Both the position numbers and the translations under genes were made by a program. Positions 1 to 64,000 of a stretch of DNA of 64,000 nt are shown here, piece by piece (within the stretch, counting starts at the first letter, position 1; the number at the start of each line of letters is the position of its first letter). The DNA is from an uncultured Dehalococcoidia bacterium. Lineage in GTDB: Bacteria > Chloroflexota > Dehalococcoidia > Dehalococcoidales > UBA1222. The notes under the pieces were generated by a model that saw only the letters and a list, made by a program, of their open reading frames with translations, had not been told where the DNA came from and did not search any database. The stretch lies in the NCBI GenBank assembly GCA_903844845.1, contig CAIMVG010000021.1, positions 70,992 to 134,991 on the forward strand, in the 5' to 3' direction.

Positions 1-1
1 C

Positions 2-919
2 TGTGACGGCCGCATCAAGGCTATGTATATCATCGGCGAGAACCCCATGCTGAGCGATCCCAATCTGGCGCACATCGAAAAGGCCCTCAGGAGCCTTGAT
101 TTCCTGGTGGTGCAGGACATTTTCCAGACCGAAACGACAGCCCTCGCGCACGTCGTTCTTCCCGGAGCCAGCTTTGCGGAAAAAGACGGCACTTTTACCA
201 ATACCGAGCGGCGCGTCCAGCGCGTCCGGAAAGCCATCGAACCGGTGAGCGGCAGCCGCCCTGACTGGCTGGTGACCTGCCAGATAGCGCAGAAGATGGG
301 CGCCCAGGGGTTCGATTACAAAGGCCCGTATGACATAATGAATGAAATTAACCGCCTCTCCCCGAGCTGGGGCGGCATAACCTATGAACGGCTCGATGCC
401 TGCGGCAGTTTGCAGTGGCCGTGCCCAACCGTTGAGCACCCCGGCACCCCCATCCTGCACACCCACGTTTTCACCCGGGGGCGCGGCAAGTTCATGCCGC
501 TGGATTACTTCCCCCCATTCGAGATGCCGGATGACGAGTTCCCCTTCCTGCTGGACACCGGGCGGGCCCTTTTCCATTACCACACGGGCACGATGACGCG
601 CAGGGTTGGAGGCTTGAACCGGTTCATGAATGAGGAAAAGCTGCAGATCAACCCCGCAGATGCCCAAAATCTGGATATCCGGGACGGAGATATGCTGAGC
701 ATCGCCTCACGGCGCGGTAAGGTAACCGCCAGGGCGAAGATAACTGACGTCACCCCCGCCGGGACGGTCTACATGACTTTCCATTTCCGCGAGACCCCCT
801 CCAACCTCCTCACGAGCCCGGGCAGGGATGTGGTAACCGCGACGCCGGAGTATAAAGCCTGCGCGGTGAAAGTGGAAAAGGTAAAAGTCGAAAAATTGAA
901 ATCCGGCGGTGAGGGATAA
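2..919 (+). CDS. Molybdopterin oxidoreductase / formate dehydrogenase alpha subunit, C-terminal part (5' end outside window)
   Basis: The reading frame of ORF 23..919 stays open back to nt 2. IIGENPMLSDPN...VVQDIF.TET...VVLPGASFAEKDGTFTNTERRVQ plus a C-terminal molybdopterin-dinucleotide-binding-type segment are typical of FdhA-type enzymes. Confidence 0.8.
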   Translation, partial: CDGRIKAMYIIGENPMLSDPNLAHIEKALRSLDFLVVQDIFQTETTALAHVVLPGASFAEKDGTFTNTERRVQRVRKAIEPVSGSRPDWLVTCQIAQKMGAQGFDYKGPYDIMNEINRLSPSWGGITYERLDACGSLQWPCPTVEHPGTPILHTHVFTRGRGKFMPLDYFPPFEMPDDEFPFLLDTGRALFHYHTGTMTRRVGGLNRFMNEEKLQINPADAQNLDIRDGDMLSIASRRGKVTARAKITDVTPAGTVYMTFHFRETPSNLLTSPGRDVVTATPEYKACAVKVEKVKVEKLKSGGEG

Positions 920-1280
920 GGTGCAGCATATCGGCGTCGATATCATGGAGATAAGCCGCATCGAAGACGCCATACAGCGTTTCGGGCAGGCGTTTCTCGA
1001 CCGTATCTATACTCAGAACGAGCTTGACGCCTACAAAAGCAAACTGCCGTCGCTGGCCGCTCGTTTTTCAGGGAAAGAAGCTGTCATCAAAGCGCTCGAC
1101 GCGCCGGGCACCAGCCCCAGGGACATCGAGATACTTTCTTCCCCGGACGGCAAGCCGCTGGTTACGCTTTACGGGAAAGCCAAAGAAAAAGCCGAAAAAC
1201 TGGGCATCGCCTGTTTCGATATAACACTTTCCCACGCGCGGGACTACGCGGTGGCATTCGTGATCGGCCAGTCCGCATAA
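909..1280 (+). CDS. acpS: Holo-[acyl-carrier-protein] synthase (4'-phosphopantetheinyl transferase)
   Basis: 123 aa; IGVDIMEISRIE...FL.RIYT..E........LAARFSGKEAVIKAL...SLSH....A.AFVI is the AcpS pattern. GTG start overlaps the upstream stop by 11 nt. Confidence 0.85.
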   Translation: MRDKVQHIGVDIMEISRIEDAIQRFGQAFLDRIYTQNELDAYKSKLPSLAARFSGKEAVIKALDAPGTSPRDIEILSSPDGKPLVTLYGKAKEKAEKLGIACFDITLSHARDYAVAFVIGQSA

Positions 1281-1407
1281 TCTGCGACCTGGACTGGATT
1301 GCCTGACGTCGAGGCCCGGCAATGGGCATTATCAAGGATTTCACAAGCGAATAGAATGCGGATGCCGGCGATAACCCCTGCTCCTCACTTCGTCGATAAC
1401 TGCGCTA

Positions 1408-1436
1408 TTCAACTCTTGACAACAACGTGCTACAAT
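1408..1436 (+). promoter_or_regulatory. Candidate sigma70-type promoter for yebC (TTCAAC -17 nt- TACAAT)
   Basis: -35-like TTCAAC at 1408-1413 and -10 TACAAT at 1431-1436 with a 17-nt spacer, about 50 nt upstream of the yebC start. Sequence match only. Confidence 0.3.
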
Positions 1437-1483
1437 GTCCCATAAAAAGAAATACTTCCCGATTTTCGGAAAGGGGTTGAACT

Positions 1484-2242
1484 ATGTCCGGACACTCTAA
1501 GTGGCATACTATCAAGAACGCGAAGGGCGCAGCTGACGCCAAACGCGGCCAGCTTTTTACAAAGCTCTCACGTGAAATAATCTTTTCCGCCCGCGCCGGC
1601 GGCGGCAATCCCGACGGCAACTCGCGCCTGAGGCTCGCCATCCAGAAGGCCCGCGACGCCAGCATGCCGATGGAAAACATCGAGCGCGCCATCAAGAAAG
1701 GCGAAGGCACCGCCGAAGGCCAGGTGATGTTCGAAGCCACCTATGAAGGCTACGGGCCGGGAGGCTCGGCCATCATGGTCGATATCGTCAGCGACAACCG
1801 CAACCGCGCAGTGCAGGAACTGCGTTCCGCATTCACGCGCGCTGGCGGCAACCTCGGAGAAACAGGATCGGTCGGCTGGATGTTCGAATCCCGCGGTGTT
1901 ATCGGTGTCGACGCGACAGGCAAGAACATCGACGAGCTCACGATGCAGGCCATCGACGCCGGCGCAGAAGACGTGAACGTTCAGGGCGATTACATGGAGA
2001 TTTACACCAAGCCCACCGAACTGGAGATCGTCCGCAAGGGGCTTGAGAAAGCCGAAGTGGCCATCGACAGCGCCGAACTGGCCAAGGTCCCCAAGACGAC
2101 CATCAGCCTCGACGAACACACCTCCTTCCAGGCACTGCGGATGATCGACAGGCTGGAAGAGATGGACGACGTGCAGAACGTCTCTCATAACGTTGAGCTC
2201 ACCGACGAGATAATGGAAAAATACCAGTCCCAGGCCAAGTAA
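1484..2242 (+). CDS. yebC: YebC/PmpR family DNA-binding transcriptional regulator
   Basis: MSGHSKWHTIKN.KGAADAKRG.LFTKL.REI N-terminus and 252-aa length are diagnostic. Sits immediately upstream of ruvC, the usual arrangement. Confidence 0.92.
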   Translation: MSGHSKWHTIKNAKGAADAKRGQLFTKLSREIIFSARAGGGNPDGNSRLRLAIQKARDASMPMENIERAIKKGEGTAEGQVMFEATYEGYGPGGSAIMVDIVSDNRNRAVQELRSAFTRAGGNLGETGSVGWMFESRGVIGVDATGKNIDELTMQAIDAGAEDVNVQGDYMEIYTKPTELEIVRKGLEKAEVAIDSAELAKVPKTTISLDEHTSFQALRMIDRLEEMDDVQNVSHNVELTDEIMEKYQSQAK

Positions 2243-2254
2243 ACATGGCAGCCC

Positions 2255-2752
2255 ATGAGGATTTTAGGAGTTGACCCCGGAACTATAGTCCTCGGTTACG
2301 GGCTGATAGAAAGCGTCCGGGACGAGATGACTCTCGTCCATTATGATTCGATCAAATGCAAAGCGCGCTCCGACATGTCGGAGCGTTTGCTTTTTCTTTA
2401 TGACGGGCTCACTCAGGTGGTGGACAAATACGAGCCCGACGTCATGGCCGTCGAGTCCCCGTTCGTCGGCGAAAATATCAAGAGCGCGCTGGCAATCGGC
2501 AAGGCCCAGGCTATCGTGCTTCTCGTCGCCGCCCAGCACGGCCTGCCGATCTTCGAATATTCCCCGGCCAAGATCAAACACCACGTGGCCGACTACGGGG
2601 CTTCTTCCAAGGAACAGATGCAGGAGATGGTCAAGCTTCTGCTCGACCTCGACGAAATCCCCCAGCCCAACGACGCCGCCGACGCGCTGGCAGTGGCTAT
2701 CTGCCACCTGCGGGAATGCCGCCTGGCGGAGATGATAAAGGAAAGCCAATAA
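2255..2752 (+). CDS. ruvC: Crossover junction endodeoxyribonuclease RuvC
   Basis: MRILGVDPG...GYG.I N-terminus, 165 aa, DAADALA.A.CH C-terminal motif. Confidence 0.92.
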
Positions 2753-2773
2753 CCGCGGTATGAGGAGCAAATT

Positions 2774-3358
2774 ATGATAGCCAGTTTGAGAGGGACGCTT
2801 GAAGCACTTAATCCAGATTCCGCCGTCATCAATGTCGGCGGCGTAGGTTTCCGCGTTTTCATGCCTGTTTCGATGCTGTTAACGCTGGGTGGACTCGGGG
2901 AAGAGGTCCGCGTTCAGACCCACACTCACGTCAGGGAAGACGCCATCCTGCTTTACGGATTCGCTTCAGAGGAAGATCTCAAGCTCTTCGAGATGCTCAT
3001 CAACGTTTCCGGTTTCGGCCCCAAGCTGGCGCTGGGCATGCTCTCAGCCCTGAGTGTGGAACAGCTGGTTTCCGCCATCGCCGGAGGCAGCGAGGAACTG
3101 CTGACTTCGGTGCCGGGCATCGGCAAAAAGCTGGCAGGCCGGCTTATACTTGAACTCAAAGACAAGATAAACACGGGCTGGACCGGGGCGAAGGTAGTGC
3201 CGGTAGGGGAGGGGGACGGGGAAGTGGTCGCCGCCCTGCTGAGCCTGGGTTATTCCGCCGCCGAAGCGTCGCGCGCCGTAGCTTCACTGCCCCGCGACAA
3301 GAAGCTGCCCCTCGAAGACAAGATCAAATACACCCTCGGGTATTTCGGGGGAAAATAG
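2774..3358 (+). CDS. ruvA: Holliday junction branch migration protein RuvA
   Basis: MIASLRG.L........V.V.GVG..V......L, HhH segment PGIGKK.A.R...ELKDK, 194 aa. Confidence 0.92.
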   Translation: MIASLRGTLEALNPDSAVINVGGVGFRVFMPVSMLLTLGGLGEEVRVQTHTHVREDAILLYGFASEEDLKLFEMLINVSGFGPKLALGMLSALSVEQLVSAIAGGSEELLTSVPGIGKKLAGRLILELKDKINTGWTGAKVVPVGEGDGEVVAALLSLGYSAAEASRAVASLPRDKKLPLEDKIKYTLGYFGGK

Positions 3359-3382
3359 GCTTATATTCGATCGGGATAAAGG

Positions 3383-3409
3383 TACAGCCGGGGGGTTCCC
3401 CCGGCTGTA
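3383..3409. terminator. GC-rich hairpin between convergent ruvA and the membrane-sensor gene
   Basis: TACAGCCGGGG / CCCCGGCTGTA is a perfect 11-bp stem with a 5-nt loop. The U-tract is weak on both strands. Confidence 0.45.
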
Positions 3410-3470
3410 TGCGTGAAGGTGGGTTACGCCAGGAAATCTATTGTTTTTACGAGCACACGGACTCTTATCC

Positions 3471-3500
3471 TGGATCCCGGCTCGCGGGCCGGGATGACAC
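3471..3500 (-). repeat. Dispersed hairpin repeat (GTCAT-stem-loop-stem-ATCCAG family), reverse orientation
   Basis: TGGATCCCGGctcgcggGCCGGGATGACA matches copies at 15331, 17375, 33148, 43743 and 46791. Confidence 0.75.
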
Positions 3501-3517
3501 GGGATAAAGGGAAAATC

Positions 3518-4417
3518 CTATCCCCCGACAAGCATAGACTTAGCCAGCGCCCCCTGCCATTTGCCGACCTGTTTCGCGAGGTGGAATGTACTGAAGAAGA
3601 GCGCCACCCCTGCGACGAACATGATGGGAAGCAGCCAGGGGCTCAGCATGTAATGGTTCCAGCCGGAGACGGAAGAATCGCTGATGTTTATCAGCGACCA
3701 TCCGAGAGCCTGTGCGACAGGTTGGGCGATAAATGCGGCCGAAACCGAGAGCAATGTGACGACAACTGTGAAGTAGGTAACGCCCAACGGCAGCATGAGA
3801 AACATGTAAATCATGGAGAACCAAGTGTACCTGTCGGTGAACATCGCCTTGAAACGGGGCCACAGGCCCTTGCGGTTGTCCGAGAACCTTGCCCTGCGGG
3901 GCATGCGCTCGCCGAGCAGCCCTTCCACGATGCGGCCTTCGAGCCATGCTATGCCCCTGACGGATAGGACGAACAGCGCGAAGAACGGCACGCCGATGAT
4001 GAGCACAGCCAGACCGGCCGAGAGTGAAATCCCCGTGACAACCCAGGTGAAGTAAACGATGCCTGTCCCCAGCGCCAATAGCATGTAGAGCAAAGATGTC
4101 CACGCCCTGCCCTGGCCTAGTATCCCGAAGAAGCGGGCAACCGGGTTGTTGCGTTTAACGGGAGCGGCTCGTGCAGGTTCGATCTTCACAGGCGCCACCC
4201 TGTAGGCCGTAGCCACTTCGGCCGGGGTGCCATAATTCTTAATTATGCCCCCGAGCGCCTCTGCCTCGGACAACGCCGGGCGTGTCTTTTTGGCCGTTTC
4301 CAGAGCGATGCCTAGATATTCCGCCGCGTCGGACAGCGCGTCCTGCACCGTGGCCGGGTCCTGGCCCGCCAGTTCCGCTTTGAGGGAAACCAGGTAATCG
4401 TTAATGCTGTTTATCAT
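3518..4417 (-). CDS. Membrane sensor protein (DUF1700/HAAS-like N-terminus plus duplicated 2-TM sensor modules), partner of PadR
   Basis: Start taken at the ATG at 4417 (MINSINDYLVSLKAEL...), 2 nt after the PadR stop. Two similar hydrophobic modules follow. The PadR plus membrane-anchored partner pairing is a known architecture. Confidence 0.7.
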   Translation of the reverse strand: MINSINDYLVSLKAELAGQDPATVQDALSDAAEYLGIALETAKKTRPALSEAEALGGIIKNYGTPAEVATAYRVAPVKIEPARAAPVKRNNPVARFFGILGQGRAWTSLLYMLLALGTGIVYFTWVVTGISLSAGLAVLIIGVPFFALFVLSVRGIAWLEGRIVEGLLGERMPRRARFSDNRKGLWPRFKAMFTDRYTWFSMIYMFLMLPLGVTYFTVVVTLLSVSAAFIAQPVAQALGWSLINISDSSVSGWNHYMLSPWLLPIMFVAGVALFFSTFHLAKQVGKWQGALAKSMLVGG

Positions 4418-4419
4418 CT

Positions 4420-4776
4420 TCAACTCCTCAATATCGAATCGGCGAAATTTTTCGTGGCGGTCCATATCGTTTTCCAGCGCGCCAAAGCCTGGTTGCCGTC
4501 AGGCGTTATGCTGTAGTAGCGGCGGGGAGGCCCGGACACCGAGGGTTCCACCCTGCTGGTGAGCAGGCCGTTGTTCTCGAGGGAGTGCAGCACCGGATAG
4601 AATGTCCCCTGCTTGATGAATGAAACGTCCTGTTTACTTTCGCCTATCATGTTGGCGATCTGGTACCCGTACATCGGCTGTTCTGCCCGGCTGACGATGT
4701 CCAGCAGGACCAGCGCAGCCACACCCGAGTTCAGCTCTTTCTGGAACTTCTTGTCGACTGAATTTTCATCTTCCAT
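4420..4776 (-). CDS. PadR family transcriptional regulator
   Basis: LVLLDIVS....YGYQI.......S......QGT.YPVLHSLE..GLL.S......GPPRRYY.IT..G is the PadR winged-helix signature. Confidence 0.88.
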   Translation of the reverse strand: MEDENSVDKKFQKELNSGVAALVLLDIVSRAEQPMYGYQIANMIGESKQDVSFIKQGTFYPVLHSLENNGLLTSRVEPSVSGPPRRYYSITPDGNQALARWKTIWTATKNFADSILRS

Positions 4777-4974
4777 GACTTATCCCCTTCGGACTCTCTG
4801 ATTGACCATATTGTATTATCTGATTACTAGTATTATAAAGTGTAGTATAGTACTGCAACGGAAGGATGTCAAGGGGTTTAAGGGGGATATTTTTAGCCCA
4901 TCCAGACGCCAGTGCGGGGAAATCTCAATTGAAGCCAGCCAGGGTATCCTGGCGGGTATTTCTCCAGCCGGAAA

Positions 4975-5595
4975 CTACGGCTTGCGGCCCGGCTGCCTTA
5001 TGACCGTTTTCAACTTTTCCGGGGCGGTGCGCCGCGGGTCGGAAAGGTATATCTCGTGGTGCTTCTGCTTCACGCCGTCGAATACGTAGCCCTGTTCGTG
5101 GAGCAGGTCGTGCAGTCTCTTGATGGCAGGTCCCTCGTCGGCATAAGCGCCGATATAGAATATCTGGGCAGACGTTCCTTCGTCGAATTTTTCGAACTTC
5201 AGCTTCGGCAGCGCGGAGGGGTTCTTCTTGAAGCGGACGTCGTCCACTGCCCTTTTCACGATTTCAGCTGTCACGAAATCAGGCTGCATTATCATGTATG
5301 TCCATTTCCAGTTGGCCTTGTCTTCCGTCGAGAAACGGGTCATATCGTCAGCCCACCACAACCCCTCCAGGGGCATGACGGGGTAGTCTATCGATTTCAA
5401 TTTCCTGACCGAGAATTTGATGGTGTACGCTACTGCGTACAGTGCCTCTATGGCCGCCGCGGCGGCCAGGCTGTCGGGCTTGCCCGAGCCGTCTATCATC
5501 AGGAAATTCATGGCCGGGACCTCGACCATGACGGGCGCTTTCGAAGGCGGGTTATAAAGGTGCTTCAATGTCTTTTTGAGTTCGAGTTTTTCCAT
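4975..5595 (-). CDS. GyrI-like small-molecule-binding domain protein
   Basis: Start taken at MEKLELKK (5595). P.......F..IDG.G.P......A..ALY...Y..KF......IDY.V.PLEGLWW...F......W.W..MI.QP..V and a HEIYLSDPRRT C-terminus resemble the GyrI-like family. Confidence 0.72.
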   Translation of the reverse strand: MEKLELKKTLKHLYNPPSKAPVMVEVPAMNFLMIDGSGKPDSLAAAAAIEALYAVAYTIKFSVRKLKSIDYPVMPLEGLWWADDMTRFSTEDKANWKWTYMIMQPDFVTAEIVKRAVDDVRFKKNPSALPKLKFEKFDEGTSAQIFYIGAYADEGPAIKRLHDLLHEQGYVFDGVKQKHHEIYLSDPRRTAPEKLKTVIRQPGRKP

Positions 5596-5764
5596 CTTGC
5601 GCTCCCGATTATCCTGAAAATATCGATTTTTAACGATCCGAACAGAAGTATAAACCATTGGGACAGCAGGGGCCAAGAGGCGGAAAGAAATAATTAAAGG
5701 GCCCCCCAAATTGATGGCGGAGCCCTGTTAATCAACCCTGCGGGCGTTTCGGGCTAAATCGGTT

Positions 5765-6070
5765 TTAAGCCTTGACGTCTTGCCTGCCCGAAATTGTTTT
5801 GCTGTTGCGCGGTTTCACTTCGATATGTTCCCTCGGGTAATTGGTGGCCTTGCTCATTTCATTGGCGAACACATGGGCCTCCCCCGACGTTTTGAAAATC
5901 AGTATCGGCACGCCGTGAGACCCTTCGGTGGCTCCCCCGTCCTGCATCCCCTTGTATTCGGCAAGGTGTTTTTTGATAAAGGCCACCAGCTGGTCCCGGT
6001 CTTTCTCCCCGTTGTTCTTGGTTATTTTGACGATATGTTCTTCTCGGCTGTTCATTGTATATTTCTCCAA
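5765..6070 (-). CDS. Hypothetical small protein (101 aa)
   Basis: ORF only; no motif recognised. Codon usage is plausible. Confidence 0.45.
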   Translation of the reverse strand: MEKYTMNSREEHIVKITKNNGEKDRDQLVAFIKKHLAEYKGMQDGGATEGSHGVPILIFKTSGEAHVFANEMSKATNYPREHIEVKPRNSKTISGRQDVKA

Positions 6071-6216
6071 TCTGTTTCGGCGATTGAATCATTTCCGACA
6101 GGAAATCGCCTCGATTGGTAAAAAGATAACACGCGCATCGTTAAATAATCATAAAACGGGCGCGGAAAAGATGTCGAAATTGTGACATCTGAGAAATACG
6201 TCCCTGTGCAGGGCAA

Positions 6217-6810
6217 TCAACGTTTGAGGTGAAGGAATATCTGCGCGATTTCCGCTTTGAGTTCGGGAAGGGGTTTGTCAGTATCTATAACCATGTCGGC
6301 TGATTTAAGCTGCTGGGCAACCGTGTTCTGCGCGGCAATGCGTTGCCTGACCTGTTCGGGCGTCCATCGCTTCTTCGCAGCCATGCGTTCCATGATGACT
6401 TCCAGCGGGGCGGTCGTCACCCACACTTCGTCAACCAGCCCCTCCCACCCCGCTTCTATGAGCAAAGCAGCTTCCAGGACCGCGACCCTGATACCCTTCG
6501 AGCGCAGTTCGGCGAGCCTGGACCGTACTTCCTCCAGAATTATAGGCCGCATGATGGCATCGAGGCTAGAAAGCGCCTCGGGGCTGTTGAAAACCAGTTC
6601 CCCCAGCTTGTTCCGGTCTATGGTCAGGTCGGGGGCCAGTACGTCCCTGCCGAAAGTGTCCACGACCTCGTCCCATCCAGAGGTCCCGGGAAGGTAGACT
6701 TCGTGACCGACCTCGTCCGCGTTGATGACGGCCGCCCCGAGTTCATGCATTATCCCCGCAACCGTGCTCTTGCCGCTACCGATAGTGCCGGTAATGCCTA
6801 TCGTTATCAT
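6217..6810 (-). CDS. coaE: Dephospho-CoA kinase
   Basis: MITIGITGTIGSGKSTVA........GA.VI.AD..GHEV P-loop N-terminus, 197 aa. Confidence 0.9.
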   Translation of the reverse strand: MITIGITGTIGSGKSTVAGIMHELGAAVINADEVGHEVYLPGTSGWDEVVDTFGRDVLAPDLTIDRNKLGELVFNSPEALSSLDAIMRPIILEEVRSRLAELRSKGIRVAVLEAALLIEAGWEGLVDEVWVTTAPLEVIMERMAAKKRWTPEQVRQRIAAQNTVAQQLKSADMVIDTDKPLPELKAEIAQIFLHLKR

Positions 6811-6830
6811 CGTTCAGTCTCAGGATGCAA

Positions 6831-7907
6831 TTATACCGGGGCCAGCCCGGCGACGGTGGTTTTATCCAGTTTCATTATGATGGCCGCCAGCAGGCGTACG
6901 GTGTCATCGAAGTCGGTCCTGCGCATGATGGAGTTGTGGCTGTGGACGTGCCGCGTGGGGATGCCGATGACGAGGCTCGGTACGCCGCTCTTGTGGAGGT
7001 GGATGGCGCTGGTGTCGTAGCTGCCGAAATCCAGTGTCGAAAGCTGGAGCTTGACGCCGAGTTCTTTTGCCGTATCGACGGTAAGCTCGCGCAGCTTGAT
7101 GTTGGGTATCATGCCCTTGTCGTACATGATGATGGAAGGCCCGTCGCCGATCTTTTCCTTGGTCTGGTCGTCGGGGATACCCGGAACGTCGCCGATGGGG
7201 CTGACGTCCAGCGCGAAAGAGACGTCGGGATCTACGGATTCGGCACTGGTGCGGGCCCCCCGCGTCCCCACTTCCTCCTGTACCGTAGCCACGCCGTACA
7301 CTGCGTTCGGATGTTTTTTACCGACCAGGGCGCGCAGGGTGGAGACGATGAGCGCGCACCCCACCCGGTCGTCGAAGGCCTTGGCCATATAGGTCTTTTT
7401 CGGGTTTGACATGATAGTGAATTCGCTCACAGGCACCACCGGGTCTCCGACGCGCACGCCCGCTTCGACTACTTCCTCGATGGATGTGGCTCCGATATCG
7501 ATAAACATGTTTTTGCGTTCAGGGGGTTTCTTGCGCTCCTCTTCGGGCAGCACGTGGGGAGGAACGGTGCCGATGACGCCCGGGACTTTGCCTTTATGGG
7601 TCTGGATCATGACGCGCTGGGCAGGGAGATGCTGATTGGGCCAGCCGCCCAGCGTGGTGAAATTGATGAAGCCTTCCTTGGTTATGTGTTTCACCATGAA
7701 CCCGATCTCGTCCACGTGGCCGGCCAGCATGATGCGCGGCGCCGTCGCCGAGCCTTTTTTCAGGCAGATGAGCGAGCCGAGCTTGTCCTGCGACAGTTCC
7801 CCCAGCGGTGAAAGCATCCTGCGCATGACTCCGCGGGATTCTTCTTCGTAACCCGAGACGCCGCTCGCCTCGGTAAGTTCCTTGAGCATCAATTCTATTT
7901 CGTCCAT
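6831..7907 (-). CDS. M42 family metallopeptidase (glutamyl aminopeptidase / FrvX-like)
   Basis: Start taken at MDEIELMLKELTEASGVSGYE. Also AGHVDEIGFMV..I...GF..F...GGW and C-terminal H..E motifs. Confidence 0.85.
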   Translation of the reverse strand: MDEIELMLKELTEASGVSGYEEESRGVMRRMLSPLGELSQDKLGSLICLKKGSATAPRIMLAGHVDEIGFMVKHITKEGFINFTTLGGWPNQHLPAQRVMIQTHKGKVPGVIGTVPPHVLPEEERKKPPERKNMFIDIGATSIEEVVEAGVRVGDPVVPVSEFTIMSNPKKTYMAKAFDDRVGCALIVSTLRALVGKKHPNAVYGVATVQEEVGTRGARTSAESVDPDVSFALDVSPIGDVPGIPDDQTKEKIGDGPSIIMYDKGMIPNIKLRELTVDTAKELGVKLQLSTLDFGSYDTSAIHLHKSGVPSLVIGIPTRHVHSHNSIMRRTDFDDTVRLLAAIIMKLDKTTVAGLAPV

Positions 7908-7932
7908 GTTGCCTCCCGACCTGTGCAAAAAT

Positions 7933-9159
7933 CTAAACCGAGCTTGTGCGGAAACGCGCCACCGCGATGATGGCGAAGGCCAGCCCGAACCCGGCGAGGG
8001 CCAGCATACCGGGGACCACGTCGTGAAAAGTGCCGCCGTAAAGCAGGAGCTTGTTGAAGGAGGTGGTCGCCCATCCGTGCGGGGTGAACAATGCCATGTT
8101 CTGCATCCATTGGGGGGTGATGAACAACGGCCACCAGCACCCGCCGAGGGGGGCTAAAATCAGGGACGACAGCACGCCGATGGAACTGGCCGCCCTTTCG
8201 GTTTTGACCAGGGTACCCAGCATCAGGCTGAAGGCGGCCGCCATCAGCGTTACCAGCAGGGAGATAAGCACAACAACGAGTGGTTCGCTCCCCAGCTCGA
8301 GGTGGTAGAGGAATATCCCGACCCCCCAGAAGATGATTATCTGCACCAGTCCTTTGAGGACGGTGCCCACGTAGATCCCCCCGAGGATCGAGTTACGGCT
8401 GACCGATGAAGAAAGCAGCCGTTCCAGGGTCTGGTTCTGGCGCTCGCGCACCAGCCTTTCGGCCGAGAGCGCCGCCGTGAAGAATACGAACATCACGAGG
8501 TAGCCGGGGATGACCCAGTTGGCAGGGTTGGAGGCCTTGATATCACCCACCTGCTGGACCGAGGCCTGCACCAGACCGGCTGCTGCAGATGCGCTCCCCG
8601 CGTATATCCGGGCCAGTACGGCCGGGATGTCGGCCGCGCGCCCGCTCTGCGCCAGGATGCTCGCTGCGGCATTGGCTTCAACTTCCCTGGCTGCGATGTC
8701 TGCAGAAAGGCCGGCCGCCATCCCGTCCAGCGCGGCGCGTATGTCCTGGTTGGCCGGGTCTACCACCACGTCTAGCACGGATGCCTCGCCTGCGTAAACG
8801 TTCTGGGTGAAATCAGCCGGGAAGGATATGAACCCCTTTATCTTTTTTTGGTCGATCTGGGCCCGGGCGTCATTGTAATCCTGTATCCAGATGACCTGAG
8901 GCTGTCCGGGCTGAAGTGCCGCGACGTCCGCAGTCTGCAGGGAAGAGACGATATTGTAGCTGAGGCTCCCGGCAGCCTCCTGCGTGGTGACATACAGGGT
9001 CAGCCTGGTGTCCTGCGCTCCCGCCCCCTGGAACAGGAAATAGAACAATGTCACGAAGAAAAACGGGAACCCGATGCTGAATATCAGCGCCGCCCTGTCG
9101 GATGAGAATATCTTGAGTTCCTTGATGGCGATGTACCAGGCGTTTTTGATCTGTTTCAT
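7933..9159 (-). CDS. ABC-2 type transporter permease
   Basis: 408 aa: N-terminal TM, large extracytoplasmic loop, C-terminal multi-TM block. Lies in an operon with a second permease and an ATPase. Confidence 0.8.
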   Translation of the reverse strand: MKQIKNAWYIAIKELKIFSSDRAALIFSIGFPFFFVTLFYFLFQGAGAQDTRLTLYVTTQEAAGSLSYNIVSSLQTADVAALQPGQPQVIWIQDYNDARAQIDQKKIKGFISFPADFTQNVYAGEASVLDVVVDPANQDIRAALDGMAAGLSADIAAREVEANAAASILAQSGRAADIPAVLARIYAGSASAAAGLVQASVQQVGDIKASNPANWVIPGYLVMFVFFTAALSAERLVRERQNQTLERLLSSSVSRNSILGGIYVGTVLKGLVQIIIFWGVGIFLYHLELGSEPLVVVLISLLVTLMAAAFSLMLGTLVKTERAASSIGVLSSLILAPLGGCWWPLFITPQWMQNMALFTPHGWATTSFNKLLLYGGTFHDVVPGMLALAGFGLAFAIIAVARFRTSSV

Positions 9160-9163
9160 CGCT

Positions 9164-10342
9164 TTACCTTTGCCCCGATACGGCTGAAAAAAGCCTGCGG
9201 CTGATAAGAAGGGCGAAGACGGTGACTCCCGCCAAAATGATGAAGGGTACGCCCACGTCGGCGAACGACCCGCTACGGGCCACCAGAGCCTTGAAAGCCT
9301 GGTTGGCGTAGGTGTTGATAGAGAACCGGCTGAGAGTGTAAATAACGGTCCCTTTCGTCAGCGTGAAGAAGGTGCCCCCCAGCATGACGGTGCCCATGGT
9401 GAAGAAAACCGCGATCCAATTGGCTGAGTCGGGCGTCCGCGCCACCGAAGCGATAAGCATCCCCACGGCCCCGCCGGCCGCGGCGAAAACCAGTGAGAGC
9501 CCGATCACTTCAAGGAAGGAGAGCGGGGTGAAGATATGGAAAACCGCGTAGGACAATACAAGCAGGATGACCGTCTGCACGAAGCCGCGCCCCATGCCGG
9601 CCAGGAATTTGCCGGTGAAGAGCTGACTGGTCGTGAGCCGCGTTGTGAGCAGCCTTTCAAGCGTCCCCTTGCGTTTCTCTTCCGCGAAAGCCCTGGCGCC
9701 GATGGTGATTGAGAAGAGGACGTACATCGTTATGATGCCCGGAAGGAACTGGCCGACCGGGTCCGGGAGGCTGCCCGTAAGGTCTTCCCTGATCGAGACA
9801 CTGGGGGAAGTTTTTTCCGTCGCCACGGCCTGCTGCACGGTGTTGAAAATCACTGAAGTCGATATCCCTGTGCCGTCAAGCGCCTGGCTCACGACAGCCT
9901 GCACCTGGAAACCCATATTCAGGTCCGAGATAGCCGCGTTTTCGATGCTGTAGACTATCTGGCCTTCCTGACCGCCGTTGCCGCGCTGTTTGAACGTGAT
10001 TTGGGCCGGCTGCCCTGCAGCCAGTTTGGAGCTGAAATCGGCGGGTATTACCATCAACTGTATGATGTCGGACCGCCCGAGTTTGACTTCGGCGTCGCTC
10101 GCTTTAAGTATCTTTACCGTCAGGCTGTTATTGTGTTCAAGCGTGTTCAAAAGAGATTGTGCGAAAGGGCCGTTGTCCTCGTTCACGATGTTGGCGGTGC
10201 CGTGAAAGAGGTTCTGGCCTCCGAATGCGCCGTAGATGAGCGCGAAAGTGACCACGGGGAGCAACAGGCTGAAAGCCAGGTCCCCCCTGTCCTGCAGATA
10301 AGATTTTATCTCGCGCAGCGCGATCGCCAGTGCGTTCTTCAT
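9164..10342 (-). CDS. ABC-2 type transporter permease
   Basis: 392 aa with the same architecture as the downstream paralog. 4-nt gaps on both sides indicate operon coupling. Confidence 0.8.
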   Translation of the reverse strand: MKNALAIALREIKSYLQDRGDLAFSLLLPVVTFALIYGAFGGQNLFHGTANIVNEDNGPFAQSLLNTLEHNNSLTVKILKASDAEVKLGRSDIIQLMVIPADFSSKLAAGQPAQITFKQRGNGGQEGQIVYSIENAAISDLNMGFQVQAVVSQALDGTGISTSVIFNTVQQAVATEKTSPSVSIREDLTGSLPDPVGQFLPGIITMYVLFSITIGARAFAEEKRKGTLERLLTTRLTTSQLFTGKFLAGMGRGFVQTVILLVLSYAVFHIFTPLSFLEVIGLSLVFAAAGGAVGMLIASVARTPDSANWIAVFFTMGTVMLGGTFFTLTKGTVIYTLSRFSINTYANQAFKALVARSGSFADVGVPFIILAGVTVFALLISRRLFSAVSGQR

Positions 10343-10346
10343 CTTT

Positions 10347-11096
10347 TCAGTCCCGCAGACTTCGGCCCGTAAGGTTGAGGAAGACGTGCTCCAGGGTTAC
10401 GGTGTCGGGGTTGCCGATCTTCTTCTTTAATTCGTACGGCGAGTCCATGGCGATGACCTGCCCGCCGTCGATGATGGCCACGCGCTTGCACAGGTGGTCG
10501 GCTTCCTCCATGTAATGGGTGGTGTATAGCACCGTGATCCCCTGCTTTTGCAGGTTCTGGATGGTTTCGAATATCTTGTTGCGCGACTGGGGGTCGATGC
10601 CCACCGTCGGCTCGTCCAGGAATAGCAGTTGGGGGTGGCCCATGAGGGCGATGGCCAGGTTGACGCGGCGCTTCATTCCGCCCGAATATTTCTGGATCTT
10701 GTCTTTCCCGCGGTCGCTGAGTTCCATCAGTCGGAGGTTGGAGGCGGCCTGTTCGCGGGCTTCCTTGCCGGAGAGCCCTGCCATCTTCCCGAAGAATATA
10801 AGGTTGTCGATGGCCGACATCTCTTCATAGAGGGCCAGGTCCTGCGGGCATATGCCTATAATCTCCCGGACTTTGTCGGCCTGGTTCTTGATGGAGAAGC
10901 CGCCGATGGCGGCGTCTCCCCCGTCGGGGGCCAGCACCGTCGCGAGCATGCGTATGGTGGTCGTCTTGCCGGCCCCGTTGGGGCCCAGCAGGCCGAAACA
11001 TTCACCCTTGTCGATGGTGAACGAAACCCCATCGACGGCTTTTTGCCCGTTGAAATCCTTGCGCAAATCCTTGACTGCCACGAATGGTTCGGACAT
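10347..11096 (-). CDS. ABC transporter ATP-binding protein
   Basis: Walker A GPNGAGKTTT, signature YSGGMKRR, Walker B LLFLDEPT. Confidence 0.92.
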   Translation of the reverse strand: MSEPFVAVKDLRKDFNGQKAVDGVSFTIDKGECFGLLGPNGAGKTTTIRMLATVLAPDGGDAAIGGFSIKNQADKVREIIGICPQDLALYEEMSAIDNLIFFGKMAGLSGKEAREQAASNLRLMELSDRGKDKIQKYSGGMKRRVNLAIALMGHPQLLFLDEPTVGIDPQSRNKIFETIQNLQKQGITVLYTTHYMEEADHLCKRVAIIDGGQVIAMDSPYELKKKIGNPDTVTLEHVFLNLTGRSLRD

Positions 11097-11132
11097 ACGT
11101 GTACCTCCGGGAGGCCCGTTATGATTTTTCGA

Positions 11133-11582
11133 TTATATGCGGTTGTTCTGGATATAAGCCGGGATGTCGGCCGGCGGCACCACGAAGTAGGTCTTGTCGC
11201 CGTTGGCTACGAACAGGTAGACGTCCAGCGCTTTGAAGGCGAAGCTGTGCTCAAATTTCTGGAGGGCCTTGATGAAATCAGGCGTCGCCGGAAAGGCGAT
11301 GCCGTATTTCTTGTTCGGGTCGGTCATGCGGGCCATCAGCTGGCCGAGTCCCATCTGGAAATTCATCTCGGCTGCAGAAAAGCCGCCCTTATCCTCGCCC
11401 TTGGCTTCCAGGATGAACGAAACGCCGTCCTTGTCCACTGCGAGGTCGGCAAATCCACCCGGCAGTTTGACCTGTTCCTTGACGGACCAGCCGTCCTGCT
11501 TGAGGCCGCGCTTGAGAACCCCGATAACATCGCTTTCCTTGAATATATCCACAGTCATCATCCTTTCTATTTTTTCTCGCAT
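11133..11582 (-). CDS. Hypothetical protein with a PD-(D/E)xK-like motif
   Basis: GGFADLAVDKDGVSFILEAKG has D ... E-x-K spacing typical of restriction-endonuclease-fold proteins. No other support. Confidence 0.5.
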   Translation of the reverse strand: MREKIERMMTVDIFKESDVIGVLKRGLKQDGWSVKEQVKLPGGFADLAVDKDGVSFILEAKGEDKGGFSAAEMNFQMGLGQLMARMTDPNKKYGIAFPATPDFIKALQKFEHSFAFKALDVYLFVANGDKTYFVVPPADIPAYIQNNRI

Positions 11583-11728
11583 AGTTTAGCCACAAAAATC
11601 TGCGGGGTCAACTGCCCCGGGGGCATTACCGCCTTGCGGACGGCGAAATTTTGGTTATTGTGATTGTGTTACGGGTGATATATGATGGAGTCAGGGTAAA
11701 ATCAACCGCAGGCCGCGGGTGGGAATCT

Positions 11729-12601
11729 ATGCTGAGAAAATTTCTCTACACCGGCATACTGATCTCGCTGGTACTGGTGACTAACCAGGTAAGGGCCGAT
11801 TCAACCTCCTCTGGCAGCACGCCCGTCGGTTCGGTTACAGTCGCCTCCACCATGACGAGCGGGGCCGTCGAAGTGCGCGTGATGGCTTCCCAGGCAGATG
11901 CGTCTGTTACGTCGGTGAATATGACCCTCTCGAGCGTGGAGATCTACCTCGCTACCGGCTGGACGAAGATGGCAATGGCACAGTCGAACAAAGTGGACCT
12001 CGTCCAGGCGTTCGGAACCGAGCGAACCGTCGCAAGCATGAAGAACCTGAACCCGGGCACCTACAACCAGGTCAGGCTGAATATCTCCGGGTTGGACGTG
12101 ACCCCGGCGGGCGGCAAACCGGTGAAAGCCGCATTGACCCTAAATTCGATTTCCTTCACAAAGAACTACCAGGTGTCGATAAACAACACGACCGTTATCG
12201 TCATCAACTTCGATCCGGTAAAATCGATCGATACGAGCGTGAAGGACCATATCGCTTTCACCCCGGTGGCGAGCCTGCTGGTCGCCCCCGCCGGCGCCCT
12301 CCAGATAATCAACTTCAACCTTGTTCAGGGCAAGGTGGGCCAGGCTTATCATGCGCAGCTGGTAGCCATAGGCGGGCTCCAGCCGTACACCTGGACCATC
12401 ACAATGGGGGACATGCCGGACGGGCTCGCACTCGACCCCGCAACCGGGGTGATTTCCGGTACCCCTTCCAAAGACGGAATATTCTTTTTCACCGTCAGGG
12501 CGGATGATTCGTCGCCGGTCAGGAAAAGCACCGCCAGGGCGACGGCCGGCGGCGTCGTGAACGCGGGCGAACCGGGCGTGACCATCCGCATCTCGCCATA
12601 G
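11729..12601 (+). CDS. Secreted protein: DUF4382-like N-terminal domain plus Ig-like (cadherin/dystroglycan-type) domain
   Basis: Start taken at MLRKFLYTGILISLVLV (signal peptide). The C-terminal G.AY...L.A.GG..PYTW.I..G..P.GL.LD..TG.ISGTP...G...FTV is the putative-Ig motif. Confidence 0.65.
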   Translation: MLRKFLYTGILISLVLVTNQVRADSTSSGSTPVGSVTVASTMTSGAVEVRVMASQADASVTSVNMTLSSVEIYLATGWTKMAMAQSNKVDLVQAFGTERTVASMKNLNPGTYNQVRLNISGLDVTPAGGKPVKAALTLNSISFTKNYQVSINNTTVIVINFDPVKSIDTSVKDHIAFTPVASLLVAPAGALQIINFNLVQGKVGQAYHAQLVAIGGLQPYTWTITMGDMPDGLALDPATGVISGTPSKDGIFFFTVRADDSSPVRKSTARATAGGVVNAGEPGVTIRISP

Positions 12602-12694
12602 CTTTTTGCAAGTCGGTATAATTATTTTATGCATGGGGAAACGTGCATAAAAGGGCCGATTTGCCGGTTTCCGAGAGACGTAGAAACAAAAGAT

Positions 12695-13732
12695 ATGATC
12701 GAAGCGCGGCTCTACGAAAAACTCCCCGGGTCCATCGTCCGCTGCCACACGTGCCAGTGGCTCTGCAAGATACAGCCCGACAAGACCGGCGTGTGCAAGA
12801 TGTACAAGAACGAAGCCGGCACCCTTTTCAACCTGAATTACGCGCATACGTCATCCGTCGCGGTCGACCCGGTTGAAAAGAAGCCCCTCAACCACCTGTT
12901 TCCGGGCAGCTTGTGTTTTTCCCTGGGCGGCTGGGGCTGCAATTTCCACTGCATACACTGCCAGAACTGGGGCATCTCGTGCGTAAATATCCCGAACGGC
13001 GACCGCCGCCAGGCCGAGGTGCCCCCGCAAAAAGCCGTAGAAATGGCAGTTCACTACGGGTGCCAGGGCATCGCCTGGACCTACAACGAGCCGACCATGT
13101 GGTTCGAGTACACACTGGATTCGGCCAAACTGGCGCACGCTGCCGGGCTTTATTCCGTTTACGTCACCAACGGATACGCTACAGAAGAAGCCCTCGACCT
13201 CCTCGGGCCTTACCTGACGGCGTGGCGCGTGGACGTTAAAGGATTCAGCGACGGGTTTTACAGCAAACTGGCGCGTATCAGCCGCTGGCGCGGCATACTG
13301 GACGTCGCCAAACGCGCCAGGCATAAGTGGGGCATGCACGTCGAAGTGGTCACCAACGTTATACCGGGCATGAACGACGACGACGCCCAGCTAAGCGGTC
13401 TCGCAGGCTGGATAGCATCGGACCTTGGCGAACTGACGCCCTGGCATGTCACCCGTTTTCACCCTGATTACAACCTCCCGGATGTGCCCGCCACCCCCGT
13501 GGCCACAATCGAACGGGCGATATGCATCGGTAAAAAGGCGGGCCTCAAATTCATCTATGGGGGAAACATCCCCGGGCATTCGTCCGAGAGCACCGTCTGC
13601 TATAACTGCCGTAATCTCATCGTGGACCGGCAGGGTTATAAAACCGAAGTTATCGGCCTGGACGGCACGCACTGCAGGTTCTGCGGCGCGGACCTGAATT
13701 TCAGGATAGATATCAAGGGGGTTGCGAAATGA
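12695..13732 (+). CDS. amrS: AmmeMemoRadiSam system radical SAM enzyme
   Basis: Start taken at [11 protein letters not shown]-terminal C..C...C......G.C cluster, then radical [14 protein letters not shown]. Its stop overlaps the next start (ATGA at 13729-13732). Confidence 0.88.
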
Positions 13733-15054
13733 CAGCGATGATTCGAAAACCGACGGTGGCCGGATCTTTCTACCCCGGTTCGGCCAGGGAACTGGCGGCC
13801 ATGATAGAGACCATGGTGGACGACGGCGCGGCCAAAGCCCATGTGTTCGGGTTGGTCAGTCCGCATGCGGGCATCATCTATTCCGGGGCGGTGGCGGGGG
13901 CCGTTATCTCGCGAATCCGCATCACGGACACCGTCATCATCATGGGCCCGAACCACACGGGACTGGGCAAGCCCTTCGCTATAATGACGTCGGGCACCTG
14001 GGAAACGCCGCTGGGGAACGTCGATATCGACGGCGCACTCGCCTCTAAACTGCTCGCCGGTTCATCCTATCTCGCAGAAGATTACGACGCCCACTTACGG
14101 GAGCATTCCATCGAGGTCCAGCTGCCTTTCCTCCAGCATTTCAAAAAAGACGTCAAAATCGTGCCCATCGTGCTCTCGCACGCCGGCGGAGAAGTTTACA
14201 AGGAGATAGGTCAGGAGATAGCGGAGGTGTTGGCAGGGCTTGGCCGCGAAGTCGTCATCCTTGCTTCGAGCGACATGACGCATTACGAGCCGCGGAAAGA
14301 AGCCGAGCGCAAGGACAACTCGGCCATCGGCGCCATCCTGGACCTCGACGAAGACGCCCTCCTTGATCGCATCGCCGCCGAAAATATCACCATGTGCGGC
14401 TACGGGCCTGTGGCGGCCCTCATCTCCGCGGCCAAGGCCATGGGGGCCCAGAAGGCGGAACTGGTGAAATACCAGACCTCGGGGGAAACTTCAGGCGACT
14501 ATTCCAGCGTGGTCGGCTACGCGGGACTCATCATCCCCAGACCGGTCATGTCCCCGCTGGTGAAACTGGCGCACGAAGCCATCCGCGATTATATCGTGGA
14601 AGGCAGGGTCGTTTTGCCGCCCGAACCGCTCACTCCCGAGATGCAGGAAAAGGCCGGCGTGTTCGTTTCCATCCATGAGAACGGCGAACTGCGGGGGTGC
14701 ATCGGCACTTTCGAACCCGCCCGCCGCAACGTGGCGGAAGAGATAATCGTCAACGGTATCAGCGCGGCCACCCGCGACCCGCGTTTTTCGCCCATCGAGG
14801 AGCATGAACTCAACAAGCTGGAGATCAGCGTGGACGTCCTCACCGAACCCGAGGCCATTTCAGGCAGCGAACAGCTGGACCCCAAAAAATACGGCGCCAT
14901 CGTCCAGCGTGGGGCGCGGCGCGGCCTGCTCCTGCCTGACCTGGAGGGCGTAGACACCGCGGAGGAACAGATAGATATCTGCCGCCGCAAGGCGGACATC
15001 AGCCCGAATGAAAAGGTCCAGCTGTTCCGCTTCGAGGTGAAGCGGTACCACTAG
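13729..15054 (+). CDS. Fused AmmeMemoRadiSam system protein B (Memo-like) and protein A (AMMECR1)
   Basis: Residues 1 to about 268: R.P.VAGSFYP, SPHAG..YSG, MGPNH, H...EHS.EVQLPFL (Memo). From about nt 14540: GVFVS....G.LRGCIG, GLLLP (AMMECR1). Single uninterrupted 441-aa ORF. Confidence 0.85.
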
Positions 15055-15085
15055 ACCGAACTACTCCACAACCTCGTTCCATGCT

Positions 15086-15367
15086 CTGGATTGTCGGGTT
15101 TGGCCCGACAATGACTGCGGCTCGGAGGTTGGGTCATCCCGGCCCGTGCGCCGGGCCTCGGGATGTTCCCCGAGGTTCTCGCACTCGAGGCTCGGGTGTT
15201 CTTGTCCTCGAGCGTTGGCTCGAGGGATCCAGAATAACGGGTCCTTGGATGATTGTTGCGTCTGGCTTGTCGGATCACCCTCTTGACACCCGGGTACAAG
15301 CAAGCCCGACAATGCCGGGGCGCGAAGGCTGTGTCATCCCGGCCCGCGAGCCGGGATCCAGAATAAA
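15086..15367. repeat. Cluster of hairpin repeats (GTCAT...ATCCAG family, at least 4 units, mixed orientation and stem types)
   Basis: 15086-15115 CTGGAT|TGTCGGG..CCCGACA|ATGAC (reverse). 15133-15165 GTCAT|CCCGGC..GCCGGG. 15202-15237 GTC|CTCGAG..CTCGAG|GGATCCAGAATAA. 15331-15367 GTCAT|CCCGGC..GCCGGG|ATCCAGAATAA. Confidence 0.8.
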
Positions 15368-15431
15368 CATCCCATCCCTTCCCGTTGTGGTAAAATCCAT
15401 ACGATTCATCTATCGAGGAGTGCCTCCGAAT

Positions 15432-15965
15432 ATGCGAATGCGTTACAGCGATGTGAACGAACTCCACTACGAGAAAATGGGCTCATTCTGGGGCAGGCTG
15501 GCGGTGTTCCTCTTCTTTGCCGTCACCCTGCTTTTTGCGGGCCTCTATTTTTACCAGAGGGCGCACGGGCCGCTAGGCGACAGGCCCGCCCCTGACTGGT
15601 ATTACCTTATGATGTTTGGGATATTCCTGCTGGTGGGCGTCATCGTCATGAATTTTTTCACGCTCACCATCCACGTCACCACCGAGGGCCTTACCGTCGC
15701 GTACGGCATTTTCAAACAGCGTGTCTCCTGGGACAACGTTGCCGGTTACGAGATGGGGAAGGGCACGGGCCTGTTGAACTACGGCGGGTACGGGATACGT
15801 TTCGGGTACCGAAAAGGCGGGGCCGTGCTGGTTTACAATATCATGGGAGCCAGGCTGATAGTCCTTGAACTGCGGGCACCCGGGCGCTACAAGTATTTCG
15901 CTTTCTCGACAAGGCATCCCGAGGAAGTGGCGGCCCTTGTCGAGAAATGGGGCAATCCTGATTAG
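15432..15965 (+). CDS. Membrane protein with two TM helices and a C-terminal bacterial PH-like domain
   Basis: The track ORF 15081..15965 starts inside the repeat cluster. The plausible start is the ATG at 15432 (MRMRYSD...), or alternatively 15477. Hydrophobic helices are followed by a soluble beta-rich domain. Confidence 0.6.
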   Translation: MRMRYSDVNELHYEKMGSFWGRLAVFLFFAVTLLFAGLYFYQRAHGPLGDRPAPDWYYLMMFGIFLLVGVIVMNFFTLTIHVTTEGLTVAYGIFKQRVSWDNVAGYEMGKGTGLLNYGGYGIRFGYRKGGAVLVYNIMGARLIVLELRAPGRYKYFAFSTRHPEEVAALVEKWGNPD

Positions 15966-15989
15966 GCACTGTACCTCACAGGCGTAGAT

Positions 15990-17342
15990 ATGGACCTGTT
16001 CGATTTCAATTACGAGAAAGAGAAGCTGAAGGAAGCCCCCCTCGCCGCGCGCATGAGGCCGGCAAACCTGGCGGAGTTCGTGGGCCAGGAGCATATCATC
16101 GGGGCGGGACACGTCCTGCGCACAGCCATCGATTCGGGCAAACTACCCTCCGTCGTTCTCTGGGGGCCTCCCGGCTCCGGTAAAACGACACTCGCCTACA
16201 TCATGGCGCAGGCCACCTCCTCACACTTCAGCCCCGTTTCGGCGGTGAGCGCGGGTGTAGCCGACCTGCGGAAGATAATCGAAGAAGCCCGCGAGCGGCG
16301 CAAGATGTCGGGGCAGAGGACGCTCCTGTTCATCGATGAGATACACAGGTTCAATAAGGCGCAGCAGGATGCCATTCTGCCCTATGTGGAGGACGGGACC
16401 GTCACTCTTATCGGCGCGACCACCGAGAACCCCTCTTTCGAGGTCATATCGCCCCTGCTGTCGCGCTCGCAGGTGTTCGTCCTGAAGCCCCTTGCGCCCC
16501 CGGAGATCGCTACGATTATCAACCGGGCCATCTCGGACAACGAACGCGGCCTCGGGGCCTTCAAGGTCGCGCTGGAAGAAAGTGCGCTCGACTACCTGGT
16601 TTCCATGTCCAACAGCGACGCCCGCACCGCACTCAACGCTTTGGAAGTGGCGGCCATGACTACCCCGCCCGACGAGAACGGCAGGCGTTTCGTTACCCTC
16701 CCGATGGTTGAAGACGCAGTCCAGCACCGGGCTATCCTCTACGACAAGAACGGCGAACAGCATTTCGATATCATCTCTGCATTACATAAAACTTTAAGGG
16801 GTTCGGACCCCGACGCGGCGCTTTACTGGCTGGCGCGCATGCTGGAAGCCGGCGAAGACCCGCTATATATCGTGCGCCGGCTGGTCCGCTTCGCCTCCGA
16901 GGACGTCGGTATGGCCGACCCCCAGGCGCTGGTGGTATCGATGGCGGCCCAGCAGGCGGTGCATTTCATCGGCATGCCGGAGGGCAATCTGGCGCTGGCC
17001 GAGGCGGTGGTCTACCTGGCGACGGCCCCCAAGAGCAATTCGCTGTACACGGCCTATTCGGCGGTGAAGAAGGAAGTCACGGCAGGGCGCAACGAGCCCG
17101 TGCCCCTGCACCTGCGCAACGCCCCCACTAAACTGATGAAGGACCTGGATTACGGCAAGGGGTACAAATACGCCCACCAGTTCGAAGGGCACTTCGTCAG
17201 GCAGGAAAATCTGCCCGAAAGCCTCAAGGGAAGGCAGTTTTACGAACCGGGCGAGCAGGGGTTCGAGAAACAGGTCCTGGCGCGTCTCAGGGGGTGGTGG
17301 CCGGAAAGGTACAAGCCGAAAACCGAGAAGCCGGGGGAATAA
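15990..17342 (+). CDS. rarA: Replication-associated recombination protein A (AAA+ ATPase)
   Basis: LA.RMRP..L.EFVGQ.H, Walker A GPPGSGKTTLA, LFIDEIHRFNK.QQD..LP.VE.G, DPDAALYWLARML..GEDP. Confidence 0.92.
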   Translation: MDLFDFNYEKEKLKEAPLAARMRPANLAEFVGQEHIIGAGHVLRTAIDSGKLPSVVLWGPPGSGKTTLAYIMAQATSSHFSPVSAVSAGVADLRKIIEEARERRKMSGQRTLLFIDEIHRFNKAQQDAILPYVEDGTVTLIGATTENPSFEVISPLLSRSQVFVLKPLAPPEIATIINRAISDNERGLGAFKVALEESALDYLVSMSNSDARTALNALEVAAMTTPPDENGRRFVTLPMVEDAVQHRAILYDKNGEQHFDIISALHKTLRGSDPDAALYWLARMLEAGEDPLYIVRRLVRFASEDVGMADPQALVVSMAAQQAVHFIGMPEGNLALAEAVVYLATAPKSNSLYTAYSAVKKEVTAGRNEPVPLHLRNAPTKLMKDLDYGKGYKYAHQFEGHFVRQENLPESLKGRQFYEPGEQGFEKQVLARLRGWWPERYKPKTEKPGE

Positions 17343-17374
17343 TCAGTTTTATCATTCCAACCCCTACTCCCCCG

Positions 17375-17404
17375 TGTCATCCCGGGCCGAGACCCGGGAT
17401 CCAT
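17375..17404 (+). repeat. Dispersed hairpin repeat (GTCAT|CCCGGGcc-gag-aCCCGGG|ATCCAT)
   Basis: GTGTCATCCCGGGCCGAGACCCGGGATCCAT lies directly downstream of rarA. Same family as 43743 and 46791. Confidence 0.8.
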
Positions 17405-17497
17405 TATATATCCTGGCATTAACAATGCTGAAAGCTGAGTGCTGACAGTTGCATCGGTTGACACTCACCCCCCGTCCGCATATACTTATAAGGTTGA

Positions 17498-17572
17498 CGC
17501 GGGGTGGAGCAGTGGCAGCTCGTCGGGCTCATAACCCGAAGGTCGTTCGTTCGAATCGAACCCCCGCTACCA
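17498..17572 (+). tRNA. tRNA-Met (anticodon CAU), initiator type, CCA encoded
   Basis: Manual cloverleaf: acceptor CGCGGGG/CCCCGCT, D arm GAGC-AGTGGCA-GCTC, anticodon arm TCGGG-CTCATAA-CCCGA, T arm GTTCG-TTCGAAT-CGAAC, then ACCA. Three consecutive G:C pairs close the anticodon loop and positions 1:72 are unpaired (C:U); both are initiator hallmarks. Confidence 0.9.
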
Positions 17573-17582
17573 AATAAATAAT

Positions 17583-17612
17583 AAAGCCCCCTGGTAATTC
17601 AGGGGGCTTTTC
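17583..17612. terminator. Bidirectional intrinsic terminator (AAAGCCCCCTG-loop-CAGGGGGCTTT)
   Basis: Perfect GC-rich stem with T-rich runs on both strands. Lies downstream of the tRNA (+) and of gene 17642..18193 (-). Confidence 0.75.
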
Positions 17613-17641
17613 TGTGTTTCTCGAATAGTCCGGTTTTTTGT

Positions 17642-18193
17642 TCAGTTCCATTTTATAGAGAACTCGGTGCAGTCGTTGCCTTTAGCTATCGATTTTAGCG
17701 TTTGCAGTTGGACATTCTTGCAACCGCAGATCTCCAGAGAGCGCGTCACCCAGCCGGAGATTCTCAATTCGATCAGGCGGTGCATTCCGGGGAATTTGGT
17801 TATCTCTAGTGTCACGCTATGGGATTGCTCGTTCGTTACTTTGATGACGCTGTCTTTGTAATAGGTGGCCATAATCTGGCTACCCTTGCCGATGATGAAA
17901 CCGGGCGAGCCTAATTTCACAAACAGCTTGTAAACACCCTGTAAGGAGGACTCAGAACTGAATCTTCCGATTTCCGTGGCGAAATCTTCTTTTCCACCAT
18001 AGAACATAGAGCTAATCTTCTGCATCGGCTCTACCATTGCCTCTGTGATCGGGTACCAGCTGCTGGCCATCGGGCTATTTATGATTGCCGCAGCCTGGGG
18101 CGAAAGGGATTTGAACCAATCATCATACCTGTTTGCGTGTTTGGCTCGAACGAAATCGGGGATTGATTTTACCGCGGTGCCTTTTACTTCCAT
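17642..18193 (-). CDS. Hypothetical protein, DUF2378/TIGR02265-like (recollection only)
   Basis: 183 aa. VKGTAVKS..DFVR.........W...L.......I.....SSWYP ... GW......E..G.K.V......S.A.G.D.C.F.I.W resembles the Myxococcus paralogous family pattern. Bracketed by tRNA-3'-end repeats. Confidence 0.6.
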   Translation of the reverse strand: MEVKGTAVKSIPDFVRAKHANRYDDWFKSLSPQAAAIINSPMASSWYPITEAMVEPMQKISSMFYGGKEDFATEIGRFSSESSLQGVYKLFVKLGSPGFIIGKGSQIMATYYKDSVIKVTNEQSHSVTLEITKFPGMHRLIELRISGWVTRSLEICGCKNVQLQTLKSIAKGNDCTEFSIKWN

Positions 18194-18411
18194 GATTTCT
18201 CCTTATGCAATTACCGATGCCATTCCGCTTAAAGCAGCTATATCCGGCAATTTTAGGGTTGTTGCCGGGGTAGAAGGAAGAACCGCTCGGCTACAAATCG
18301 CGGGCTTGACGGCTTATCCGATTGGCTATTCAGGCCAAAATGCCGATGTTGTTACGGAACGGATCGAAATGGAAACCGATATTTCGAATAAGTTCCGTTT
18401 GGACAGGTGAT

Positions 18412-18480
18412 GGTTCGAATCGAACCCCCGCTATCAATCAAACAATAAAGCCCCCTGATAATTCAGGGGGCTTCTTCTTT
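18412..18480 (+). repeat. Direct repeat of the tRNA-fMet 3' end (T-arm plus acceptor) plus terminator hairpin, copy 2
   Basis: GGTTCGAATCGAACCCCCGCTA is identical to tRNA positions 17547-17568. The following ~40 nt, including the hairpin AAAGCCCCCTGATAATTCAGGGGGCTT, differ from copy 1 at about 5 positions. Confidence 0.85.
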
Positions 18481-18508
18481 TCTTGACGATATTTGCCGAG
18501 ATTAAAAA

Positions 18509-19069
18509 TCAAACCCTCAACGAGCCGCGGAATCCCCTGGCGCTATAATAAGAGTCCGCGCCGTTGTGATACACGAAGACGTGGTCGTAGCGGCGATCGG
18601 CGAAGATAGCGCCTCCGAGTTTTCTGATTTCGGGGGGCGTTTTCAACCAGCTGGACGTTTTAGTATCGAAATTCCCGAGTTTCTGCAACTCGCGGTATTG
18701 TTCTTCAGTTAAAACCTCGATGCCCATAACAGCCGCCATCCCCATGGCGCTGTCTTTTGGTTTAGCTGCTTTCCTTGAATCCAGCGCATCGGGGTCGTAA
18801 CAGACATTTCTGCGGCCTTCGGGACTTTCCTTCGAACAATCATAAAAGATGTATCCGCCAGTCGTTTTATCATGACCCGCGACATCTGGTTTACCGCCGG
18901 TTCTCTCCATCTCATTGAGAGACCAAAGTTTTTCGGTATCAGCTTCAATTTTTATTTGCACTTTAACCCATTCAAGACCTTCATGGCGGTTCATGTTGGT
19001 ATTAAAGCGCTCTTTCAAGGCTTTTAATAATTCTTCGCGTTGTCCGGGTGACAGAGTTTTAGTCTGCAT
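18509..19069 (-). CDS. DUF4256 domain-containing protein
   Basis: 186 aa. L...QREELL..LK.RF..NM.RH.GLEW..VQ.K.E...EKLWSLNEMERTGG.PDV...D..TG.Y.FYDCS.ESP.GRR..CYD and a C-terminal RYDHVFVYHNGA.SYY.ARGFRGSL.V match my memory of this family. Confidence 0.75.
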   Translation of the reverse strand: MQTKTLSPGQREELLKALKERFNTNMNRHEGLEWVKVQIKIEADTEKLWSLNEMERTGGKPDVAGHDKTTGGYIFYDCSKESPEGRRNVCYDPDALDSRKAAKPKDSAMGMAAVMGIEVLTEEQYRELQKLGNFDTKTSSWLKTPPEIRKLGGAIFADRRYDHVFVYHNGADSYYSARGFRGSLRV

Positions 19070-19152
19070 TATGCCCTCCTCTCTATCGTAAAACTATCTT
19101 ATCATAACTTCCGAAGCTGTCTTGCAACCGCGATCATTAGTGAAAGTAACGA

Positions 19153-19215
19153 GCGAATCGAATCCCCGCTGTCCATCATATAAAAAGCCCCCTGATGATT
19201 CAGGGGGCTTTTGGT
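19153..19215 (+). repeat. Degenerate direct repeat of the tRNA-fMet 3' end plus terminator hairpin, copy 3
   Basis: GCGAATCGAATCCCCGCTGTCCATCATATAAAAAGCCCCCTGATGATTCAGGGGGCTTTT is colinear with copies 1 and 2 but more diverged (about three quarters identical by eye). Confidence 0.7.
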
Positions 19216-19237
19216 TTAACACTCCATTTATGTTTAT

Positions 19238-19636
19238 TCAGGCGGTTTTTAACTGCGCCCCGCAGCCGGCGCAGAAGGCTTTGCCCGGCGTTATTTTTGC
19301 TCCGCATCGAGGGCATGCCAAGGGAGTTGTTTGCCTGGGTTTCATCAGGGACAACAGCGCTTCACGGGCCGCATGCGCGTCCCCGCCTTTCAATTGGGTG
19401 CATTTTTCGAAGGCGTTGTAACTGGCGAACCTGTCGTGCAGTTGCGTTATTTTTGATTTGGGCAGTGCCTTCATCGCGTCCGCTTTGCGTATCGATTTCG
19501 AAACCCTGTTTAAAGACTGGTCCGCGAACTCTTTTTTTATGGTCTCACCCATGGAAGCCCTTTTTACCGATTTATCCATGGAATATTTGGCTTCCATCAG
19601 GTCATTCAGGATCTGTTGGTTCCCCTGGTTTTCCAT
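19238..19636 (-). CDS. Zinc-ribbon protein (coiled N-terminal part, C-terminal CPRCG...CAGCG ribbon)
   Basis: 132 aa. CPRCGAKITPGKAFCAGCGAQL is at the C-terminus. The start lies 3 nt downstream of the stop of the 806-aa gene, suggesting an operon. Confidence 0.65.
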   Translation of the reverse strand: MENQGNQQILNDLMEAKYSMDKSVKRASMGETIKKEFADQSLNRVSKSIRKADAMKALPKSKITQLHDRFASYNAFEKCTQLKGGDAHAAREALLSLMKPRQTTPLACPRCGAKITPGKAFCAGCGAQLKTA

Positions 19637-19638
19637 TT

Positions 19639-22059
19639 TTATCTGCCTCCCGCGTTGGCATCATAGTTGCCGCCGGTTTGTTGTGCGGCGCCTGACTGCG
19701 CCTGCATCTGCTGCATCTGTTCCTTCGTATAGGTAGCCGTTTTCCCGCCGGCTTCGGTGGTCGTGACCGACCCGTCTCTATGCAGGTCTATCCTGTTGCC
19801 TTGTTTATCTTGAACGTAACCGGAGCCATCGCTTTTGGTCTTCATCGTGGTGCCTTTCGAGTCCGTGATATCGGAGTTGCCCTGGGCGTCCCAAGAGCCT
19901 GCCCCGTCGGGGCCTTTCATCTCGCCTGAGCCGTCGCTCTTTATATCCTGGGTATTCCCCTTGTCGTCTTTGATGTGCATGTTCCCCTTGTCGTCAGTGG
20001 TCAGATCTAACGTTCCCTGTTCATCCTTGACGTGTGCATCGGTAACATTCCCGCCTTTTATATCGACCGAATTACCCTTTTCATCCTTGATATGCGCCTC
20101 GTTGCCGTCCTGGCTGATATCGGCGGTATTGCCCTTGTCGTCCTTGATGTGCATGGTGCCCTTATCGTCGGTGTTGAGGTCGACCGTTCCCTTGTCATCC
20201 TTGATATGTGCGCTGGTCACGTTGCCGTCCGAGTTGATATCGGCGGTATTGCCCTTGTCGTCCTTGATATGAATGTTGTCGGCATCGTCAGTGTTGACGT
20301 CCATCGTGCCGCCGTCTTCAGTTTTGATATGGCCGTTCATCTTGCCGTCGGCATCGGCATTGATGAAAGAGCCGTCATGGAACTTGGCCCTCAGTCCGTT
20401 CTCGTCGACCGTGATCTTATCGCCATCAGGAGTTTCGCCTTCGAAAGAGCCATCCTCCTTGATGGTTATTTTATTGCCCTGTTCGTCGGTCATGGAACCG
20501 CTCATATTCCCGTCTTTGTCGATTTTCATCGTGCCGCCGGGAGTGGAGATGCTGGCGGAACCATCCTTGTTCATCGTCATTACGGTACCGTCATATGTGG
20601 TTAAAGACCCTTCAGGGTAGCCCTCCTTCGGGCAATGCAGTGTACCGCCATATGGTGATTTTACGTCGATGCTGCCATCCTTATTGAGGGTGGATCCGCC
20701 TGTCCGGCCGTCCGGCAAGGTTATCTCTATTTCGCCGCTAGGTTTTGTGACCTGCAGCCCTGTTTCGGGGCTCCACTCTTTTTTCGTACCGTCGGGGTAA
20801 GACGTGTAACTACTGCCGTCGGGCCCCTCCGAATAGGTGGTGCCGTCGGGATAAATCGTGGTAACCACTTTGTCAGGAGTCCGGTTGATGATCGTCCCGT
20901 CCGGTTGCATCGTGTTGGTCGAGCCGTCCGGCAGGCGCTGGGATTGGAACTTGCCGTCAGCATCGTAGGTGCTTACGGTACCGTTCGGCTGGCGCACCGT
21001 GAGGGTTTTATCCGGGTTCGTTTCGACGGTGGTTCCGGGAGGGTCATCGGGGTTTGTCGAAGGCACCGGACCCTGCGGTACAGGGGGTTCTTCAGGCACA
21101 TCAGGCGGTTCTTCGGGGGGCGGCCCTATTTCGCCGGTCGCGATATCCTCTCCCGCACCTTCGGGTATTTCCGACTCGTCCCCGCCTTCGGCTGACTGCC
21201 CGACGATGACTCCGGCACTTACTCCGGCGACACCGCCCGAAAAGATACCTGCAAAGGTATGGTGAGCACTTTCAAAGTCGAATAGCTGCGACAAGAGAGA
21301 ATGCCCGGAAAATCCCGGGACATTGAGGTGGCTCAAGGCTCCCAAAGCTACCAGGGGAGCCAGAAGGCTCATCGCGCCGGATACCCTTCGGACCGGGGCC
21401 GGTTCAGCTTTGAGAAAGCGCGGCAGGACCCTGGCTACCAGCAGCAGGGCCAGCCCTATCCAGGCAAAATAATATCCCACGCCGAAGAAAGCTTTCAGGA
21501 TGTGCACCCCGGGCCTTTCGGTCAGGTAGCCCGTGATGGTCGGGGAAAAGGTGTAAAGAAGCAATCCTGAAAGGGCCAGCAGCCAGTGGTCTATCTTCTC
21601 GAGGTTCATGCTGCCCCAGTACATGAGTATGATGCTGATGAAAACGATGAAAACAAAACCCGGGAAAATATCGCCTGAGGGGCGGGAGAACAGATTTTTA
21701 GGTATGGCGAATACGATGCTTATGTATTTCGGAATCGTATTAGGCGTATGGCCGCTGGGAAGCGTCATGTAGTCGGCTATCGGTAAAAGGAAAGCTAAAG
21801 AGAAAAAGAGTTTGGCCACTACGGGGCATAGATCGTTAACCAGGTCCTGCCAGGGTTTGAGGTGGAAAGGCAGGCGGTTGAATAGTTTCAACACTACGAA
21901 CCCGGCCAGAGTGGCCACTAAAAGGCCGACGATGCCGCTGAGGAAATAGCCGACGATCAAGCCGGCGAGGATGGAGAGCAAGACAGGGAAACCTTCTTTG
22001 GTGAATAGCCATCTGGTGCGGGCTGCAAGTGACTGTTTGACGCCTGCATCTTTTTTCAT
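19639..22059 (-). CDS. Large membrane-anchored repeat protein (N-terminal multi-TM domain, Pro-rich linker, PDG/DDKGN repeat ectodomain)
   Basis: 806 aa. About 290 aa of hydrophobic helices, then the linker GPPPEEPPDVPEEPPVPQGPVP, then many short ..PDG(T/S).. beta-like repeats. Six or more HIKDDKGN(T/S).D units follow. Confidence 0.75.
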   Translation of the reverse strand: MKKDAGVKQSLAARTRWLFTKEGFPVLLSILAGLIVGYFLSGIVGLLVATLAGFVVLKLFNRLPFHLKPWQDLVNDLCPVVAKLFFSLAFLLPIADYMTLPSGHTPNTIPKYISIVFAIPKNLFSRPSGDIFPGFVFIVFISIILMYWGSMNLEKIDHWLLALSGLLLYTFSPTITGYLTERPGVHILKAFFGVGYYFAWIGLALLLVARVLPRFLKAEPAPVRRVSGAMSLLAPLVALGALSHLNVPGFSGHSLLSQLFDFESAHHTFAGIFSGGVAGVSAGVIVGQSAEGGDESEIPEGAGEDIATGEIGPPPEEPPDVPEEPPVPQGPVPSTNPDDPPGTTVETNPDKTLTVRQPNGTVSTYDADGKFQSQRLPDGSTNTMQPDGTIINRTPDKVVTTIYPDGTTYSEGPDGSSYTSYPDGTKKEWSPETGLQVTKPSGEIEITLPDGRTGGSTLNKDGSIDVKSPYGGTLHCPKEGYPEGSLTTYDGTVMTMNKDGSASISTPGGTMKIDKDGNMSGSMTDEQGNKITIKEDGSFEGETPDGDKITVDENGLRAKFHDGSFINADADGKMNGHIKTEDGGTMDVNTDDADNIHIKDDKGNTADINSDGNVTSAHIKDDKGTVDLNTDDKGTMHIKDDKGNTADISQDGNEAHIKDEKGNSVDIKGGNVTDAHVKDEQGTLDLTTDDKGNMHIKDDKGNTQDIKSDGSGEMKGPDGAGSWDAQGNSDITDSKGTTMKTKSDGSGYVQDKQGNRIDLHRDGSVTTTEAGGKTATYTKEQMQQMQAQSGAAQQTGGNYDANAGGR
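19930..20290 (-). repeat. Intragenic tandem repeats encoding HIKDDKGNTADI.(S/Q)DGN...-type units (about 19-21 codons each)
   Basis: Repeated DNA strings GCCCTTGTCGTCCTTGATGTGCAT / ATTGCCCTTGTCGTCCTTGATATG recur across this interval. The protein shows at least 6 consecutive units. Confidence 0.8.
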
Positions 22060-22213
22060 GTATCACCCCTCTAATACATCTCTATTACACCCCTTTACGC
22101 GCCAATTGTATTACAGGGGGAGGAGGGATTCAATAGAAAAATGCGTAAAATTTTATTGATTTTATAAAAACTGAGGTATGGCGCGTTTCACCCGGCACGC
22201 GGAGTACATAACG

Positions 22214-22240
22214 AAGCCCCCTGAATCTCAGGGGGCTTTT
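22214..22240. terminator. Terminator hairpin of the same AGCCCCCTG...CAGGGGGCT type
   Basis: GAAGCCCCCTGAATCTCAGGGGGCTTTTT lies downstream of the MscS gene (-). The T-run is on the plus strand. Confidence 0.6.
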
Positions 22241-22315
22241 TCTATCGTAACCGGGGATCTTGGGCGGGGGATTACCCGGCCTGTCGCTTTGCGGCATGCA
22301 CCACGTTCCCTGGGG

Positions 22316-23395
22316 CTAAGCCGGGTTGTCAGTTTGCCGTAAAAGGACTCTTTGCACAGGATATTCGATGGTTATGCCCTCGGCTTTGAAACGCCTGTGC
22401 AGCGCCTTTATAAACTCGTGCTTCAGGGCGAACTGGCTGATGCGGTCTACCGATTTCAATAACACGGTGAAGTTGATATTTGAGTCGCCGAATTCTTTGA
22501 AACGCACTTCTGGTTCGTGGTCCTTGGCCGCTTCAGGGCACCTGAGTGTTACTTCACGCGCCACATCGAGCGCCACCCTCTCAACTTCGTCGAGGTCGCT
22601 CTCGTAACTGACCCCGCAGGGCACGGCGAACAATTTAGACAACTCGGCTGCTTCAAAGTCGGTCACCACTGCGTCTGCCAGTTTAGAATTAGGCAGGACT
22701 ATCAGGTTGCCTTGCCAGTGGCGGATTTTTGTTGTGCGCCAGCCTATATCTTCGACCAGCCCCTCCTGGCCGCTGTCCAGCAAGATGTAATGGCCTTTTC
22801 GTATCACTGCGTCGGTGATGACATAAGTGCCTGCCAGGAAATTGCTGAGGGTGGGTTGCAGCGCGACGGCGACCGCCAGGCCGCCCACGCCGAGGCCGGC
22901 GATAAGCGGGGTTATTTTGATATTCAGGTTATCGAGTATGAGGACTAAAGCCATCCCGTACACAACCACGTTGCTCACGCGCTTGATGACAGGGATGAGC
23001 TTGTCGTCGATATCCGTATGGGTGCGGTTGGCCACCTCGCCGCCGTACCAGGTCAAGATGGCGCCGAGAAAACGATCGGCCGCCAGCGTTCCGATAGCGA
23101 TCGCGGCGATGATGCCGGCACGGTTGATGATGCCGAGATTGTCTTTTAATTCAGGTAGGCGTACCAGTGCCATCCATATACCGAGCGCAACCAGCACCAG
23201 GTAAACCGGGATATCCAGGGCTTTTACGATATGATCGTCAAGGTTGGTTTTGGTCCTTTTGGTCAGCAAAGAAAGGAACTTGCCGAAAAACAGGTGAGAG
23301 AATAAAGCCAGGACCAAAAACAGCAGGAAGATCCCTGCGGAAATTAACCATCGCTCCCACTCGGTTGTTATCGCTATCGCTGCTATCATATCCAA
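22316..23395 (-). CDS. Mechanosensitive ion channel family protein (MscS-like)
   Basis: 359 aa with N-terminal TM helices. The conserved pore and beta domain reads GLGVGGLAVA.ALQ..L.N...G...........GD.I......G.VE.IG.R.T.IR. Confidence 0.85.
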   Translation of the reverse strand: MDMIAAIAITTEWERWLISAGIFLLFLVLALFSHLFFGKFLSLLTKRTKTNLDDHIVKALDIPVYLVLVALGIWMALVRLPELKDNLGIINRAGIIAAIAIGTLAADRFLGAILTWYGGEVANRTHTDIDDKLIPVIKRVSNVVVYGMALVLILDNLNIKITPLIAGLGVGGLAVAVALQPTLSNFLAGTYVITDAVIRKGHYILLDSGQEGLVEDIGWRTTKIRHWQGNLIVLPNSKLADAVVTDFEAAELSKLFAVPCGVSYESDLDEVERVALDVAREVTLRCPEAAKDHEPEVRFKEFGDSNINFTVLLKSVDRISQFALKHEFIKALHRRFKAEGITIEYPVQRVLLRQTDNPA

Positions 23396-23445
23396 ATTCT
23401 CCCAGCCAAAGAGTATAGCATGCCGGTAAACGGCTGTGGAGGTAT

Positions 23446-24030
23446 CTACCGGTCAGGAATCACGTGTCTTAGTTCTTTAATCATATTCCGGAATACATCT
23501 TTGCCGTATGCGCAATCCACGTGTACAGCGAGTATTTCCCCTGACATGCTGAACGGGTACAGCCGGCATACCACCGGATTAGATTCATGTATCTCGCATC
23601 GATGTTCTGCCTGGTTGCGAAAGGGACAGGGGAGCGGGAGCCATCTCGTGGGTTCTCTCGTGGTCGGGCCCGGCTTGGCTTCTGCGCCCTTTGTCGTCAT
23701 TTGTAACAGCTTTTCTATGGGTATGCGTGATGCCGCGCTGATGGCATCCAGTTCTGCCTCGAACACTTCGACACCGGGGGAGTCGGGGCGGTTCGGGTTC
23801 GGGTTGCAGCATCTCCCGCAATTTTCGCACTTGCCTTCATCGAGGGCTTTGCGTACGTTCACCCGGGACCACAGTATACCAAGCGAGAGGGCGATATCGT
23901 CGGCTGCCGCCGCATCCATCAGCTGTTCGATCTCCTCGTCGGTCAAGTCGATGGTGCGTTTACCTTCAAGGTGCCCCAGGTTATGTTTTTTCAGGTCGAG
24001 CTTGACCCTGTTGTGAACGTGCTTATCCAA
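23446..24030 (-). CDS. YkgJ family cysteine-cluster protein (UPF0153)
   Basis: C.NCG.CC ... CPF......C.I.......C..YPF pattern. Confidence 0.75.
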   Translation of the reverse strand: MDKHVHNRVKLDLKKHNLGHLEGKRTIDLTDEEIEQLMDAAAADDIALSLGILWSRVNVRKALDEGKCENCGRCCNPNPNRPDSPGVEVFEAELDAISAASRIPIEKLLQMTTKGAEAKPGPTTREPTRWLPLPCPFRNQAEHRCEIHESNPVVCRLYPFSMSGEILAVHVDCAYGKDVFRNMIKELRHVIPDR

Positions 24031-24966
24031 CTAATACTCGCTTTCGGGGTCAACGATTACCTTTTTCCCATGTGTCATATTCGCCAGATAGACGCCGCCT
24101 ATTACCAAGATTGTACCCGCGCTCTGGGCGACCGAGTATCCCTCTTTCAGGATGATGACCCCTGCCAGTATCGCCACCAGCGTCGCCAGTCCCGCGAAAG
24201 AAGAGGTCCGGTTGGTGCCGATGGCAGTCAGCGCGAAATTATACAGCAGGAAAGCGATGATGGAACAGCCTATACCCAGGTAGAGGATGGCTATCAGAAA
24301 CTCGTGGTTGTTGAACGGGAGCATCACAAAGGCTTTAAGTGAATCGTTCCGCGCGCTTTCCAAGAGTGCGAGGACGGTAAAAACCGCCGCCCCCATCGCC
24401 ATCATGGCATAGGTCTTCTCCGCACTGGAAAACTGTGTTGCCCTTTGAGCGTAAACGGAATAAAGGCCGTAGGAAACCACGGCGATGAGCAGCATCAGGT
24501 ACCCGAGGGGGTTGAAGGTCGCGCTCAAACCCTTGGCTGCCAGGATTAAAATGATGCCTGCGGTGGTGAGGCCCACGCCTCCAACCTGGAGTTTCGTGGG
24601 CGGTTGTTTCAACATGAAAGTTGAGAGCAGGAGTGCCCCGACAGGGATGCAGGCGATGATAGCGCCGCTTTCGGAGGCGGATGTCAACTTGATGCCGACG
24701 GTTTCGCCGATGAAATAGGAACCCGGCACGAAGACAGCCAGTAATAATAATGCTTTCAGTGATTTATTACGAAAATCCAGCTTCACGATGCGCAAGAGCG
24801 CAAGCAGGCTCATCACCAGGAGGGCGAGCACGAACCGCCACGCGAGGAGGGCAAGCGGCGATACGGTATCCGTCACCGTTTTGGTAAACATGAAGCTGAA
24901 GCCCCAGAGGACCTCGCAGGCGAGGACGGAGAGGATGCCGAGGGGCGTTTTATCTTTTAGAGACAA
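24031..24966 (-). CDS. EamA/DMT family transporter
   Basis: 311 aa, ten hydrophobic segments in two similar halves, typical EamA repeat architecture. Confidence 0.82.
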   Translation of the reverse strand: MSLKDKTPLGILSVLACEVLWGFSFMFTKTVTDTVSPLALLAWRFVLALLVMSLLALLRIVKLDFRNKSLKALLLLAVFVPGSYFIGETVGIKLTSASESGAIIACIPVGALLLSTFMLKQPPTKLQVGGVGLTTAGIILILAAKGLSATFNPLGYLMLLIAVVSYGLYSVYAQRATQFSSAEKTYAMMAMGAAVFTVLALLESARNDSLKAFVMLPFNNHEFLIAILYLGIGCSIIAFLLYNFALTAIGTNRTSSFAGLATLVAILAGVIILKEGYSVAQSAGTILVIGGVYLANMTHGKKVIVDPESEY

Positions 24967-25064
24967 ATATTAATTTCCTTTTAACGAATTTAATACTGAG
25001 CAAATGAAAAATTGCTTTGCTTTCGCGGTATCGAGGGCAATTGAAAATATTCGGTGATAATAAG

Positions 25065-26651
25065 TTAAATGCTGAGTCTTATGTTTTTTAATTCTTCATA
25101 TTGTCTGAAACATTTTTCCATCTCTTCGGCAGGAACATTTAAATTCTCGATGAACCAATTGTCCACGGTTTTCATAGCTAGAGCTCTTTGGTCTTTCAGA
25201 ATTAGGTCGTCGACTCTTGATTCAATGCCGTAAGGAAAAACAAAATTTTCGCCTAAAAAGACTAATGCTTTCTTTGCCGCAGACGGTTCTATCTTTAGCA
25301 CCCCACTTCCGTATGTCTTAGAATATATTTCAAAAGAAAGTTGGGACAATGAGCTGAGCATTGAGAACCGTATCCACCGTAAACTGAGGTCAATATTTTC
25401 AGTGTTCTTTAGATAAACTCCATGGACGTTATTTGTGCTATATATTTTGTCCGGATTCAAAACGATGGTCGGAGTTTCTTTAATCATATAAGGGAGAAAT
25501 GCATCGGGTGATTTCTTTGGTGCAATGCAATACCAAACATTTCTATTTTTACAATGAAGCCTTTTGGCATATCCTTCAACTACGCCTCGTTGTATGTATT
25601 TAGTGAGAGATTCAGAAAGTGGAATATTTTCTGGTATCTCTAAAATATAATCTTGTATGTTAATGGCAGAAATATCTTTGCATTTATACATATCCCGGGC
25701 TTTTCGGACGATTGGTTTAATGAAAGAATCCGGTATCCCCAATTCGGTGGCTTGTATTTTGTTAATAATGAAGAAATTATTTGCGCCAGTTACGGTGCCG
25801 ATTAAAACGTCCGTACATTTACCTAATGGCTGGAATTTGAGGAGATTTCTGAGTTTCTCCAAGCTCTTTGATTCTTTTCTAAATACCTGGAGATTTTCAA
25901 TTGTTGAATTTCCAACTGGAATGGTGCGCCACTTGACATCTCTGTCGGGAATCCCGCGTGAATTGCCGATTTGTATTTTATGAGACCGCGTTCCATATTG
26001 GTCTGCAAAGAGAAGGAGGATTCTTTCTTGGTTTGTATCAAACAATTGTTGTCCTATAACCGCAATTCTTATCTCTCCAAAATTCGCAAAAAGATATTCT
26101 TTGACGGGCCGAGAATATTCTGAATATAAGAACGACCATGGCAGAATTGCACCAAGACTGCCGTTTATCCTGATGTATTTAAGAGAATGTAATATAAAAT
26201 ATGCCCATAAATCACAGGTTTTTCTCACACATGTGGTGCTACTAACGAGCGTGTTTAAATATTTCTTTGTCTCTTTGGTTAATGAATGATGTCGAATATA
26301 TGGCGGATTCATAATGATTGCATCAAATTGGCTTGGTAGGTTGCAGTTCTTCAGATAAAAAAAATCTGTATTAGTTAAATTCCCAATCTCAACGGTTCGG
26401 TTGAGTAAATCCATAATTTTCTTTGGAGGTAGGTTGACGTCACATCCGAAAAGTTGCGTACTCGGATTCGGAGTTCCCAGTGATTCGAAGCGCTTGTGTG
26501 CGGCAAATAACAAGGCTCCATGCCCAAAACAGGGGTCAAATACCGTCGCATGCTCGTTTTTAATAGTATTGTATACCAGGTAGTCAGCTAAGGCTTCAGG
26601 TGTGAAATGAATTCCATCCTTTTTACGAGGGAGAGATTCAGACGTGGTCAT
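25065..26651 (-). CDS. N6-adenine DNA methyltransferase (gamma class, Eco57I/TaqI-like catalytic domain plus C-terminal target-recognition region)
   Basis: Motif I VFDPCFGHGALL, motif IV IIMNPPYIRHH, and a C-terminal GSGVLKIEPS-type segment. Start taken at the ATG at 26651 (MTTSESL), which forms a TAATG overlap with the upstream stop. An alternative start is at 26681. Confidence 0.85.
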   Translation of the reverse strand: MTTSESLPRKKDGIHFTPEALADYLVYNTIKNEHATVFDPCFGHGALLFAAHKRFESLGTPNPSTQLFGCDVNLPPKKIMDLLNRTVEIGNLTNTDFFYLKNCNLPSQFDAIIMNPPYIRHHSLTKETKKYLNTLVSSTTCVRKTCDLWAYFILHSLKYIRINGSLGAILPWSFLYSEYSRPVKEYLFANFGEIRIAVIGQQLFDTNQERILLLFADQYGTRSHKIQIGNSRGIPDRDVKWRTIPVGNSTIENLQVFRKESKSLEKLRNLLKFQPLGKCTDVLIGTVTGANNFFIINKIQATELGIPDSFIKPIVRKARDMYKCKDISAINIQDYILEIPENIPLSESLTKYIQRGVVEGYAKRLHCKNRNVWYCIAPKKSPDAFLPYMIKETPTIVLNPDKIYSTNNVHGVYLKNTENIDLSLRWIRFSMLSSLSQLSFEIYSKTYGSGVLKIEPSAAKKALVFLGENFVFPYGIESRVDDLILKDQRALAMKTVDNWFIENLNVPAEEMEKCFRQYEELKNIRLSI

Positions 26652-27430
26652 TATTGATATGCAATCTCGTGCAGACAGCACTTATCTTTTGCCATCACAG
26701 CATTAACCAAACTTACATAATTCACCCACCAAACTTTTTGGCTTTTGGACACCAAATTGTTCCAAGATCGCTCTTCAACCATGTCATTTAGCGGTGTATC
26801 AAATTCTCTTAAAGCCAAATCCAAAACTAATAAATAATCCATAGGAAAATATTGGATCCGCGGGTTTTCTAGAAATGGCTCAAGGCAATAATGCGAATTC
26901 ATGCCATTAGGTATGGAATTTGGAGGATTCCCACCGTATTGAAGATGGGAAGGGGGTATTTTTTGGTTGCCCGGTTGGAGATCAAAATGGAATTTTCTAA
27001 CAATCCTCTTTCCGGTTTTTTGTGAAACTCGGCAGCAAGAATCTCCGGGAGTAATAAGCCCCTCTGTTTGGAACGTGACCCAAAACGCGAACGAAGACCG
27101 AGTTATAGATTTCTTATCGCCTGTGATTACGCCTCCAATAATAATTGTGGGGTGATGTTGATTTAGCTTTTTGTTCAATACGGGAATTTCGATTAGTGGA
27201 ATATTGCAATGGAAATTGTTGCCTGTTTCTGACTTCAATTTAGCATAGGCTACGGCAATAGAAGCAGCAGGGCTCCCGGTGATTGTAGCGTATCGTTCTT
27301 CATTGATACTTCGAAACTCAGCAGAGCATTGTAAGTAATTTAGAGATTCCAACAGTTGGGTTTGGGCTTCATCACGATCCACTTCGCATGTCTCAGTTTT
27401 GTTGGTCAGTTTATTAGTTAAATCTGGCAT
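26651..27430 (-). CDS. Orphan 259-aa protein (candidate effector or specificity component of the island operon)
   Basis: Uninterrupted ORF, AT-rich like its neighbours, coupled on both sides. I recognise no family motif. Confidence 0.65.
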   Translation of the reverse strand: MPDLTNKLTNKTETCEVDRDEAQTQLLESLNYLQCSAEFRSINEERYATITGSPAASIAVAYAKLKSETGNNFHCNIPLIEIPVLNKKLNQHHPTIIIGGVITGDKKSITRSSFAFWVTFQTEGLITPGDSCCRVSQKTGKRIVRKFHFDLQPGNQKIPPSHLQYGGNPPNSIPNGMNSHYCLEPFLENPRIQYFPMDYLLVLDLALREFDTPLNDMVEERSWNNLVSKSQKVWWVNYVSLVNAVMAKDKCCLHEIAYQ

Positions 27431-27438
27431 ATTCGAGC

Positions 27439-28473
27439 CTAATTTTTTCTGAACGACCTAAATCCGTCAAAGTAGAGGTATCGTTGTTTCGAAATATCAG
27501 GTTGACTGCATCTTATGTGGACCGGAGATTCCTTTTTGTTATCGAGGTCCATCCCGACGGTCTCCGGGAATGGCTCGGAACAGACCGCACACCTACTGCG
27601 TTGTTCCGCTTGGATATCGAATATTTTGTTGGAAATGGACCAAGGTTCATCTGAATCCACGTCAGCGGCTCCAGGTTCCGAAAACAGTAATTGAGTTACT
27701 TCATTGACCCACCATAAAGATTTATGAGTACCATTAAAAACACCCGAATATTTGGCTTTGCTAAATATTTCGGCGATTTTTTCGAAACCCACCTCATTAA
27801 CACCCAATAAAGTTGAGATTCGCAAACTGTCCGAGAGAATGCCTGGCACAACCATCAATTGTCTTCGGACCCATCGAGAAAATGAAATTGTATTCCCCTC
27901 GCCTTCAGAGTCGGTGTCGGGAGTTAACCCATTTCTTAAATTATCTGGTAAAGTTAAAGATATTAACTTTTCACAAGAGTCTGGTACGCGCAACAAATCA
28001 ATTAAAGCTTTCACGTCACCTCTCGGGGTGTCGGCTCTTATTGTTTTGTAATCCAATGCATCGTAATAAAGGGATTGTTCATTTTTTTGGTATCTCTGCA
28101 GTTCTTTAACAGTTAAAATTCTATCAAATACACTTTCGGTTGCTTGTGACCACTTCGAAAGGTCTGCGTATCCGTTTTTATTTTCTTGGTTTGTCACTAG
28201 ATAAATTGGGTGTTCCGGGAATTTTTCTCTTATTAAAGCCCCTGGAGTGAGCCCGTGATCTTGGAAAAAAACATTTTCGGAATTTGGTTTCTGATTCAGA
28301 TATAAATCAACCAAGAAAATGTCCGGGAGATCCGATCCCTTCATCGTCGTTAGAGATGATTTGAATCGAGTTGGATGTGTCCATACTATTCTCAACAGGT
28401 CTGAGCTTAAATTCTGGGATTCCTCAGTTTGGTCTTGATCATCAATCCAAAAAGCCAGTAATTTGGTGCTCAT
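27439..28473 (-). CDS. REC-like (response-regulator receiver) protein with a possible HTH and a C-terminal Cys/His cluster
   Basis: D11 D12 (FWIDDQD), D56 (FLVDLYL), T94 (YLVTNQ) and K107 (DLSKW) reproduce the spacing of the CheY D12/D13/D57/T87/K109 quintet. LRISTLLGVNEVGFEKIAE is HTH-like. CAVC....(x21)..HIRC lies near the C-terminus. Confidence 0.7.
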   Translation of the reverse strand: MSTKLLAFWIDDQDQTEESQNLSSDLLRIVWTHPTRFKSSLTTMKGSDLPDIFLVDLYLNQKPNSENVFFQDHGLTPGALIREKFPEHPIYLVTNQENKNGYADLSKWSQATESVFDRILTVKELQRYQKNEQSLYYDALDYKTIRADTPRGDVKALIDLLRVPDSCEKLISLTLPDNLRNGLTPDTDSEGEGNTISFSRWVRRQLMVVPGILSDSLRISTLLGVNEVGFEKIAEIFSKAKYSGVFNGTHKSLWWVNEVTQLLFSEPGAADVDSDEPWSISNKIFDIQAEQRSRCAVCSEPFPETVGMDLDNKKESPVHIRCSQPDISKQRYLYFDGFRSFRKN

Positions 28474-30743
28474 GGAAATAATACCTCAATGCATGTTTTC
28501 CAAGGGGTCTCTGGTTTTGTGAATCGTATTGAGCCATTATAGGATTCCACAGTTGTTTTAACTATGTTAAGGCCTATTCCGCTACCCCTACCGAGCGCAG
28601 CAAGGGAATCGTTTGCGACCCTCCGTTTTAATGAAGAATATAAATTTCCGGCAGGGTCTGCGTTAAGGGGTTTGAAAACTTCCTCCCAGTATTTTTCTTC
28701 CAGCCCAATTCCATCATCGCAAACCGCTAAAACCTTTTTTCCATTTTGCGAGTATACTTTGACATAAATATTACGGCCGTTACCCGAAAGGTTCGCTTTT
28801 ACCGCATTGGAAATCAAGTTCACGATTATGGAATATATTTCCACTTCAAGGATTGGGCCGATTTTAAAATCTTCAGGGATTTCGACGACTGGTTTGTTAA
28901 TTCCATACTCTTCGATCAAATATTGGAACCCCATCATCACTTCATCGACAATTGGTTTTAACAGTATTAGCTGCCTTTTTGTTTCGCCAGATGTTCTACT
29001 CAATGTTCCAAACAATTGAATCTGTTGGTCTAGCCTGTCACGGGTTTTTCGAAGAGATTGTGCAAATAATGAAAAATCGTGCTGATATATTTTGGGTACA
29101 TCGTTCAACATTCTATCTATCGTGTTGGCGTGAGTATCTAATCTGGCCATCAGGTTTTTAATTTCATGAGAAAAATTGAACATCAAAGAACCTGTAGAGG
29201 CGACAGCTTTTAATATCCCAAGGTAAATTTCTGATATTGAATAGGATTGCTTTACGAATTCGCTTGCTGCATTCAATCTAATTTCAGCTTTGCGTCGTTG
29301 TTCTTCAGGTAAAGTTTTAAGAGCTGTTTTAGCTTCATCAGAAATCAATGTTAACGCTTTTAGGGCTATTGGGGTCGTTTCTTCGGTTGGGGAAAAGCTG
29401 AAATTTGTCTTATCACCGAGCAATCCTTCCAATTCCTCGGCTTTTTTATACAATTCTCTTCTTCCTGTGACAAGCAAAAATTCATTGTAATGTAAAACCA
29501 TCCATTGAATAGAAAGTCGAAGAACCGTAACAAGATCTTCGAATGATGAGTCCTCAATAAACCCTTCCCTATCGAGTTTGACCTGCAAGGGCATCGATGG
29601 ACCAGAATTTATCACAACATTCCCGTAAAGTTGTTGGTTTCGCGGGGAATTGAGCATTGCCCTCAGCGGGTCTACCCCCAATTTAGAAGCTATTTCGCTC
29701 AACCTGTCATCTGTTCGCCCTTTGCGCCTCGCGACGTCTGCATCGATGCGTAACCAATCGTTTCCTGCATCTCCATAAGGGTACACTCGGAATCCATCGA
29801 GATAAACTCGAACTCCACCTTGTTCTGTAAGAAGATCCAAGATACCTGTTTTTGTGATAATTCTAGTGTCTCTTAACAGGCTCTTTTGCATTGGAAGCCA
29901 GGCAATTTCAAAGGTTATTCCTTTTAAGTTTTCGAACGCTTCATCCAGTCCAAATTCTTTTAACCCGATTTCCTTTGCTTCGAGCTTCAAATTACAGATG
30001 CCTTGATTATTTATTTCTCCTTCAAGTTTCCCCCAACCTGCGTCTAATAATTGCCTTGATAAAATTCCCTCACCACTGGGAAATTCCGGGGCCTCCAGTT
30101 TTATTTCGAACCCCGGGTCTTCCTCAAAACCTTCTCTTCTCACGCCTTTAACGATGGAAAGTCCTAAAACGTGTCTTCTGAGAAGGTTGAAATCGCTGTC
30201 AGTCCAACGCTCCACAAGGTTGGTCAAAATCAAACTTAACCCAGTTTTCCCGTTTATTAACAAGTCTCGTGTATAGACACATGGTATTTGGGTTAGAGTG
30301 GTGCCCGGTTTGAAATCCCCCCAATTGAAAGTTACCTTTGTCTTTTCTAAACCTCTTTTTTCGGACGTCGTTCCAACTGTCTCCATCACCAGCTTTTTTG
30401 CCAGCCTGCGACAGGCGAATCGCCCTACACCCTTGTTACCGGTTTTACGTCTCCCGTATTTTGGTGATACGGGCGCGCGAACTTTTGAAGTCGTTGCTAT
30501 CCTCATCCAATAGTCACTTACCTCTTGGAAAGACATACCGTGCCCATTGTCTGAGATGTGAATTTCGCCTTGGTTAGGGCCTTTTTTTGCCTTGATAAAC
30601 TTGATGACAATTTCCGTTGCATCAGCGTCATAAGCGTTTTTGATGAGTTCTGCCAACGCAACATAGTTCCTGGTGACCAATCGCTCACCAAGTTCGCCTA
30701 ATAATTGGCTGTCAACGCTAAATGATAATTCAGTCTTAGGCAT
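28470..30743 (-). CDS. Dual Bergerat-fold protein: N-terminal MORC/MutL/Hsp90-like GHKL ATPase plus C-terminal histidine kinase (H-box plus HATPase_c)
   Basis: N-terminal module: ELIKNAYDADA (N box), ISDNGHGMS (G1), GNKGVGRFA (G2). C-terminal module: FSHEIKNLMARL (H box), IVNLISNAVKA (N), CDDGIGL (G1), GRGSGIGLNIV (G2). Start taken at the ATG at 30743 (MPKTEL). The track start at 30812 would add a hydrophobic 23-aa extension. Confidence 0.8.
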   Translation of the reverse strand: MPKTELSFSVDSQLLGELGERLVTRNYVALAELIKNAYDADATEIVIKFIKAKKGPNQGEIHISDNGHGMSFQEVSDYWMRIATTSKVRAPVSPKYGRRKTGNKGVGRFACRRLAKKLVMETVGTTSEKRGLEKTKVTFNWGDFKPGTTLTQIPCVYTRDLLINGKTGLSLILTNLVERWTDSDFNLLRRHVLGLSIVKGVRREGFEEDPGFEIKLEAPEFPSGEGILSRQLLDAGWGKLEGEINNQGICNLKLEAKEIGLKEFGLDEAFENLKGITFEIAWLPMQKSLLRDTRIITKTGILDLLTEQGGVRVYLDGFRVYPYGDAGNDWLRIDADVARRKGRTDDRLSEIASKLGVDPLRAMLNSPRNQQLYGNVVINSGPSMPLQVKLDREGFIEDSSFEDLVTVLRLSIQWMVLHYNEFLLVTGRRELYKKAEELEGLLGDKTNFSFSPTEETTPIALKALTLISDEAKTALKTLPEEQRRKAEIRLNAASEFVKQSYSISEIYLGILKAVASTGSLMFNFSHEIKNLMARLDTHANTIDRMLNDVPKIYQHDFSLFAQSLRKTRDRLDQQIQLFGTLSRTSGETKRQLILLKPIVDEVMMGFQYLIEEYGINKPVVEIPEDFKIGPILEVEIYSIIVNLISNAVKANLSGNGRNIYVKVYSQNGKKVLAVCDDGIGLEEKYWEEVFKPLNADPAGNLYSSLKRRVANDSLAALGRGSGIGLNIVKTTVESYNGSIRFTKPETPWKTCIEVLFP

Positions 30744-31023
30744 GGAAAAAGCTCTCCCAGCAAAGATAACAAGTCTGAGAATGAATATATTCCAAATTGG
30801 GGTTGCTTTCAAGCATGTTGTTTTTAGGGACTAAAATCTAAAAGAAGAATTGGAATAACGATGTTTGATTTTCACAAATCGTACTTTTTGGTACATTATT
30901 AAACATCGCGAGTCTAGCGGTGTAGTTTATTGAATAGAAATTCTGACGGTTAAAGACTTTAGTTGGGTCGCTCAAATGCAGGATTTCGTCTCGTTGTAAA
31001 ATCCTTACAGGAGGGAAATACAA

Positions 31024-31515
31024 ATGCAAAGGATAACCCCGAATCTGTGGTTCGATAACCGGGCAGAAGAAGCTGCCAATTTCTACGTCTCCATCTTCCC
31101 CAATTCCAAAATCAACGGGATCTCTCATTACGGGGAAGGAAACGCGAAGGTGTCGGGTATGAAAAAGGGCACCGTGATGACCGTCACTTTCGAACTCGAC
31201 GGCCAGCAGATGATGGCCCTCAACGGCGGCCCGGTTTTCAAGTTCAACGAAGCCGTCTCCCTGGTCGTCAATTGCATGACCCAGGACGAGATCGACCATT
31301 ACTGGGATTCCCTGTCGCAGGACGGCGACCCGAAAGCGCAGATATGCGGATGGCTGAAGGACAAATATGGAGTGTCCTGGCAGGTGGTCCCCGTCGCTCT
31401 TGGCGAGATGATGCAGGATGAAGACGCTAAGAAAACGGATAGGGTCATGGCTGCTTTGTTGAAGATGAAAAAAATCGATATCGCCACCCTGAAGAAAGCC
31501 TATCTCGGGAAGTGA
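31024..31515 (+). CDS. VOC family protein (PhnB / 3-demethylubiquinone-9 3-methyltransferase-domain type)
   Basis: MQ.ITP.LWFD..AEEA..FY.SIF.NS.I............G.V.TV.F.L.GQ....LNGGP.F.F.EA.S....C..Q.E.D..W..L...G....CGWLKDK.G.SWQ..P. Confidence 0.82.
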   Translation: MQRITPNLWFDNRAEEAANFYVSIFPNSKINGISHYGEGNAKVSGMKKGTVMTVTFELDGQQMMALNGGPVFKFNEAVSLVVNCMTQDEIDHYWDSLSQDGDPKAQICGWLKDKYGVSWQVVPVALGEMMQDEDAKKTDRVMAALLKMKKIDIATLKKAYLGK

Positions 31516-31537
31516 CGGGTTACTCCATCCCCTAAAT

Positions 31538-31577
31538 AATAGAGCCCCCGAATCAAAATTCGGGGGCTCTATTATTT
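31538..31577 (+). terminator. Long perfect hairpin downstream of the VOC gene
   Basis: AATAGAGCCCCCGAAT-caaa-ATTCGGGGGCTCTATT is a 16-bp perfect stem followed by ATTTG. Confidence 0.65.
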
Positions 31578-31649
31578 GCGACGGATGAATTCAACCCCTT
31601 AAAATGGTATCATTTTCATCCATAACCATTGACTTAAAAGGAAACGATA

Positions 31650-32615
31650 ATGGCAGAACCCAAAGGGCAAGGTGAATCGAAAATAGCCGTCATCGCGGCG
31701 GTTGTAGGCAATCTCTCGATCGCTGTCATCAAGTTTGTCGCCGCGGCCATCACGGGATCCTCGGCCATGCTTTCTGAGGGCATCCACTCCCTGGTCGATA
31801 CGGGCGACGGCGGCCTGCTCCTGTTGGGCATGAAAGAAGCCCGGAAGCCCCCCGACGAACTTCACCCGTTCGGCTACGGCAAGGCGCTATATTTCTGGAC
31901 GCTGGTCGTTTCGGTTTCTATCTTCGGCATCGGCGGCGGCGTTTCGTTATACGAGGGCATCTCCCATATCATGCATGTGACGCCTGAGGCTTTGAATGCC
32001 AACCCCCTTGTGAGCTATATCGTCCTGGTACTGGCGGTTTTTATCGAGGGCACGTCGTTCGCCGTGGCGTTCAAGCAGTTCAACCTTGCCCGGGGAAAAC
32101 TGGGGATTTGGACTTACATAACAACCACTAAGGACCCCAGCACTTATACCATCGTGTTCGAAGACAGCGCCGCGCTGGTCGGCCTCACCTTCGCGTTCAT
32201 AGGCATATTCTTCGGCCACCTGCTGAAAAACCCTTACCTCGACGGAGTGGCTTCCGTTCTTATCGGCTTGTTGCTTATGAGCGTGGCCTTCATTCTGGCC
32301 TTCCAGACGAAAGGTCTGCTGCTCGGTGAGGGCGCCGACCCTGCCATAGTAGCCGATATCCGCAAGCGAGTGGAGTCCGACCCCGCCGTCAATAAGGCCG
32401 CCGAGATCCTCACGATGTACATGGGGCCGTATGAACTCCTGGTGAACCTGGGAGTCACTTTCGAGGACAAAGTGACCCCCGAAGAGATGCATGAGTCCAT
32501 CCACCGCATCGAGGACGATATCGAAGAAGCCTATCCCGAAATCACCAGGGTTTACATCGAAACCGAATGGACCCCCGGGAAAACGCGGAAGACGCCGCGG
32601 CGCCACGTTCACTGA
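31650..32615 (+). CDS. Cation diffusion facilitator (CDF) family transporter
   Basis: S.A.L.EG.HSL.DT motif, six TM helices, C-terminal cytoplasmic domain, 321 aa. Confidence 0.88.
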   Translation: MAEPKGQGESKIAVIAAVVGNLSIAVIKFVAAAITGSSAMLSEGIHSLVDTGDGGLLLLGMKEARKPPDELHPFGYGKALYFWTLVVSVSIFGIGGGVSLYEGISHIMHVTPEALNANPLVSYIVLVLAVFIEGTSFAVAFKQFNLARGKLGIWTYITTTKDPSTYTIVFEDSAALVGLTFAFIGIFFGHLLKNPYLDGVASVLIGLLLMSVAFILAFQTKGLLLGEGADPAIVADIRKRVESDPAVNKAAEILTMYMGPYELLVNLGVTFEDKVTPEEMHESIHRIEDDIEEAYPEITRVYIETEWTPGKTRKTPRRHVH

Positions 32616-32669
32616 AGATACTTGAAGGGAAGCTGCCTGTCCGTTTCGGCTCAGGCTGGAGACTGACGT

Positions 32670-32840
32670 CTAGGAAACCTGCGACTCTGGAGCCGGGACG
32701 GCTTGTCCTGTGGAAAAAGTAGTTTCGAACCAATCAACGATGATTTTTTTTGAATTATTAAAAGGTGGATCCCCGGCCATAAAAGCCATAAAACATATCA
32801 AAATTGTACAAATGACGGCGGTAAGTAAGAATTTATTCAT
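32670..32840 (-). CDS. Candidate small secreted or membrane protein (56 aa), not in the ORF track
   Basis: ATG at 32840 is preceded by AGGAG 7 nt upstream. It translates to MNKFLLTAVICTILICFMAFMAGDPPFNNSKKIIVDWFETTFSTGQAVPAPESQVS with stop TAG at 32670-32672. The segment is locally AT-rich. Confidence 0.35.
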   Translation of the reverse strand: MNKFLLTAVICTILICFMAFMAGDPPFNNSKKIIVDWFETTFSTGQAVPAPESQVS

Positions 32841-32974
32841 TTGATTCTCCTACTTATCAACCCGGTTTAGATGCAAAGATAATTTCAGGATCCGGTTCAT
32901 GGCGACAGGATACGCCGCGGATTGGGCATAAACAAGGTTTTTACAGTACGATTTCCGAGGAACTTTTGTACCGT

Positions 32975-33350
32975 GGCCGGACCCAAGGCCCGGGATGACA
33001 CCCCCCATTGTTGTCATCATCTGACTTGCCTGTAACCGGGTGTCAGGAGGGTGATTCGACAATCCATCGTTTTAAGGGCGAAGTTACTGTATAGTTGCGC
33101 ACTAACGGAGGGGAATGGTACGAGAATACCTGGCCGCCTACGGATTCTGGATCCCGGGTCACGGCCCGGGATGACCACCCCCATCGTTGTCATTGTCGGA
33201 CTTGCTCCGACAATCCAGGCGTAAGCCCAGGGTTCGAGGCCCGGGTCTACCGCCCGAGGATGCCCACCCCCATCGGTGTCATTGTCGGACTTGTTCCGAC
33301 AATCCAGATGTAATCACCGGGTTTGATGCCCGGGCGCGGCCAGGGATGCT
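32975..33350. repeat. Hairpin-repeat cluster including an 89-bp-period alternating array (A-B-A-B-A)
   Basis: CACCCCCATCG(T/G)TGTCAT|TGTCGGACTTG(C/T)TCCGACA|ATCCAG occurs at 33176 and 33265. It is interleaved with CCCGGG-type hairpins ending in GGATG at 33148-33175, 33229-33264 and 33315-33350. A degenerate copy lies at 32975-33065. Confidence 0.85.
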
Positions 33351-33367
33351 AGCAGGCGCCGGGCCGT

Positions 33368-33865
33368 TTATTGTCCCGATATACTGTCCGCGAATGCCGC
33401 TACCTTTTTCTTCCAGCCTTCTTCCAGCGGCCCCTTTATGCCTATGACATGAACTTTTCCCTCAGCCACTTTGGACAGGCCTTTTCCCTGGAGGATCGAG
33501 TTCATCCTAGCGATCACGCGTTGCCTCTTGCTCAATTCTTCATCGGTAGGCACCTTGCCTGTTTTCTTGTCGGGGGCGGGGGCCGATTCCGTAGTGAATA
33601 TCGCGTATTTCGTTCCCTCCGGCAGGTCAAGTTCCTCCAGGAAACTGGTGACGCTTGATGTCGGGCTGCCCAGGCGGGCTGGAGAACTGAATACATACAG
33701 GTCGGCCGGGGGGAGCTGTTTCGCATCGGAGTCTTTCACCGCGTGGATGTTCACCGAGGCCCCTTTAGCCGCCATCTGGTGTTTGAATTCTTCCGCAACG
33801 GCTGCCCCGTTGCCGTATTTGGAGTCATGGTAGTATTCAATCTTCACGGATAAGCTCCTTGTCAT
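33368..33865 (-). CDS. Flavodoxin-like fold protein
   Basis: 165 aa. The N-terminal beta-strand plus GNG loop (YYHDSKYGNGAAVAEEF), LYVFSSP and AIFTT strand pattern are consistent with a flavodoxin family protein. Confidence 0.6.
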   Translation of the reverse strand: MTRSLSVKIEYYHDSKYGNGAAVAEEFKHQMAAKGASVNIHAVKDSDAKQLPPADLYVFSSPARLGSPTSSVTSFLEELDLPEGTKYAIFTTESAPAPDKKTGKVPTDEELSKRQRVIARMNSILQGKGLSKVAEGKVHVIGIKGPLEEGWKKKVAAFADSISGQ

Positions 33866-34032
33866 TTTCCCGATATCTTACACCCTGAAAACGCAGTTTT
33901 CATTATGCGAGGGCCGATAGGGGATACCCGCACGGCCTTTTTATGATTGCCCGGGGGAGCGACCTGTTCAATCACAAGATAGAGGAGTTCTTCGGGGGGG
34001 ATAACGCGGGCACCCGTTGATCGCCTGAAATC

Positions 34033-34062
34033 AAAAACCCTCCGAAAATCCGGGGGTTTTTT
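34033..34062 (-). terminator. Intrinsic terminator downstream of the two-component operon
   Basis: The minus strand reads AAAAAACCCCCGGATTTTCGGAGGGTTTTTGATTT, a stem followed by a U-tract, 68 nt after the REC gene stop. Confidence 0.65.
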
Positions 34063-34129
34063 GACGCGCATCCCAGCCGTGCCCGGCCTGGCTCAAGTTC
34101 AGTCTTGGGCCATCATTTCTTGTCTGAAA

Positions 34130-34510
34130 TCAAGCGTGCGTTAATACCGGGCCTGCGCATTGGGCGATTTTGTCCAGAAGCTCCCTGAGATTGAACGGCT
34201 TGGTGACATAATCGGCGGCGCCCACGTTCTTGGCAAATTGTTTGTTCAGCTGGAAACCCACCGCCGTCAACATGATGATAGGTATCCCGGCAGTCTTCGG
34301 GTTGGATTTCAGGCTGGATGCTACCGCGTAACCGTCCATCTCGGGCATCATGATATCCAGCAGGATGACATCCGTTTTTTGGCGGGCGGCTATGTCCAGC
34401 CCGTCTTTGCCGTTTGACGCTGAAAGCACGTTGTAGCCGTAAGCAGTAGCCATGTCCCGTACGAGTTTGACGGCCATCGGGTCATCATCGATAACAAGCA
34501 GGTTCTTCAC
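34130..34510 (-). CDS. Single-domain response regulator (REC only)
   Basis: LLVIDDDP ... DVILLDIMMPEMDG ... PIIMLTA ... K receiver signature, 126 aa. Confidence 0.9.
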   Translation of the reverse strand: MKNLLVIDDDPMAVKLVRDMATAYGYNVLSASNGKDGLDIAARQKTDVILLDIMMPEMDGYAVASSLKSNPKTAGIPIIMLTAVGFQLNKQFAKNVGAADYVTKPFNLRELLDKIAQCAGPVLTHA

Positions 34511-36791
34511 ATAGTTCTCCTTTTTTTATCGGCAAAGTAAAATAGAAACGGCTGCCTTTGTTTTTTCCGTCGCTCTCCACCCAGATATTTCCTCCGTGAG
34601 TTTCGACGATACGTTTGCTGATTGCCAGTCCCAATCCGGTGCCCGGTGTTTTAGAAATCAGGCCGCTCTGGACTTGATAGAAATCGGTAAAAAGTTTATC
34701 GATGTGTTCGGGAGGAATCCCGATGCCGTTGTCGGCCACGCTGAAAACGAGGGTGTTATCGTCGTTGCGGCCCTGGATATTGATGCTGCCGCCATCCGGC
34801 GTAAATTTCACGGCGTTGGAGAGCAGATTGAACATAACCTGTTTGATCCTGCGCTCGTCTATCGAATATTCACGGGTTTGCAGTTCCGGGGATACCTGAA
34901 CATTAATCTTGATCCCTCGCCTGGCGGTTTTTTCCTTTACCATCAGGAGGCTGCTGTTTATCAGGTTCTGGATGTTTACGGGTGAAAATTGCAGTTCCAC
35001 CTTGCCTGCTTCTATCTTCGCAAGGTCGAGTACGTCATTGATGAGTTCCAGTAAATGCCGCCCGCTGGTCAGGATGTCATCGATATATCCGGATTGCTTT
35101 TCATTGAGAGGGCCGTATAATTTCTGTTCGAGAAGCTGGGAGAACCCCAGGATAGCACTGAGCGGGGTGCGGAGTTCGTGGGACATACTGGCCAGGAAAT
35201 CGCTCTTGGCTTGGTTCGAAGCATTGGCGGCCACCACAGCCTGTTCGAGCTGTTCCGTTCTCTCGGCAACCTTGGCTTCCAATCTCAGGTTAAGCAATTT
35301 GAGGTCCTGGTTCAGTCGTGCCAGGGACTCGGCCGCATTTTGACGCTCCGTGTTATCGATGAGAGTGCTCACGAGTTGTTTTCCGTTGGCATCGTCAGTT
35401 TGAACTATAGTATTCTGGGATGCCCAGAATTTCATGCCGTTATTGCGTTTCCAGATGGTTTCGAAATTTTTGACCACCCCGTCTTGCTCCAACTTCTGAA
35501 ACAGGCGTGTTCTTTCTTCAGGATCGGCATACAGCGACCACGCATAAAGGTCCTGGATCTCATTTTCCCCATGAAAACCGAACATCTCCAGGGCGGTCTT
35601 GTTTGCACTCAGTATCTTGCCGTTGGACAAGGACGTCACTATCCCGATAGGGGCATTTTCCACTAGGTTGCGGAACTTGGCTTCGGATATCCTGAGGGCC
35701 TCTTCGGCATGCTGGCGCTCGATGAGTTCGGTTTCGAGCACTGCTCTCCGGGTAGATTCGGCTTCAGCTTCCTTTTGCCGGGTGATGTCGTGCAGCATCA
35801 CCAGGTACCCGCTGATGCAGTTCCGCGTGACGATGGGAGAGGTGCGGAGTTCATAGCAGCGCTTGTCGGGGTTTCCATCTGGCGAGTGGATAATGATTTC
35901 CCTGGAATCGGCCTCGGCTTGACTCGGTTGTGGTTGGCCCGGCAAAACACGCTCATACGCCTGCCCGATGACGTCACGCGTCCCGCTGCCGAGAATAGCC
36001 CTTGCTACGTAATTGAGTTCAATCACGCGCAGTTCGCTATCCAATACCATCACGCCGTCGGACATGCTTTTAAAAACTACGTCGTAGGCCACCGGCATGA
36101 TATCCAGCAGGTGGAAGCGGGAAAGGCCCCAAAAAAAGGCGGCCCCGGTGATGGTAAAGGCAAATGGCGTCGGATCGATGGCCAGCACCGTGGTGCCGAG
36201 GTAAAAGACGTTGGCCACCCAGGGCACCGCGGTCCCCAGCAGGACGACGACGAGCTGTTTCCGGTAGATGCCTGACGATCGCGTGAACGAGCTGTACAGC
36301 ATGACCGTGCCAGCCAGGATGAGGCCGTAAGAGTAGGCTGTGTGGGCCCAGAACCAGTAACCATGAGTGACGGCGTCAACCGGAGGTGAGACTGATGTGT
36401 TTAGCCAGATGTCCTTCCACATCAGGTGGGTGGTGCCATTCGTCCAGACGTTTATCAGAGTGATTGCCGGGAGGATGCAAAGCAGGATCAGCCTGCCCCG
36501 CGTAAGCCACTTTTCACGCCCTGTGTATTCCAGCGTGAATACAAACCAGAAGACAGGCATGACGGTGATGCCGAAATAAGACAGGTTTATGCAGACTTTC
36601 TTGGCGTCGAGGCTGAGGGCGGAATATTCGGCCAATGCTGCCAGAGACCACCATGCCAGTGAAAGCATTAGAACCAGAAAGGACAGCGCCATAGTTTTTT
36701 TTCTGAATTTCCTCAATCTCAAAGCGAGCAGGGCCGCTCCGCAAAAAGCCGTCAGGGGCAACAGTGTATTGACGTTAATAATGAAGCGCAT
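34485..36791 (-). CDS. Sensor histidine kinase (N-terminal 7TM domain, two PAS-like domains, HisKA, HATPase_c)
   Basis: About 230 aa of seven hydrophobic helices; PAS-like segments; H box FLASMSHELRTPL; N box FNLLSNAVKFT; G boxes DNGIGI and GTGLGLAI. Confidence 0.9.
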   Translation of the reverse strand: MRFIINVNTLLPLTAFCGAALLALRLRKFRKKTMALSFLVLMLSLAWWSLAALAEYSALSLDAKKVCINLSYFGITVMPVFWFVFTLEYTGREKWLTRGRLILLCILPAITLINVWTNGTTHLMWKDIWLNTSVSPPVDAVTHGYWFWAHTAYSYGLILAGTVMLYSSFTRSSGIYRKQLVVVLLGTAVPWVANVFYLGTTVLAIDPTPFAFTITGAAFFWGLSRFHLLDIMPVAYDVVFKSMSDGVMVLDSELRVIELNYVARAILGSGTRDVIGQAYERVLPGQPQPSQAEADSREIIIHSPDGNPDKRCYELRTSPIVTRNCISGYLVMLHDITRQKEAEAESTRRAVLETELIERQHAEEALRISEAKFRNLVENAPIGIVTSLSNGKILSANKTALEMFGFHGENEIQDLYAWSLYADPEERTRLFQKLEQDGVVKNFETIWKRNNGMKFWASQNTIVQTDDANGKQLVSTLIDNTERQNAAESLARLNQDLKLLNLRLEAKVAERTEQLEQAVVAANASNQAKSDFLASMSHELRTPLSAILGFSQLLEQKLYGPLNEKQSGYIDDILTSGRHLLELINDVLDLAKIEAGKVELQFSPVNIQNLINSSLLMVKEKTARRGIKINVQVSPELQTREYSIDERRIKQVMFNLLSNAVKFTPDGGSINIQGRNDDNTLVFSVADNGIGIPPEHIDKLFTDFYQVQSGLISKTPGTGLGLAISKRIVETHGGNIWVESDGKNKGSRFYFTLPIKKGELCEEPACYR

Positions 36792-36793
36792 CT

Positions 36794-37843
36794 CTACCTC
36801 ACGAACGCAAGGACGGCTTCGGCCCCGGCACGGGGTCCTTGTTCTTGTATCACACCGAGAAAAGCTTCAACGATTTTCGGATCGAATTGCGATCCGGAAC
36901 ACCTCATGATTTCGGCGATCGCCTGTTCGCGGGGGGTCCCGGGTCGGTATGGCCGGTCTGAAGTCATGGCGTCAAAACTGTCGGCAACGGCAACTATCCC
37001 CGTCCCTAAAGGCCATCCTTCGCCGGGTGCGGCTTGATTAAGCCCCTTGCCGTCGAAACGGTCGTGATGGTGGGCTATGATTTCGATGACTCTGCGGCTC
37101 GCGACCGGGCGGACGATGCCGGCCCCGACGATGGCGTGGGTCATAACGTGCGTGTATTCATCGGGTGTCAAAGTGTCGGGTTTGTTCTGGACAGCCGGGT
37201 TGACGGCGATTTTCCCCACGTCGTGCAGCAAGGCCCCCCAGCGGAGGTCTTCCAACTGATCTTCGGATATACCTACTTTTTCACCTATCAGGCAAGACAG
37301 TTCGCTGACCCTGCGCGAGTGCCCGCCCGTGTATGCGTCTTTAGCTTCCAGAGCCGAAACCAGCGATTCCACGGAATGCAGGAATGTCTCTCTTATCTTT
37401 TGTTTTTGGTCTTCAACCGTGTGTTCGAGCCCGCAATGGTACAGCCGGATCTTAAGTTCCAGCCGTTTCATTTCGAGGACCTTGTTAACGCTCTGCACGA
37501 CCTGGTCCAGGTCGAAGGGTTTTCCGACATAATCATCGGCGCCGTTTTTCATGCAGTCGATGATGATGCGGGGTTCGGATACCGCTGTGGCCATAATGAT
37601 GCCCGTGTCGGGATATTCGGATTGGATTTCGGGCACCAGCGCCTGCCCCGATTTGCCCGGCATCATCACGTCGAGGATGACGAGTTCGGGCGGGCTTTCC
37701 CTTATCTTGCTCATGGCTTCGAACGCGTCGCCGGCTTCGAGGCAAAAATAGCCTTCGAAGTCCAATCTGTCCTTCAGTATCCTTCGCATGAAAGGTTCGT
37801 CGTCAACGACCAGTATTGTGGTTTCAGGTGCCGATAGACTCAT
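36794..37843 (-). CDS. Response regulator with HD-GYP-type HD domain (GYP motif degenerate)
   Basis: REC: ILVVDDEP...LVILDVMMPG. HD domain: GGHSRRV...LLHDVGKI...HHHDRFDGKGL...VADSFDAMTSDRPYR. The canonical GYP is replaced by GKGL. Confidence 0.85.
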   Translation of the reverse strand: MSLSAPETTILVVDDEPFMRRILKDRLDFEGYFCLEAGDAFEAMSKIRESPPELVILDVMMPGKSGQALVPEIQSEYPDTGIIMATAVSEPRIIIDCMKNGADDYVGKPFDLDQVVQSVNKVLEMKRLELKIRLYHCGLEHTVEDQKQKIRETFLHSVESLVSALEAKDAYTGGHSRRVSELSCLIGEKVGISEDQLEDLRWGALLHDVGKIAVNPAVQNKPDTLTPDEYTHVMTHAIVGAGIVRPVASRRVIEIIAHHHDRFDGKGLNQAAPGEGWPLGTGIVAVADSFDAMTSDRPYRPGTPREQAIAEIMRCSGSQFDPKIVEAFLGVIQEQGPRAGAEAVLAFVR

Positions 37844-38182
37844 TGGTTCTTACAGCCTCGATAAACATATGAATGGGCAGGGTCCTTGTTTTGTCGACCT
37901 TGCTCAATGATGATTGTTGCGCTGTCTTTTTAATACCACTCCGAGGCGCATTTCATCAGTACTTTGGGTTCGACATCGTGAGCCGAATGCACTATTTCTT
38001 TTTTCGCTGCGGCAAGGTTAGTAAAATGCATGGAACGAGGTGTAAAACTGCCGGATCCAGCCGGGGAGTGACAGGAGGGAAAAAGAGGTCAAACGAGAAC
38101 AACGGCAATTCGGACGGTGAACCAAATGGTTCATCGCCGTCCGGTCTAACCAAAGCTTCCGGCAGGGGATACGGCGTTTTTG

Positions 38183-38683
38183 TTAGAAAATATGAAGGAC
38201 GGTCATGACATGAAAGAAGACGAGCAGATAAAAGGTGACCACCAGGCTGACATGCAGGTACCTGAACGCCGGCCGGTACCTGCCGCTGAAGCGGAACCTC
38301 ATGACGAAACCGGTGATCAGGAGGAACATCAGGGATATGTAGAGCGTCGGGCCGAGAAAGTCCAGGGCTACTTTAATGAACCGGACCGGCGTCTGGAACG
38401 TAGCGTGAAAGGTGATGAGCAATAAAGCCAATATGTTTCCGAAAACATGGAGTTTCATGATTGGCTGGTATTTTTCATTGAGCCTGTGCTTCGTATAAAA
38501 AAATACGGGGGTGCTTAAAGCCAGGTAGACGGCGGCTGTGACGGCCAGCCAATGGAAAATATCCTGATTGCCGGCGATCACGGCCCCGCCGCTGGCGGGA
38601 TTAAACAATATCAGGACTGCAGGCATGAAGGCTATCAAAATGGCGGCGATCCAGAATTCGATGCTTTCCAGGGGTTTTTTCAT
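38183..38683 (-). CDS. Hypothetical integral membrane protein (166 aa, His-rich TM helices)
   Basis: Five hydrophobic segments with conserved-looking His residues (HW, HVFG, FHATF, HVS, FHVM). A heme-binding role is speculative. Confidence 0.55.
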   Translation of the reverse strand: MKKPLESIEFWIAAILIAFMPAVLILFNPASGGAVIAGNQDIFHWLAVTAAVYLALSTPVFFYTKHRLNEKYQPIMKLHVFGNILALLLITFHATFQTPVRFIKVALDFLGPTLYISLMFLLITGFVMRFRFSGRYRPAFRYLHVSLVVTFYLLVFFHVMTVLHIF

Positions 38684-38853
38684 CCAGGTTCCTTCTATGC
38701 GTGCGGATGGCGATATTTTACTCTTACCGGGCAGTTTGCCACAACCAGATTCAATATAATGGTCAAGAAAACCAGGATGGGTATCTGTTTTTAGCCGTAA
38801 AACCTGTGCATGCGCAGGTTTTACGGCTGATCTCGAAGGCTATCAATAATTTG

Positions 38854-39288
38854 TCAGGCAGTGAGACCGCTGTCTTTGTTTCGATTCCTGATCGCCTCGA
38901 TACGGGCAACCAGTTCGTCCGGGTTGAAAGGTTTGTGCAGGTAGTCATCCGCGCCCGGCCGGAGTTCCTTGATGACCACGTCCTGGGCGTCAACCGCCGT
39001 CAGGATGATGACGGGTACGGATGAAAACTTGCGGATCTCTTTTAGCAGCCCCGGCCCGTCCAGGCGGGGCATTATCAGGTCGATGATGACCAGGTCGGGC
39101 ACTTTATCCTTAATCATTTCGAGGGCCTGAACACCGTCGGTGGCCGTCGATACCTGGTAGCCCGAGACTTTAAGCTTGATACCGACGAAAGCCAGGATAT
39201 ACTCTTCGTCATCCGCTATGAGTACGGAGAAAGGCCTCTTCGGCTTTTTCCCTGAGTATGCTTCCGTTCTGGATGAATCAGTATTCAC
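38854..39288 (-). CDS. Single-domain response regulator (REC only)
   Basis: VLIADDEE...DLVIIDLIMPRLDG...PVIILTA...K, 144 aa. Confidence 0.88.
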   Translation of the reverse strand: MNTDSSRTEAYSGKKPKRPFSVLIADDEEYILAFVGIKLKVSGYQVSTATDGVQALEMIKDKVPDLVIIDLIMPRLDGPGLLKEIRKFSSVPVIILTAVDAQDVVIKELRPGADDYLHKPFNPDELVARIEAIRNRNKDSGLTA

Positions 39289-39416
39289 TACTTTTTCTTC
39301 AACTATTTTCCTCGCTTCAGTATGGGATAAAAAGATGAAATAGTTATAAAATATACCCTGATTAAATGAAAAATATATGAAATCTCAAGAGATGGACAAA
39401 CAGGTTTAAACGGGGA

Positions 39417-39782
39417 TCAACCCGTTATCTTTTGAACCAGCGGGATGATCAGGAAGATGACCCCGACTGCCAGTGCAGCGGCGGCGGTGACCAGGACGGC
39501 GGCGGCGGAGAGGTCTTTCTCCCGTTTTACGAACTCGTTGTATGCCCCTCCGGAAAACCCATCCCCCAGCCGTTCGAGGGCCGTGTTGAAAAGTTCGGCG
39601 GCCAGAACCAGGCCGATGGACAGGAGGACGATCCCCCATGAAGAAAGGGAGATATCGTCGTAAAGGCCGATACCGACTGCGATTACCGCCGCCAGCAGGT
39701 GCAGGCGGAAGCTCTGTTCGGTTTTAACGGCAGCCCGCAGGCCTGCCAGTGCGAAGAAAAAGCTCCTGAAGAAACGTTTCAT
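39417..39782 (-). CDS. dgkA: Diacylglycerol kinase family protein (prokaryotic DgkA type)
   Basis: 121 aa, three TM helices, F..A..G.......E..FR.H and AELFNTALE motif. Confidence 0.85.
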   Translation of the reverse strand: MKRFFRSFFFALAGLRAAVKTEQSFRLHLLAAVIAVGIGLYDDISLSSWGIVLLSIGLVLAAELFNTALERLGDGFSGGAYNEFVKREKDLSAAAVLVTAAAALAVGVIFLIIPLVQKITG

Positions 39783-39800
39783 ATCCTGTTCAGTATAGCG

Positions 39801-41504
39801 CTATCTTCCTCTGAAGATTTCGAAAAGCGAGTTCACGTATCTCAGTTTCGTTTTTCCCACCGGCAGTTTAAGCTGGTGCCGCTCCACCACCGCCATCCCG
39901 TTGATGCGGTCAAGTTCGGGTTTCAGCGCCAATATCCCGGCGTTGTCGCCGGCCTGTTCGAGGGCCGATATCCTCTTTTCCATCTCCACCGCTTTGCCGA
40001 TGCGCGAAACCTGGGCGTCCGCCATTGCGGGGGTTATCTGCCCGTATTTTTCTTTAAGCCTGGTCAGGCCCGATATGGCGCCGTAAGTGGCGTCGACTAT
40101 CTGCTGCCGGCTCATCCAGTCGGTCTCGTAATTGAGTGTGTCTTTCCATTCGGGCATGGCCAGTGCCCTGCGGTGATCTTCCAGGGTGCGGTGGATAAGC
40201 TTGTAGCCGTGGCGCCCGGGGTTTTCGAAGGCCAGGCTTCCGGGGTCGAGGAAGGGCGATAGCGGCCCGATGAACAGGAACAGCCGCTTGCCTGCCCCGA
40301 ATTTCTTGTAAAGGTGCTCGCAGTAATCCAGCGTCTGGCTGACCGATTCCGTGGTCTGTTCCGGCAGGCCGATCATGAAATATATCTCCAGGCGCGACGC
40401 CCCGAGTTCGAGGGCCTTTCCAATGCTGGTTTCGAGGTCCTCGTTGGTGTAATTCAAGCCGAGCGCATGCCTGACTTTGGGGTCGTGGGAGTGGGGAGAG
40501 ATATCGATGGCGAAACCGGGCTTGGCCCGGGCGATGGCTTCCAGGAACTGCTGACCTGGAGGGCTGAAAAGCTCGAAATCGACGGTGTTCTTGACCGGGT
40601 TTTTCTCCATCAGCTTCAGCAGTTCGTACGCTCGTTCCTCACCGCCCATGCGGATATCCCCGAGGATGAATATGGGCCCGCCGCTGAGGCGACTGATGTT
40701 CTGGATGTCCTTGAACATGTCGCCTGCCGTTCGGAAGGCGGTTTTGCTGCGCCCCACGGTGCGGCGCATGGCCGAATTGGAACCGCCGCAGAAGATGCAG
40801 TTGTGGTCGCAGCCCTTGCAGGTGAGCACCGCTGTGACGGGGTAGTTGAGCCATTCTTTGACGGGGATAGTGCTGGCCAGGTCGCGGTAGCGCAGGACCG
40901 AGCGCACGACGGCCGAGTAATGGTTCTGCATGACGTCGCTGATGTTATCGGGGATAAAACTGAGGCCGTTGTCATGTACTTCCCCGCTTTCGTCCTTCCA
41001 CACCAGGTTGGGGATGGAAGCGACGTTTCCTTTCAGGAATTCCCCCATGAAAAGGCGCATGGGCTCCTCGGTTGAATCCCCCCGCATGACATAATCCACC
41101 TCGGGGTAGGCGATCAGCTCTTTCCAGAAATAAGAGGCGGAAAACCCGCCGAAGATGACCTTCGAACGCGGGTGGTGCCTCTTGACCAGCCTGGCGATTT
41201 CGATGGCCCCGTGGGCGTGCACCAGCCAGTGGAGGTCGATGCCGAATAGAGGTGCGTCGAGTTTCCTTATGAAGTCTTCGGCGTCGAAGCGGGCATCTTT
41301 CAGCATGCGCCCGGCCAGGTTCACTACCCTGACATGGTATCCCGCTTTGCCCAGGTACTCCGCCAGGCTCGAGAATCCTATCGGGTACATCTCGAAAGCG
41401 GGCGTGGACAAAACGAGGTCGCTTACCGGCCCGTAAAGCTGGGGCACTTTACGGAAATCGTAAACGTGAGGAGCGTGAAGAAGTATCAGGTCCGTTCCGG
41501 CCAT
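39801..41504 (-). CDS. B12-binding domain / radical SAM domain protein (class B), paralog 1
   Basis: N-terminal Rossmann-like cobalamin-binding region (DLILLHAPHVYDF...GIDLHW..HAHG) and radical SAM cluster CDHNCIFC. About 60% identical by eye to 44012..45748. Confidence 0.85.
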   Translation of the reverse strand: MAGTDLILLHAPHVYDFRKVPQLYGPVSDLVLSTPAFEMYPIGFSSLAEYLGKAGYHVRVVNLAGRMLKDARFDAEDFIRKLDAPLFGIDLHWLVHAHGAIEIARLVKRHHPRSKVIFGGFSASYFWKELIAYPEVDYVMRGDSTEEPMRLFMGEFLKGNVASIPNLVWKDESGEVHDNGLSFIPDNISDVMQNHYSAVVRSVLRYRDLASTIPVKEWLNYPVTAVLTCKGCDHNCIFCGGSNSAMRRTVGRSKTAFRTAGDMFKDIQNISRLSGGPIFILGDIRMGGEERAYELLKLMEKNPVKNTVDFELFSPPGQQFLEAIARAKPGFAIDISPHSHDPKVRHALGLNYTNEDLETSIGKALELGASRLEIYFMIGLPEQTTESVSQTLDYCEHLYKKFGAGKRLFLFIGPLSPFLDPGSLAFENPGRHGYKLIHRTLEDHRRALAMPEWKDTLNYETDWMSRQQIVDATYGAISGLTRLKEKYGQITPAMADAQVSRIGKAVEMEKRISALEQAGDNAGILALKPELDRINGMAVVERHQLKLPVGKTKLRYVNSLFEIFRGR

Positions 41505-41520
41505 CGTTCTCCCTGCCCGC

Positions 41521-42258
41521 CTACATCTTACTCGAAAGCAGCACTTTTTCTTTGGTCAGGGTGCGCGAGAGGATGAGATCAATCACGGTGCAAAGGAGCA
41601 CGATGGCCGCGTAAACCAGGGGGAAGAACGCGAAAGACACTCCGAGGCCCCCGATGGTCTGCACGCCGACTACCAGCAGTATGAAAATGGCGGTGAAGAT
41701 GAAATTGGCGATCCTCGGGTTAGAGATGACAAGTTGTATGAAGATGACGATGCTCACGACGGCGAATATCAGCACAGGGATGATGACGACGGCCGAAAGT
41801 ATCGCCAGGAGGTCGGGGAAGATAAAGGCATGGGTGTTGGGTATGACGAACGCGAAGTTCAGCGCCAGGTAAGCCAGGACCGAGATGGCGAGGCCCACGA
41901 GCACGCTCGGGAGGGTCACGGCGAGCGATTTGCCTAACCATAACTGGGTGATGCTGATGGGGGTGGCCATCAGCGATTCTATATTGCGCTTGGCTTTATC
42001 GACGATCACTGAATAGGTGGCGAAGATGGAACAGACGAATATCGAGTACATCATTGGCAGTATATACGCCAGCCCGCTTACGAACCTGCGGCTGAATTCG
42101 TCGACCAGCTGGGGCGAAGACAGGGAATCGATGGCCTTTGTGTACGCCTGGGCGTAATTCAGTGATACGAACATCATGACCAGGATGAACACGTAGGTGC
42201 TGCGGCTGCGAAAAGCCTCGCGTATGTCCTTGCGGGCGATTATCCAGATCTTGTTCAT
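41521..42258 (-). CDS. ABC-2 family transporter permease
   Basis: 245 aa, six hydrophobic segments. Starts 2 nt after the upstream ATPase gene's stop. Confidence 0.75.
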   Translation of the reverse strand: MNKIWIIARKDIREAFRSRSTYVFILVMMFVSLNYAQAYTKAIDSLSSPQLVDEFSRRFVSGLAYILPMMYSIFVCSIFATYSVIVDKAKRNIESLMATPISITQLWLGKSLAVTLPSVLVGLAISVLAYLALNFAFVIPNTHAFIFPDLLAILSAVVIIPVLIFAVVSIVIFIQLVISNPRIANFIFTAIFILLVVGVQTIGGLGVSFAFFPLVYAAIVLLCTVIDLILSRTLTKEKVLLSSKM

Positions 42259-42259
42259 T

Positions 42260-43189
42260 TTATTTCTGCTCCGCTTCCCTGACGATGGTGGTATACATCT
42301 CCTCGAGGGAGGCTTCCTGTTTTTTGACCCCTTCTATCCTGGCCCCGCGCGAGGCGAGCAGCGTCACGACGGCTGACACGTCCGCTTCCGGCGAATTCAT
42401 CAGGCTCAGGCGGTTCCCGTCTTGTTCGCCGACTTTGAAGCCGGGCAGACCGGCGATTTCCGCTATCAGCGAGGCGGTTACCGGTTCGGCGGTTTCTATC
42501 TGGACCCCGCCGTGCCCCATCTCCCGCTGAAGCTGGTCTTTCTCTCCGTAGAGGCGTATATCACCCTTGTGTATCAGCGCGATGCGGTTGCAGATGCGCT
42601 GGACCTCGTCGAGGTTGTGGGAGCTTAAAAGGATGGTTTTGCCCCGTTTGTGTATCAGGTCGAGCATCAACTCGCGTATGTCTATCTGGCCGGTGGGGTC
42701 GACGCCCGCAGTTGGTTCGTCGAGCACCAGTAGTTCAGGGTCGGGTGCGAGCGCCCTTGCCAGGGCCAGCCTCTGCCGCATGCCCTTGGAATAGGAGGAT
42801 ACCTTGTCGCTGCCCCTGTCCGCCAGGCCGACCAGCTTGAGCGCCGCATCGATCTTTTCGGCGGGTTTGTCTACCCCGTAGAGGCGGGCATAATATAACA
42901 GGTTGTTCCAGGCGGTCATGTTGTCGTAAAGGCCGTCTGCTTCAAGGACGAAACCTATTTTGCGCCGGGCGTTGTCGTCCTGGGCGTCCTTTCCGAGGAC
43001 GGAAACCGTGCCGGAGGTAGCCTTCATTAGCCCCAGGATGATGCGGATGGTGGTCGTTTTGCCTGCCCCGTTGGGGCCGAGGTATCCGAAGATGTCCCCG
43101 CGCATGACGGAGAGGGTGACATCCTTCAGTATCTGTCGCCCTCCCAGCGATTTGTCTATATGTTCCAGGCTGATTACAGGGTCTGCCAT
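42260..43189 (-). CDS. ABC transporter ATP-binding protein
   Basis: Walker A GPNGAGKTTT, signature YSKGMRQR, Walker B LLVLDEPT, plus a C-terminal extra domain. Confidence 0.9.
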   Translation of the reverse strand: MADPVISLEHIDKSLGGRQILKDVTLSVMRGDIFGYLGPNGAGKTTTIRIILGLMKATSGTVSVLGKDAQDDNARRKIGFVLEADGLYDNMTAWNNLLYYARLYGVDKPAEKIDAALKLVGLADRGSDKVSSYSKGMRQRLALARALAPDPELLVLDEPTAGVDPTGQIDIRELMLDLIHKRGKTILLSSHNLDEVQRICNRIALIHKGDIRLYGEKDQLQREMGHGGVQIETAEPVTASLIAEIAGLPGFKVGEQDGNRLSLMNSPEADVSAVVTLLASRGARIEGVKKQEASLEEMYTTIVREAEQK

Positions 43190-43403
43190 TATTTCTTCAC
43201 CTCTGGGAGTTTAGATTGTCCGTTCCTGGTGTACAGGAGTTGCCAATCGAACCATTCTAGCACCAGCGCCGCCTGTTGGGAAAGAACACTGGGAACCGCG
43301 GTTCCGGACCCATCGGTCAAAAAGACGGGACTGCGGATCCTTTGTGCCCGTAGCAGGCCTTGTTAGAATGTAATCAACATTCGAAACGGTTTTCGGAGCG
43401 AAT

Positions 43404-43568
43404 ATGGTTTTTAGCAGGTTCCTCGGCGCTGGGAGCGCTTTGTTGATCACGGCAATCCTGTTTATTTCGTTCTCGGCCGGTCCGGGAGCGCCGATGAAGT
43501 CCGCGCAATCCCTGGGACAAGCAGTTCAGGGCGGCATGACCGTTACGAACGTGCTCGCGGGCGGATAG
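43404..43568 (+). CDS. Candidate small ORF (54 aa, signal-peptide-like N-terminus), not in the ORF track
   Basis: ATG at 43404 follows GGAG with a 5-nt spacer. An extended -10-like TGTTAGAAT lies at 43361-43369. Product: MVFSRFLGAGSALLITAILFISFSAGPGAPMKSAQSLGQAVQGGMTVTNVLAGG. The hairpin-repeat cluster begins about 40 nt after its stop. Confidence 0.35.
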   Translation: MVFSRFLGAGSALLITAILFISFSAGPGAPMKSAQSLGQAVQGGMTVTNVLAGG

Positions 43569-43610
43569 CTCGCCGTCCCCTTTTATTGTTCGGGCGGTTC
43601 CCCCCTGGTT

Positions 43611-43910
43611 TGTCATGCCGGAGCGCAAATCCGGCATCCATTGCCACTGCCTTGCCGAACGGGGCGGGACCATGTCGATGTTGGCGATGTTAGCCCATCT
43701 CCCGGTTTAACCGCAGTATGTTCTTCGACATCACATTTTTTCTTGTCATCCCGGGCCGCGACCCGGGATCCAAAACAAATTCCTCGTTTCGTTCATGTTC
43801 CTATTTCCCCCGGGTTGTTCCACGAGGTTCTTGTCCTCGAGGGATCCAGAACTTGGATGCGGGGTGGTTTCTCCTCTCGTTTGTCATGCGCCGCCCGCTG
43901 GCGTCATTAG
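43611..43910 (+). repeat. Cluster of four forward-oriented hairpin repeats with different stems
   Basis: 43611 GTCAT|GCCGGA..TCCGGC|ATCCAT. 43743 GTCAT|CCCGGG..CCCGGG|ATCCAA. 43820 CCACGAGG..CCTCGAGG|GATCCAGAA. 43881 GTCAT|GCGCC..GGCGTC|ATTAG. Confidence 0.8.
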
Positions 43911-44011
43911 TCAAAAGTTATGCAAAATGTTATAATCGCATTCTGATTCAGGCGTGTGATTTCCGTTGACCCTGCCCGTAATCTCATTTTTCCCGGTATT
44001 ATTAAACAGGA

Positions 44012-45748
44012 TTGATTATGCCTAAAACCGACCTTATTCTCCTCCATGCGCCCCACGTGTACGACTTCCGCAAGGTGCCGCAGTTATACGGCCCTGTCAG
44101 CGACCTCGTGCTTTCCACCCCCATCTTCGAGATGTATCCCGTCGGCCTTTCCAGTATTTCGGAGTATCTCGAAAAAGCGGGTTTCAGGGTGCGCATCGTC
44201 AACCTCGCCTGGCGCATGCTGCGCGACGCGAGATTCGACGCCGAGGATTTCATCAAAAAACTCGACGCGCCTGTATTCGGCATCGACCTTCACTGGATGG
44301 TGCACGCTCACGGTTCGATAGAGATAGCCAAGCTGGTGAGGAAACATCACCCGGAAGCCAAAATCATCTTCGGCGGTTTCTCGTCATCCCGTTTCTACAA
44401 AGAACTCATCCAGTATCCGGCAGTGGATTTCGTTATGCGGGGAGACTCCACCGAAGAGCCTATGAAACAGTTTATGCAGGCCCTGAAAGCCGGGGATTTA
44501 AGCACGGTGCCCAACCTGGTCTGGAAAGACGCGGACGGGCAGGTACAAGAGAACGAATTCAGCTACGTGCCCAGCGATATCAGCCACGTGATGGGCAACC
44601 ATTACGGCAACGTGGTGCGGCAGGTCCTGCGCTACCACGATCTCGCGAGCGTCGTTCCATTCAAGGGCTGGCTGAAATACCCTGTTACGGCCGTATTCAC
44701 CTGCCGCGGCTGTAATTACAACTGCATCTTCTGCAGCGGCGCAAAAAATGCCATGCCTGGCTTTGCCAATCGTAAGGCCCCTGCCTATCGCACCGCCGAA
44801 GATATCTATAACGACATAAAAAACATAAGCAACATTTCCCGCGGCCCCATCCTCCTGGTCGGGGACATCCGCGAAGGCGGGCACGACAGGGCGCAGGACC
44901 TGATGGGCCTTTTGGAAGCCCATCCGGTAAAGAACACCCTTATGTTCGAGGCGTTCAACCCCATGTCGCCGGAGTTCGTCAGGGAACTGGCGAAAGCGGC
45001 GCCCGGTTTTTCGCTCGACATGTCCCCCGAATCGCATGACCCGGAGGTGCGCAAGGTTTCGCTGGGCAGGAGCTTTACCAACGAAGCCATGGAGAAAATG
45101 ATTGAAACCGCGCTTGAAATCGGTGCGAGCCGTGTGGAGATTTTCTTTATGATAGGGCTCCACAAGCAGACGCGGCAATCGGTTCTCGACACCATCGATT
45201 ACTGCGAATACCTGCTGAAGAAGTTCAAGGCGGACAAGCGCCTCTTCCTCTTCATGGGGCACCAGGCCCCGTTCATGGCTCCGGGGAGCCTGGCTTTCGA
45301 GCATCCCGAACAATACGGCTTCAAACTGCTTTACAAAACGCTGGAGGAGCACCGCCGGGCCCTTACCCTGCCCAGTTGGAAATTCAGCCTGAACTACGAA
45401 ACCGAGTGGCTGTCGCGCGACGCGATCACCGACGTGACCTACGAAGCCATCGCGCGCCTGACGAAGCTCAAGGCCAAATACGGGCAGATGGCGCAGGCAG
45501 AAGCAGACAGGCAGCTTGAGCGCATCGAAAGCGCTAAAAAGCTTGAAGCCAGGATCGAAGAGCTTATCGAAGCAGGGCGCATGGACGAAATCGCCGCCCT
45601 TCAGCCCGAGATGGACCGTATCAACGGCTTCCGCGCCGCTGAGCGGCTGGAACTTGAGATACCCGTGGGCCTGGTGCGCCTGCGTTACTTCTCGGCCGTC
45701 AAGAGCCTGTTTTCGGGGCGGAAAAAGAAACCCGCCGCCGCCAAATAA
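44012..45748 (+). CDS. B12-binding domain / radical SAM domain protein (class B), paralog 2
   Basis: Colinear with 39801..41504 (TDLILLHAPHVYDFRKVPQLYGPVSDLVLSTP identical); radical SAM cluster CNYNCIFC. The DNA is strongly diverged at synonymous sites. Confidence 0.85.
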   Translation: MIMPKTDLILLHAPHVYDFRKVPQLYGPVSDLVLSTPIFEMYPVGLSSISEYLEKAGFRVRIVNLAWRMLRDARFDAEDFIKKLDAPVFGIDLHWMVHAHGSIEIAKLVRKHHPEAKIIFGGFSSSRFYKELIQYPAVDFVMRGDSTEEPMKQFMQALKAGDLSTVPNLVWKDADGQVQENEFSYVPSDISHVMGNHYGNVVRQVLRYHDLASVVPFKGWLKYPVTAVFTCRGCNYNCIFCSGAKNAMPGFANRKAPAYRTAEDIYNDIKNISNISRGPILLVGDIREGGHDRAQDLMGLLEAHPVKNTLMFEAFNPMSPEFVRELAKAAPGFSLDMSPESHDPEVRKVSLGRSFTNEAMEKMIETALEIGASRVEIFFMIGLHKQTRQSVLDTIDYCEYLLKKFKADKRLFLFMGHQAPFMAPGSLAFEHPEQYGFKLLYKTLEEHRRALTLPSWKFSLNYETEWLSRDAITDVTYEAIARLTKLKAKYGQMAQAEADRQLERIESAKKLEARIEELIEAGRMDEIAALQPEMDRINGFRAAERLELEIPVGLVRLRYFSAVKSLFSGRKKKPAAAK

Positions 45749-45775
45749 TAGATATTTCAAGACAGGTTTTATAGA

Positions 45776-46717
45776 ATGGACCGAACTAAATTAAACGCCT
45801 GGATACAGGTACAGAAACTGCCCCGACACTCGAACGACATTTTTTCGTTCATCCTCGGCTCTGTGCTGGCCTGGTATCATACCGGCCATTTCAGCTGGCT
45901 GGTTTTTCTCGCCTCCCTTCTGGCTGTATTTTTCATCGCCAACGGGATATATCTCACCAACGAAGCCCAGGACTACGAGGGCGACAGGCGCAACGTTGAA
46001 CGCATCGGGGTCGGCGGGGGCATGAACCTGACCAGCACCGGCGGTACCCAGGTGCTGGTGCGCGGGCACCTCAGGAAAGAGCATGTCCAGCTGGTTGGGA
46101 TGCTGTTCTTCGCCGCCGCCGTACCGCTGGGGCTGATCGTGCAGTTCGTCGGCAAGACCGGGCCGCTGACCATCCCGTTGGGAGCACTCGGCATCCTTAT
46201 CACCTACAGCTATTCCAACCCGCCGGTCAAGGCCTCTTACCGCGGCCTCGGCGAGACTTTCATGATGCTCGGTTACGCCATGCTAGTCTTTACCGCCTAT
46301 TACATCCAGGCCGGTCCGAGCTGGCTTCCCCTGCTGGTCGCCCTGCCTCGCATACTGACCGTCCCGGCCCTGAAGCTTATACGCAATTTCCCCGACGCGA
46401 CCGCCGACGCCGCATCCGGCAAGCGTACTTCAGTGGTCATCTTTGGGAAAGAGCGCATGCACTACGTGTACATCGCGCTGGTCGCCGGGGCCATCCTGTC
46501 TTTCGTTTTCGCCGCCGTGGTTTCTAAATCGATCTTCGTTTTGCTGAACATCTGGCCCGCCTGGCTGTTTGTGCAGAGCGTTATCCCGGTAGTCAACGGG
46601 GGGTGGCGCGAAAGGGCAGGGCTGGAGATGGCCTGTAAAAAGGGCTTCCAGGGTTTGCTGCTGATACCGGTCACCCTAGCTTTGACTTTCCTGCTGAACG
46701 GCTGGCTGCACATCTGA
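45776..46717 (+). CDS. UbiA family prenyltransferase
   Basis: 313 aa, 8-9 TM helices, Asp-rich motif NEAQDYEGDRRN (N...D...D), and a second polar patch DATADAASGKRT. Confidence 0.8.
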   Translation: MDRTKLNAWIQVQKLPRHSNDIFSFILGSVLAWYHTGHFSWLVFLASLLAVFFIANGIYLTNEAQDYEGDRRNVERIGVGGGMNLTSTGGTQVLVRGHLRKEHVQLVGMLFFAAAVPLGLIVQFVGKTGPLTIPLGALGILITYSYSNPPVKASYRGLGETFMMLGYAMLVFTAYYIQAGPSWLPLLVALPRILTVPALKLIRNFPDATADAASGKRTSVVIFGKERMHYVYIALVAGAILSFVFAAVVSKSIFVLLNIWPAWLFVQSVIPVVNGGWRERAGLEMACKKGFQGLLLIPVTLALTFLLNGWLHI

Positions 46718-46760
46718 CAACAGCTTGTACCGGTCAGTTTTCCCCTTTCGGATAAAAAAA

Positions 46761-46790
46761 GAGGCAGAGCTGGATCTGCCCCTTTTTTTT
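46761..46790 (+). terminator. Intrinsic terminator after the UbiA gene
   Basis: GAGGCAGAgctggaTCTGCCCC followed by T8 and preceded by an A-run. Confidence 0.65.
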
Positions 46791-46910
46791 GTCATCCCGG
46801 GCCGTGACCCGGGATCCATTTCCCAAACTTTTGGTTGACCGGATTGTGTCATACACGAGCCGCAAATCAATATTTCATTCTCGAGCCGCAGACTCGGGAA
46901 TCCAGAATGA
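46791..46910 (+). repeat. Two hairpin repeats of the GTCAT...ATCCAG family
   Basis: 46791 GTCAT|CCCGGGcc-gtg-aCCCGGG|ATCCAT. 46874 TTCAT|TCTCGAG..CTCGGGA|ATCCAGAAT. Confidence 0.8.
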
Positions 46911-46966
46911 ACCCGCGGCGCGGCTTTCTTGGGTTAATACTCTAAAGTTCCCGTTCGTCCTGACCG

Positions 46967-47698
46967 CTACTTTGGCAGTCCCTGTTTATAGGGCGGCTCG
47001 GTGTTCTGCCGCAGTGACACGAGGTATTTGAAGATTTCCTCGCCGGTACGGTATTTCCTGCGATCGTATTTGTCGTAATGCACTATGTCCTCGAAAGGGC
47101 GGCGGTATGACGGTCCCGGCTTGTAGGCGGGGTAGCCGATGGCCGCCATCGTCTGTACTTCCAGTATCTCCGGGATGTCCAGTATTTTTTTTAGTGCCTG
47201 GCCCCAGGGCCGGTTGACGCTTATCCATTCCGAGCCCAGACCTGCGGCCGCTGCGGCGAGGTGCAGGTTTTGCGTGGCGTTCGCCATGTTCTTGAGATAG
47301 ATCGCGTCCGAAGCCCCTTCGGTCACCAGGAAATTGGCCCCGAGCACCGTCGCCTGGTAGGTACGGCGGTCCCCAACTATGACTATCAATACCGGAGCGT
47401 CCTTGAAGCTGGGTTCGGCGAGGGGTGTGCGGAGGTGGTGGTGCCTTATCTCAGGGACACGGGTCTGCTCGATAACATAGGCTTCGTTATTTGGTACCAG
47501 CCATGAATCCAGTACCCGCGCTTTTACCAGCGGGTCCCTGACCACCACGAATTCCCAGGGCTGGGCGTTGGCGCCCGACATGGCCCAGCGGCCTGCTTCT
47601 AGGATCTTTTCGAGAAGTTCTTCGGGAACCGCCTCATTCTTGAAGCGCCGGATGCTCCTGCGCGTGTGCACCAGGTCCAGAAATCCGTCGATGTTCAT
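46967..47698 (-). CDS. Nitroreductase family protein (tandem paralog 3 of 3)
   Basis: RRS.RRFK...VP......L.AGRWAMSGANAQPWEFVVV ... GDRR.YQ ... NA.QN..LAA.A.GLG. A 4-nt overlap links it to the upstream paralog. Confidence 0.88.
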   Translation of the reverse strand: MNIDGFLDLVHTRRSIRRFKNEAVPEELLEKILEAGRWAMSGANAQPWEFVVVRDPLVKARVLDSWLVPNNEAYVIEQTRVPEIRHHHLRTPLAEPSFKDAPVLIVIVGDRRTYQATVLGANFLVTEGASDAIYLKNMANATQNLHLAAAAAGLGSEWISVNRPWGQALKKILDIPEILEVQTMAAIGYPAYKPGPSYRRPFEDIVHYDKYDRRKYRTGEEIFKYLVSLRQNTEPPYKQGLPK

Positions 47699-48444
47699 GG
47701 CTGTTCCTTCCTGGGCATGTAGCCCAGCCTGTAGGGTATTTCCGTGGCTGTTCTCAAGGAATAGAGGAAGTTCTGGATATCGCCCGCGGAGCGTTCCCTC
47801 CCGGGATCGTACTTGTCATAATGTACAATATCTTTCAACGGTCTGCGCGAACCCGGAACCGGGAGGTATGCGGGATATCCCAGCGCCACCATCGTGTGCA
47901 CCTCCAGCATGTCGGGTATGTCGAGTATTCGTTTGATAGCGTCAGCCCAGACCCGCGTGATGCTTATCCACATCGCGCCGAGGCCGGCCGCCGAGGCCGC
48001 GAGGTTGACGTTCTGTGTGGAATTGGCCATGTTCTTGAGGTAGATGGCGTCTGCGGCTCCCTCGGTGACGAGGTATGGAGCCCCCAGTACCGTTCCCTGG
48101 TAGGTCCTCCGGTCGCCGAGGATAACGACCAGCACCGGTGCGCTTTTAAAGGCGGCCGTGGCCGCAAATTCGCGCAGGGGAGTGAGGCGCAGTGCCTCTA
48201 CCCGTGACTGCTCGATGGCGTACATCTCTTTATGCGGTTCGAACCATGATTCGGCCAGTTTGGCGAGCAGCGCCGCGTCCCTGACGGCCACGAATTCCCA
48301 GGGCTGGGCGTTGGCACCCGACATTGCCCATCGGCCTGCCTCGAGTACCTTATTGAGTATTTCGGTCGGGACGGAGTCCGGCTTGAAACGGCGCATGCTC
48401 CTGCGCGAGCGCACCAGGTCCAAGAAATCATCTATTTTCGTCAT
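47695..48444 (-). CDS. Nitroreductase family protein (tandem paralog 2 of 3)
   Basis: Same motifs, colinear with both neighbours, with 4-nt overlaps on both sides. Confidence 0.88.
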   Translation of the reverse strand: MTKIDDFLDLVRSRRSMRRFKPDSVPTEILNKVLEAGRWAMSGANAQPWEFVAVRDAALLAKLAESWFEPHKEMYAIEQSRVEALRLTPLREFAATAAFKSAPVLVVILGDRRTYQGTVLGAPYLVTEGAADAIYLKNMANSTQNVNLAASAAGLGAMWISITRVWADAIKRILDIPDMLEVHTMVALGYPAYLPVPGSRRPLKDIVHYDKYDPGRERSAGDIQNFLYSLRTATEIPYRLGYMPRKEQP

Positions 48445-49190
48445 ATCTGCCTTTCCACATCGTCCTTTCCATATCTGTCGTATCCCGGAGCCGTAGTCCG
48501 GCGCAGTTTCAGGATGAACCGCTGTACATCCTCGCCGGTGCGGTATTTGGAGAGGTCATAAGCGTTCCTGTGCACTATATCAGATAAAGGCCTGCGATGC
48601 CCTGGTTTTGGCTCAGAAGCCGGTTTGCCGATGGCTGCCAGCGTATGCACGTCCAGTATCTCGGGGATGCGCAATATCTCTTTCAGAGACTGCCCCCAGA
48701 TGCGGCTGACACTGACCCATTGCGAACTCAGTCCCAGTGCGGCGGCAGCCATGTGTATATTTTGTGTGGCATTGCCCACGTTTTTTAGATAAGTCGAATC
48801 GGTGCCGCCCTCGCCCCAGAGGTAATTGGCGGCGAGAACTGTGGCCTGGTAGGTACGGCGGTCTCCGAGTACCACGATGAAAACCGGCGCGTCCCTGAAT
48901 CCCGGAAATATCTCGAGGTTCCGGAAGTTCGGGTGCCGGAACTCGGGGCGGCGGGCCTGTTCGGCGGCGTATACCTCTTTACGCGGTTCGAGCCACGAAT
49001 CTAAGATTCGCCCTTTGACTGCCGGATCGTCGACGACCACGAATTCCCATGGCTGGGCGTTGGCGCCCGACATGGCCCAGCGGGCGGCCTCCAGTATCTT
49101 ATCGACGTCACCGGGTGGGATCGGATCAGGCTTGAACCTGCGGGCGCTTCTTCGCGCGCGCACCAGTGTCAAATAATCGTCTATCTGCAT
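48441..49190 (-). CDS. Nitroreductase family protein (tandem paralog 1 of 3)
   Basis: Same motifs. First gene of the three-gene minus-strand unit. Confidence 0.88.
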   Translation of the reverse strand: MQIDDYLTLVRARRSARRFKPDPIPPGDVDKILEAARWAMSGANAQPWEFVVVDDPAVKGRILDSWLEPRKEVYAAEQARRPEFRHPNFRNLEIFPGFRDAPVFIVVLGDRRTYQATVLAANYLWGEGGTDSTYLKNVGNATQNIHMAAAALGLSSQWVSVSRIWGQSLKEILRIPEILDVHTLAAIGKPASEPKPGHRRPLSDIVHRNAYDLSKYRTGEDVQRFILKLRRTTAPGYDRYGKDDVERQI

Positions 49191-49366
49191 AGGTTTCTCC
49201 CGGCAGTGTGTGCCTGCCAGCTTTCATTCTACATCGATATCGGGACCTGCACATGGGTCCCCGGGGCTCATGACAGCCTTCGTGACCGGTGGTATATTTG
49301 GCAGAACGGCACACGGCGGCCGCTGGTTAAGGGCGCTCACACAATTTTTCACAGGAGATAGAATTT

Positions 49367-50371
49367 TTGAGATTCAATAGATGGTTTGCACCTATTTCTT
49401 GCGTGGTTTCCTTCTTGTTGCTGGCAACCGGCGCCCTGGCCTGTAAATCGAATGACGGACCGACTGCGGTTCCCACCGTCAACATGGTGATGGCTACCCC
49501 TTTCAACACCTGGCTTTGTACTTACGGTATCCGCGAAGGTCTCGTTAAATCCGACAAAGTGAACGTAAATATCACCCTCGCGGCGGACTACGACACCCAG
49601 ATGATGGCGGGCAATTACCCGATGGGCGGTCTTTCCACCGCGACCTTCGCAGTTGCTACCCAGAACAACCACGTTGCGCTCGAAGCGCTCAGCACTTTTA
49701 TCGTCCAGGCCGGCTCGCAGTCTGCCTTGGGCGTCAACTACATCATGACACTCGCCGGCGCCAAGATTTCAACTCCAAAAGATCTGGTTGGCAAGAAAGT
49801 TGGTGTTCCCGACCTCACCGGCAGCGGCACCAGCGCTTTCCTCGCTTTGCTCAAAAAGGATTACGGCATCGATGAAAGCCAGCTTACCCTGGTCGACAAA
49901 TCCAACACCCTGCTGCTTCAGCTTCTTAAAAGCGGCGGCATCGATGCCGCACTCCTGGGGCAGAATACCGGCGTTCAGGCGTACCTGGACACTGCGACTT
50001 ACAGATCCATCTGGAATATCGATGAAACGTTCATCCACGATTACGGCACCCCTTTTGTTGCTTCACTCCTTGTCGTCGACAGCGCTTACCACAAAGCGAA
50101 CGCTTCTGCCGTCAAAGCAGCCTATGACCTGCTCAAACAATCCAACACTTACGGCGAACAGCACATCGCAGAACTCGCTCCCCTGTATGCTGCCCAATTC
50201 GGTCAAACGGCCGATTTCTACCAGACCGTCTTCAATGAGCATTCTAAATCGACACTGAACCTCATCGACAGTAAAACACAGGCATCGCTCACCGCGATAT
50301 TCCAATTCGTAATGGACAGGGGAGTCATCACTTCCTTGCCGGATCCCAAGGTGGTTTTCAAGAACCCGTAA
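49367..50371 (+). CDS. ABC transporter substrate-binding lipoprotein (NMT1/THI5-like, NitT/TauT family)
   Basis: Signal peptide with lipobox-like LATGALAC, periplasmic binding fold, followed by the cognate permease and ATPase. Confidence 0.75.
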   Translation: MRFNRWFAPISCVVSFLLLATGALACKSNDGPTAVPTVNMVMATPFNTWLCTYGIREGLVKSDKVNVNITLAADYDTQMMAGNYPMGGLSTATFAVATQNNHVALEALSTFIVQAGSQSALGVNYIMTLAGAKISTPKDLVGKKVGVPDLTGSGTSAFLALLKKDYGIDESQLTLVDKSNTLLLQLLKSGGIDAALLGQNTGVQAYLDTATYRSIWNIDETFIHDYGTPFVASLLVVDSAYHKANASAVKAAYDLLKQSNTYGEQHIAELAPLYAAQFGQTADFYQTVFNEHSKSTLNLIDSKTQASLTAIFQFVMDRGVITSLPDPKVVFKNP

Positions 50372-50472
50372 CCGGGTTATAACAATCATGGCTGCGCCAG
50401 GCGGTTGAACCGGGAAGTCACCGCCGGGCGGCACGTAAAAAGGCGCAGGATAAGTTATGAATCGCAGTATGT

Positions 50473-51258
50473 GTGTCCGGGTGGGTGCGGGGAGTGCGTA
50501 AACTTGCCCTGCCCGCGTTGGCTATCGTCGCCTTTATCGCTACCTGGTGGATACTGGCAGCGTCCGCTCGTTCCGGTTTGTTGCCGAATCCCTTGCAAAC
50601 GGTCGTCGCGCTCTACCAGCGGCTGACCGCTCCCCGGGGTTTCAATCATGTCGGCGTGACCGTTTACCGCGTTTTCCTGGGCACGCTCATCGGCGCCGTC
50701 GCCGGGATAGTGCTAGGGGTGGCTACCCGCTACAGCAAACTGGCCGAGGCCGCGGTACGCTCCGTTATCTACCCGCTCCTGCAGGCTGTGCCCACTATCT
50801 GCTGGGCCCTGGTATTCGTCCTCTGGTTCGGGCTGCATGATACGACGCCGATATTGACTATCGCCGTAGCGGCCGCCCCTTTCTTCCTCATCAATGTTTG
50901 GGAGGGCATGAAGGAATTGGACGCTAACCTCATCGAAATGGCTTCGTCCTACACCCACAACAAGGGCAGGATACTCGGCAAGGTCATCCTCCCGATGCTT
51001 TACCCATACCTGTTCGCCGCAGCCAAGAGCGGCTTTTCAACCGCCTGGAAGATAGTCGTACCTGCTGAGATATTCGGTTCCACCAGCGGGATGGGATACA
51101 TGCTTTCCATCGCTTTCGAGAGCTACCGAATTGCCGACGTGTTCGGCTGGACACTGGCTTTTGCGATAATAATCATCATTTTTGATTACGGTTTGTTTAA
51201 TTTTGTGGATAAAAGGTATATGCGCAAATGGAAAACCCCGGAACTGAAGCCCTCGTAA
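50473..51258 (+). CDS. ABC transporter permease (NitT/TauT family)
   Basis: Six TM helices and an EAA-like loop (MKELDANLIEMASSY..NKGRIL..V.LP). Confidence 0.8.
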   Translation: MSGWVRGVRKLALPALAIVAFIATWWILAASARSGLLPNPLQTVVALYQRLTAPRGFNHVGVTVYRVFLGTLIGAVAGIVLGVATRYSKLAEAAVRSVIYPLLQAVPTICWALVFVLWFGLHDTTPILTIAVAAAPFFLINVWEGMKELDANLIEMASSYTHNKGRILGKVILPMLYPYLFAAAKSGFSTAWKIVVPAEIFGSTSGMGYMLSIAFESYRIADVFGWTLAFAIIIIIFDYGLFNFVDKRYMRKWKTPELKPS

Positions 51259-52013
51259 TAAAGGACCTGCGCAAGGGATACGGTCCGCTCGAGGTGCTGT
51301 CGGGCATCAGCTTCAGTGTGGCACGGGGCGAACTGGTCTGTATCCTCGGTCCTTCTGGATGCGGCAAGACTACCATATTGCGCATCGCCGCCGGGCTTAT
51401 ACCCTTCGATTCGGGCGAAGTAGTGATAAACGGAGAGGACATCGGGAAGAACCGTAACGGCCTCAGGAATGTGTCGGTTGTGTTCCAGGAACCCAGGCTG
51501 CTGCCGTGGAGGAACGCGCGGAAGAATGTTCAGCTTTCGCTGGAACTGCGCAAGGATTCCCACGGGGAGGAAGGGACTGCTGAGGTTGACTCTGCCCTTG
51601 AACTGGTTGGGCTGTCGGATTTTGCCGGGTCCTATCCTCACGAACTCAGCGGCGGGATGAAACAGCGGGTTGCCCTCGCCCGCGCCATCGTCACCGAACC
51701 TGAAATCCTGTTCATGGACGAACCGCTGACCGGGCTGGATATGCGCAACCGCGAGGAACTGCAGGACGAGATAGTGCGGATATGGAGCAATAAGAAGGTC
51801 AGCCTGCTGCTGGTGACCCACGACCCGGCCGAGGCCATCCATATGGCCGACCGCATCATTGTCCTTTCCGGGCGCCCGACGCGCATCAAGAGCATCATCG
51901 GGGTCAAATCACCGAGGCCCCGCCCGCGTGATTCCTCCGAAGTACGCGAGCTCGAGAAAACTATACGCGGCCTGTTCGCCGGCGAAAGTATCGGAGAGAG
52001 CCCTCCCCGATGA
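51228..52013 (+). CDS. ABC transporter ATP-binding protein (NitT/TauT family)
   Basis: Walker A GPSGCGKTT, signature LSGGMKQRV, Walker B ILFMDEPL. Overlaps the permease gene by 31 nt. Confidence 0.9.
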   Translation: MENPGTEALVIKDLRKGYGPLEVLSGISFSVARGELVCILGPSGCGKTTILRIAAGLIPFDSGEVVINGEDIGKNRNGLRNVSVVFQEPRLLPWRNARKNVQLSLELRKDSHGEEGTAEVDSALELVGLSDFAGSYPHELSGGMKQRVALARAIVTEPEILFMDEPLTGLDMRNREELQDEIVRIWSNKKVSLLLVTHDPAEAIHMADRIIVLSGRPTRIKSIIGVKSPRPRPRDSSEVRELEKTIRGLFAGESIGESPPR

Positions 52014-52043
52014 ACCCGGTTATCTGTTAAGATAAGCGCCAGG

Positions 52044-52433
52044 ATGACTCGTACAAAACTATCCTGGGTACTTTTCGTGTCTTTACTGGCATTGATTGCC
52101 GCTGGGCTGACACTGCCCCGGCTGCTGCGAATGGGCGGAGACAGCAGAACGTTCATTTTCCCTCTAGGAGTATTGGGAATTTTATTGGTTGTTATCGCGG
52201 CACGCGTCAAAACAGCCGGGTGGCTGAGATTCTTTTTTATGCTTGTTGGCCTTTCAGCCTTCGGATTGCCCGCCGATCTTTTCGTGCATGATCAACTGTT
52301 CAAAATATGGCCGGCCGAACCTGTTACGTACGTTGTGCTTTTTTACATATTGCCTTTAACTTTCGTAATCGGGGTTTTGGGTACTATAATCACAGGGCTG
52401 GCATATTTGTTTTCCAAATCCGCGAAAAACTAA
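52044..52433 (+). CDS. Hypothetical membrane protein (129 aa, four TM segments)
   Basis: ORF with four hydrophobic helices. No motif recognised. Confidence 0.5.
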   Translation: MTRTKLSWVLFVSLLALIAAGLTLPRLLRMGGDSRTFIFPLGVLGILLVVIAARVKTAGWLRFFFMLVGLSAFGLPADLFVHDQLFKIWPAEPVTYVVLFYILPLTFVIGVLGTIITGLAYLFSKSAKN

Positions 52434-52463
52434 AAACAGTTCTATATTCGTTGGTAAACACCG

Positions 52464-52493
52464 GGGCCCCTTACAGTCGTAAGGGGCCCTTTA
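52464..52493. terminator. Hairpin between convergent genes
   Basis: GGGCCCCTTAC-agtc-GTAAGGGGCCC is a perfect 11-bp stem followed by TTTAT. Confidence 0.65.
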
Positions 52494-52511
52494 TCGCTCC
52501 GGTAAAAAGGC

Positions 52512-54197
52512 CTAGATGGTTTGATTCACATCGACGGTAGTAGTCTGCCCGTTGAGCGTGATGGAGAACGTGTAGATCACTTTGCCGGCCGGGATGTGGT
52601 TGTTGATGTTCCATGTGAACTTTACGAGGCCGTCGGCCCCTGCAGTCTGTGTGTTGTCCGGCGCAGGAGGATACGCGCTGGGTGTACCGGTCGCGGTGGC
52701 CGATAGGAAGTAGGTGAAGAGTATCTTTACCGTCGCGCCCGGGGTTGTCTTGCCTGTTACTGTCACATTGTCGCCCGGGTGCGGCGCGTTACCGGCGTCG
52801 TTCAGGACGCTGACGAGGGTGAACGGTATTTCGGTGGGCACAGGGGTGGTTGTGGCCGGAGGGGCCGTCGTCGCGGGGGGGGCGGTAGTCGCGGGCGCGA
52901 TGGTGGCCGCTATCGCAGTAGTTGCCGGGGCATAGCCCGCAGGCATGACGACGGGGGCATCCTGTGTCAGGCTGATGTGCATCTCGATCATCGGGATCTG
53001 GTTCGCCAGCTTGTAGTCCTCCCAGTACTGTATCCACTTGTCGTTGTTGGCCTTGACGTCGATTTTCAGTGCGGTCGCTTTGGCCATGGCGTCCTGGTAT
53101 GCGTTCAAATATTGCCTGAAAAGGGCCGTGTTGGCCTGGTTGCGCTTCTCGTAGTCCGCGTTCCAGATACCCTTGTCGGTGAGGTATTTGGCGAGCCCGG
53201 GGTGTACGGGGACATAGGTTGTTTGAAGCACGGTGATGAGGTCGTTCAAGGTCATCTGCGTGTTGGAGTCATACGAGGCCTTGTACTTGTCGTAATTGAC
53301 GTCGAGCCATTTTGCCATGTTGTACACTAGGTCGTTGTCGGTGCTCAGGTTCGAAGCAAGGTATTTGTAGCTGATGATGCCCCAGGTGCCGCGGGCGCTG
53401 TCGGGACCGACGGTGATGGGGCCGAAATTATACAGGGGGCTCAGGTTGAGAAATGCCCTGGCGCCGGCCGGGTTGTCGGCCGGATCCAGGGAGACATAAC
53501 GGATGCCGCCCGGCGAAGCGGCAGCGTCGGAGACGGCGGGCGATACGGGGGCTGTCATGCTGAGGTCGGCGCGGCCGTCGGCAACTGCCCTTGCGCAGGC
53601 GTCGTAGTCGCCGGTATTTACCCAGACGATGTCTTTCTGTGCTACCCCGGCCCATGCCAGGAGCGACAGGAAAGGCGTCATCGTGGCAGACTGGTCATTC
53701 CAGATGGCGAACTTGGTGCCGGGCTTGATGTCCTCCGGCTTGAATATCTTGGAGCCGCCGCGCACCATGAAACCGGTGTCGGCCAGCGAATCCACCCACA
53801 CCAGCCCGGCCATCCAGGGGCCGCCGTCGGGCATTGCGTATTCGTTGCGGGCCTCGATGCAGTCGCGCAGGGTGGACTTGTCTATCTGCGAGAGCACCAT
53901 GCCGCCGATTCCCATATCGCGGTAGGTGTTGGTCCACGCGGCTTCGGTGACGACGCGGATGAGGGGGCCCTTCAGGTCAGCCTGCATGACGCTGGCCCAG
54001 CTCTGCACCTTGATGGCGCCGGAATCGCCGGTAGCCGCGAAGTGCAGGGCATCCGGCCATTTGAACTGTATGCCGGTTCCGGTGACGGCGGGAACCATTA
54101 CGGTGTTCTTGCCGCAGCTCGCGAGGAGCGCCACCGATAATCCGGCCGCTCCCATCGTCGTCAAAAATTCTCTTCTGCTGACGTTATTGAGATTCAT
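52512..54197 (-). CDS. TAXI family TRAP transporter solute-binding lipoprotein with C-terminal Pro/Thr linker and Ig-like domain
   Basis: Tat-like RREFL plus lipobox LLASCG. A TAXI-type binding domain of about 400 aa is followed by the linker ATTAPPATTAPPATTTP and a beta-rich domain of about 130 aa. Confidence 0.75.
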   Translation of the reverse strand: MNLNNVSRREFLTTMGAAGLSVALLASCGKNTVMVPAVTGTGIQFKWPDALHFAATGDSGAIKVQSWASVMQADLKGPLIRVVTEAAWTNTYRDMGIGGMVLSQIDKSTLRDCIEARNEYAMPDGGPWMAGLVWVDSLADTGFMVRGGSKIFKPEDIKPGTKFAIWNDQSATMTPFLSLLAWAGVAQKDIVWVNTGDYDACARAVADGRADLSMTAPVSPAVSDAAASPGGIRYVSLDPADNPAGARAFLNLSPLYNFGPITVGPDSARGTWGIISYKYLASNLSTDNDLVYNMAKWLDVNYDKYKASYDSNTQMTLNDLITVLQTTYVPVHPGLAKYLTDKGIWNADYEKRNQANTALFRQYLNAYQDAMAKATALKIDVKANNDKWIQYWEDYKLANQIPMIEMHISLTQDAPVVMPAGYAPATTAIAATIAPATTAPPATTAPPATTTPVPTEIPFTLVSVLNDAGNAPHPGDNVTVTGKTTPGATVKILFTYFLSATATGTPSAYPPAPDNTQTAGADGLVKFTWNINNHIPAGKVIYTFSITLNGQTTTVDVNQTI

Positions 54198-54210
54198 CTT
54201 TTGTCCTTCC

Positions 54211-56346
54211 TTAAAGCGATTCTTTGTCGCCTGTGATAACAGGGTTTTTAAGGGGCTCCGGGTTCATTTCCGGCAGGAACTCCGGCGCCGGGGTTTTCCG
54301 GCGCAACGAGAGGCTGATGGTCACCGCGCAGACGCAAAGCCCCGCGCCGAAAACATATGCCTGCGGGAAGGCCAGCATGAAGCCGCCGACGAACAGGATG
54401 ATGCGCTGCGGTTTGGATAGTACCCCTATCCGCAGGAGGTAACCTTCGAGGGCGGACGAAAGTATCCATATTCCTGCGGCGGCCTGCACGAAGTGGGCGG
54501 CCGTTTGCCACCAGGGCGTATATATGATTAGCAGCGCGGGCTGGAGCACGAAAAATATCGGGATGAAAAAGAGTACCGCACCGAGGCGGCATGCAAGCCA
54601 TGCTGTCTTCATGGGGTTTGCTCCGGCGATGCTGGCCGCTACGAAAGCGTTCATGGCCACGGGAGGCGTGATGCCTCCGAGAGTTGCGTAGAAGATGAAA
54701 AACAGGTTGAGCCCGATGAGCGGTATGCCGCCGTATGCCGCCAGTTCGGGCACCGTTTTGCTGATGACGGAGATGGCGGGTACGGCGATTATCGCCAGCA
54801 TGATATAGGCTGTGCGCTGAAGCTCGGGCATCCCCATGACCGCCAGGAAAATGACGCACACGAACAGGACGAGGTAGAGGTTATGCCCGCCCGCGCTGAT
54901 GATCCACCCGGTCAAGCCGGCTGCGACCCCTGTTTTGAGGAGCCCGACGATGATGAAGCCCATGCCGATGAATATTGCGACTGTGTAATTAACCAGGCCG
55001 GCTGTCTGCACGAGCCCCGCTTCGACGCGGCGCGAGGCTTTCTTGATACTATCTCCGACGGGTTGGCGGCTCTCCCCGGGCCCGAGCGGGAGCATCCTCC
55101 TAACGGACCACTCTGCGATTCTGAGGCCGAGTACCGCCGCTGATGCGTAGATGGGCGTGATGGCTCCCCATCGCATGTAAAGCAGGCCATAGACGAGTAC
55201 ACCGATGCCGGCTAAGTATGTCCATCCTTCGGGGAGGATGCGCCACCATTTGGGCAGGTCCTGCGCCCTGCGAGCCTTGATATTGTTTCTCGCGGCATAC
55301 GAATCTACCTGGACCAGCAGGCCGAGGTAAAACAGTATTGCGGGGAGGATGGTTGCAACCACTACATCGGCATAATCCAGGCCGAAGATGATGACCATGA
55401 TAAAAACCATGCCCCCGAGTATGGGCGGCATGGTGTCGCTGCCGGTCGAGGCGCATGCTTCGATGGCTGCGGCGTATTCGGGGGAGTAGCCGGCGTCTTT
55501 CATGGCGGGGATGGTGAACGAACCCGTGCCTGCGACATTTGCGAAAGCGCTGCCGGTGATCGAGCCGAAGAATGCGCTCGCCATAACGGCGCCTTTGGCC
55601 TGCCCGCCGCGCATGCGGCCCATGAGCGAGTTCGCGAGCTTCATGAAATATTCCCCTCCGCCCGTTCCCATCACGAGCCCGGCGAACAGAAAGAAGCCGA
55701 GGACCATCTCGCCTAATGTGCGGGCGGGGATGCCTAGCAACCCGTCGGCCCCGTAGGCATACGATCCGAAGACGGCTTTCAGCGGGAAGGAAACACCGTA
55801 GAAAACACCTCCGAGATTGGTGGCCAGCCAGTGGGAACTGGCGAAAAGAGGATAGGCGATGGAGATCAGAATGATGGCGGCATAGCCCCATCCCGCCACG
55901 CGTCGCCCGGCTTCTAGACCGAGCGCTCCCATGACGATGGCGGCCCCGAACACTCTCGCGTTGGGCGGGAGGTCGAAATTATGGTATGCGATATCGTTGG
56001 AATTAGCCAGAAAAAATATAGTCACGCCCCATAAGGCCAGCGTGAGTGCGTAGTCGTACCAGGGAGGCGCTTTTTTGTTGGCTTTGGCGTTGGCGCCGAG
56101 GCCCATGAACACATTGACTCCGAGTATGGCATAAAGCAGGTAATAATAGGGGATGCCTGCCAGCACGTGCCCGAATATGGGTATTGAGCGCCAGTGGACG
56201 ATAAAAAGCAGGGTGGCCGCCACCGGGGCCAGGAGGTATACGGTCTTCATCGGCCATGGCAGAAACCGGTAGCGGCCAAGGCTGTTCCCCTGGGGGCTTT
56301 TGGCGTTATCGGACGCCGCGATCTCGGAAAGCTCTCTTTTTCCCAT
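54211..56346 (-). CDS. TRAP transporter fused permease (TAXI-associated 4TM/12TM fusion)
   Basis: 711 aa, highly hydrophobic throughout, immediately upstream of the TAXI receptor gene. Confidence 0.82.
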   Translation of the reverse strand: MGKRELSEIAASDNAKSPQGNSLGRYRFLPWPMKTVYLLAPVAATLLFIVHWRSIPIFGHVLAGIPYYYLLYAILGVNVFMGLGANAKANKKAPPWYDYALTLALWGVTIFFLANSNDIAYHNFDLPPNARVFGAAIVMGALGLEAGRRVAGWGYAAIILISIAYPLFASSHWLATNLGGVFYGVSFPLKAVFGSYAYGADGLLGIPARTLGEMVLGFFLFAGLVMGTGGGEYFMKLANSLMGRMRGGQAKGAVMASAFFGSITGSAFANVAGTGSFTIPAMKDAGYSPEYAAAIEACASTGSDTMPPILGGMVFIMVIIFGLDYADVVVATILPAILFYLGLLVQVDSYAARNNIKARRAQDLPKWWRILPEGWTYLAGIGVLVYGLLYMRWGAITPIYASAAVLGLRIAEWSVRRMLPLGPGESRQPVGDSIKKASRRVEAGLVQTAGLVNYTVAIFIGMGFIIVGLLKTGVAAGLTGWIISAGGHNLYLVLFVCVIFLAVMGMPELQRTAYIMLAIIAVPAISVISKTVPELAAYGGIPLIGLNLFFIFYATLGGITPPVAMNAFVAASIAGANPMKTAWLACRLGAVLFFIPIFFVLQPALLIIYTPWWQTAAHFVQAAAGIWILSSALEGYLLRIGVLSKPQRIILFVGGFMLAFPQAYVFGAGLCVCAVTISLSLRRKTPAPEFLPEMNPEPLKNPVITGDKESL

Positions 56347-57485
56347 CAGTTTCCCGGGAACGCGGGTTCAGCCTGGAAACGCTTCGGTTGGTAGACGCAG
56401 TAAGGCTCCGAAGCCAGGTAGTCGCCGGTATTTTCGAATGCCCGGGCGCGGCAACCCCCGCAAAGCCGCTTGAACTCGCAGGCGCCGCATTTTCCTGTAA
56501 GCAGTGAAATATCCCGCAGGCCGTTGAAAAGCGGTGATCCTTCCCAGACTTCCTTGAAAGTCTGTTTGGTGATGTTGCCGGCTTCAAGATCGAGGTAGCC
56601 GCACCCCTGGACTCGGCCGGTGTGCGAGATGAAGCAGAACCCGGTCCCTGCCAGGCAGCCGCGCGTGTGGGCGTTCATGTTCTGAGCTCCGCCCCCCGCT
56701 CCGGGGTGTCCCCCGGGATGGCCGTGCCCGTGTGTAACGCTCATGCCGCACTGCTGGGCGACGCGGTAGTAATGCGGGGCATCCGTGGGCTTGAACATCA
56801 GTCGGTCGCCGAGCTCGGCCTGTTTGGCGCAGATCCATTTGAGTGTGGCTTCGTAATCCTCGGGCGCAAGTTCTTCCTGTGCCAGCCCTTTGCCCCTGCC
56901 TGTGGGCACCAGCATGAATGGGTGGAATGCAGCGGCGTCAAGTTCGAGCGCCAGTTCCACCAGTTCGGGGAGGAAAGCGGCGTTCCTTTTCGTTATAGTG
57001 CTGTTTATCTGCACTTCGATGCCTGCTTTCCGTGCGGTTTTCACCCCGGCCACCGCCAGGTCGAAGGCGCCCTTCTGGCCGCGGAATTCGTCCTGCATGG
57101 CTGCCCCGGGGAAATCCAGGCTGATGCTGATGCGGGAGATGGGGACGGTCTTCATACGTTCTGTCATCTCCGTCGTAACGAGCGTGCCGTTGGTGCCGAT
57201 GACCACGCGGAAGCCTTTGGCCGAGGCATACCTGCCGACCTCGAACAGGTCTTGTCTTAAAAGGGGTTCTCCGCCGGTGAGGATAAGGATAGGCTTGCCG
57301 ACTTCAGCTATCTGGTCTACGAGGGCGAAACACTGCGCGGTCGAAAGTTCGCCCGCATAAGGGCCGCTCTCGGCCGAAGCCCGGCAATGGGCGCAGGAGA
57401 GGTTGCAGCTCCGGGTTATCTCCCAGGCAACCAGTTTGAGGTTGGGGATGACCAATTCGGAGGGCTTCGGGCTACCTTGTGTCAT
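56346..57485 (-). CDS. Radical SAM / SPASM domain protein (AhbD/NirJ-like)
   Basis: ITRSCNLSCAHC cluster, LTGGEPLLR, and C-terminal Cys-rich SPASM-type region (C..G..C.IS..G....C ... CG.C.....CGGCRA). Contains a His/Gly-rich insert HGHGHPGGHPGAGGG. Confidence 0.8.
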   Translation of the reverse strand: MTQGSPKPSELVIPNLKLVAWEITRSCNLSCAHCRASAESGPYAGELSTAQCFALVDQIAEVGKPILILTGGEPLLRQDLFEVGRYASAKGFRVVIGTNGTLVTTEMTERMKTVPISRISISLDFPGAAMQDEFRGQKGAFDLAVAGVKTARKAGIEVQINSTITKRNAAFLPELVELALELDAAAFHPFMLVPTGRGKGLAQEELAPEDYEATLKWICAKQAELGDRLMFKPTDAPHYYRVAQQCGMSVTHGHGHPGGHPGAGGGAQNMNAHTRGCLAGTGFCFISHTGRVQGCGYLDLEAGNITKQTFKEVWEGSPLFNGLRDISLLTGKCGACEFKRLCGGCRARAFENTGDYLASEPYCVYQPKRFQAEPAFPGN

Positions 57486-57765
57486 CTGTAATCTCCTGTC
57501 TGAAAGTCCCGTTTTACCACCTGCCTATTGGGGTGCAGGTATCTTATTGTTGGTTGGACTAATAATCTATTGTGCGTGAAAATCTCTATAAAACTATCAA
57601 ATGCTATTAAAATATTACAATATATTGAATATACTATCAGCAAGGATTACCGCACGTCAAGGCAACGCAAAGGAACAGCCGGGTGTACCAGAGGCTGGAA
57701 AACGTGTTAAAATCGAAAAAATACCGCGTAAAACATAAAAACGTTATTAAATCTAAAAGGAAAAT

Positions 57766-57954
57766 ATGATTAAAAGACTTATCCTGCCTGCGCTCCTTGC
57801 CGGGGTTCTCACTGCCATGATTTACCTTGCCGTTGAAAAGGTTTCGAATGGCGGGCTCGTTTCTTCGGATTTCAGTATCGCGCTTGTCGCCGGGGTACTG
57901 ACAGGTGCCGTAATAGTGCTCCTTTTCCGTAACCGAAACAGAAAAGGCAGTTAG
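57766..57954 (+). CDS. Hypothetical small membrane protein (62 aa)
   Basis: Two hydrophobic helices; AAGGAAAA precedes the ATG. Lies in an AT-rich intergenic stretch. Confidence 0.4.
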   Translation: MIKRLILPALLAGVLTAMIYLAVEKVSNGGLVSSDFSIALVAGVLTGAVIVLLFRNRNRKGS

Positions 57955-58107
57955 AAAACGAGGGATGCCGCTTATTCGCTTATCTGGCTTTATTCCATTT
58001 GATTTGATGACAATTTAATTATTAGCCCCGATTTGTTATACGTTTGTGATGCCTTTCCCGATATACTTCGGATTATACAGTCGTCCATTTTCCCTGCCGG
58101 AGGTATT

Positions 58108-58527
58108 ATGAGCGAAGACAGAATGCTAAAAAGCGACTCGGAATGGAAGCGTATCCTGCCTCCCGATGTCTACCGGGTAACACGGCAGAACGGTACCGAA
58201 CCGCCGTTTACCGGCAAATATCATGATTACAAAGAAAAAGGGATTTACGTTTGCGCTAATTGCGGAAACGAACTTTTCAGCTCAAAGGCTAAATTCGATT
58301 CGGGCACTGGCTGGCCGAGCTTTACTGCGGTCGTATCGGAAAAGAGCGTAAAGAGCGAGGTAGACGAAACCGGCGGCATGGTAAGAACGGCGGTTCTCTG
58401 CAAAAGATGCGATGCACACCTGGGGCATGTATTTTCGGACCGGCCGCCGCCGACAGGTTTGCGCTATTGTATGAATTCGATTGCCCTGAATTTTATCCCG
58501 CATGGGGTTATCAAAACACCGCGATAA
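58108..58527 (+). CDS. msrB: Peptide-methionine (R)-S-oxide reductase
   Basis: Start taken at MSEDRMLK. Motifs: W...L....Y.V.R...TE.PF.G.Y, G.Y.C..CG..LF.S..KFDSG.GWPSF, C..C..HLGHVF.D.P.PTG.RYC.NS. Confidence 0.92.
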   Translation: MSEDRMLKSDSEWKRILPPDVYRVTRQNGTEPPFTGKYHDYKEKGIYVCANCGNELFSSKAKFDSGTGWPSFTAVVSEKSVKSEVDETGGMVRTAVLCKRCDAHLGHVFSDRPPPTGLRYCMNSIALNFIPHGVIKTPR

Positions 58528-58590
58528 TATTTTCGGGTTGGTGACGGAACCTTTGTTGGATCAATAACCGCCTGTGGGGCAACTTCCGCA

Positions 58591-58953
58591 TCAGGGGTTT
58601 CTTTTAACGGTTTGCTTGTTACCTCTCACATCCACTGCAACAAAAGTTATTTTCGTCTCGAAAATAACGTCGCCTGGATGAATGGCATGCCGGGTACCGA
58701 AGGCCTTAACTCCATACTGAACGGATGTGTTGCCAAGATGGGTTCGATCGACTGAAAATCGCACTATCTCTCCGACACTCACCCTTTTCCTGAAAACGAC
58801 ATTATCCAATGCGACGGTCACAAAATTATTGCCAGGTAATTCCTGGTTTGCCGTGATATAGGCAAACTCGTCAATCCATTGGAGCATATGCCCGCCGAAA
58901 AGGTAGCCGTACTGGTTGAGGTGGGCGGGGAGTATTACTTTATAGTGTTCCAT
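58591..58953 (-). CDS. Acyl-CoA thioesterase (hotdog fold)
   Basis: P...N..G..FGG..L.W.DE.A...A.........VT...D...F...V..GE..... Confidence 0.8.
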   Translation of the reverse strand: MEHYKVILPAHLNQYGYLFGGHMLQWIDEFAYITANQELPGNNFVTVALDNVVFRKRVSVGEIVRFSVDRTHLGNTSVQYGVKAFGTRHAIHPGDVIFETKITFVAVDVRGNKQTVKRNP

Positions 58954-59122
58954 GACTGAATGTTATCATGTGCGTTCGGGCTCTTCAATCCTCCACGGAG
59001 GCTTTCTGGATTTAGCCGGGGGTGCTTTCCCGCTATCAATGTGAAGATCAACAATAAAAATTTATGAAAATAGCAATAAATATTATTGACATTTGTTCGT
59101 GGATGGTTGGTATAATACAACG

Positions 59123-59332
59123 ATGTTAGAAGGCAAATGCCCCAAATGCGGAAAGCAGTTTTACGGATTGGCCCTCGCCAATCCCCGCTATCAGATGTGC
59201 GAGGCCTGCGGATCAGGGCTAGATATTATAGACGGTGGCATTAGTATTCGCGGGTATTCCCCTTTCAATGCGGACAATATCAGTGTCAGGGCTGATTCGA
59301 ACACGGCTTCTCGGGAAAATGACATCGATTAA
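59123..59332 (+). CDS. Small zinc-ribbon protein
   Basis: Start taken at MLEGK. Two CxxC pairs: CPKCG...(x17)...CEACG. Confidence 0.5.
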   Translation: MLEGKCPKCGKQFYGLALANPRYQMCEACGSGLDIIDGGISIRGYSPFNADNISVRADSNTASRENDID

Positions 59333-59471
59333 TAACAACTCACCCGCCCTGTTTCCGTGTTTCCAAAGCCGGTTTTTTTCATTTTGCTCCGAAGCGTATC
59401 ATCCACACTGAAATAGTAAGTTCGGCGTTTGCCGACGGTCGCAAGCGGTCTTGGACGGTCAGGAGATAGAG

Positions 59472-59714
59472 ATGTCAACGCAAGTCTGGTCTATCGTCCT
59501 CGGTTCATTCTTCATCATTGTGAGTGTTGGGTTTTATTTCTGGGGACGTAAAGAGTCCCGGGCCTACGAGGAATCACTTATCAACCGGTACGACCTGAGG
59601 GAGTTCATCGAGCACACACCTGAACGGCCGGAACCGGGGGCCCTGAAAATCGGAGGTGTCATCGGGGCAGTGTTGGGGATTGGATTGGTCTTCGCGGGAA
59701 TATTTCTGCGCTGA
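59472..59714 (+). CDS. Hypothetical small membrane protein (80 aa, two TM helices)
   Basis: The ATG at 59472 is preceded by AGGAG with a 6-nt spacer. There are N- and C-terminal hydrophobic helices. Confidence 0.5.
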   Translation: MSTQVWSIVLGSFFIIVSVGFYFWGRKESRAYEESLINRYDLREFIEHTPERPEPGALKIGGVIGAVLGIGLVFAGIFLR

Positions 59715-59800
59715 GTGTATATTTCCTGAGCCAGTCGGATAAAAGGTTGTTTGGACGAATGGCGCTTAAACAAACGGTGCACCGGCCCGGTGGCTTCTTC

Positions 59801-60406
59801 TTAGCCGGGGACATTGGAGTGAATCACGGTCTCTCCGTGAGGTAGTCTGTGCCGGAAGCATCCGATTATGTGGTCATCGACGAGTCCCGTCGCTTGAAGG
59901 TGGGCATAAACGATAGTGGAGCCCACGAATTTGAATCCCCGCTTTTTCATGTCGGCGCTGATGCTGTCTGAAAGTTCAGTCCGGGGAGGGATTTGAGATA
60001 ATTCTTTCCACTCATTGACCAGTGTTTTATAATTTATAAATTTCCAAATATACTTGTCGAAGCTGCCTGATTCCTTTTGGATTTCCATGAACCTTGCCGC
60101 GTTATTTATCGCCGCAGCAATCTTGAGACGGTTGCGGATGATGCATGAATCTGTCAGTAGTCTTGCAATGTCTTTATAATCGAAGTCAGCTACCAGTTCA
60201 GGGTAGAAATCTGCGAATGCTTTTCTGAAAGCATCGCGTTTCTTCAATACCGTGAGCCAGCTGAGGCCTGCCTGGAATATCTCCAGGATAAGAAATTCGA
60301 AGTGTTTCCGGTCATCATGGACAGGCACTCCCCACTCTTCGTCGTGGTAACGCCTCATTATTCCATCCGCGCCCCACGAACAGCGCGTAAGGGTGGATTC
60401 GTTCAT
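59801..60406 (-). CDS. tag: DNA-3-methyladenine glycosylase I
   Basis: RC.W.......Y.YHD.EWG.P..D....FE.L.LE..QAGLSW.T.L.KR..FR.AF..F ... HL.A.G.V.DH...C. Confidence 0.9.
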   Translation of the reverse strand: MNESTLTRCSWGADGIMRRYHDEEWGVPVHDDRKHFEFLILEIFQAGLSWLTVLKKRDAFRKAFADFYPELVADFDYKDIARLLTDSCIIRNRLKIAAAINNAARFMEIQKESGSFDKYIWKFINYKTLVNEWKELSQIPPRTELSDSISADMKKRGFKFVGSTIVYAHLQATGLVDDHIIGCFRHRLPHGETVIHSNVPG

Positions 60407-62217
60407 TCCTCGTCCTCATTCATCTGGCCGCTTTTCTCCAGTCTGAACTGGGCTTTATTCAGCTTTTTATAGAGACCGTCTTTTGCCATAAGGGCTTCGT
60501 GGGTCCCCGTTTCCGCGATATGGCGGCCCTCCAGTACCACTATCTTGTCTGCTTTTCGTATGGTAGAAAGCCGGTGGGCGATTATGACGGTCGTACGCCC
60601 CGTTATCAGCCTCTCCAGCGCTTGTTGAATCAGGAATTCGGTTTCGGTATCGACGGAAGAGGTTGCTTCGTCGAGTATAAGTATCGGCGCGTCCTTGAGG
60701 ACGGCGCGCGCGATAGAAAGGCGCTGTTTCTGACCGCCCGAGAGCTTTATCCCGCGCTCGCCGATTAGCGTGTCATAGCGGTCCGGCATGGCATCGATGA
60801 ATTCCTGGGCGTTGGCCACTCTGGCAGCATCGGCTATCTGTTTATCCGAAGCATCTGGGTTACCGAACAGAATATTCTCCCGAACAGTACCGTGGAATAG
60901 GAACACGTCTTGCAGCACGATGCTAACCTGTCGCCGCAGGCTTTCCAGAGTGATATTTCGGAGATCGCAACCGTCCAGGTTGATCACACCGCTGCTCGCG
61001 TCATAAAAGCGAGGGATGAGGCTGACGAGAGTGGACTTGCCAACCCCGGAAGGTCCGACAAGCGCGACCATCTTTTTAGCAGGGATATCCAGGTCTATAT
61101 GTTCGAGGACCGGGATGCCTGTCTTGTATTCGAAACAGACGTTTTTAAATGAGATGGCCCCTTCCACAGTGCCGTTGAGTTTTACCGCTCCGGGTCGGTC
61201 ACGCATTTCCGGTTCCTCATTCAGTAATTCCGAAACCCTGTCCGCCGACGCCAGCGATCTTTGTACCTGTTCCCACGAGCCGCTTAATGTCCGCACTGGC
61301 TGGTACAGCAGATCTAGGTAAAGGAAGAAAGCCACCAGAACGGGAACGGAGAGTACCTGATTGAAAGCCAGTCGGCCGCCGAAGTAGATTACTATAAGTG
61401 TGCCCATCGCTGAGGAGAAATCGACGAACGGTTCGAACGCCGACATCAGTTTGATGGCTCTGAGCGACAAATATCGGTACGCGTCAACGCGGTCGTTGAA
61501 CCGGCGGCTTTCGGCGTCTTCGCGGGTGAAAGCCTTGATATCGCGGATACCGGACAAGTTGTCGGAGAGTATGGCATTAAGGTTGCCGAGTTCCTTTTGG
61601 CGCTCCCGGAAGGCTGGCCTTACATAACGTGCAAAGCCGCGCATCGAAAGCACCACGAAAGGTATCGGTATCAATGAAAGTAGCGCCAATCGCCAGTTCA
61701 TGAAAAACAGCACTAACAGCACGCCGACAAGAGTGATGAAGCTGACGAAGACATCGGGAACGGCATGGGCGATAAGGTCTTCAAATTGACCTGTATCATC
61801 CACGACTCGTGTCATCAGTTGCCCTGTTTGTTTGTTTTCATAAAAACGCAGCGTGAAACGCTGCATGCGTTCGTAGACATACTTACGCACGTCAGCCACG
61901 ACTCCCCACCCAGCTACGTGAGAAAGGTACATGCGCACGAAAGTGAGGCCAGCTCTGACTACAAAGACGATAAGTACCAACAGGCTGAGTTGGCTGATGA
62001 TGTGAAGGGTATCAGCTGTAGCACCTTTGTCCTGTAGTGCGCTCAGCAGCTTTTCGATGATCCATGGAACGAGCAACTGCAGCCCAACCAGCACGATCAT
62101 CGCCGTGATGGTGGATATCATGACGCGCGTATATTTACGTACGTATGTAAGAATAAAAGTGATTGGCTTCACACGTTCTCTTTTCCAGCAATGGCCGGCG
62201 GTGTTGAAATTAATCAA
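60403..62217 (-). CDS. ABC transporter ATP-binding/permease fusion (MsbA-like exporter)
   Basis: Six-TM domain plus Walker A GPSGVGKST, signature LSGGQKQR, Walker B ILILDEATS. The true start may be internal (for example the GTG at VKPITF). Confidence 0.88.
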   Translation of the reverse strand: MINFNTAGHCWKRERVKPITFILTYVRKYTRVMISTITAMIVLVGLQLLVPWIIEKLLSALQDKGATADTLHIISQLSLLVLIVFVVRAGLTFVRMYLSHVAGWGVVADVRKYVYERMQRFTLRFYENKQTGQLMTRVVDDTGQFEDLIAHAVPDVFVSFITLVGVLLVLFFMNWRLALLSLIPIPFVVLSMRGFARYVRPAFRERQKELGNLNAILSDNLSGIRDIKAFTREDAESRRFNDRVDAYRYLSLRAIKLMSAFEPFVDFSSAMGTLIVIYFGGRLAFNQVLSVPVLVAFFLYLDLLYQPVRTLSGSWEQVQRSLASADRVSELLNEEPEMRDRPGAVKLNGTVEGAISFKNVCFEYKTGIPVLEHIDLDIPAKKMVALVGPSGVGKSTLVSLIPRFYDASSGVINLDGCDLRNITLESLRRQVSIVLQDVFLFHGTVRENILFGNPDASDKQIADAARVANAQEFIDAMPDRYDTLIGERGIKLSGGQKQRLSIARAVLKDAPILILDEATSSVDTETEFLIQQALERLITGRTTVIIAHRLSTIRKADKIVVLEGRHIAETGTHEALMAKDGLYKKLNKAQFRLEKSGQMNEDEE

Positions 62218-62282
62218 TCGTATGATACGATTGGAGCTTTGTCAAACAATGGCGAACGCGGTTTTCTATTTAGATCCAAGCC

Positions 62283-63299
62283 TTATTCTACGACTTTCTC
62301 TCGAAGTAGGCTCCAGTAGAATGCCAGGCTGATCACGAAAGGTACGAAATAGTAAACGATTCGGAAAAGGATGGCGGCGATGACTCCCTCGGAAAAAGGG
62401 ACCCCGAACAGGGCGAAAACCCCGGCCATAGTGGCCTCCTGAACGCCCATATCACCGGGGATGAAAGAAATCACGGTTAAAGTTATGCCGAAATTGAACC
62501 CGGTAAGTAGAACTCCGACGTGCACCGGGATGCCTAGCGCAGCGAAGCAGAACCAAAGCGCCGCGATGGATGCAGCCACGTCGATGAGGATAGAAATTGC
62601 CAGGGGGACTCGATTGTCAGGGCGCTTTTTGAGGTCCTCAACTCCGAGGGTCACGGCTTCACTGAACTGGTCCAGTGTTTTTTGGATGTTCCGCCTGCTC
62701 ACCAGGTGCCAGATTCTTCCGATGCCCCGCAATACGAAAACCCGCAGCCTGGAATAAAAGGCAATGCCGGTAGCTACGACAAGTAAAGCAACAAGGGTCA
62801 GGATGATAAGCAGGATGGTCGTTATTCCAAATGCTGGCAGCGGGTGACTCACAACGATGTATATCAGGCTGATGGGAATAAGTGAAAAATACAGCAGGTT
62901 TTTAAAATAAGAAAGAAGGAGGGAAGCCGCCACGGTCAGATGGTTTCTCACACGATGCCTGCCGAGTAGTAAAATCCTCAGCGAAAGCCCCGCGGGTTGT
63001 CCGATGAGGTTTTGTAGCACCAGCGAAGCCATACCGATATTCAAAAGGTGTGGAGTTTTAATCCGATTCCCGAACACACGCATGATTACTACAAAGCTGT
63101 AACTTCCGGCTACGTAAGACAGCGTTGTCAATATCAAAGCCCCGAACAGGAAACTCCAGTTTGATGTATCCAGAAGGTGGATGACCTGTTTGCGGTCGAG
63201 TAGCACTATTCCCGCTCCAACCGCTACCAATATAAAAATGGAAATGATCGTCAGGCGGGAATAGGTCTGCGGGGACTTGGGTTTCTCTTCGTCGGCCAT
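62283..63299 (-). CDS. Flippase-like / lysylphosphatidylglycerol-synthase transmembrane-domain protein (UPF0104)
   Basis: 338 aa, 8 TM helices, pattern typical of the UPF0104 family (GD.G..E). Confidence 0.7.
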   Translation of the reverse strand: MADEEKPKSPQTYSRLTIISIFILVAVGAGIVLLDRKQVIHLLDTSNWSFLFGALILTTLSYVAGSYSFVVIMRVFGNRIKTPHLLNIGMASLVLQNLIGQPAGLSLRILLLGRHRVRNHLTVAASLLLSYFKNLLYFSLIPISLIYIVVSHPLPAFGITTILLIILTLVALLVVATGIAFYSRLRVFVLRGIGRIWHLVSRRNIQKTLDQFSEAVTLGVEDLKKRPDNRVPLAISILIDVAASIAALWFCFAALGIPVHVGVLLTGFNFGITLTVISFIPGDMGVQEATMAGVFALFGVPFSEGVIAAILFRIVYYFVPFVISLAFYWSLLREKVVE

Positions 63300-63357
63300 A
63301 TCTTTCGATTATAGTGTTTTCGTGCGCTTTACCGCAAGCGGTTTAGAATGGAAATCG

Positions 63358-63828
63358 TTACCCGCCATCGGTCTGCGGGAAGGCCACTTCCGTTAAGAGA
63401 GCTTCTATAGTTGCTTTGTGTTCGAGTTCCTGTGAAGCCAGTCTTTCGAGCAAATCCCTTACTTCTCCCCGGGCGTGAAGGTGCGCCAGCCTTAAATAGA
63501 ATTCGTAAGAGTCCTTTTCCCTGTCGGCGGCAAAAAGAAAGGCGTCTTTGAGGTCCATTCCAGCAGAATGCCCGGTTTTAGCAAAATGTTCGGCTATATG
63601 GAAATCGCAGGGGTGTTCCATGCGGAGTGCTCCCTGTATCAATAAACCGGAGCGGTAGTTTTCCAGCATATCCTGATGCTGTTTCTCCTGAAGGGCTAGG
63701 GCTTGGAGTGCCTCCCTCGCCGGTTGACTTTCAGTCTTCCCGCAGATGTCCGTATAAGCCTTTTGTGCATCAATTTCTTTCAAAATCGCAAAGTCGAGTA
63801 TTTCTTTGATATTCAGCAAACTTTTCAT
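63358..63828 (-). CDS. Ferritin-like (rubrerythrin-type diiron) domain protein
   Basis: Two E...E..H-type helices (EIDAQKAY / LQEKQH, and EKDSYEFY / ELEH). Confidence 0.7.
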   Translation of the reverse strand: MKSLLNIKEILDFAILKEIDAQKAYTDICGKTESQPAREALQALALQEKQHQDMLENYRSGLLIQGALRMEHPCDFHIAEHFAKTGHSAGMDLKDAFLFAADREKDSYEFYLRLAHLHARGEVRDLLERLASQELEHKATIEALLTEVAFPQTDGG

Positions 63829-63900
63829 GATTTTATCCAGATATTACTGATTCAAGATAACACAAAACAATGGACTGTGTATTCGATTGGGGTCTGCAAC

Positions 63901-63936
63901 AAATCAGCCCGGCGGCAATTGCCGCCGGGCTGATTT
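63901..63936 (-). terminator. Perfect 16-bp hairpin, likely terminator of the partial minus-strand gene at the window end
   Basis: AAATCAGCCCGGCGGC-AATT-GCCGCCGGGCTGATTT with T-rich runs on both strands. Confidence 0.65.
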
Positions 63937-63951
63937 TCCCCAAAGTATGGT

Positions 63952-64000
63952 CTAGGCGCAGGCGAGGATGGTTCTTTTAACCATAATCTTGGCGATCTGG
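63952..64000 (-). CDS. 3' end of an unidentified minus-strand CDS running off the window
   Basis: The open frame reads ...QIAKIMVKRTILACA then TAG at 63952-63954, followed by the hairpin. Too short to identify. Confidence 0.3.
   Translation of the reverse strand, partial: QIAKIMVKRTILACA

Follow-up and report, generated by a model that had tools for sequence, protein, structure and literature searches.

The dRS3 element of Neisseria, ATTCCC-N8-GGGAAT, lies in intergenic mosaic arrays near variable genes (dRS3/NIME) and is an integration site for filamentous prophages. This palindrome forms the core of the Neisseria Transformation Sequence (NTS), CGTCATTCCCGCGMAVGCGGGAATCYRG, which extends the old dRS3 repeat (Chenal et al., Nat Commun 2025, PMC11893778). 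The flanks of the NTS read CGTCAT...ATCYRG, and 2% of NTS copies lie inside genes (PMC11893778). SsnA, a GIY-YIG nuclease of 94 aa, binds the NTS hairpin as ssDNA only, not as dsDNA or RNA, and cuts a few nucleotides upstream of it (PMC11893778). Mutagenesis of the substrate showed that cleavage is governed mainly by the three bases before the palindrome and that binding depends most on the C right after it; when the palindrome sequence was changed and its structure kept, the activity of Neisseria SsnA was lost (PMC11893778). On the protein side, residues Y6, Y17 and E64 have been mutated (PMC11893778). A broader class, the "Ssn-related motifs" (SRM), adjoins small GIY-YIG genes (cd10448) in many phyla and has been given a search pattern, HGTCWYN(0-2)YYVSBRHN(0-5)WNVSBRGN(0-2)RNCYNB, built by hand from 29 genomes (PMC11893778). 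An analogy between Ssn and insertion sequences (IS) has been raised as a hypothesis only, and biotechnological use has been proposed for Ssn enzymes with new ssDNA specificities (PMC11893778).

Here we analyse a 64,000-nt stretch of DNA (the window) from an uncultured Dehalococcoidia bacterium, in which a first-pass annotation had noticed a dispersed hairpin repeat and knew of no assigned function for it. A function has been described for this motif class, since NTS and SRM are ssDNA targets of Ssn (PMC11893778). The kind of repeat is already known; its occurrence in a lake Dehalococcoidia genome is new. In our judgement the window units are probably NTS-like Ssn-related motifs, targets of a GIY-YIG ssDNA nuclease, and represent gene-less copies of an ssn cassette. 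The assignment draws on their sequence form, copy excess, intergenic restriction and covariation and on Ssn-like genes in other genomes and metagenomes that are directly and physically linked to hairpins of these types; binding and cleavage of ssDNA only, and the critical positions, come from the literature (PMC11893778). The organism belongs to the Chloroflexota/Dehalococcoidia of stratified-lake metagenomes.

The form of the repeat is well defined. GTCATN{8,30}ATCCAG occurs nine times in the window against 0.62 expected, a count reached by 0 of 100 dinucleotide shuffles; six matches are hairpin units and three (500, 8869 and 44383) are stemless chance matches in coding DNA. A stricter scan, for GTC, a stem of at least 7 perfect bp and CC, returned exactly ten perfect units and one chance match inside a gene. 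Each unit consists of GTC, a stem beginning with AT (8-9 bp in all), a loop of 5-7 nt, the complementary stem ending in AT, and CC(A/G..). Base pairing reaches into the GTCAT/ATCCAG "flank", with the AT on each side belonging to the stem. GTC-AT[stem]...[stem]AT-CC is present in all ten perfect units and the ATCCAG end in six; the perfect units read (T)GTCAT...ATCCAG, with GTC and the post-stem C invariant and the stems variable. Five stems occur among them: ATCCCGGG in four units, ATCCCGGC and ATTGTCGGA in two each, and ATTGTCGGG and ATGCCGGA in one each. The flanks extend more weakly into CTCCCnCGT upstream and AGAATAA downstream, and the predicted ssDNA folds of the units range from -8.3 to -9.6 kcal/mol. 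The published SRM pattern matches the window three times (0.41 expected), and two of these matches (17375 and 46790) are true units; the other eight of the ten perfect units miss this hand-built pattern at single degenerate positions or in stem length.

Short-query BLAST and reading of the sequence added about 11 variant, half or decayed units, all inside the same six spacers, and BLAST with each unit type gave no further significant matches in the window outside them. Among the additions are halves of units, units whose flanks or stems have mutated, a type with a CTCGAG stem, two copies with a loop insertion and a nested-hairpin compound. The total is therefore 21 units, where at least 15 had been counted at first pass. 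All the stems quoted there (CCCGGG, TGTCGGA, GCCGGA, CTCGAG and the imperfect GCGCC/GGCGTC) were recovered, and the spurious-ORF peptides it reported, DPGSRPGMT and VIPGRDPGS, are each encoded four times.

A single perfect unit lies between the convergent ruvA and sensor genes (3470..3498, minus strand; stem ATCCCGGC, 8 bp, loop 6). Near 15 kb, a perfect minus-strand unit (15086..15115; stem ATTGTCGGG, 9 bp, loop 5) is followed by the nested-hairpin compound, 105 nt long (15133..15237), with a ssDNA fold of -31.6 kcal/mol. Within those limits lie two plus-strand variants, one with GTCAT and a CCCGGC hairpin nested in a longer stem (15133..15165) and one with a CTCGAG stem, GTC-CTCGAG-cgttgg-CTCGAG-GGATCCAG, followed by AATAA (15204..15232). 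Next come a TGTCGGG-type unit on the minus strand with an insertion of about 25 nt in its loop and mutated flanks, GGCAT..GCCAG (15261..15316), and a perfect plus-strand unit with stem ATCCCGGC, again followed by AATAA, with the ATG at 15432 located 65 nt downstream (15333..15361). Between the rarA stop and tRNA-Met stands a perfect plus-strand unit with stem ATCCCGGG (17376..17404).

An alternating array is found at 33.0-33.35 kb, where minus-strand CCCGGG-type units alternate with plus-strand TGTCGGA-type units and a conserved C-rich linker, CACCCCCATCGTT, joins them. It begins with a decayed CCCGGG-type unit whose 5' half is intact and whose 3' half has diverged (32971..32999, minus) and a TGTCGGA-type unit with a loop insertion of about 25 nt (33013..33067, plus), which is 83% alike to the loop-insertion copy at 15261-15316. 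A perfect minus-strand unit with stem ATCCCGGG (33147..33175) is joined by the linker to a perfect plus-strand unit (33189..33218; stem ATTGTCGGA, 9 bp, loop 5), and the latter makes, with a decayed CCCGGG-like unit (33226..33264, minus), a module of 84-89 nt that is tandem-repeated in this array at 85% identity. A second perfect ATTGTCGGA unit (33278..33307, plus) and a decayed CCCGGG-type unit (33322..33350, minus; reverse complement AGCATCCCTGGCCGCGCCCGGGCATCAAA) follow. All units of the last two clusters are on the plus strand. At 43.6-43.9 kb there are two perfect units, with stem ATGCCGGA (43612..43641; 8 bp, loop 7) and stem ATCCCGGG (43745..43773), a decayed CTCGAG-type unit, GTT-CCACGAGG-ttcttgt-CCTCGAGG-GATCCAG (43817..43849), and a decayed unit, GTCAT-GCGCC..GGCGTC-AT, that has lost its 3' flank (43883..43909). 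The final cluster holds a perfect unit with stem ATCCCGGG that begins directly after the T-run of a canonical terminator (46791..46819), a 5' half-unit, GTCATACACGAGCCGCAAATC (46848..46868), and a variant, TTCAT-TCTCGAG-ccgcaga-CTCGGGA-ATCCAG, in which one stem pair is mismatched and GTC has become TTC (46874..46905).

Covariation was assessed on sites from about 1.5 Mb of non-redundant loci and the window. To avoid circularity the set was anchored on the flanks only (GTCAT...ATCCA, with 19-26 nt between GTC and CC), and since 8- and 9-bp stems defied a single consensus when the ten units were aligned with MAFFT, pairs were counted on loop-normalised sequences. Of 411 flank-anchored sites, 85% have at least seven consecutive perfect pairs, with 38 different stems. 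These sites were reduced to 91 distinct loop-normalised sequences, chance matches being kept and identical rows counted once; two stem types entered the set through the search patterns themselves. Stem cells are paired in 82.8% of cases, compared to 62.1% in shuffles (0 of 500 reached the observed value) and 19-43% when the 3' partner was slid; double-change cells number 163, where shuffles give 62. The stems thus differ and stay complementary between conserved flanks, as had been proposed from the window alone. Together, these results support a hairpin family that is dispersed and intergenic and whose stems have undergone compensatory changes between asymmetric flanks that are conserved.

The same hairpins are widespread. 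The exact CCCGGS-type unit was found in 92 blocks of GTDB species-representative genomes, spanning Patescibacteria, Binatia, Gammaproteobacteria, Myxococcota, Dehalococcoidales, Rhodothermales and Actinomycetota, and the TGTCGGR-type unit has matches in at least 120 metagenome blocks, which bears out what the first-pass annotation had stated about other environmental genomes. Hairpins of 27-28 nt are identical across phyla in these genome and metagenome scans. Viral contigs gave two hairpin matches only, so there is no phage link. Clustering all ORFs of the 92 genome blocks against each other recovered just housekeeping families and repeat-encoded pseudo-ORFs as recurrent, and the lack of a recurring enzyme family is what would be expected if the enzyme were single-copy.

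HMM and phmmer searches of all block ORFs revealed Ssn-like GIY-YIG genes in L064 (Paceibacterota), L124, L150 and L174. Four among the 212 pattern-selected blocks listed carry Ssn-type genes directly abutted by hairpins, and three among the 120 TGTCGGR-type metagenome blocks listed (L124, L150 and L174) carry a GIY-YIG gene of about 95-100 aa. In each of these three, a TGTCGGG hairpin, which differs from window unit 15086 in the loop alone, lies 21-30 nt before the start codon and an inverted hairpin with a TCCCGC or TCCGGC stem lies 9-20 nt after the stop; the downstream hairpin of L124, GTCATTCCCGCGAAAGCGGGAATCCAG, is the NTS consensus with one mismatch. In L064, a GIY-YIG gene of 106 aa (PF01541, E=7e-17) sits amid CGTCAT..ATCCACG hairpins, three exact CCCGGG-type units are among the hairpins 87-359 nt downstream of it, and a downstream minus-strand unit overlaps its stop codon. 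L227 and L237 likewise show the arrangement GTCAT[stem]ATCCAG - gene - CTGGAT[stem]ATGAC; L237 is a Dehalococcoidales MAG in which the hairpin-flanked ssn is inserted between leuS and proC. In eight of nine distinct ssn loci, GTC-hairpin-CC units lie inside the gene or next to it, and five loci have a plus-strand unit 6-30 nt upstream and a minus-strand unit 2-20 nt downstream. One further GIY-YIG gene, a YhbQ-like one in L092 (a Binatia block), was rejected as not cognate; it is flanked by a different, purine-rich palindrome and its nearest unit is about 840 nt away.

The linked proteins are 95-106 aa long, single-domain and match PF01541 only. Their Y7/Y18/E65 (Tyr-11-Tyr-47-Glu) have the spacing of Y6/Y17/E64 in SsnA, which has 94 aa. 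The Ssn-like family comprises 6398 proteins at E<=1e-10, the best 120 of which are 66-100% identical and come from different phyla; within these best 120, Ssn proteins of Patescibacteria, Chloroflexota and KSB1 are 66-89% identical.

We propose a model in which each unit is a short DNA palindrome oriented by its asymmetric flanks, its stem, which starts with AT, being preceded by GTC and followed by CC(AG). In DNA that becomes single-stranded, as in replication, in repair or in incoming transforming or conjugative DNA, the palindrome would fold into a hairpin of 8-9 bp. This hairpin would be bound by a small Ssn-family GIY-YIG nuclease with a single domain, which would read the C right after the stem and the three bases right before it and would nick the single strand a few nucleotides upstream. 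The hairpins may also bound a compact cassette on both sides, in the order GTCAT[stem]ATCCAG - ssn - CTGGAT[stem]ATGAC. Copies that lack the gene, single or in alternating arrays, would then build up in intergenic spacers, like REPs around RAYT; gene-less copies are all that the window holds. We infer that Ssn acts on these copies in the window organism and that they spread through that enzyme. A single Ssn might serve all five stem types of the window, although one enzyme may not suffice, because an altered palindrome abolished the activity of Neisseria SsnA (PMC11893778).

It is tempting to speculate further that the hairpin-ssn-hairpin cassette, of about 350-400 bp, is an autonomous tiny mobile element from which the window arrays are non-autonomous derivatives, their linker junctions being footprints of joined ends. 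We regard this as a possibility to be held tentatively, less likely true than false. A GIY-YIG ssDNA nuclease would here mobilise hairpin ends in a manner analogous to IS200/IS605, with an unrelated catalytic fold, and the junctions of minus-strand unit, C-rich linker and plus-strand unit would record ends that had been joined. The 66-89% Ssn identity across three phyla is consistent with this idea, as are the identical 27-28-nt hairpins across phyla and the similar C-rich junctions in L150 and the window. In L150 the junction GAATGAC-ATCGCCCCCT-GTCATTGTCGGG stands on both sides of ssn, and the window junction that resembles it reads GGGATGAC-CACCCCCATCGTT-GTCATTGTCGGA.

Alternatively, the units could be decaying remnants of a former invasion by an Ssn cassette, the enzyme now gone and no present function left. 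Motif, tblastn, HMM and Pfam searches found no GIY-YIG gene in the window, and about 16 kb of adjoining DNA from the same 146-kb contig yielded none either (about 80 kb in all). Roughly every second unit shows degeneration, truncation or mutated flanks, and some of the few SNPs among strains break stems (17395 C to A, for example). One ssn gene per genome of several Mb would, however, usually be missed in 80 kb, and ten units are still perfect. Comparison with relatives also speaks against simple decay. The hairpin clusters are kept in strains 98-99.9% identical to the window, in three of which (L002, L004 and L005) window positions 15065-15130, with unit 15086, are replaced by a different decayed CCCGGG-like hairpin. 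A related species with a RarA 95% identical has different unit numbers and types in the same spacers; the unit after rarA has an ortholog in related species L234, with four extra units upstream. Window positions 15331-15368, a perfect unit with its flanks, recur with 100% identity over all 38 nt elsewhere in L234, although the genes of the two species differ by 15-20% (80-85% identity). Such differences in unit number between close relatives suggest ongoing gain and loss, and we consider it unlikely that the units are relics. An apparent presence/absence difference between L234 and L235 was discarded, as it proved to be a 1-nt deletion. The window RarA is 85-87% identical to proteins of Dehalococcoidia MAGs.

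Placement of the units bears on whether they act in RNA, as transcription terminators or as stabilisers of mRNA 3' ends. The gene map of the window was taken from gene calls on identical public contigs, with Pfam scans for one uncovered stretch. All 21 units are intergenic. The window has 36 spacers of 50 nt or more, and the units are confined to six of them; coding DNA makes up 88% of the window and intergenic DNA 11.7%. Two of the occupied spacers are convergent and four tandem, and each has a gene 3' end on at least one side; for the cluster at 43.6-43.9 kb this requires the 54-aa ORF at 43404-43568 to be genuine, its spacer otherwise being divergent. The clustering at gene 3' ends described at first pass therefore holds in so far as a 3' end borders every occupied spacer, but several units sit directly 5' of the next gene's start, such as the one before the ATG at 15432. 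The bordering 3' ends and the G+C-rich stems would suit an RNA module. Against this, all ten perfect units lack a T-run after the stem. Canonical terminators stand next to units as elements of their own, at 46763-46790 and 17583-17610, the stem of the former (46763-46780) and its T8 running straight into the unit at 46791. Both orientations occur within one spacer. Among Rfam 15 families, tRNA-Met was the sole match reaching the gathering threshold in the window, and nothing credible appeared in region 14900-15500 at E<=10. The perfect units thus lack the T-run, and the hairpins the consistent orientation with the upstream gene, that mark intrinsic terminators. The conserved flanks, moreover, are the positions important for cleavage and binding of ssDNA, and SsnA does not bind RNA (PMC11893778). 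The stabiliser or terminator role raised in the earlier reading is accordingly very improbable, while the units may have a secondary effect on transcripts.

Likeness to REP/BIME elements mobilised by RAYT, an IS200/IS605-like Y1 transposase, had also been noted, and the arrangement does recall BIMEs in its intergenic hairpins, alternating orientation and conserved linkers. The resemblance does not extend to a RAYT partner. RAYT-associated REPs carry a GTAG-type tetranucleotide head, and the head of the window unit is GTCAT instead. Motif, tblastn, HMM and Pfam searches detected no Y1 transposase gene in the window, none lies in about 16 kb of adjoining DNA, and the single IS200-like match in 1.7 Mb of hairpin-bearing loci lies about 5 kb from the hairpins and is not flanked by them. 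The genes that hairpins do directly abut, in 4 among the 212 blocks listed, are of Ssn type. In the absence from these searches of both the GTAG head and a repeat-flanked Y1 gene, the units are not REP/BIME elements of the RAYT kind by their defining features, and mobilisation by a RAYT has hardly any credibility. Least plausible of all is an origin of the units as pieces of a conventional IS or MITE, bounded by terminal inverted repeats and target-site duplications. The 84-89-nt plus/minus modules at 33.16-33.33 kb do appear MITE-like, but the conserved unit is a single palindrome of 27-30 nt, no flanking duplications are evident by eye, and the sole gene found between such ends encodes a GIY-YIG nuclease of about 95-106 aa, not a DDE or other classical transposase.

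If the units are read as Ssn-related motifs, a repeat that is strewn through the intergenic DNA of many environmental MAGs and generates spurious ORFs there acquires a function that is published and can be tested. Recognising it aids annotation and accounts for many assembly breaks in such MAGs. Beyond Neisseria and other Pseudomonadati, the NTS/Ssn system would reach freshwater Dehalococcoidia and candidate-phyla bacteria. Several stem types with the same flanks coexist in one genome, and these natural variants offer candidate substrates for Ssn enzymes whose ssDNA specificities are new. The cassette architecture and the near-identity across phyla also sharpen the hypothesis of mobile Ssn elements.

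How closely, then, do the window units resemble the described systems? With the Neisseria NTS they share oriented flanks, xGTCAT...ATCYRG, a stem starting with AT, a short-looped hairpin of 8-9 bp, and a multi-copy, almost entirely intergenic and clustered distribution. The NTS-ssn-NTS layout is matched elsewhere by identical hairpin types that directly flank small single-domain GIY-YIG genes, and a wide phylogenetic spread is common to the hairpin types and SRM. They differ from the NTS, whose stem is TCCCGC, in having the stems CCCGGG, CCCGGC, TGTCGGR, GCCGGA and CTCGAG, several types per genome, and in including variants with loop insertions as well as composite modules joined by C-rich linkers. 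Their host is not Neisseria but an uncultured Dehalococcoidia bacterium from fresh water, and, again unlike Neisseria, no enzyme gene was found in the window and about 16 kb of adjoining DNA. The hand-built SRM search pattern fits two of the ten perfect units, and dRS3, unlike the window units, is defined without oriented flanks. REP/BIME elements with RAYT, as in E. coli and Pseudomonas, have in common with the present system intergenic hairpin repeats in alternating arrays, a repeat-flanked single-copy enzyme gene and recognition of the hairpin in ssDNA. The two part at the REP head, GTAG as opposed to GTCAT in the window units, to which no RAYT is linked, and at the enzyme, RAYT being an HUH/Y1 transposase and Ssn a GIY-YIG nuclease.

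In the metagenome locus L150 (6246-6651, gene-oriented coordinates), an ssn gene, coding for a small single-domain GIY-YIG protein of the Ssn type, has on either side a junction of a (-) hairpin unit, a C-rich linker and a (+) unit, reading GAATGAC-ATCGCCCCCT-GTCATTGTCGGG. A similar junction, GGGATGAC-CACCCCCATCGTT-GTCATTGTCGGA, lies at 33160-33205 of the window. Junctions of this kind may be the footprint left by the joined ends of a cassette, in which ssn stands between inverted hairpins. Very short contigs are common among carriers of Ssn-type genes (protein matches P0047-P0166; loci L238-L245), and several contigs among the loci examined stop directly 3' of such a gene, an arrangement consistent with assembly breakage at multi-copy hairpins.

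The related Dehalococcoidia species (locus L234) has a further hairpin type 3' of rarA (5360-5520 of that locus), which keeps the GTCAT head and has a different tail. It reads GTCATTGCGA, a loop of 20-25 nt and GGCAATCTCG, is interleaved with units of the CCCGGG type, and is absent from the 64-kb window.

Paralogous genes lie beside two of the window's hairpin clusters. Three nitroreductase genes in tandem (46967-49190; 243, 249 and 249 aa), 67-73% identical in DNA with a period of ~745 nt, directly adjoin the 46.8-kb cluster. The 43.6-43.9 kb cluster, along with an ABC transporter, lies between two paralogous B12-binding radical SAM genes in opposite orientation (39801-41504 and 44018-45748), whose arms are 70-73% complementary.

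Repeats of another kind follow tRNA-Met (17498-17572), the last ~20 nt of which, together with the terminator hairpin 3' of it, recur in two more copies within 17498-19212. These 61-nt repeats lie at 17549, 18413 and 19151 (identity 92% and 62%), and each bounds a small gene (hyp183, DUF4256). They look like att-site duplications from small elements integrated at the tRNA-Met 3' end; no integrase was seen at 17498-19212. Coding repeats of ~57-120 nt occur at 19930-20347, inside the gene for an 806-aa protein (19639-22059) whose only match is a faint one to Tcp10_C.

The stretch from 24100 to 31000 has a GC content of 0.43-0.44, against ~0.55, and codes for an N6_Mtase/Eco57I-type methyltransferase (25065-26651), a large HATPase_c protein (28470-30743) and two unannotated proteins. 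At the matching position in two strains that are elsewhere 99.8% identical (L100, L101), a 1040-aa SIR2_2/STAND-NTPase/TPR protein replaces this content, and the stretch looks like a defence island with swappable content.

Finally, a Binatia MAG (locus L092, 2500-3200) encodes a 94-aa GIY-YIG protein of a different subfamily, without the usual RR..H motif and with 30 homologues, among which identity between Binatia and Patescibacteria reaches 68%. The flanks of its gene are long purine-rich palindromes, not GTCAT hairpins, and the two together may constitute a further nuclease-hairpin pair.

Follow-up and report, generated by a model that had tools for sequence, protein, structure and literature searches.

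Why does the 3′ end of an initiator tRNA gene, together with the terminator that follows it, recur several times downstream of that gene, with other genes lying between the copies? This question is raised by a locus in the window, by which we mean the whole 64-kb stretch of DNA from an uncultured Dehalococcoidia lineage that was analysed. We consider it likely that the ~14 kb located 3′ of the initiator tRNA gene are accreted, horizontally acquired islets that accumulated as site-specific recombination repeatedly inserted DNA into the 3′ part of the tRNA gene.

The window contains a single tRNA gene, tRNA-Met(CAT), which was found by both ARAGORN and Rfam (RF00005, 60.8 bits) at positions 17498-17572 on the plus strand. 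Hallmarks of an initiator tRNA can be read from its sequence: a C1/U72 mismatch, A11:U24 and three G-C pairs (GGG/CCC) closing the anticodon stem. A sigma-70-like promoter, TTGACA-17-TATACT (17458-17486, plus strand), is predicted for this gene from an 11/12 consensus match. The tRNA gene is the probable integration target and would represent the regenerated attL side of the array. What repeats downstream of it is a module that starts with tRNA positions 53-73 and continues through a spacer into a strong hairpin. The 21-mer core GTTCGAATCGAACCCCCGCTA (tRNA positions 53-73) has two exact occurrences, at 17549 and 18413, and the hairpin AGCCCCCTG-N5-6-CAGGGGGCT is found four times in the 64 kb, at 17585, 18449, 19186 and 22215; for both, 0 occurrences are expected by chance. 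The module hairpins are confined to 17.5-31.6 kb of the window, and the remaining terminator-like hairpins in the 64 kb have stems unrelated to them. With A and T tracts on either side and folding energies of −21 to −36 kcal/mol on both strands, the module hairpins probably act as bidirectional terminators.

Five copies of the module were found, all on the plus strand. Copy 1 (17549-17610) comprises the core of the tRNA itself (17549-17569), CCA, an A-rich spacer and a putative bidirectional terminator hairpin (17583-17610), which folds at −22.8 kcal/mol on the plus and −21.3 kcal/mol on the minus strand. Copy 2 (18413-18475) is a displaced tRNA 3′ fragment with a perfect core (18413-18433, 21/21), followed by a spacer and a hairpin (18448-18475), and it begins sharply at tRNA position 53, in the T-loop. 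It is 92% identical to copy 1 over 61 nt, close to what a sequence-only reading of this DNA had estimated by eye (18412-18480, 21/21, about 90% over about 60 nt). However, the block of tRNA shared by the two copies is 21 nt and not the ~26 nt given in that reading, because the core is preceded in the tRNA by CGTTCG instead of GGTTCG. Copy 3 (19151-19212), which had been described as a more degraded copy at 19153-19215, consists of a decayed core (19151-19171, 17/21), a spacer and an intact hairpin (19183-19212). At 19101-19115 on the plus strand, local alignment revealed a stretch, TCATAACttCCGAAG, that may be left over from the anticodon loop and stem of the tRNA (3/2000 shuffles score as well); it weakly suggests that copy 3 may once have been a longer 3′ half of the tRNA. 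Copy 4 (22205-22241) is the fourth hairpin that had been reported at 22214-22240 as lacking a tRNA fragment. It retains the spacer ATAACGAAG and the hairpin and nothing else; its tRNA part has decayed beyond recognition and could not be detected by alignment. Finally, copy 5 (31518-31577) contains a very decayed core remnant, GGTTACTCCATCCCC, a spacer and a palindromic hairpin with perfect 20-nt arms (31534-31577; −35.8 kcal/mol), and was recognised through its synteny with L109:18040-18102 of a sister species.

The core thus decays with distance from the tRNA, from 21/21 over 17/21 to unrecognisable and then mostly deleted, and the displaced cores at 18413 and 19151 as well as the remnant at ~31518 are all in direct orientation relative to the tRNA. 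In the alignments, the sequence adjoining the displaced cores towards the islets showed no evident conserved motif. Copy 5 is the outer end of the accreted region, so the block reaches ~31.58 kb. The initiator tRNA with its repeated 3′ end and terminator, as recognised in the sequence-only reading, is therefore part of a larger array of five copies extending to 31577; the proposal that the region up to 22.2 kb had been accreted was right but too modest.

Tandem initiator tRNA genes exist in some bacteria, and GC-rich hairpins with a trailing T run are frequent. The copies might accordingly be what is left of tandem duplications of the entire tRNA gene, or the hairpins might be chance look-alikes. 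This explanation is already refuted, and we assign it next to no probability. Besides there being one tRNA only, no 5′ halves of tRNAs were detected in the window by ARAGORN, Rfam or alignments, and the sequence 5′ of the copy-2 core shows no homology to tRNA positions 1-52 (1985/2000 shuffles score as well). Moreover, the intervening genes are foreign and lie on the opposite strand, chance does not account for a hairpin and a 21-mer that both have an expectation of 0, and the other hairpins of the window are unrelated. Judged from these alignments, the copies are not decayed whole tRNA genes; decayed full-length copies had been named beforehand as an outcome that would speak against serial insertion.

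Between the module copies lie the islets, which we call M1, M2 and M3. Islet M1 (17573-18412, GC 0.474) carries one minus-strand gene (17642-18193), encoding a protein of 183 amino acids, together with its 219-nt 5′ region. Islet M2 (18434-19150, GC 0.464) also carries one minus-strand gene (18509-19069), which encodes a DUF4256 protein (Pfam, E=6.5e-88). One minus-strand gene per interval and the DUF4256 assignment had both been recognised from the sequence, and both hold. The designation 'DUF2378-like' for the 183-aa protein, on the other hand, is unsupported: no family match was found in Pfam or NCBIfam, even at E≤5 or E≤1, and none in PADLOC. Apart from the M1 of another species, the homologues of this protein are at most 56% identical, and the few with a named source belong to Bacteroidales or Patescibacteria. 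Islet M3 (19172-22204, GC 0.536) encodes, on the minus strand, a Zn-ribbon protein (19238-19636) and an internally repetitive protein of 806 amino acids (19639-22059). The outermost and presumably oldest block (22242-31517) contains genes encoding MscS (22316-23395), a CxxCxxCC protein (23446-24030) and EamA (24031-24966), a low-GC R-M island (24967-30837) around which no flanking direct repeats were found, and a PF06983 protein (31024-31515, plus strand). The base composition of M1 and M2 is foreign, with a GC content of 0.46-0.47 versus 0.597 (~0.60) upstream of the tRNA. Their intergenic space amounts to 80-220 nt and holds no pseudogene fragments. A defence role of the cassette genes was considered and rejected, as there were no PADLOC matches. 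Occurrences of the DUF4256 gene elsewhere were likewise set aside as evidence for mobility. This family is huge and highly conserved, with thousands of members at ~80% identity, and in another Chloroflexi MAG the gene stands in an ordinary context without tRNA fragments, which makes it uninformative on cassette mobility.

Closer relatives for comparison were found via metagenome contigs. Candidate empty sites in GTDB relatives identified through RarA (L008-L087, ≤72% identity) were rejected, since tRNA-fMet is not located beside RarA in these genomes, and what looked in L090 and L093 like 100-nt insertions separating RarA from the tRNA turned out to be runs of N, i.e. scaffold gaps. In a sister species whose RarA is 95% identical at the amino acid level (four contigs, L109-L112), the tRNA and its hairpin are directly followed by other genes, and the genes of M1, M2 and M3 (183-aa, DUF4256, Zn-ribbon and 806-aa) have no homologue there. 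The two oldest copies, 4 and 5, and genes between them are common to the sister species and the window: the CxxCxxCC, EamA and PF06983 genes are located between copies 2 and 3 of the sister species, and the MscS gene and the R-M island are not part of this shared block. The counterpart of copy 4 by position (L109:14805-14866) retains GCTACCA, the spacer and the hairpin, and that of copy 5 (L109:18040-18102) retains GTTCCAATCGAATCCCCAGCTACCA, the spacer and the hairpin.

Within the species itself the arrangement of the array is identical in 16/17 contigs, and M2 invariably occurs in the order M1-M2-M3. Strain L004 of the same species is 99% identical to the window through the copy-2 core and diverges immediately after 18433, continuing with another spacer, hairpin and gene. 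Together, this spacer and hairpin are similar to the module nearest the tRNA in the sister species (88% over 86 nt). Furthermore, the M1 cassette recurs in two independent assemblies of another species (L123 and L124), where it is accompanied by 35 nt of perfectly matching tRNA sequence and its distal neighbour is not that of the window; 21/21 positions of the core are conserved there, while the neighbouring non-coding DNA is ~50% identical. M1 is thus seen with three different distal neighbours (window, L004 and L123).

Parallel events were found in other relatives. In L103, the tRNA is intact and precedes an insert of 531 nt that holds a single minus-strand ORF and is flanked by perfect direct repeats, 34 nt long, of the tRNA end, and L100 and L105 have an uninterrupted tRNA-hairpin junction matching the site of this insert. 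In more distant relatives, either the tRNA adjoins its hairpin or different one-gene inserts come after the tRNA. The 5′ limit of the displaced fragment lies at tRNA position 53 in copy 2 of the window, copy 2 of L004 and copy 3 of L109, and in the anticodon loop in L098, L102, L104, L107 and L108. Some partial tRNA copies in relatives adjoin IS3 and ISXO2-like transposase genes and MazEF. Serial insertion at the tRNA, as proposed in the sequence-only reading, is supported by these comparisons as it was by the tRNA alignments: the repeats and genes are no ancestral, conserved synteny, given that the sister species is without M1-M3, that L004 breaks off at the copy-2 core and that junctions and inserts differ among relatives.

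The absence of an integrase, which had been noted before, extends to the whole window. Integrase, serine recombinase and transposase domains (Phage_integrase, Resolvase, Recombinase and rve) were absent from every substantial ORF of the 64 kb, and no recombinase was found in the related arrays of L103, L105/L119, L106 and L109. In addition, the 21-mer core is absent from the viral contigs of IMG/VR; six matches to a 16-mer, considered there as a viral attP, fell either in other tRNAs, on the opposite strand, or in coding sequence. As no recombinase was found in the window or the related arrays, we infer the enzyme, presumably a tyrosine or serine recombinase.

In the history that we propose, each incoming DNA would have carried an attP copying the tRNA 3′ end, usually also including the following spacer and terminator. 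Integration would have rebuilt the tRNA from the incoming copy, and the previous 3′ end, its terminator and all that lay behind it would have been displaced outward as a fragment. The newest islets would then adjoin the tRNA, M1 followed by M2 and M3, and the oldest displaced fragments, copies 4 and 5, would be farthest out and most decayed; this is the direction in which the array appears to have grown. The hairpins may have been kept intact because they serve as bidirectional terminators for the minus-strand islet genes converging on the tRNA. Since no islet encodes a recombinase, the enzyme would be supplied from elsewhere, now or formerly, which makes them resemble cis-mobilisable elements. 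The compact one-gene inserts, including that of L103 with its perfect 34-nt repeats, lead us to lean towards mobilisation in trans; the near-invariance within the species (16/17 contigs) counts against present-day mobility being established. L004, with M1 but without M2 and M3 behind it, does not fit the simple rule that all insertions enter the tRNA. Its arrangement needs an independent M1 insertion, an insertion into the displaced copy or a later recombination between copies. The perfect core of copy 2 could alternatively reflect gene conversion by the tRNA gene.

How the islets reached their present size can be explained in other ways. They might be remnants of larger islands or prophages with an integrase and many genes, later deleted to one or a few genes, in which case the array would now be inert. 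Such an outcome is the usual one for tRNA-linked islands, and it agrees with the visible decay of the older copies, with the fixation of the array in the species and with the transposase and MazEF genes beside partial tRNA copies in relatives, which are typical island debris. We regard this as possible but doubtful: M1 and M2 contain no pseudogene fragments in their short intergenic stretches, several independent events would each have had to be trimmed to exactly one intact gene, and the perfect repeats around the 531-nt insert of L103 indicate that this insert is recent and was not trimmed from a larger element. The same insert can be cited for a dedicated capture of cassettes, in which one-gene circles of 0.5-0.9 kb, each with one att (the tRNA 3′ end and optionally the terminator), are inserted and excised at the tRNA or its displaced copies by a recombinase encoded elsewhere, as in an integron whose integrase is unlinked. 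Compact one-gene units free of recombinase debris, of which there are at least four independent cases (M1, M2, the L103 insert and cassette 1 of L105), point the same way, as do the changing distal neighbours of M1 and a copy-2 core that is perfect although its surroundings have diverged by ~50%. Nevertheless, such a system is unlikely in view of the recombinase-free window and related arrays, the almost invariant array within the species and the multi-gene content of M3 and the oldest block. Moreover, the displaced fragments start at different points in different events (positions 53, 46 and 39 and the anticodon loop), a variation that favours several unrelated integrases over a single dedicated system. 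We are still more sceptical of a version in which the tRNA-fMet locus of the clade serves as a landing pad, with a recombinase elsewhere moving one-gene circles of ~0.5-0.9 kb that have their own promoter and a single att spanning the tRNA from T-loop to 3′ end, often with the terminator.

It could also be that no enzyme is active now and that, after one or two ancient integrations, homologous recombination or gene conversion between the 60-nt modules swapped the intervening segments, including DNA acquired from related strains. The modules are nearly identical over 21-60 nt, the L004 breakpoint falls inside one of them, the L004 spacer and hairpin behind it are like those of the sister species, and a core kept perfect is expected of gene conversion. 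This explanation seems improbable to us, as it leaves the initial arrival of unrelated foreign genes between the copies unexplained, does not account for fragments that begin so sharply at the T-loop or the anticodon loop, both of them recognised attP positions for tRNA-integrating islands, and meets in L103 an insert with its own junctions and no second module.

Serial insertion into a tRNA end, the reading that we prefer, is classic; what makes the present case unusual is solely the very small size of the islets and their lack of any integrase. Its closest precedent, by analogy, is the tandem ssrA islands of Dehalococcoides, integrase-less members included. These islands lie in tandem; repeats of 20 bp from the ssrA 3′ end delimit them, and they are inserted in the T-loop (McMurdie et al. 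2011, PMC3146451). Their integration module, with the serine recombinase DsiB, lies beside attL, and about half of the islands (15) are without it and were proposed to be cis-mobilisable elements (PMC3146451). Our locus belongs to the same bacterial class and is likewise stacked behind a small RNA gene with ~20-nt repeats of its 3′ end and a T-loop insertion point. In contrast to the ssrA islands, the target is tRNA-fMet, and no tmRNA gene was found in the window by ARAGORN or Rfam; neither a DsiB-type serine recombinase nor an integration module is present in the locus; the units are far smaller, the two newest being 0.7-0.9 kb with one gene each; and the repeat usually runs past the gene end to take in the terminator. 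The locus would be a clear case of tandem accretion by integrase-less islets that parallels the ssrA islands bearing dehalogenase genes. The initiator tRNA gene would be a recurrent entry point for foreign genes in this lineage, and the array would date the sequence of acquisitions in the genome.

Islander describes island ends marked by a regenerated tDNA and a displaced fragment (Hudson et al. 2015, PMC4383910; also Williams 2002, as cited there), and its tabulated attP classes are a site in the T-stem region and an anticodon-centred site. The locus shows an intact tRNA, displaced 3′ fragments in direct orientation, a recognised attP start, absence from relatives and foreign base composition. 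However, Islander requires an integrase gene per island, and under this requirement tandem arrays of at least three were found just four times in 2168 genomes (PMC4383910); here no islet has an integrase gene, and the locus contains at least four displaced fragments. Standard island finders, which require an integrase, would therefore miss it. Accretion of integrative elements and CIMEs are named for Streptococcus in PMC3146451 and PMC5704250. Like CIMEs, M1 and M2 lie between module copies and contain one non-recombinase gene apiece, but CIMEs are defined beside a functional ICE or IME whose integrase moves them, and no such partner is seen at the locus.

If the one-gene units do move on their own, they would constitute a minimal cassette system distinct from integrons, and if the locus is a landing pad, an essential tRNA gene would anchor an array that captures genes in the manner of an integron but has no physical linkage to its enzyme. 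As in integron arrays, compact and mostly one-gene units form a row, each ending in a repeated, hairpin-containing sequence that resembles a recombination site, and the gene content varies among strains and species. In contrast to integrons, the locus is anchored by a tRNA gene and is without intI, attI and a Pc promoter. Its repeat is not attC, for which the window gave no Rfam match at the gathering threshold, but a tRNA 3′ end with a perfect GC-rich, terminator-like stem and a T run. In addition, the genes seem to possess upstream regions of their own, and their reading direction is towards the anchor, not away from it.

In this 64-kb window from an uncultured Dehalococcoidia bacterium the only tRNA gene, found by both ARAGORN and Rfam, is a plus-strand tRNA-Met(CAT) at 17498-17572 with the marks of a bacterial initiator: no pairing at 1:72 (C/U), A11:U24, and an anticodon stem whose base is formed by three G-C pairs. 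It has a near-consensus promoter (17458-17486) and is preceded by core genes with a GC of about 0.60, namely a radical SAM gene, a Memo-AMMECR1 fusion, a membrane protein and RarA/MgsA, whose best genome match is a Dehalococcoidales MAG (72% identity). Contigs near-identical to the window are present in many metagenomes. In several same-species contigs (L004, L090 and L096), the Memo gene of the fusion (13729..15054) is 417 instead of 441 aa and its radical SAM partner (12629..13732) was not called, which may reflect a strain-level deletion or a scaffold gap.

The final 21 nt of the tRNA body (positions 53-73), GTTCGAATCGAACCCCCGCTA, occur exactly twice in the window, compared to 0 expected by chance. 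The second occurrence, at 18413-18433, confirms the 21/21 repeat of the tRNA 3′ end that the sequence-only reading had placed at 18412-18480. A more degraded copy, claimed at 19153-19215, was likewise recovered with its spacer and hairpin; its core (19151-19171) carries four changes. Downstream of every core copy lie a spacer rich in A and then a hairpin of the form AGCCCCCTG-loop-CAGGGGGCT with its T run. Within the window this hairpin pattern starts only at 17585, 18449, 19186 and 22215 (0 expected), and in a survey of all GC-rich perfect hairpins the stems of the remaining terminators were unrelated to it. The hairpin at 22215, also reported earlier (22214-22240, without a tRNA fragment), belongs to copy 4 (22205-22241), in which the tRNA part is gone and the spacer ATAACGAAG and trailing TTTTTCTAT, known from other copies, are kept. 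Copy 5 (about 31518-31577), recognisable only through comparison with a sister species, has a core remnant, and its hairpin has lengthened to arms of 20 perfect pairs. All copies align in register. The three newest hairpins have the loop type (G/A)T(A/G)ATT, which the two oldest do not share. On either strand the hairpins of copies 1 to 4 have folding energies of -21 to -24 kcal/mol, and A and T tracts border them; they therefore resemble bidirectional terminators.

The possibility that the copies are whole tRNA genes was ruled out. The sequence 5′ of the copy-2 core does not resemble tRNA positions 1-52 (1985 of 2000 shuffles scored as well), and a tRNA 5′ half was found in none of the copies, copy 3 included. 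The insertion reading therefore stands against that of decayed full-length tandem tRNA copies. At 19101-19115 a TCATAACttCCGAAG motif corresponds to the loop and stem of the anticodon arm (a match as good arose in 3 of 2000 shuffles), and copy 3 may formerly have been longer.

Between the copies lie gene islets, here numbered M1 to M3 outward from the tRNA. M1 (17573-18412; GC 0.474) carries one minus-strand gene encoding 183 aa. Searches of Pfam, NCBIfam and PADLOC gave no match to this protein, which leaves its earlier label 'DUF2378-like' unsupported. Leaving aside its own species and another species carrying M1 (L123/L124), no homologue exceeds 56% identity, and where a source is named, in a few cases, it is a Bacteroidales or Patescibacteria MAG. 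M2 (18434-19150; GC 0.464) holds one minus-strand gene, and its assignment to DUF4256 was borne out (E=6.5e-88). M3 (19172-22204; GC 0.536) encodes a Zn-ribbon protein and a repetitive protein of 806 aa (19639-22059, minus strand) with internal repeats of periods of about 57-120 nt and a weak Tcp10_C-type repeat match. In contigs L091 and L133 the 806-aa gene is called in shorter pieces (113 aa and a truncated ORF), which suggests repeat-number or frameshift variation among strains.

The outermost block (22242-31517) contains genes for MscS, a CxxCxxCC protein, EamA and a PF06983 protein, with a 5.9-kb low-GC island (24967-30837; GC 0.403) between the latter two. This island, which the sister species lacks and for which no flanking direct repeats were found, encodes an Eco57I-type type II methylase (25065..26681), two proteins without family match (26651..27430 and 27439..28473) and a protein of 780 aa (28470..30812) that combines two GHKL ATPase domains with weak matches to restriction enzymes. 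The MscS channel gene (22316-23395), flanked by the copy-4 hairpin and the CxxCxxCC gene, comes without a module copy of its own and is not at the equivalent place in the sister species; some regional gene flux thus bypasses the tRNA-end repeats. A 153-aa minus-strand ORF (30838-31299) overlaps the PF06983 gene (31024..31515, plus strand); it resembles only the antisense of the sister species' copy of that gene and is probably a shadow ORF rather than a gene. As had been claimed for integrases, no integrase, serine recombinase or transposase domain was found in any substantial ORF of the whole window. Likewise, no integrase was found at the relatives' loci compared, comprising more distant tRNA-RarA loci and orphan-fragment contigs.

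Among 17 same-species contigs (98-100% identity), 16 have the identical array. The exception, L004 (the same contig as L094), was found in two samples, and its join is free of N runs. Up to the copy-2 core it matches the window at 99% identity; beyond lie CCA, another spacer, a hairpin with another loop and an unrelated gene on the minus strand. The module nearest the tRNA in the sister species is similar to this spacer and hairpin (88% over 86 nt). In this sister species (four contigs, L109-L112; RarA 95% identical in aa), RarA and the tRNA are followed by a hairpin, genes for a 700-aa protein and two small zinc-finger proteins, and a decayed copy (GCTACCA, spacer and hairpin). Then come CxxCxxCC, EamA, a 282-aa protein, the PF06983 protein and a good copy (GTTCCAATCGAATCCCCAGCTACCA, spacer and hairpin). 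About 1.5 kb beyond lies the cation-efflux gene that in the window comes after copy 5. Copies 4 and 5 and their intervening genes are common to both species and are therefore older than their split. By tblastn, the 183-aa, DUF4256, Zn-ribbon, 806-aa, MscS and restriction-modification genes have no counterpart in the sister-species locus. The slots nearest the tRNA were filled differently after the split, and M1-M3 are not ancestral conserved synteny.

L123 and L124, two independent assemblies, both carry M1, with 86% nucleotide identity in the gene, 53% in the 5′ non-coding region and a displaced core of 21/21. Their perfect tRNA match spans 35 nt and runs on through CCA (38 nt); the hairpin beyond it is of the sister-species type, and the neighbour differs. 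The loop at the sister-species tRNA, L123 and L004, AG(A/G)AA, differs from that of the three newest window hairpins. In the more distant L100 and L105, where RarA adjoins the tRNA, the tRNA is joined straight to its hairpin. In L103 a 531-nt insert, carrying a single 132-aa ORF on the minus strand and bordered by perfect 34-nt repeats of the tRNA end, has displaced the same hairpin. In L105/L119 and in L106 there is one more displaced fragment each, again with a hairpin of its own. The L106 fragment (4374-4417) differs from the resident tRNA-fMet in its still complementary T stem (CAGAC/GTCTG) and its acceptor strand. Its origin seems to be a different tRNA or the initiator tRNA of another host, not local decay. 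Orphan tRNA 3′ halves starting in the anticodon loop occur in five short contigs, two of which have adjoining IS-family transposase or MazEF genes.

When an island integrates into a tRNA gene, it brings a new 3′ end and displaces the old one to its far side (PMC4383910), and the anatomy of our locus is as expected for such site-specific integration. We propose that serial integration at the tRNA 3′ end would have displaced older material outward. This fits copies that are more decayed the farther they lie from the tRNA, the foreign base composition, the islet absence in the sister species and the L004 breakpoint exactly at the core, as well as the fragment starts at the T-loop or anticodon loop and the parallel events in relatives. 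Because the repeat reaches past the tRNA into the terminator, the incoming DNAs are suggested to come from close relatives with the same tRNA context or from one family with a shared attP. The kept hairpins plausibly terminate the minus-strand islet genes and protect the tRNA from convergent transcription.

Three partly overlapping readings remain. The islets could be remnants of larger islands, or small units moved in trans, similar to cis-mobilisable elements (CIMEs) or cassettes. Movement in trans is favoured by their compactness (gene debris is absent, and the spacer in M1 and M2 amounts to just 80-220 nt), by the L103 insert with its perfect repeats and by the presence of M1 in three contexts. 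The fragment limits vary (positions 53, 46, 39 and the anticodon loop), which points to several integrases instead of one dedicated system, and the nearly fixed array within the species argues against frequent current movement. That the initiator tRNA anchors a genuine system of one-gene cassettes is, in our view, unlikely. The third reading is later shuffling, in which modules underwent homologous recombination or gene conversion with one another. That the copy-2 core is perfect while the DNA next to it has diverged by roughly 50% can be due to independent integrations, selection or gene conversion, and the L004 arrangement requires an independent M1 insertion, insertion into a displaced copy or inter-copy recombination.

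The nearest precedent is the tandem ssrA islands of Dehalococcoides, where 20-bp repeats of the ssrA 3′ end mark T-loop insertion; sixteen have a serine-recombinase module and fifteen, proposed to be cis-mobilisable, have none (PMC3146451). In contrast to these, the target here is tRNA-fMet, the integration module is wholly missing and the units are very small. The locus also differs from Islander-type islands in lacking an integrase, and from integrons in lacking any defining part.

A dispersed 25-nt palindromic repeat, GTCATCCCGG(G/C)-N6-(G/C)CCGGGAT, occurs seven times in the window (0 expected), at 3474-3498, 15133-15157, 15333-15357, 17376-17400, 33151-33175, 43745-43769 and 46791-46815. 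Every copy is at an intergenic-looking position, one of them directly 5′ of the tRNA promoter, and the repeat looks like a REP- or MITE-like family of this genome. Finally, three nitroreductase-family paralogues of 243-249 aa each lie in tandem on the minus strand (46967-49190).

Follow-up and report, generated by a model that had tools for sequence, protein, structure and literature searches.

A mobile four-gene cassette that joins a GHKL-histidine kinase and a response regulator to an adenine methyltransferase is a relative of the Ambrosia anti-phage system

What is the function of a compact, AT-rich operon that carries a histidine kinase and a DNA methyltransferase among housekeeping genes? 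The question is raised by a 64,000-nucleotide stretch of DNA from an uncultured Dehalococcoidia bacterium, referred to here, over its whole length, as the window. An initial annotation had proposed an undescribed defence or epigenetic system in a region of sharply lower GC content, and the drop is real. The GC content of the island is 0.402, compared with 0.554 in the remaining window and with 0.542 and 0.531 in the 5-kb flanks. Outside the island, 91 windows of the same size have a mean GC content of 0.559 (sd 0.021, minimum 0.493). The island is some 7 sd below this mean and is the only low-GC region in the window. The annotation had given 28-47% GC inside and about 60% in the flanks; the decrease stands, but the flank figure was too high, the value being about 53-55%. 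The four island genes have GC3 values of 0.37-0.40, versus 0.67-0.73 in the adjoining genes. Judged by the GC and GC3 anomaly, the island is apparently a horizontally acquired cassette. No boundary repeats, integrase or tRNA were found in its flanks, and its neighbours in the window are housekeeping genes, not a defence island.

The island contains exactly four minus-strand open reading frames, as first described, and gene calls made independently on an identical metagenome contig match them (Table 1). All three junctions were confirmed: an ATGA overlap between A and B at 28470-28473, an 8-nt gap between B and C at 27431-27438, and a TAATG overlap between C and D at 26649-26653. The four genes are intact and tightly coupled, and they are identical in several independent assemblies. 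The CTTGAAA...TATATTCA element of the putative promoter is also present 5' of the kinase gene in L004, L021, L022, L028, L041 and L012. Thus, where the cassette recurs in other bacteria, the predicted promoter recurs as well and appears to travel with the genes.

Table 1. Positions of the cassette and its predicted features in the window
Feature	Position	Strand	Remarks
Low-GC island	24967..31023	.	Between eamA and the VOC/3-dmu-9_3-mt gene; GC and GC3 contrast
Predicted operon promoter	30784..30812	-	TTGAAA-17 nt-TATATT; 10/12 positions, best sigma-70-like match of the region
Gene A, 757-aa soluble sensor histidine kinase, AbrB homologue	28470..30743	-	GHKL module, conserved middle domain, DHp and CA
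A, N-terminal Bergerat ATPase module (HATPase_c_3), aa 28-126	30366..30662	-	Pfam 4.6e-24
A, kinase core, H526 (codon 29166-29168) through CA (aa 634-756)	28476..29168	-	HK853-type DHp+CA
Gene B, 344-aa response regulator	27439..28473	-	REC aa 1-131 (predicted acceptor D56); HTH-like segment about aa 195-238; C-terminal zinc knuckle
Gene C, 259-aa unknown-fold protein	26651..27430	-	Always after B; candidate effector
Gene D, 528-aa Eco57I-type gamma-class N6-adenine DNA methyltransferase	25065..26651	-	M_Eco57I_C target-recognition domain

Gene A had been read as a protein with two Bergerat-fold modules, one of them a full histidine kinase, and profile searches uphold this. In addition to the N-terminal HATPase_c_3 module, Pfam identifies HATPase_c at aa 634-756 (1.7e-22), and the family profile matches an HK853-type DHp+CA core in the PDB at E=1e-11. 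MutL and MORC2 are among the PDB profile matches of the N-terminal module. Among NCBIfam models, the BbrUII/HgiDII restriction-enzyme family fits this module best, through its N-terminus (1.4e-18), and PADLOC REase_II matches it at 2.2e-10. Invariant residues of the A family include E32, N36, D65, G67, G69, H526, E527, N646, G678, G720, G722 and G724. From its sequence, the input region of A is a MutL/MORC-type GHKL ATPase, not a ligand-binding sensor, and presumably acts as a sensor or clamp. Past the conserved middle domain lies a class-I histidine-kinase core in which H526, followed by E527, is the predicted phospho-histidine, and both ATP sites are intact and conserved.

The description of B as REC-like is likewise supported. 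The AF2 model of B has a (beta-alpha)5 topology, and a Foldseek search of the PDB returned 109 matches at E<=1e-3, the best 50 of which are all receiver-domain proteins. The receiver residues are D11/D12/D56/T94, and a Cys2-His-Cys knuckle is formed by C295/C298/H319/C322; W9, D11, D12, D56, C295, C298 and H319 are invariant in the family, with T94 and C322 near-invariant. Weak Pfam Response_reg matches occur in 8 of 24 family members, and PGAP named the Halomicrobium orthologue 'response regulator'. Model and alignment together indicate that B begins with a genuine receiver domain, to which a helical region with an HTH-like segment and then a zinc knuckle are joined. The residues of the proposed His-Asp phosphorelay, H526 and D56, are conserved in the two families.

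The assignment of D to the gamma-class N6-adenine DNA methyltransferases also withstood profile searches. Pfam matches N6_Mtase (9e-15), Eco57I (6e-14) and M_Eco57I_C (1e-9), PADLOC MTase_II PDLC03267 covers the full length of D (8e-68), and DPCFGHG (aa 39-45) precedes NPPY (aa 115-118), which is the gamma-class order. M.BseCI and CamA are its closest solved relatives. Gene C was called an orphan, and this is correct in that no sequence or profile match exists in PDB, Pfam, PADLOC or NCBIfam; its family, however, comprises at least 939 homologous clusters at 50% identity, of which the best 150 are all stand-alone proteins of 138-279 aa. An AF2 model built from a 10-sequence alignment (pLDDT 78, pTM 0.79) gave no structural match by Foldseek in the PDB or BFVD, and searches of PDB, BFVD, Pfam, PADLOC and NCBIfam gave C neither a nuclease fold nor that of any other enzyme. 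The conserved core consists of R145, H148, F149, D150, P159, H162, Q164, G167, P190, R191, P196, F210 and W223, and its invariant polar residues (R145, H148, D150, H162, Q164, R191) suggest an active site. Profile searches of all four proteins found no nuclease, helicase, integrase or transposase family, in agreement with the initial annotation.

Do the four genes belong together? Their homologs co-occur in a sample of 45 loci retrieved through C. Counted over informative cases, 37/37 loci contain B, 27/27 contain the kinase and 31/31 contain an N6A methyltransferase; in 29 of these 31 the methyltransferase gene overlaps C or is no more than 25 nt away from it. The gene set is retained despite a changed order in L007, L009, L010 and L065. 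These observations support a real, co-inherited functional unit with the order A-B-C-D. The hosts include Desulfobacteria, Chloroflexota, Thiodiazotropha, Methanoperedens, Hodarchaeota, Bathyarchaeia and Halomicrobium, the last with one locus on a plasmid. Defence or mobile genes are neighbours in several loci, with two GmrSD copies and a Type ISP gene in L004, SIR2 and IS110 in L009, a PLD-SNF2 helicase and a methylase in L035, integrases in L062 and L063, and a reverse transcriptase in L022. The cassette is supported as mobile and is often found among defence or mobile genes. In distant kinase subfamilies, the slot after the receiver is held by an HNH gene (L019) or by metallo-beta-lactamase proteins (L015, L017, L018).

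We favour the explanation, with a probability of roughly 0.55, that the cassette is a mobile, self-contained, four-gene R-M-like immunity system of a 'paraMORC-kinase two-component' class. This class includes Ambrosia, an experimentally validated anti-phage system of Pseudomonas aeruginosa with the composition AbrR-AbrA-AbrB-AbrC-AbrD (van den Berg et al. 2025, bioRxiv 10.1101/2025.09.30.679545). D would mark the host genome, and the GHKL clamp of A would bind and sample DNA or an infection-specific cue. On meeting foreign unmarked DNA, A may autophosphorylate at H526 and pass the phosphoryl group to D56 of B. Phospho-B could then use its HTH and zinc module to bind DNA and license C, the one component with no assigned role, and C would attack the invader. 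C occupies the slot that HNH or metallo-beta-lactamase nucleases hold in other subfamilies. Direct protein-level licensing or steric repression is favoured over RNA-polymerase activation because the promoter is near-consensus and the cassette is found in both bacteria and archaea.

Support comes from the homology of A to AbrB, the kinase of a validated defence system, with which it has 28% identity over aa 8-331 (E=3e-25). N40 of AbrB, essential by mutation in Ambrosia (bioRxiv 10.1101/2025.09.30.679545), aligns with N36 of A. The domains and catalytic residues, operon conservation, effector-slot nucleases, horizontal transfer, defence and mobile neighbours, and conserved promoter also speak for this explanation. 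The absence of an assignable nuclease or enzymatic fold in C or any other cassette part counts against it, as do the housekeeping neighbours in the window. So do the complete XhoI-type R-M pairs that abut the A-B-C trio in L011 and L024, and the D-like methyltransferases of L009 and L010, whose partners are homologous proteins about 245 aa long that carry a PD-(D/E)xK-like motif.

Ambrosia itself suggests another possibility. Infection raises reporter expression, the authors favour transcriptional control, and phage DNA is not protected by the methylase AbrA (bioRxiv 10.1101/2025.09.30.679545); the last two of these points count against the immunity reading above. As in the working model put forward for Ambrosia, the two-component pair could govern whether D and C are transcribed or active, in an inducible, modification-dependent (type IV-like or abortive) response. 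D would methylate only upon infection, C would attack methylated phage or self DNA, and there would be no self-protecting mark. The HTH-like segment of B and the constant position of C beside an m6A methyltransferase, of whatever subfamily, fit this scheme. However, one near-consensus promoter serving four coupled genes makes differential or activator-dependent induction not obvious, and the M.XhoI-like enzymes paired with R.XhoI in L011 and L024 must be constitutively active. C is also dissimilar to AbrD and to known methyl-directed nucleases, and the occurrence in bacteria and archaea argues against a need for host RNA polymerase contacts. We regard an inducible system of this kind as unlikely.

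The cassette might instead be a mobile epigenetic regulator with no role in defence, in which an orphan m6A methyltransferase is under two-component control and C is its non-catalytic DNA-binding or specificity partner. The lack of a recognisable nuclease and the housekeeping flanks speak for such a regulator, as do the likeness of D to methyltransferases of the stand-alone type II and orphan kinds and the DNA-binding regulator look of B. It is nevertheless rather improbable, given the homology to a defence kinase, the HNH, metallo-beta-lactamase or Vsr genes that related subfamilies have at this position, the rapid horizontal spread with strong divergence of B and C, the frequent defence or mobile neighbours, and the putative active site of C. 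Very doubtful is the proposal that A-B-C is an accessory sensor or regulator of a neighbouring classical type II R-M system and that the window holds a decaying remnant whose restriction gene was lost. The XhoI-type pairs and the PD-(D/E)xK-like partners speak for it, and Bellieny-Rabelo et al. (PMC8011034) proposed a regulatory role over R-M systems for HEF_HK / Response_reg_2 pairs. On the other hand, no partner restriction gene can be recognised in most loci, where C is followed at once by the methyltransferase (29/31). In the annotated flanks (window, L004, L006) the gene past the methyltransferase is unrelated to restriction, and all four cassette genes in the window are intact. Since the trio adjoins a complete type II pair in a minority of loci, C is not simply the restriction enzyme.

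How does the cassette compare with known systems? A PADLOC check of the four proteins matched no named system. The analogy to Pgl/BREX-2 fails because the cassette has neither PglZ nor PglW. The claim of a system undescribed in kind is not supported either, as Bellieny-Rabelo et al. (2021) and the Ambrosia preprint (2025) describe the same kind. Ambrosia likewise combines an N6A methylase, a kinase of the same kind and a receiver, together with an HNH nuclease (bioRxiv 10.1101/2025.09.30.679545). In both systems a single cluster encodes an N6-adenine methyltransferase, a receiver, one more small protein and a soluble kinase, about 750 aa long, with HATPase_c_3 and HATPase_c. Unlike Ambrosia, the cassette lacks an XRE regulator (AbrR), its gene order differs, and C is not HNH and has no similarity to AbrD. 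B carries an HTH-like segment and a zinc knuckle in 344 aa, whereas AbrC has 209 aa; the two have no pairwise similarity, and hhalign gives a marginal match limited to the alpha3-beta4 block (E=0.0056). The similarity of D to AbrA is confined to the catalytic core (24% identity, E=1e-5). Ambrosia was reported in Gammaproteobacteria only (bioRxiv 10.1101/2025.09.30.679545), whereas the cassette spans many bacterial phyla and archaea.

The HEF_HK / Response_reg_2 pairs are soluble HATPase_c_3 + DHp + HATPase_c kinases and divergent receivers beside R-M genes, and a paraMORC origin was proposed for the kinases (PMC8011034). The cassette shares the N-terminal HATPase_c_3, the HisKA-like H-E box, the C-terminal HATPase_c, the adjoining divergent receiver gene and the R-M context; a Pfam search at E<=0.1 found neither PF19191 nor PF19192 in the two proteins A and B. 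In contrast to the Eco57I-type m6A methylases of the cassette family, the HEF_HK class occurs mainly with C5 methylases and Vsr, its receivers are described as a REC domain only, and the C family is not described there (PMC8011034). The C5 methylase/Vsr linkage was observed in this analysis at L013 and L014. The N-terminus of A also resembles the paraMORC/GHKL restriction-defence proteins (Iyer et al. 2008; BbrUII/HgiDII; GHKL-Shedu VcSduA) in being a MutL/MORC-type GHKL ATPase. GHKL clamps control nucleases in Shedu type I-D. In A, by contrast, the fusion partner of the GHKL module is a histidine-kinase core and not a nuclease, so the output would be a phosphorelay instead of direct cleavage. 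Detocs, attributed to Rousset et al. 2023, reportedly uses a His-Asp phosphorelay for immunity without a methyltransferase. The predicted phosphorelay is common to both, but the cassette has no TPR sensor kinase, buffer receiver, PNP effector or PADLOC match to Detocs. In summary, the cassette is an undescribed relative of Ambrosia and not a wholly new kind of system; what is new is this particular family, with its REC-HTH-zinc-knuckle regulator, its unknown-fold protein C, no nuclease that can be recognised, and a distribution that covers both bacteria and archaea.

The island differs sharply in base composition from the surrounding DNA. Its GC content is 0.402 against 0.554 in the remainder of the window, with 0.542 and 0.531 in the two 5-kb flanks. 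The 91 island-sized windows outside it have a mean GC of 0.559 (sd 0.021, minimum 0.493), and none of the other 2-kb stretches of the window falls below 0.46. Third-position GC tells the same story, with 0.37-0.40 in the four cassette genes and 0.67-0.73 in the eamA, MscS-like and cation-efflux genes. The compositional drop reported in the initial annotation is thus large and genuine, with flanks of about 54% GC instead of the 60% given there. ORF calling also recovered the four minus-strand genes that it had described, with their overlapping or closely spaced junctions: A (kinase), B (receiver), C (candidate effector) and D (methyltransferase), together the cassette. On identical metagenome contigs, gene calls made independently yield the same proteins of 757, 344, 259 and 528 aa. 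The four genes fill the island except for 98 nt and 280 nt of non-coding DNA. Direct repeats, inverted repeats and att-like sites were looked for at the island boundaries and not found, and no tRNA or integrase was found at the island. The flanking genes in the window are housekeeping genes. As a whole, the original observation of this locus was real and well made. Elsewhere in the window, an 806-aa protein has a membrane-like N-terminus and a long, strongly repetitive Asp/Lys/Gly-rich C-terminus (repeats such as 'HIKDDKGNxxDI'). An orthodox two-component cluster of host-typical GC, 3 kb away from the island, seems to have no relation to the cassette.

Coordinates of the cassette and of related features in the window and in loci retrieved from other genomes or metagenomes (L handles)
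Sequence	Position	Strand	Feature
Window	24967-31023		Low-GC island
Window	28470..30743	minus	Gene A, histidine kinase
Window	27439..28473	minus	Gene B, response regulator
Window	26651..27430	minus	Gene C, candidate effector
Window	25065..26651	minus	Gene D, N6-adenine DNA methyltransferase
Window	30784-30812	minus	Promoter-like element TTGAAA-17-TATATT, best such match before A
Window	19639-22059	minus	806-aa protein
Window	~34130-37843		REC-HD protein, 7TM-PAS-HisKA kinase, single-domain receiver
L007/L008 (Bathyarchaeia chromosome CP166960.1)	3257-4645		Cassette near phage capsid and cement protein genes
L009	7211-7945		Protein of ~245 aa
L010	12159-12911		Protein of ~245 aa
L011	9742-12255		XhoI-type R-M pair
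L024	9251-11764		XhoI-type R-M pair
L013 (Omnitrophota)	6214-11243		C5-methylase, Vsr, kinase, receiver
L014 (Iainarchaeum)	6691-11565		C5-methylase, Vsr, kinase, receiver
L015	1419-5240		(mad2-like N6 methylase)-kinase-receiver-metallo-beta-lactamase protein
L017	6773-11690		As L015
L018	6773-11692		As L015
L065 (plasmid NZ_CP044130.1, 107558-108367)	10559-11368		C-family ORF, 269 aa

The start of A is probably the ATG at 30743, since the best promoter-like element falls within the longer TTG-initiated ORF. The form CTTGAAA-N17-TATATTCA is kept 5' of the kinase gene in six bacterial loci (L004, L012, L021, L022, L028, L041) despite their differing host GC. The conservation of this near-consensus element across such hosts suggests that the cassette brings its own promoter. 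Within the spacer, a AATTAGAT-like stretch is conserved in part and may serve as an operator.

The kinase A combines two ATPase modules, HATPase_c_3 at aa 28-126 and HATPase_c at aa 634-756 (Pfam). Against the PDB, its family profile matches HK853-type DHp+CA cores over aa 522-743 (E=1e-11) and MutL and MORC2 over aa 29-90. In NCBIfam, the N-terminus matches the BbrUII/HgiDII restriction-enzyme family best (1.4e-18), and PADLOC groups this GHKL module with its REase_II models. The canonical two-component kinase boxes are all present (H526, N646, D676/G678, G720/G722/G724). The kinase has more than 1,400 homologues. Across 33-36 homologues, some of them only 23-25% identical, the Bergerat residues of both ATP sites and H526-E527 vary little or not at all. 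Gene D encodes an Eco57I-type gamma-class N6-adenine methyltransferase with an M_Eco57I_C domain, and its top PADLOC match is the generic MTase_II model (8e-68). The methyltransferases associated with the cassette are all Eco57I-type m6A enzymes. Profile searches with Pfam and PADLOC therefore uphold the earlier GHKL and methyltransferase assignments, and the reported absence of a restriction endonuclease agrees with Pfam, PADLOC and NCBIfam, which find no REase family in the window.

B alone gave no sequence match in Pfam, PADLOC, NCBIfam or the PDB, and its sequence similarity to CheY or AbrC, the receiver of the Ambrosia anti-phage system, is insignificant or marginal. Its AF2 model has a (beta-alpha)5 topology over aa 1-131. 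Foldseek returned 109 PDB matches at E<=1e-3, and the best 50 of the 109 are all receiver-domain proteins. The canonical DD, D, T set is present, with D11, D12 and D56 invariant and T94 near-invariant; the beta5 lysine (K123) is retained in the closer subgroup only. Sequence comparison having been insufficient, it is the comparison of the predicted fold that settles B as a REC-fold protein. Behind the receiver come a run of helices that includes an HTH-like motif (consensus ATxLGxNExGFxKV) and a C-terminal zinc knuckle, in which C295, C298 and H319 are invariant and C322 is near-invariant.

C belongs to a large family: a threshold of E<=1e-3 gives at least 939 clusters, and each of the best 150 of the 939 is a stand-alone protein, 138-279 aa long. 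A pattern-limited scan of IMG/VR found no viral member. The conserved core is polar (R145, H148, D150, H162, Q164, R191) and also includes G167, P190 and W223. Sequence and profile searches of the PDB with 1, 10 and 62 sequences returned nothing. Family members run singly against Pfam, PADLOC and NCBIfam gave scattered one-off chance matches (DUF2290, PDC-M22A, REase_II), and hhalign found no match to the small proteins of L009 and L014. The AF2 model is reasonably confident (pLDDT 78, pTM 0.79) and was built on a shallow alignment; its best Foldseek matches in the PDB and BFVD (E 0.3 and 0.05) are weak NTF2-like noise. The fold search proposed in the initial annotation thus resolved B as a receiver and left C with no counterpart in the PDB or BFVD. 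Its motifs prompted assignments of C as an Fe/2OG dioxygenase, an SRA/PUA-like reader, or a Vsr-like or PD-(D/E)xK protein, and these were rejected because the number of strands, the spacing of the motifs and the fold matches speak against them. A His-Me-finger-like beta-beta-alpha element at H148...H162 is speculative.

The four genes are inherited together. A genome-collection scan with a single kinase sequence gave 9 loci. Next to kinase homologues at 39-67% identity, B and C always lie directly downstream with a D-like methyltransferase adjoining. Retrieval through C gave 45 loci, one by exact protein look-up (L020) and 44 by a metagenome scan with a 10-sequence alignment (L021-L064). Counting only loci whose contig reached far enough, B is present in 37/37, the kinase in 27/27 and a downstream N6A methyltransferase in 31/31, of which 29 overlap C or start within 25 nt of it. 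The set thus recurs in other genomes, as the reading in the initial annotation requires. The position of the methyltransferase varies: it is divergent upstream in L007/L008 and on a Halomicrobium plasmid, upstream in L009, and convergent in L010. This association outlasts gene rearrangement, which argues for a functional link between A-B-C and the methyltransferase.

In two Desulfobacteria-type loci (L011, L024), the D-type methyltransferase is replaced by a full XhoI-type R-M pair about 500 nt downstream of C, consisting of an M.XhoI-like protein of 590 aa and R.XhoI (Pfam XhoI, 1e-106). L009 and L010 carry homologous proteins (E=3e-8) beside D-like methyltransferases, with a PD-(D/E)xK-like motif 'VDV...(S/D)xK' in common. 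These are likely cognate restriction enzymes, absent from most cassettes. Among more distant kinase relatives, the slot 3' of the receiver is modular: it holds an HNH protein in L019, a metallo-beta-lactamase protein in L015, L017 and L018, and an uncharacterised protein plus Vsr in L014. The kinases of the three metallo-beta-lactamase loci are 23-25% identical to A, and their arrangement is apparently undescribed; the metallo-beta-lactamase protein resembles the RTasMBL/LmuA-type models of PADLOC.

The cassette bears the marks of horizontal transfer and occurs in both bacteria and archaea. Its hosts include Desulfobacteria, Dehalococcoidia/Chloroflexota, Thiodiazotropha, Methanoperedens and Hodarchaeota, and it is also found on a complete Bathyarchaeia chromosome and the Halomicrobium plasmid. 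The association with defence islands comes from sampled loci: L004 has two GmrSD genes and a Type ISP enzyme as neighbours, L009 has SIR2 and IS110, and L035 has a PLD-SNF2 helicase together with a second methylase. The neighbours also include phage integrases in L062 and L063, a reverse transcriptase in L022, and IS elements. On the Bathyarchaeia chromosome, the nearby capsid and cement genes, a few kb away, suggest that the cassette may lie within or beside a provirus. The C-family ORF of the Halomicrobium plasmid is intact, overlaps the stop of a 'response regulator' gene, is absent from the PLSDB gene table and is possibly unannotated in the plasmid record. This plasmid, pLC1Hm-01, carries an intact cassette in a cultured host (Halomicrobium sp. 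LC1Hm), which makes the question open to experiment.

In the mechanism that we propose, methylation by D would mark host DNA, and the MORC/MutL-like clamp of A would act as a sensor. H526 of A would pass phosphate to D56 of B, and phosphorylated B would apply its HTH and zinc module to DNA and license C. By argument rather than test, protein-level licensing or simple repression is favoured over activator-type control of transcription, since the promoter is near consensus and the cassette is found in bacterial and archaeal hosts. A bolder reading would make C the founder of an effector family with a new fold. C might, for instance, be a nuclease whose centre is the invariant R145/H148/D150/H162/Q164/R191 cluster on a beta-hairpin, and the phosphorylated receiver-HTH-zinc-knuckle protein would turn it on directly at the protein level. 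In that case DNA restriction would be gated, in bacteria and archaea alike, by a His-Asp phosphorelay independent of the host, and a MORC-like DNA clamp would sense non-self DNA. We consider this bolder reading tentative and give it a probability of about 0.3.

The main rival is an Ambrosia-type action, in which induced methylation makes the target; the kinship of the kinases speaks for it, and the differences in the effector set the two systems apart. The cassette could also be an accessory regulator of a restriction gene since lost. Restriction enzymes were seen in a minority of loci only (L009, L010, L011, L024), and C is retained in all four, which indicates that C goes with A and B and is not merely the restriction partner of the methyltransferase. 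A non-defence epigenetic switch is another rival, to be set beside the defence genes that neighbour the sampled cassettes. The role of C and the cue read by the GHKL module would bear on how phosphorelays discriminate self from non-self DNA, on methylation as a shield versus a trigger, and on the way in which the state of DNA is read by the MORC-type ATPases of prokaryotes, from which the chromatin MORCs of eukaryotes descend. Two-component signalling within immune systems has been recognised only recently, through Detocs and Ambrosia.

Among named defence systems, PADLOC, Pfam and NCBIfam give only generic MTase_II and REase_II (GHKL) matches for the four proteins. BREX type 2/Pgl consists of the PglZ phosphatase, the PglW Ser/Thr kinase and the PglX methyltransferase. 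The earlier analogy with Pgl fails, as PADLOC finds no PglZ or PglW for A-C, and the NCBIfam BREX-1 PglX model covers only aa 106-206 of D (27 bits against a cut-off of 500). The methylation-associated defence system MADS (gene set mad1-mad8) was also rejected: the sole match, of the mad2 methyltransferase model to D (2e-14), is far weaker than MTase_II, the NCBIfam MAD2 model reaches only 14.9 bits where its cut-off is 720, and no other mad model of PADLOC matches A-C. Detocs reportedly comprises the DtcA kinase, the DtcB buffer receiver and the DtcC receiver-PNP effector. It was rejected on the single receiver gene and the lack of a PNP domain in the cassette (Pfam); PADLOC 2.0.0, whose inclusion of Detocs models is uncertain, gives only REase_II on the GHKL module for A and B. 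The cassette differs from classical type II R-M systems in that no REase family was detected in the window.

Pairs of a soluble HATPase_c_3 + HEF_HK + HATPase_c kinase and a Response_reg_2 receiver are enriched beside type II R-M genes, chiefly those for C5 methylases, Vsr and HNH, and descent from paraMORCs has been proposed for them (Bellieny-Rabelo et al. 2021, PMC8011034). The cassette resembles this class in its HATPase_c_3, H-E DHp box and HATPase_c, and in the adjacent divergent REC gene, B overlapping the end of A. PF19191 (HEF_HK) and PF19192 (Response_reg_2) were undetected at E<=0.1 in A, B, six distant kinases and AbrC. L013 and L014 have the gene content of Bellieny-Rabelo et al., which extends that class to archaea too.

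Ambrosia is a validated system of XRE, N6A methylase, HATPase kinase, REC and HNH genes (AbrR-AbrA-AbrB-AbrC-AbrD), and needs every gene as well as AbrB N40 and AbrC D60 (van den Berg et al. 2025, bioRxiv 10.1101/2025.09.30.679545). AbrA and AbrB were compared by their first 399 aa only, from Table S1 of the preprint. A is homologous to AbrB (BLASTP, 28% identity over aa 8-331, E=3e-25), with N36 aligned to N40, and shares its Pfam architecture of N-terminal HATPase_c_3 and C-terminal HATPase_c in ~750 aa. B has the REC fold and the acceptor D56, but lacks pairwise similarity to AbrC and differs in its C-terminal half; hhalign gives a marginal E=0.0056 over the alpha3-beta4 block only. D is of the same enzyme class as AbrA, but the alignment is confined to the catalytic core (24% identity, E=1e-5) and D has M_Eco57I_C. 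C has no similarity to AbrD, there is no HNH family in the four proteins, and an AbrD-like HNH occurs only beside the distant kinase of L019. The XRE/HipB-like regulator gene AbrR is also missing, since the non-coding DNA of the island leaves no space for a fifth gene. What stands of the claim of an undescribed system is therefore narrower: a widespread variant, itself undescribed, of a known class with one validated member. With its receiver, effector and methyltransferase subtype replaced, no recognisable nuclease, and the MORC-like kinase retained, the cassette is related to Ambrosia and far more widespread than it, being present in bacteria and archaea.
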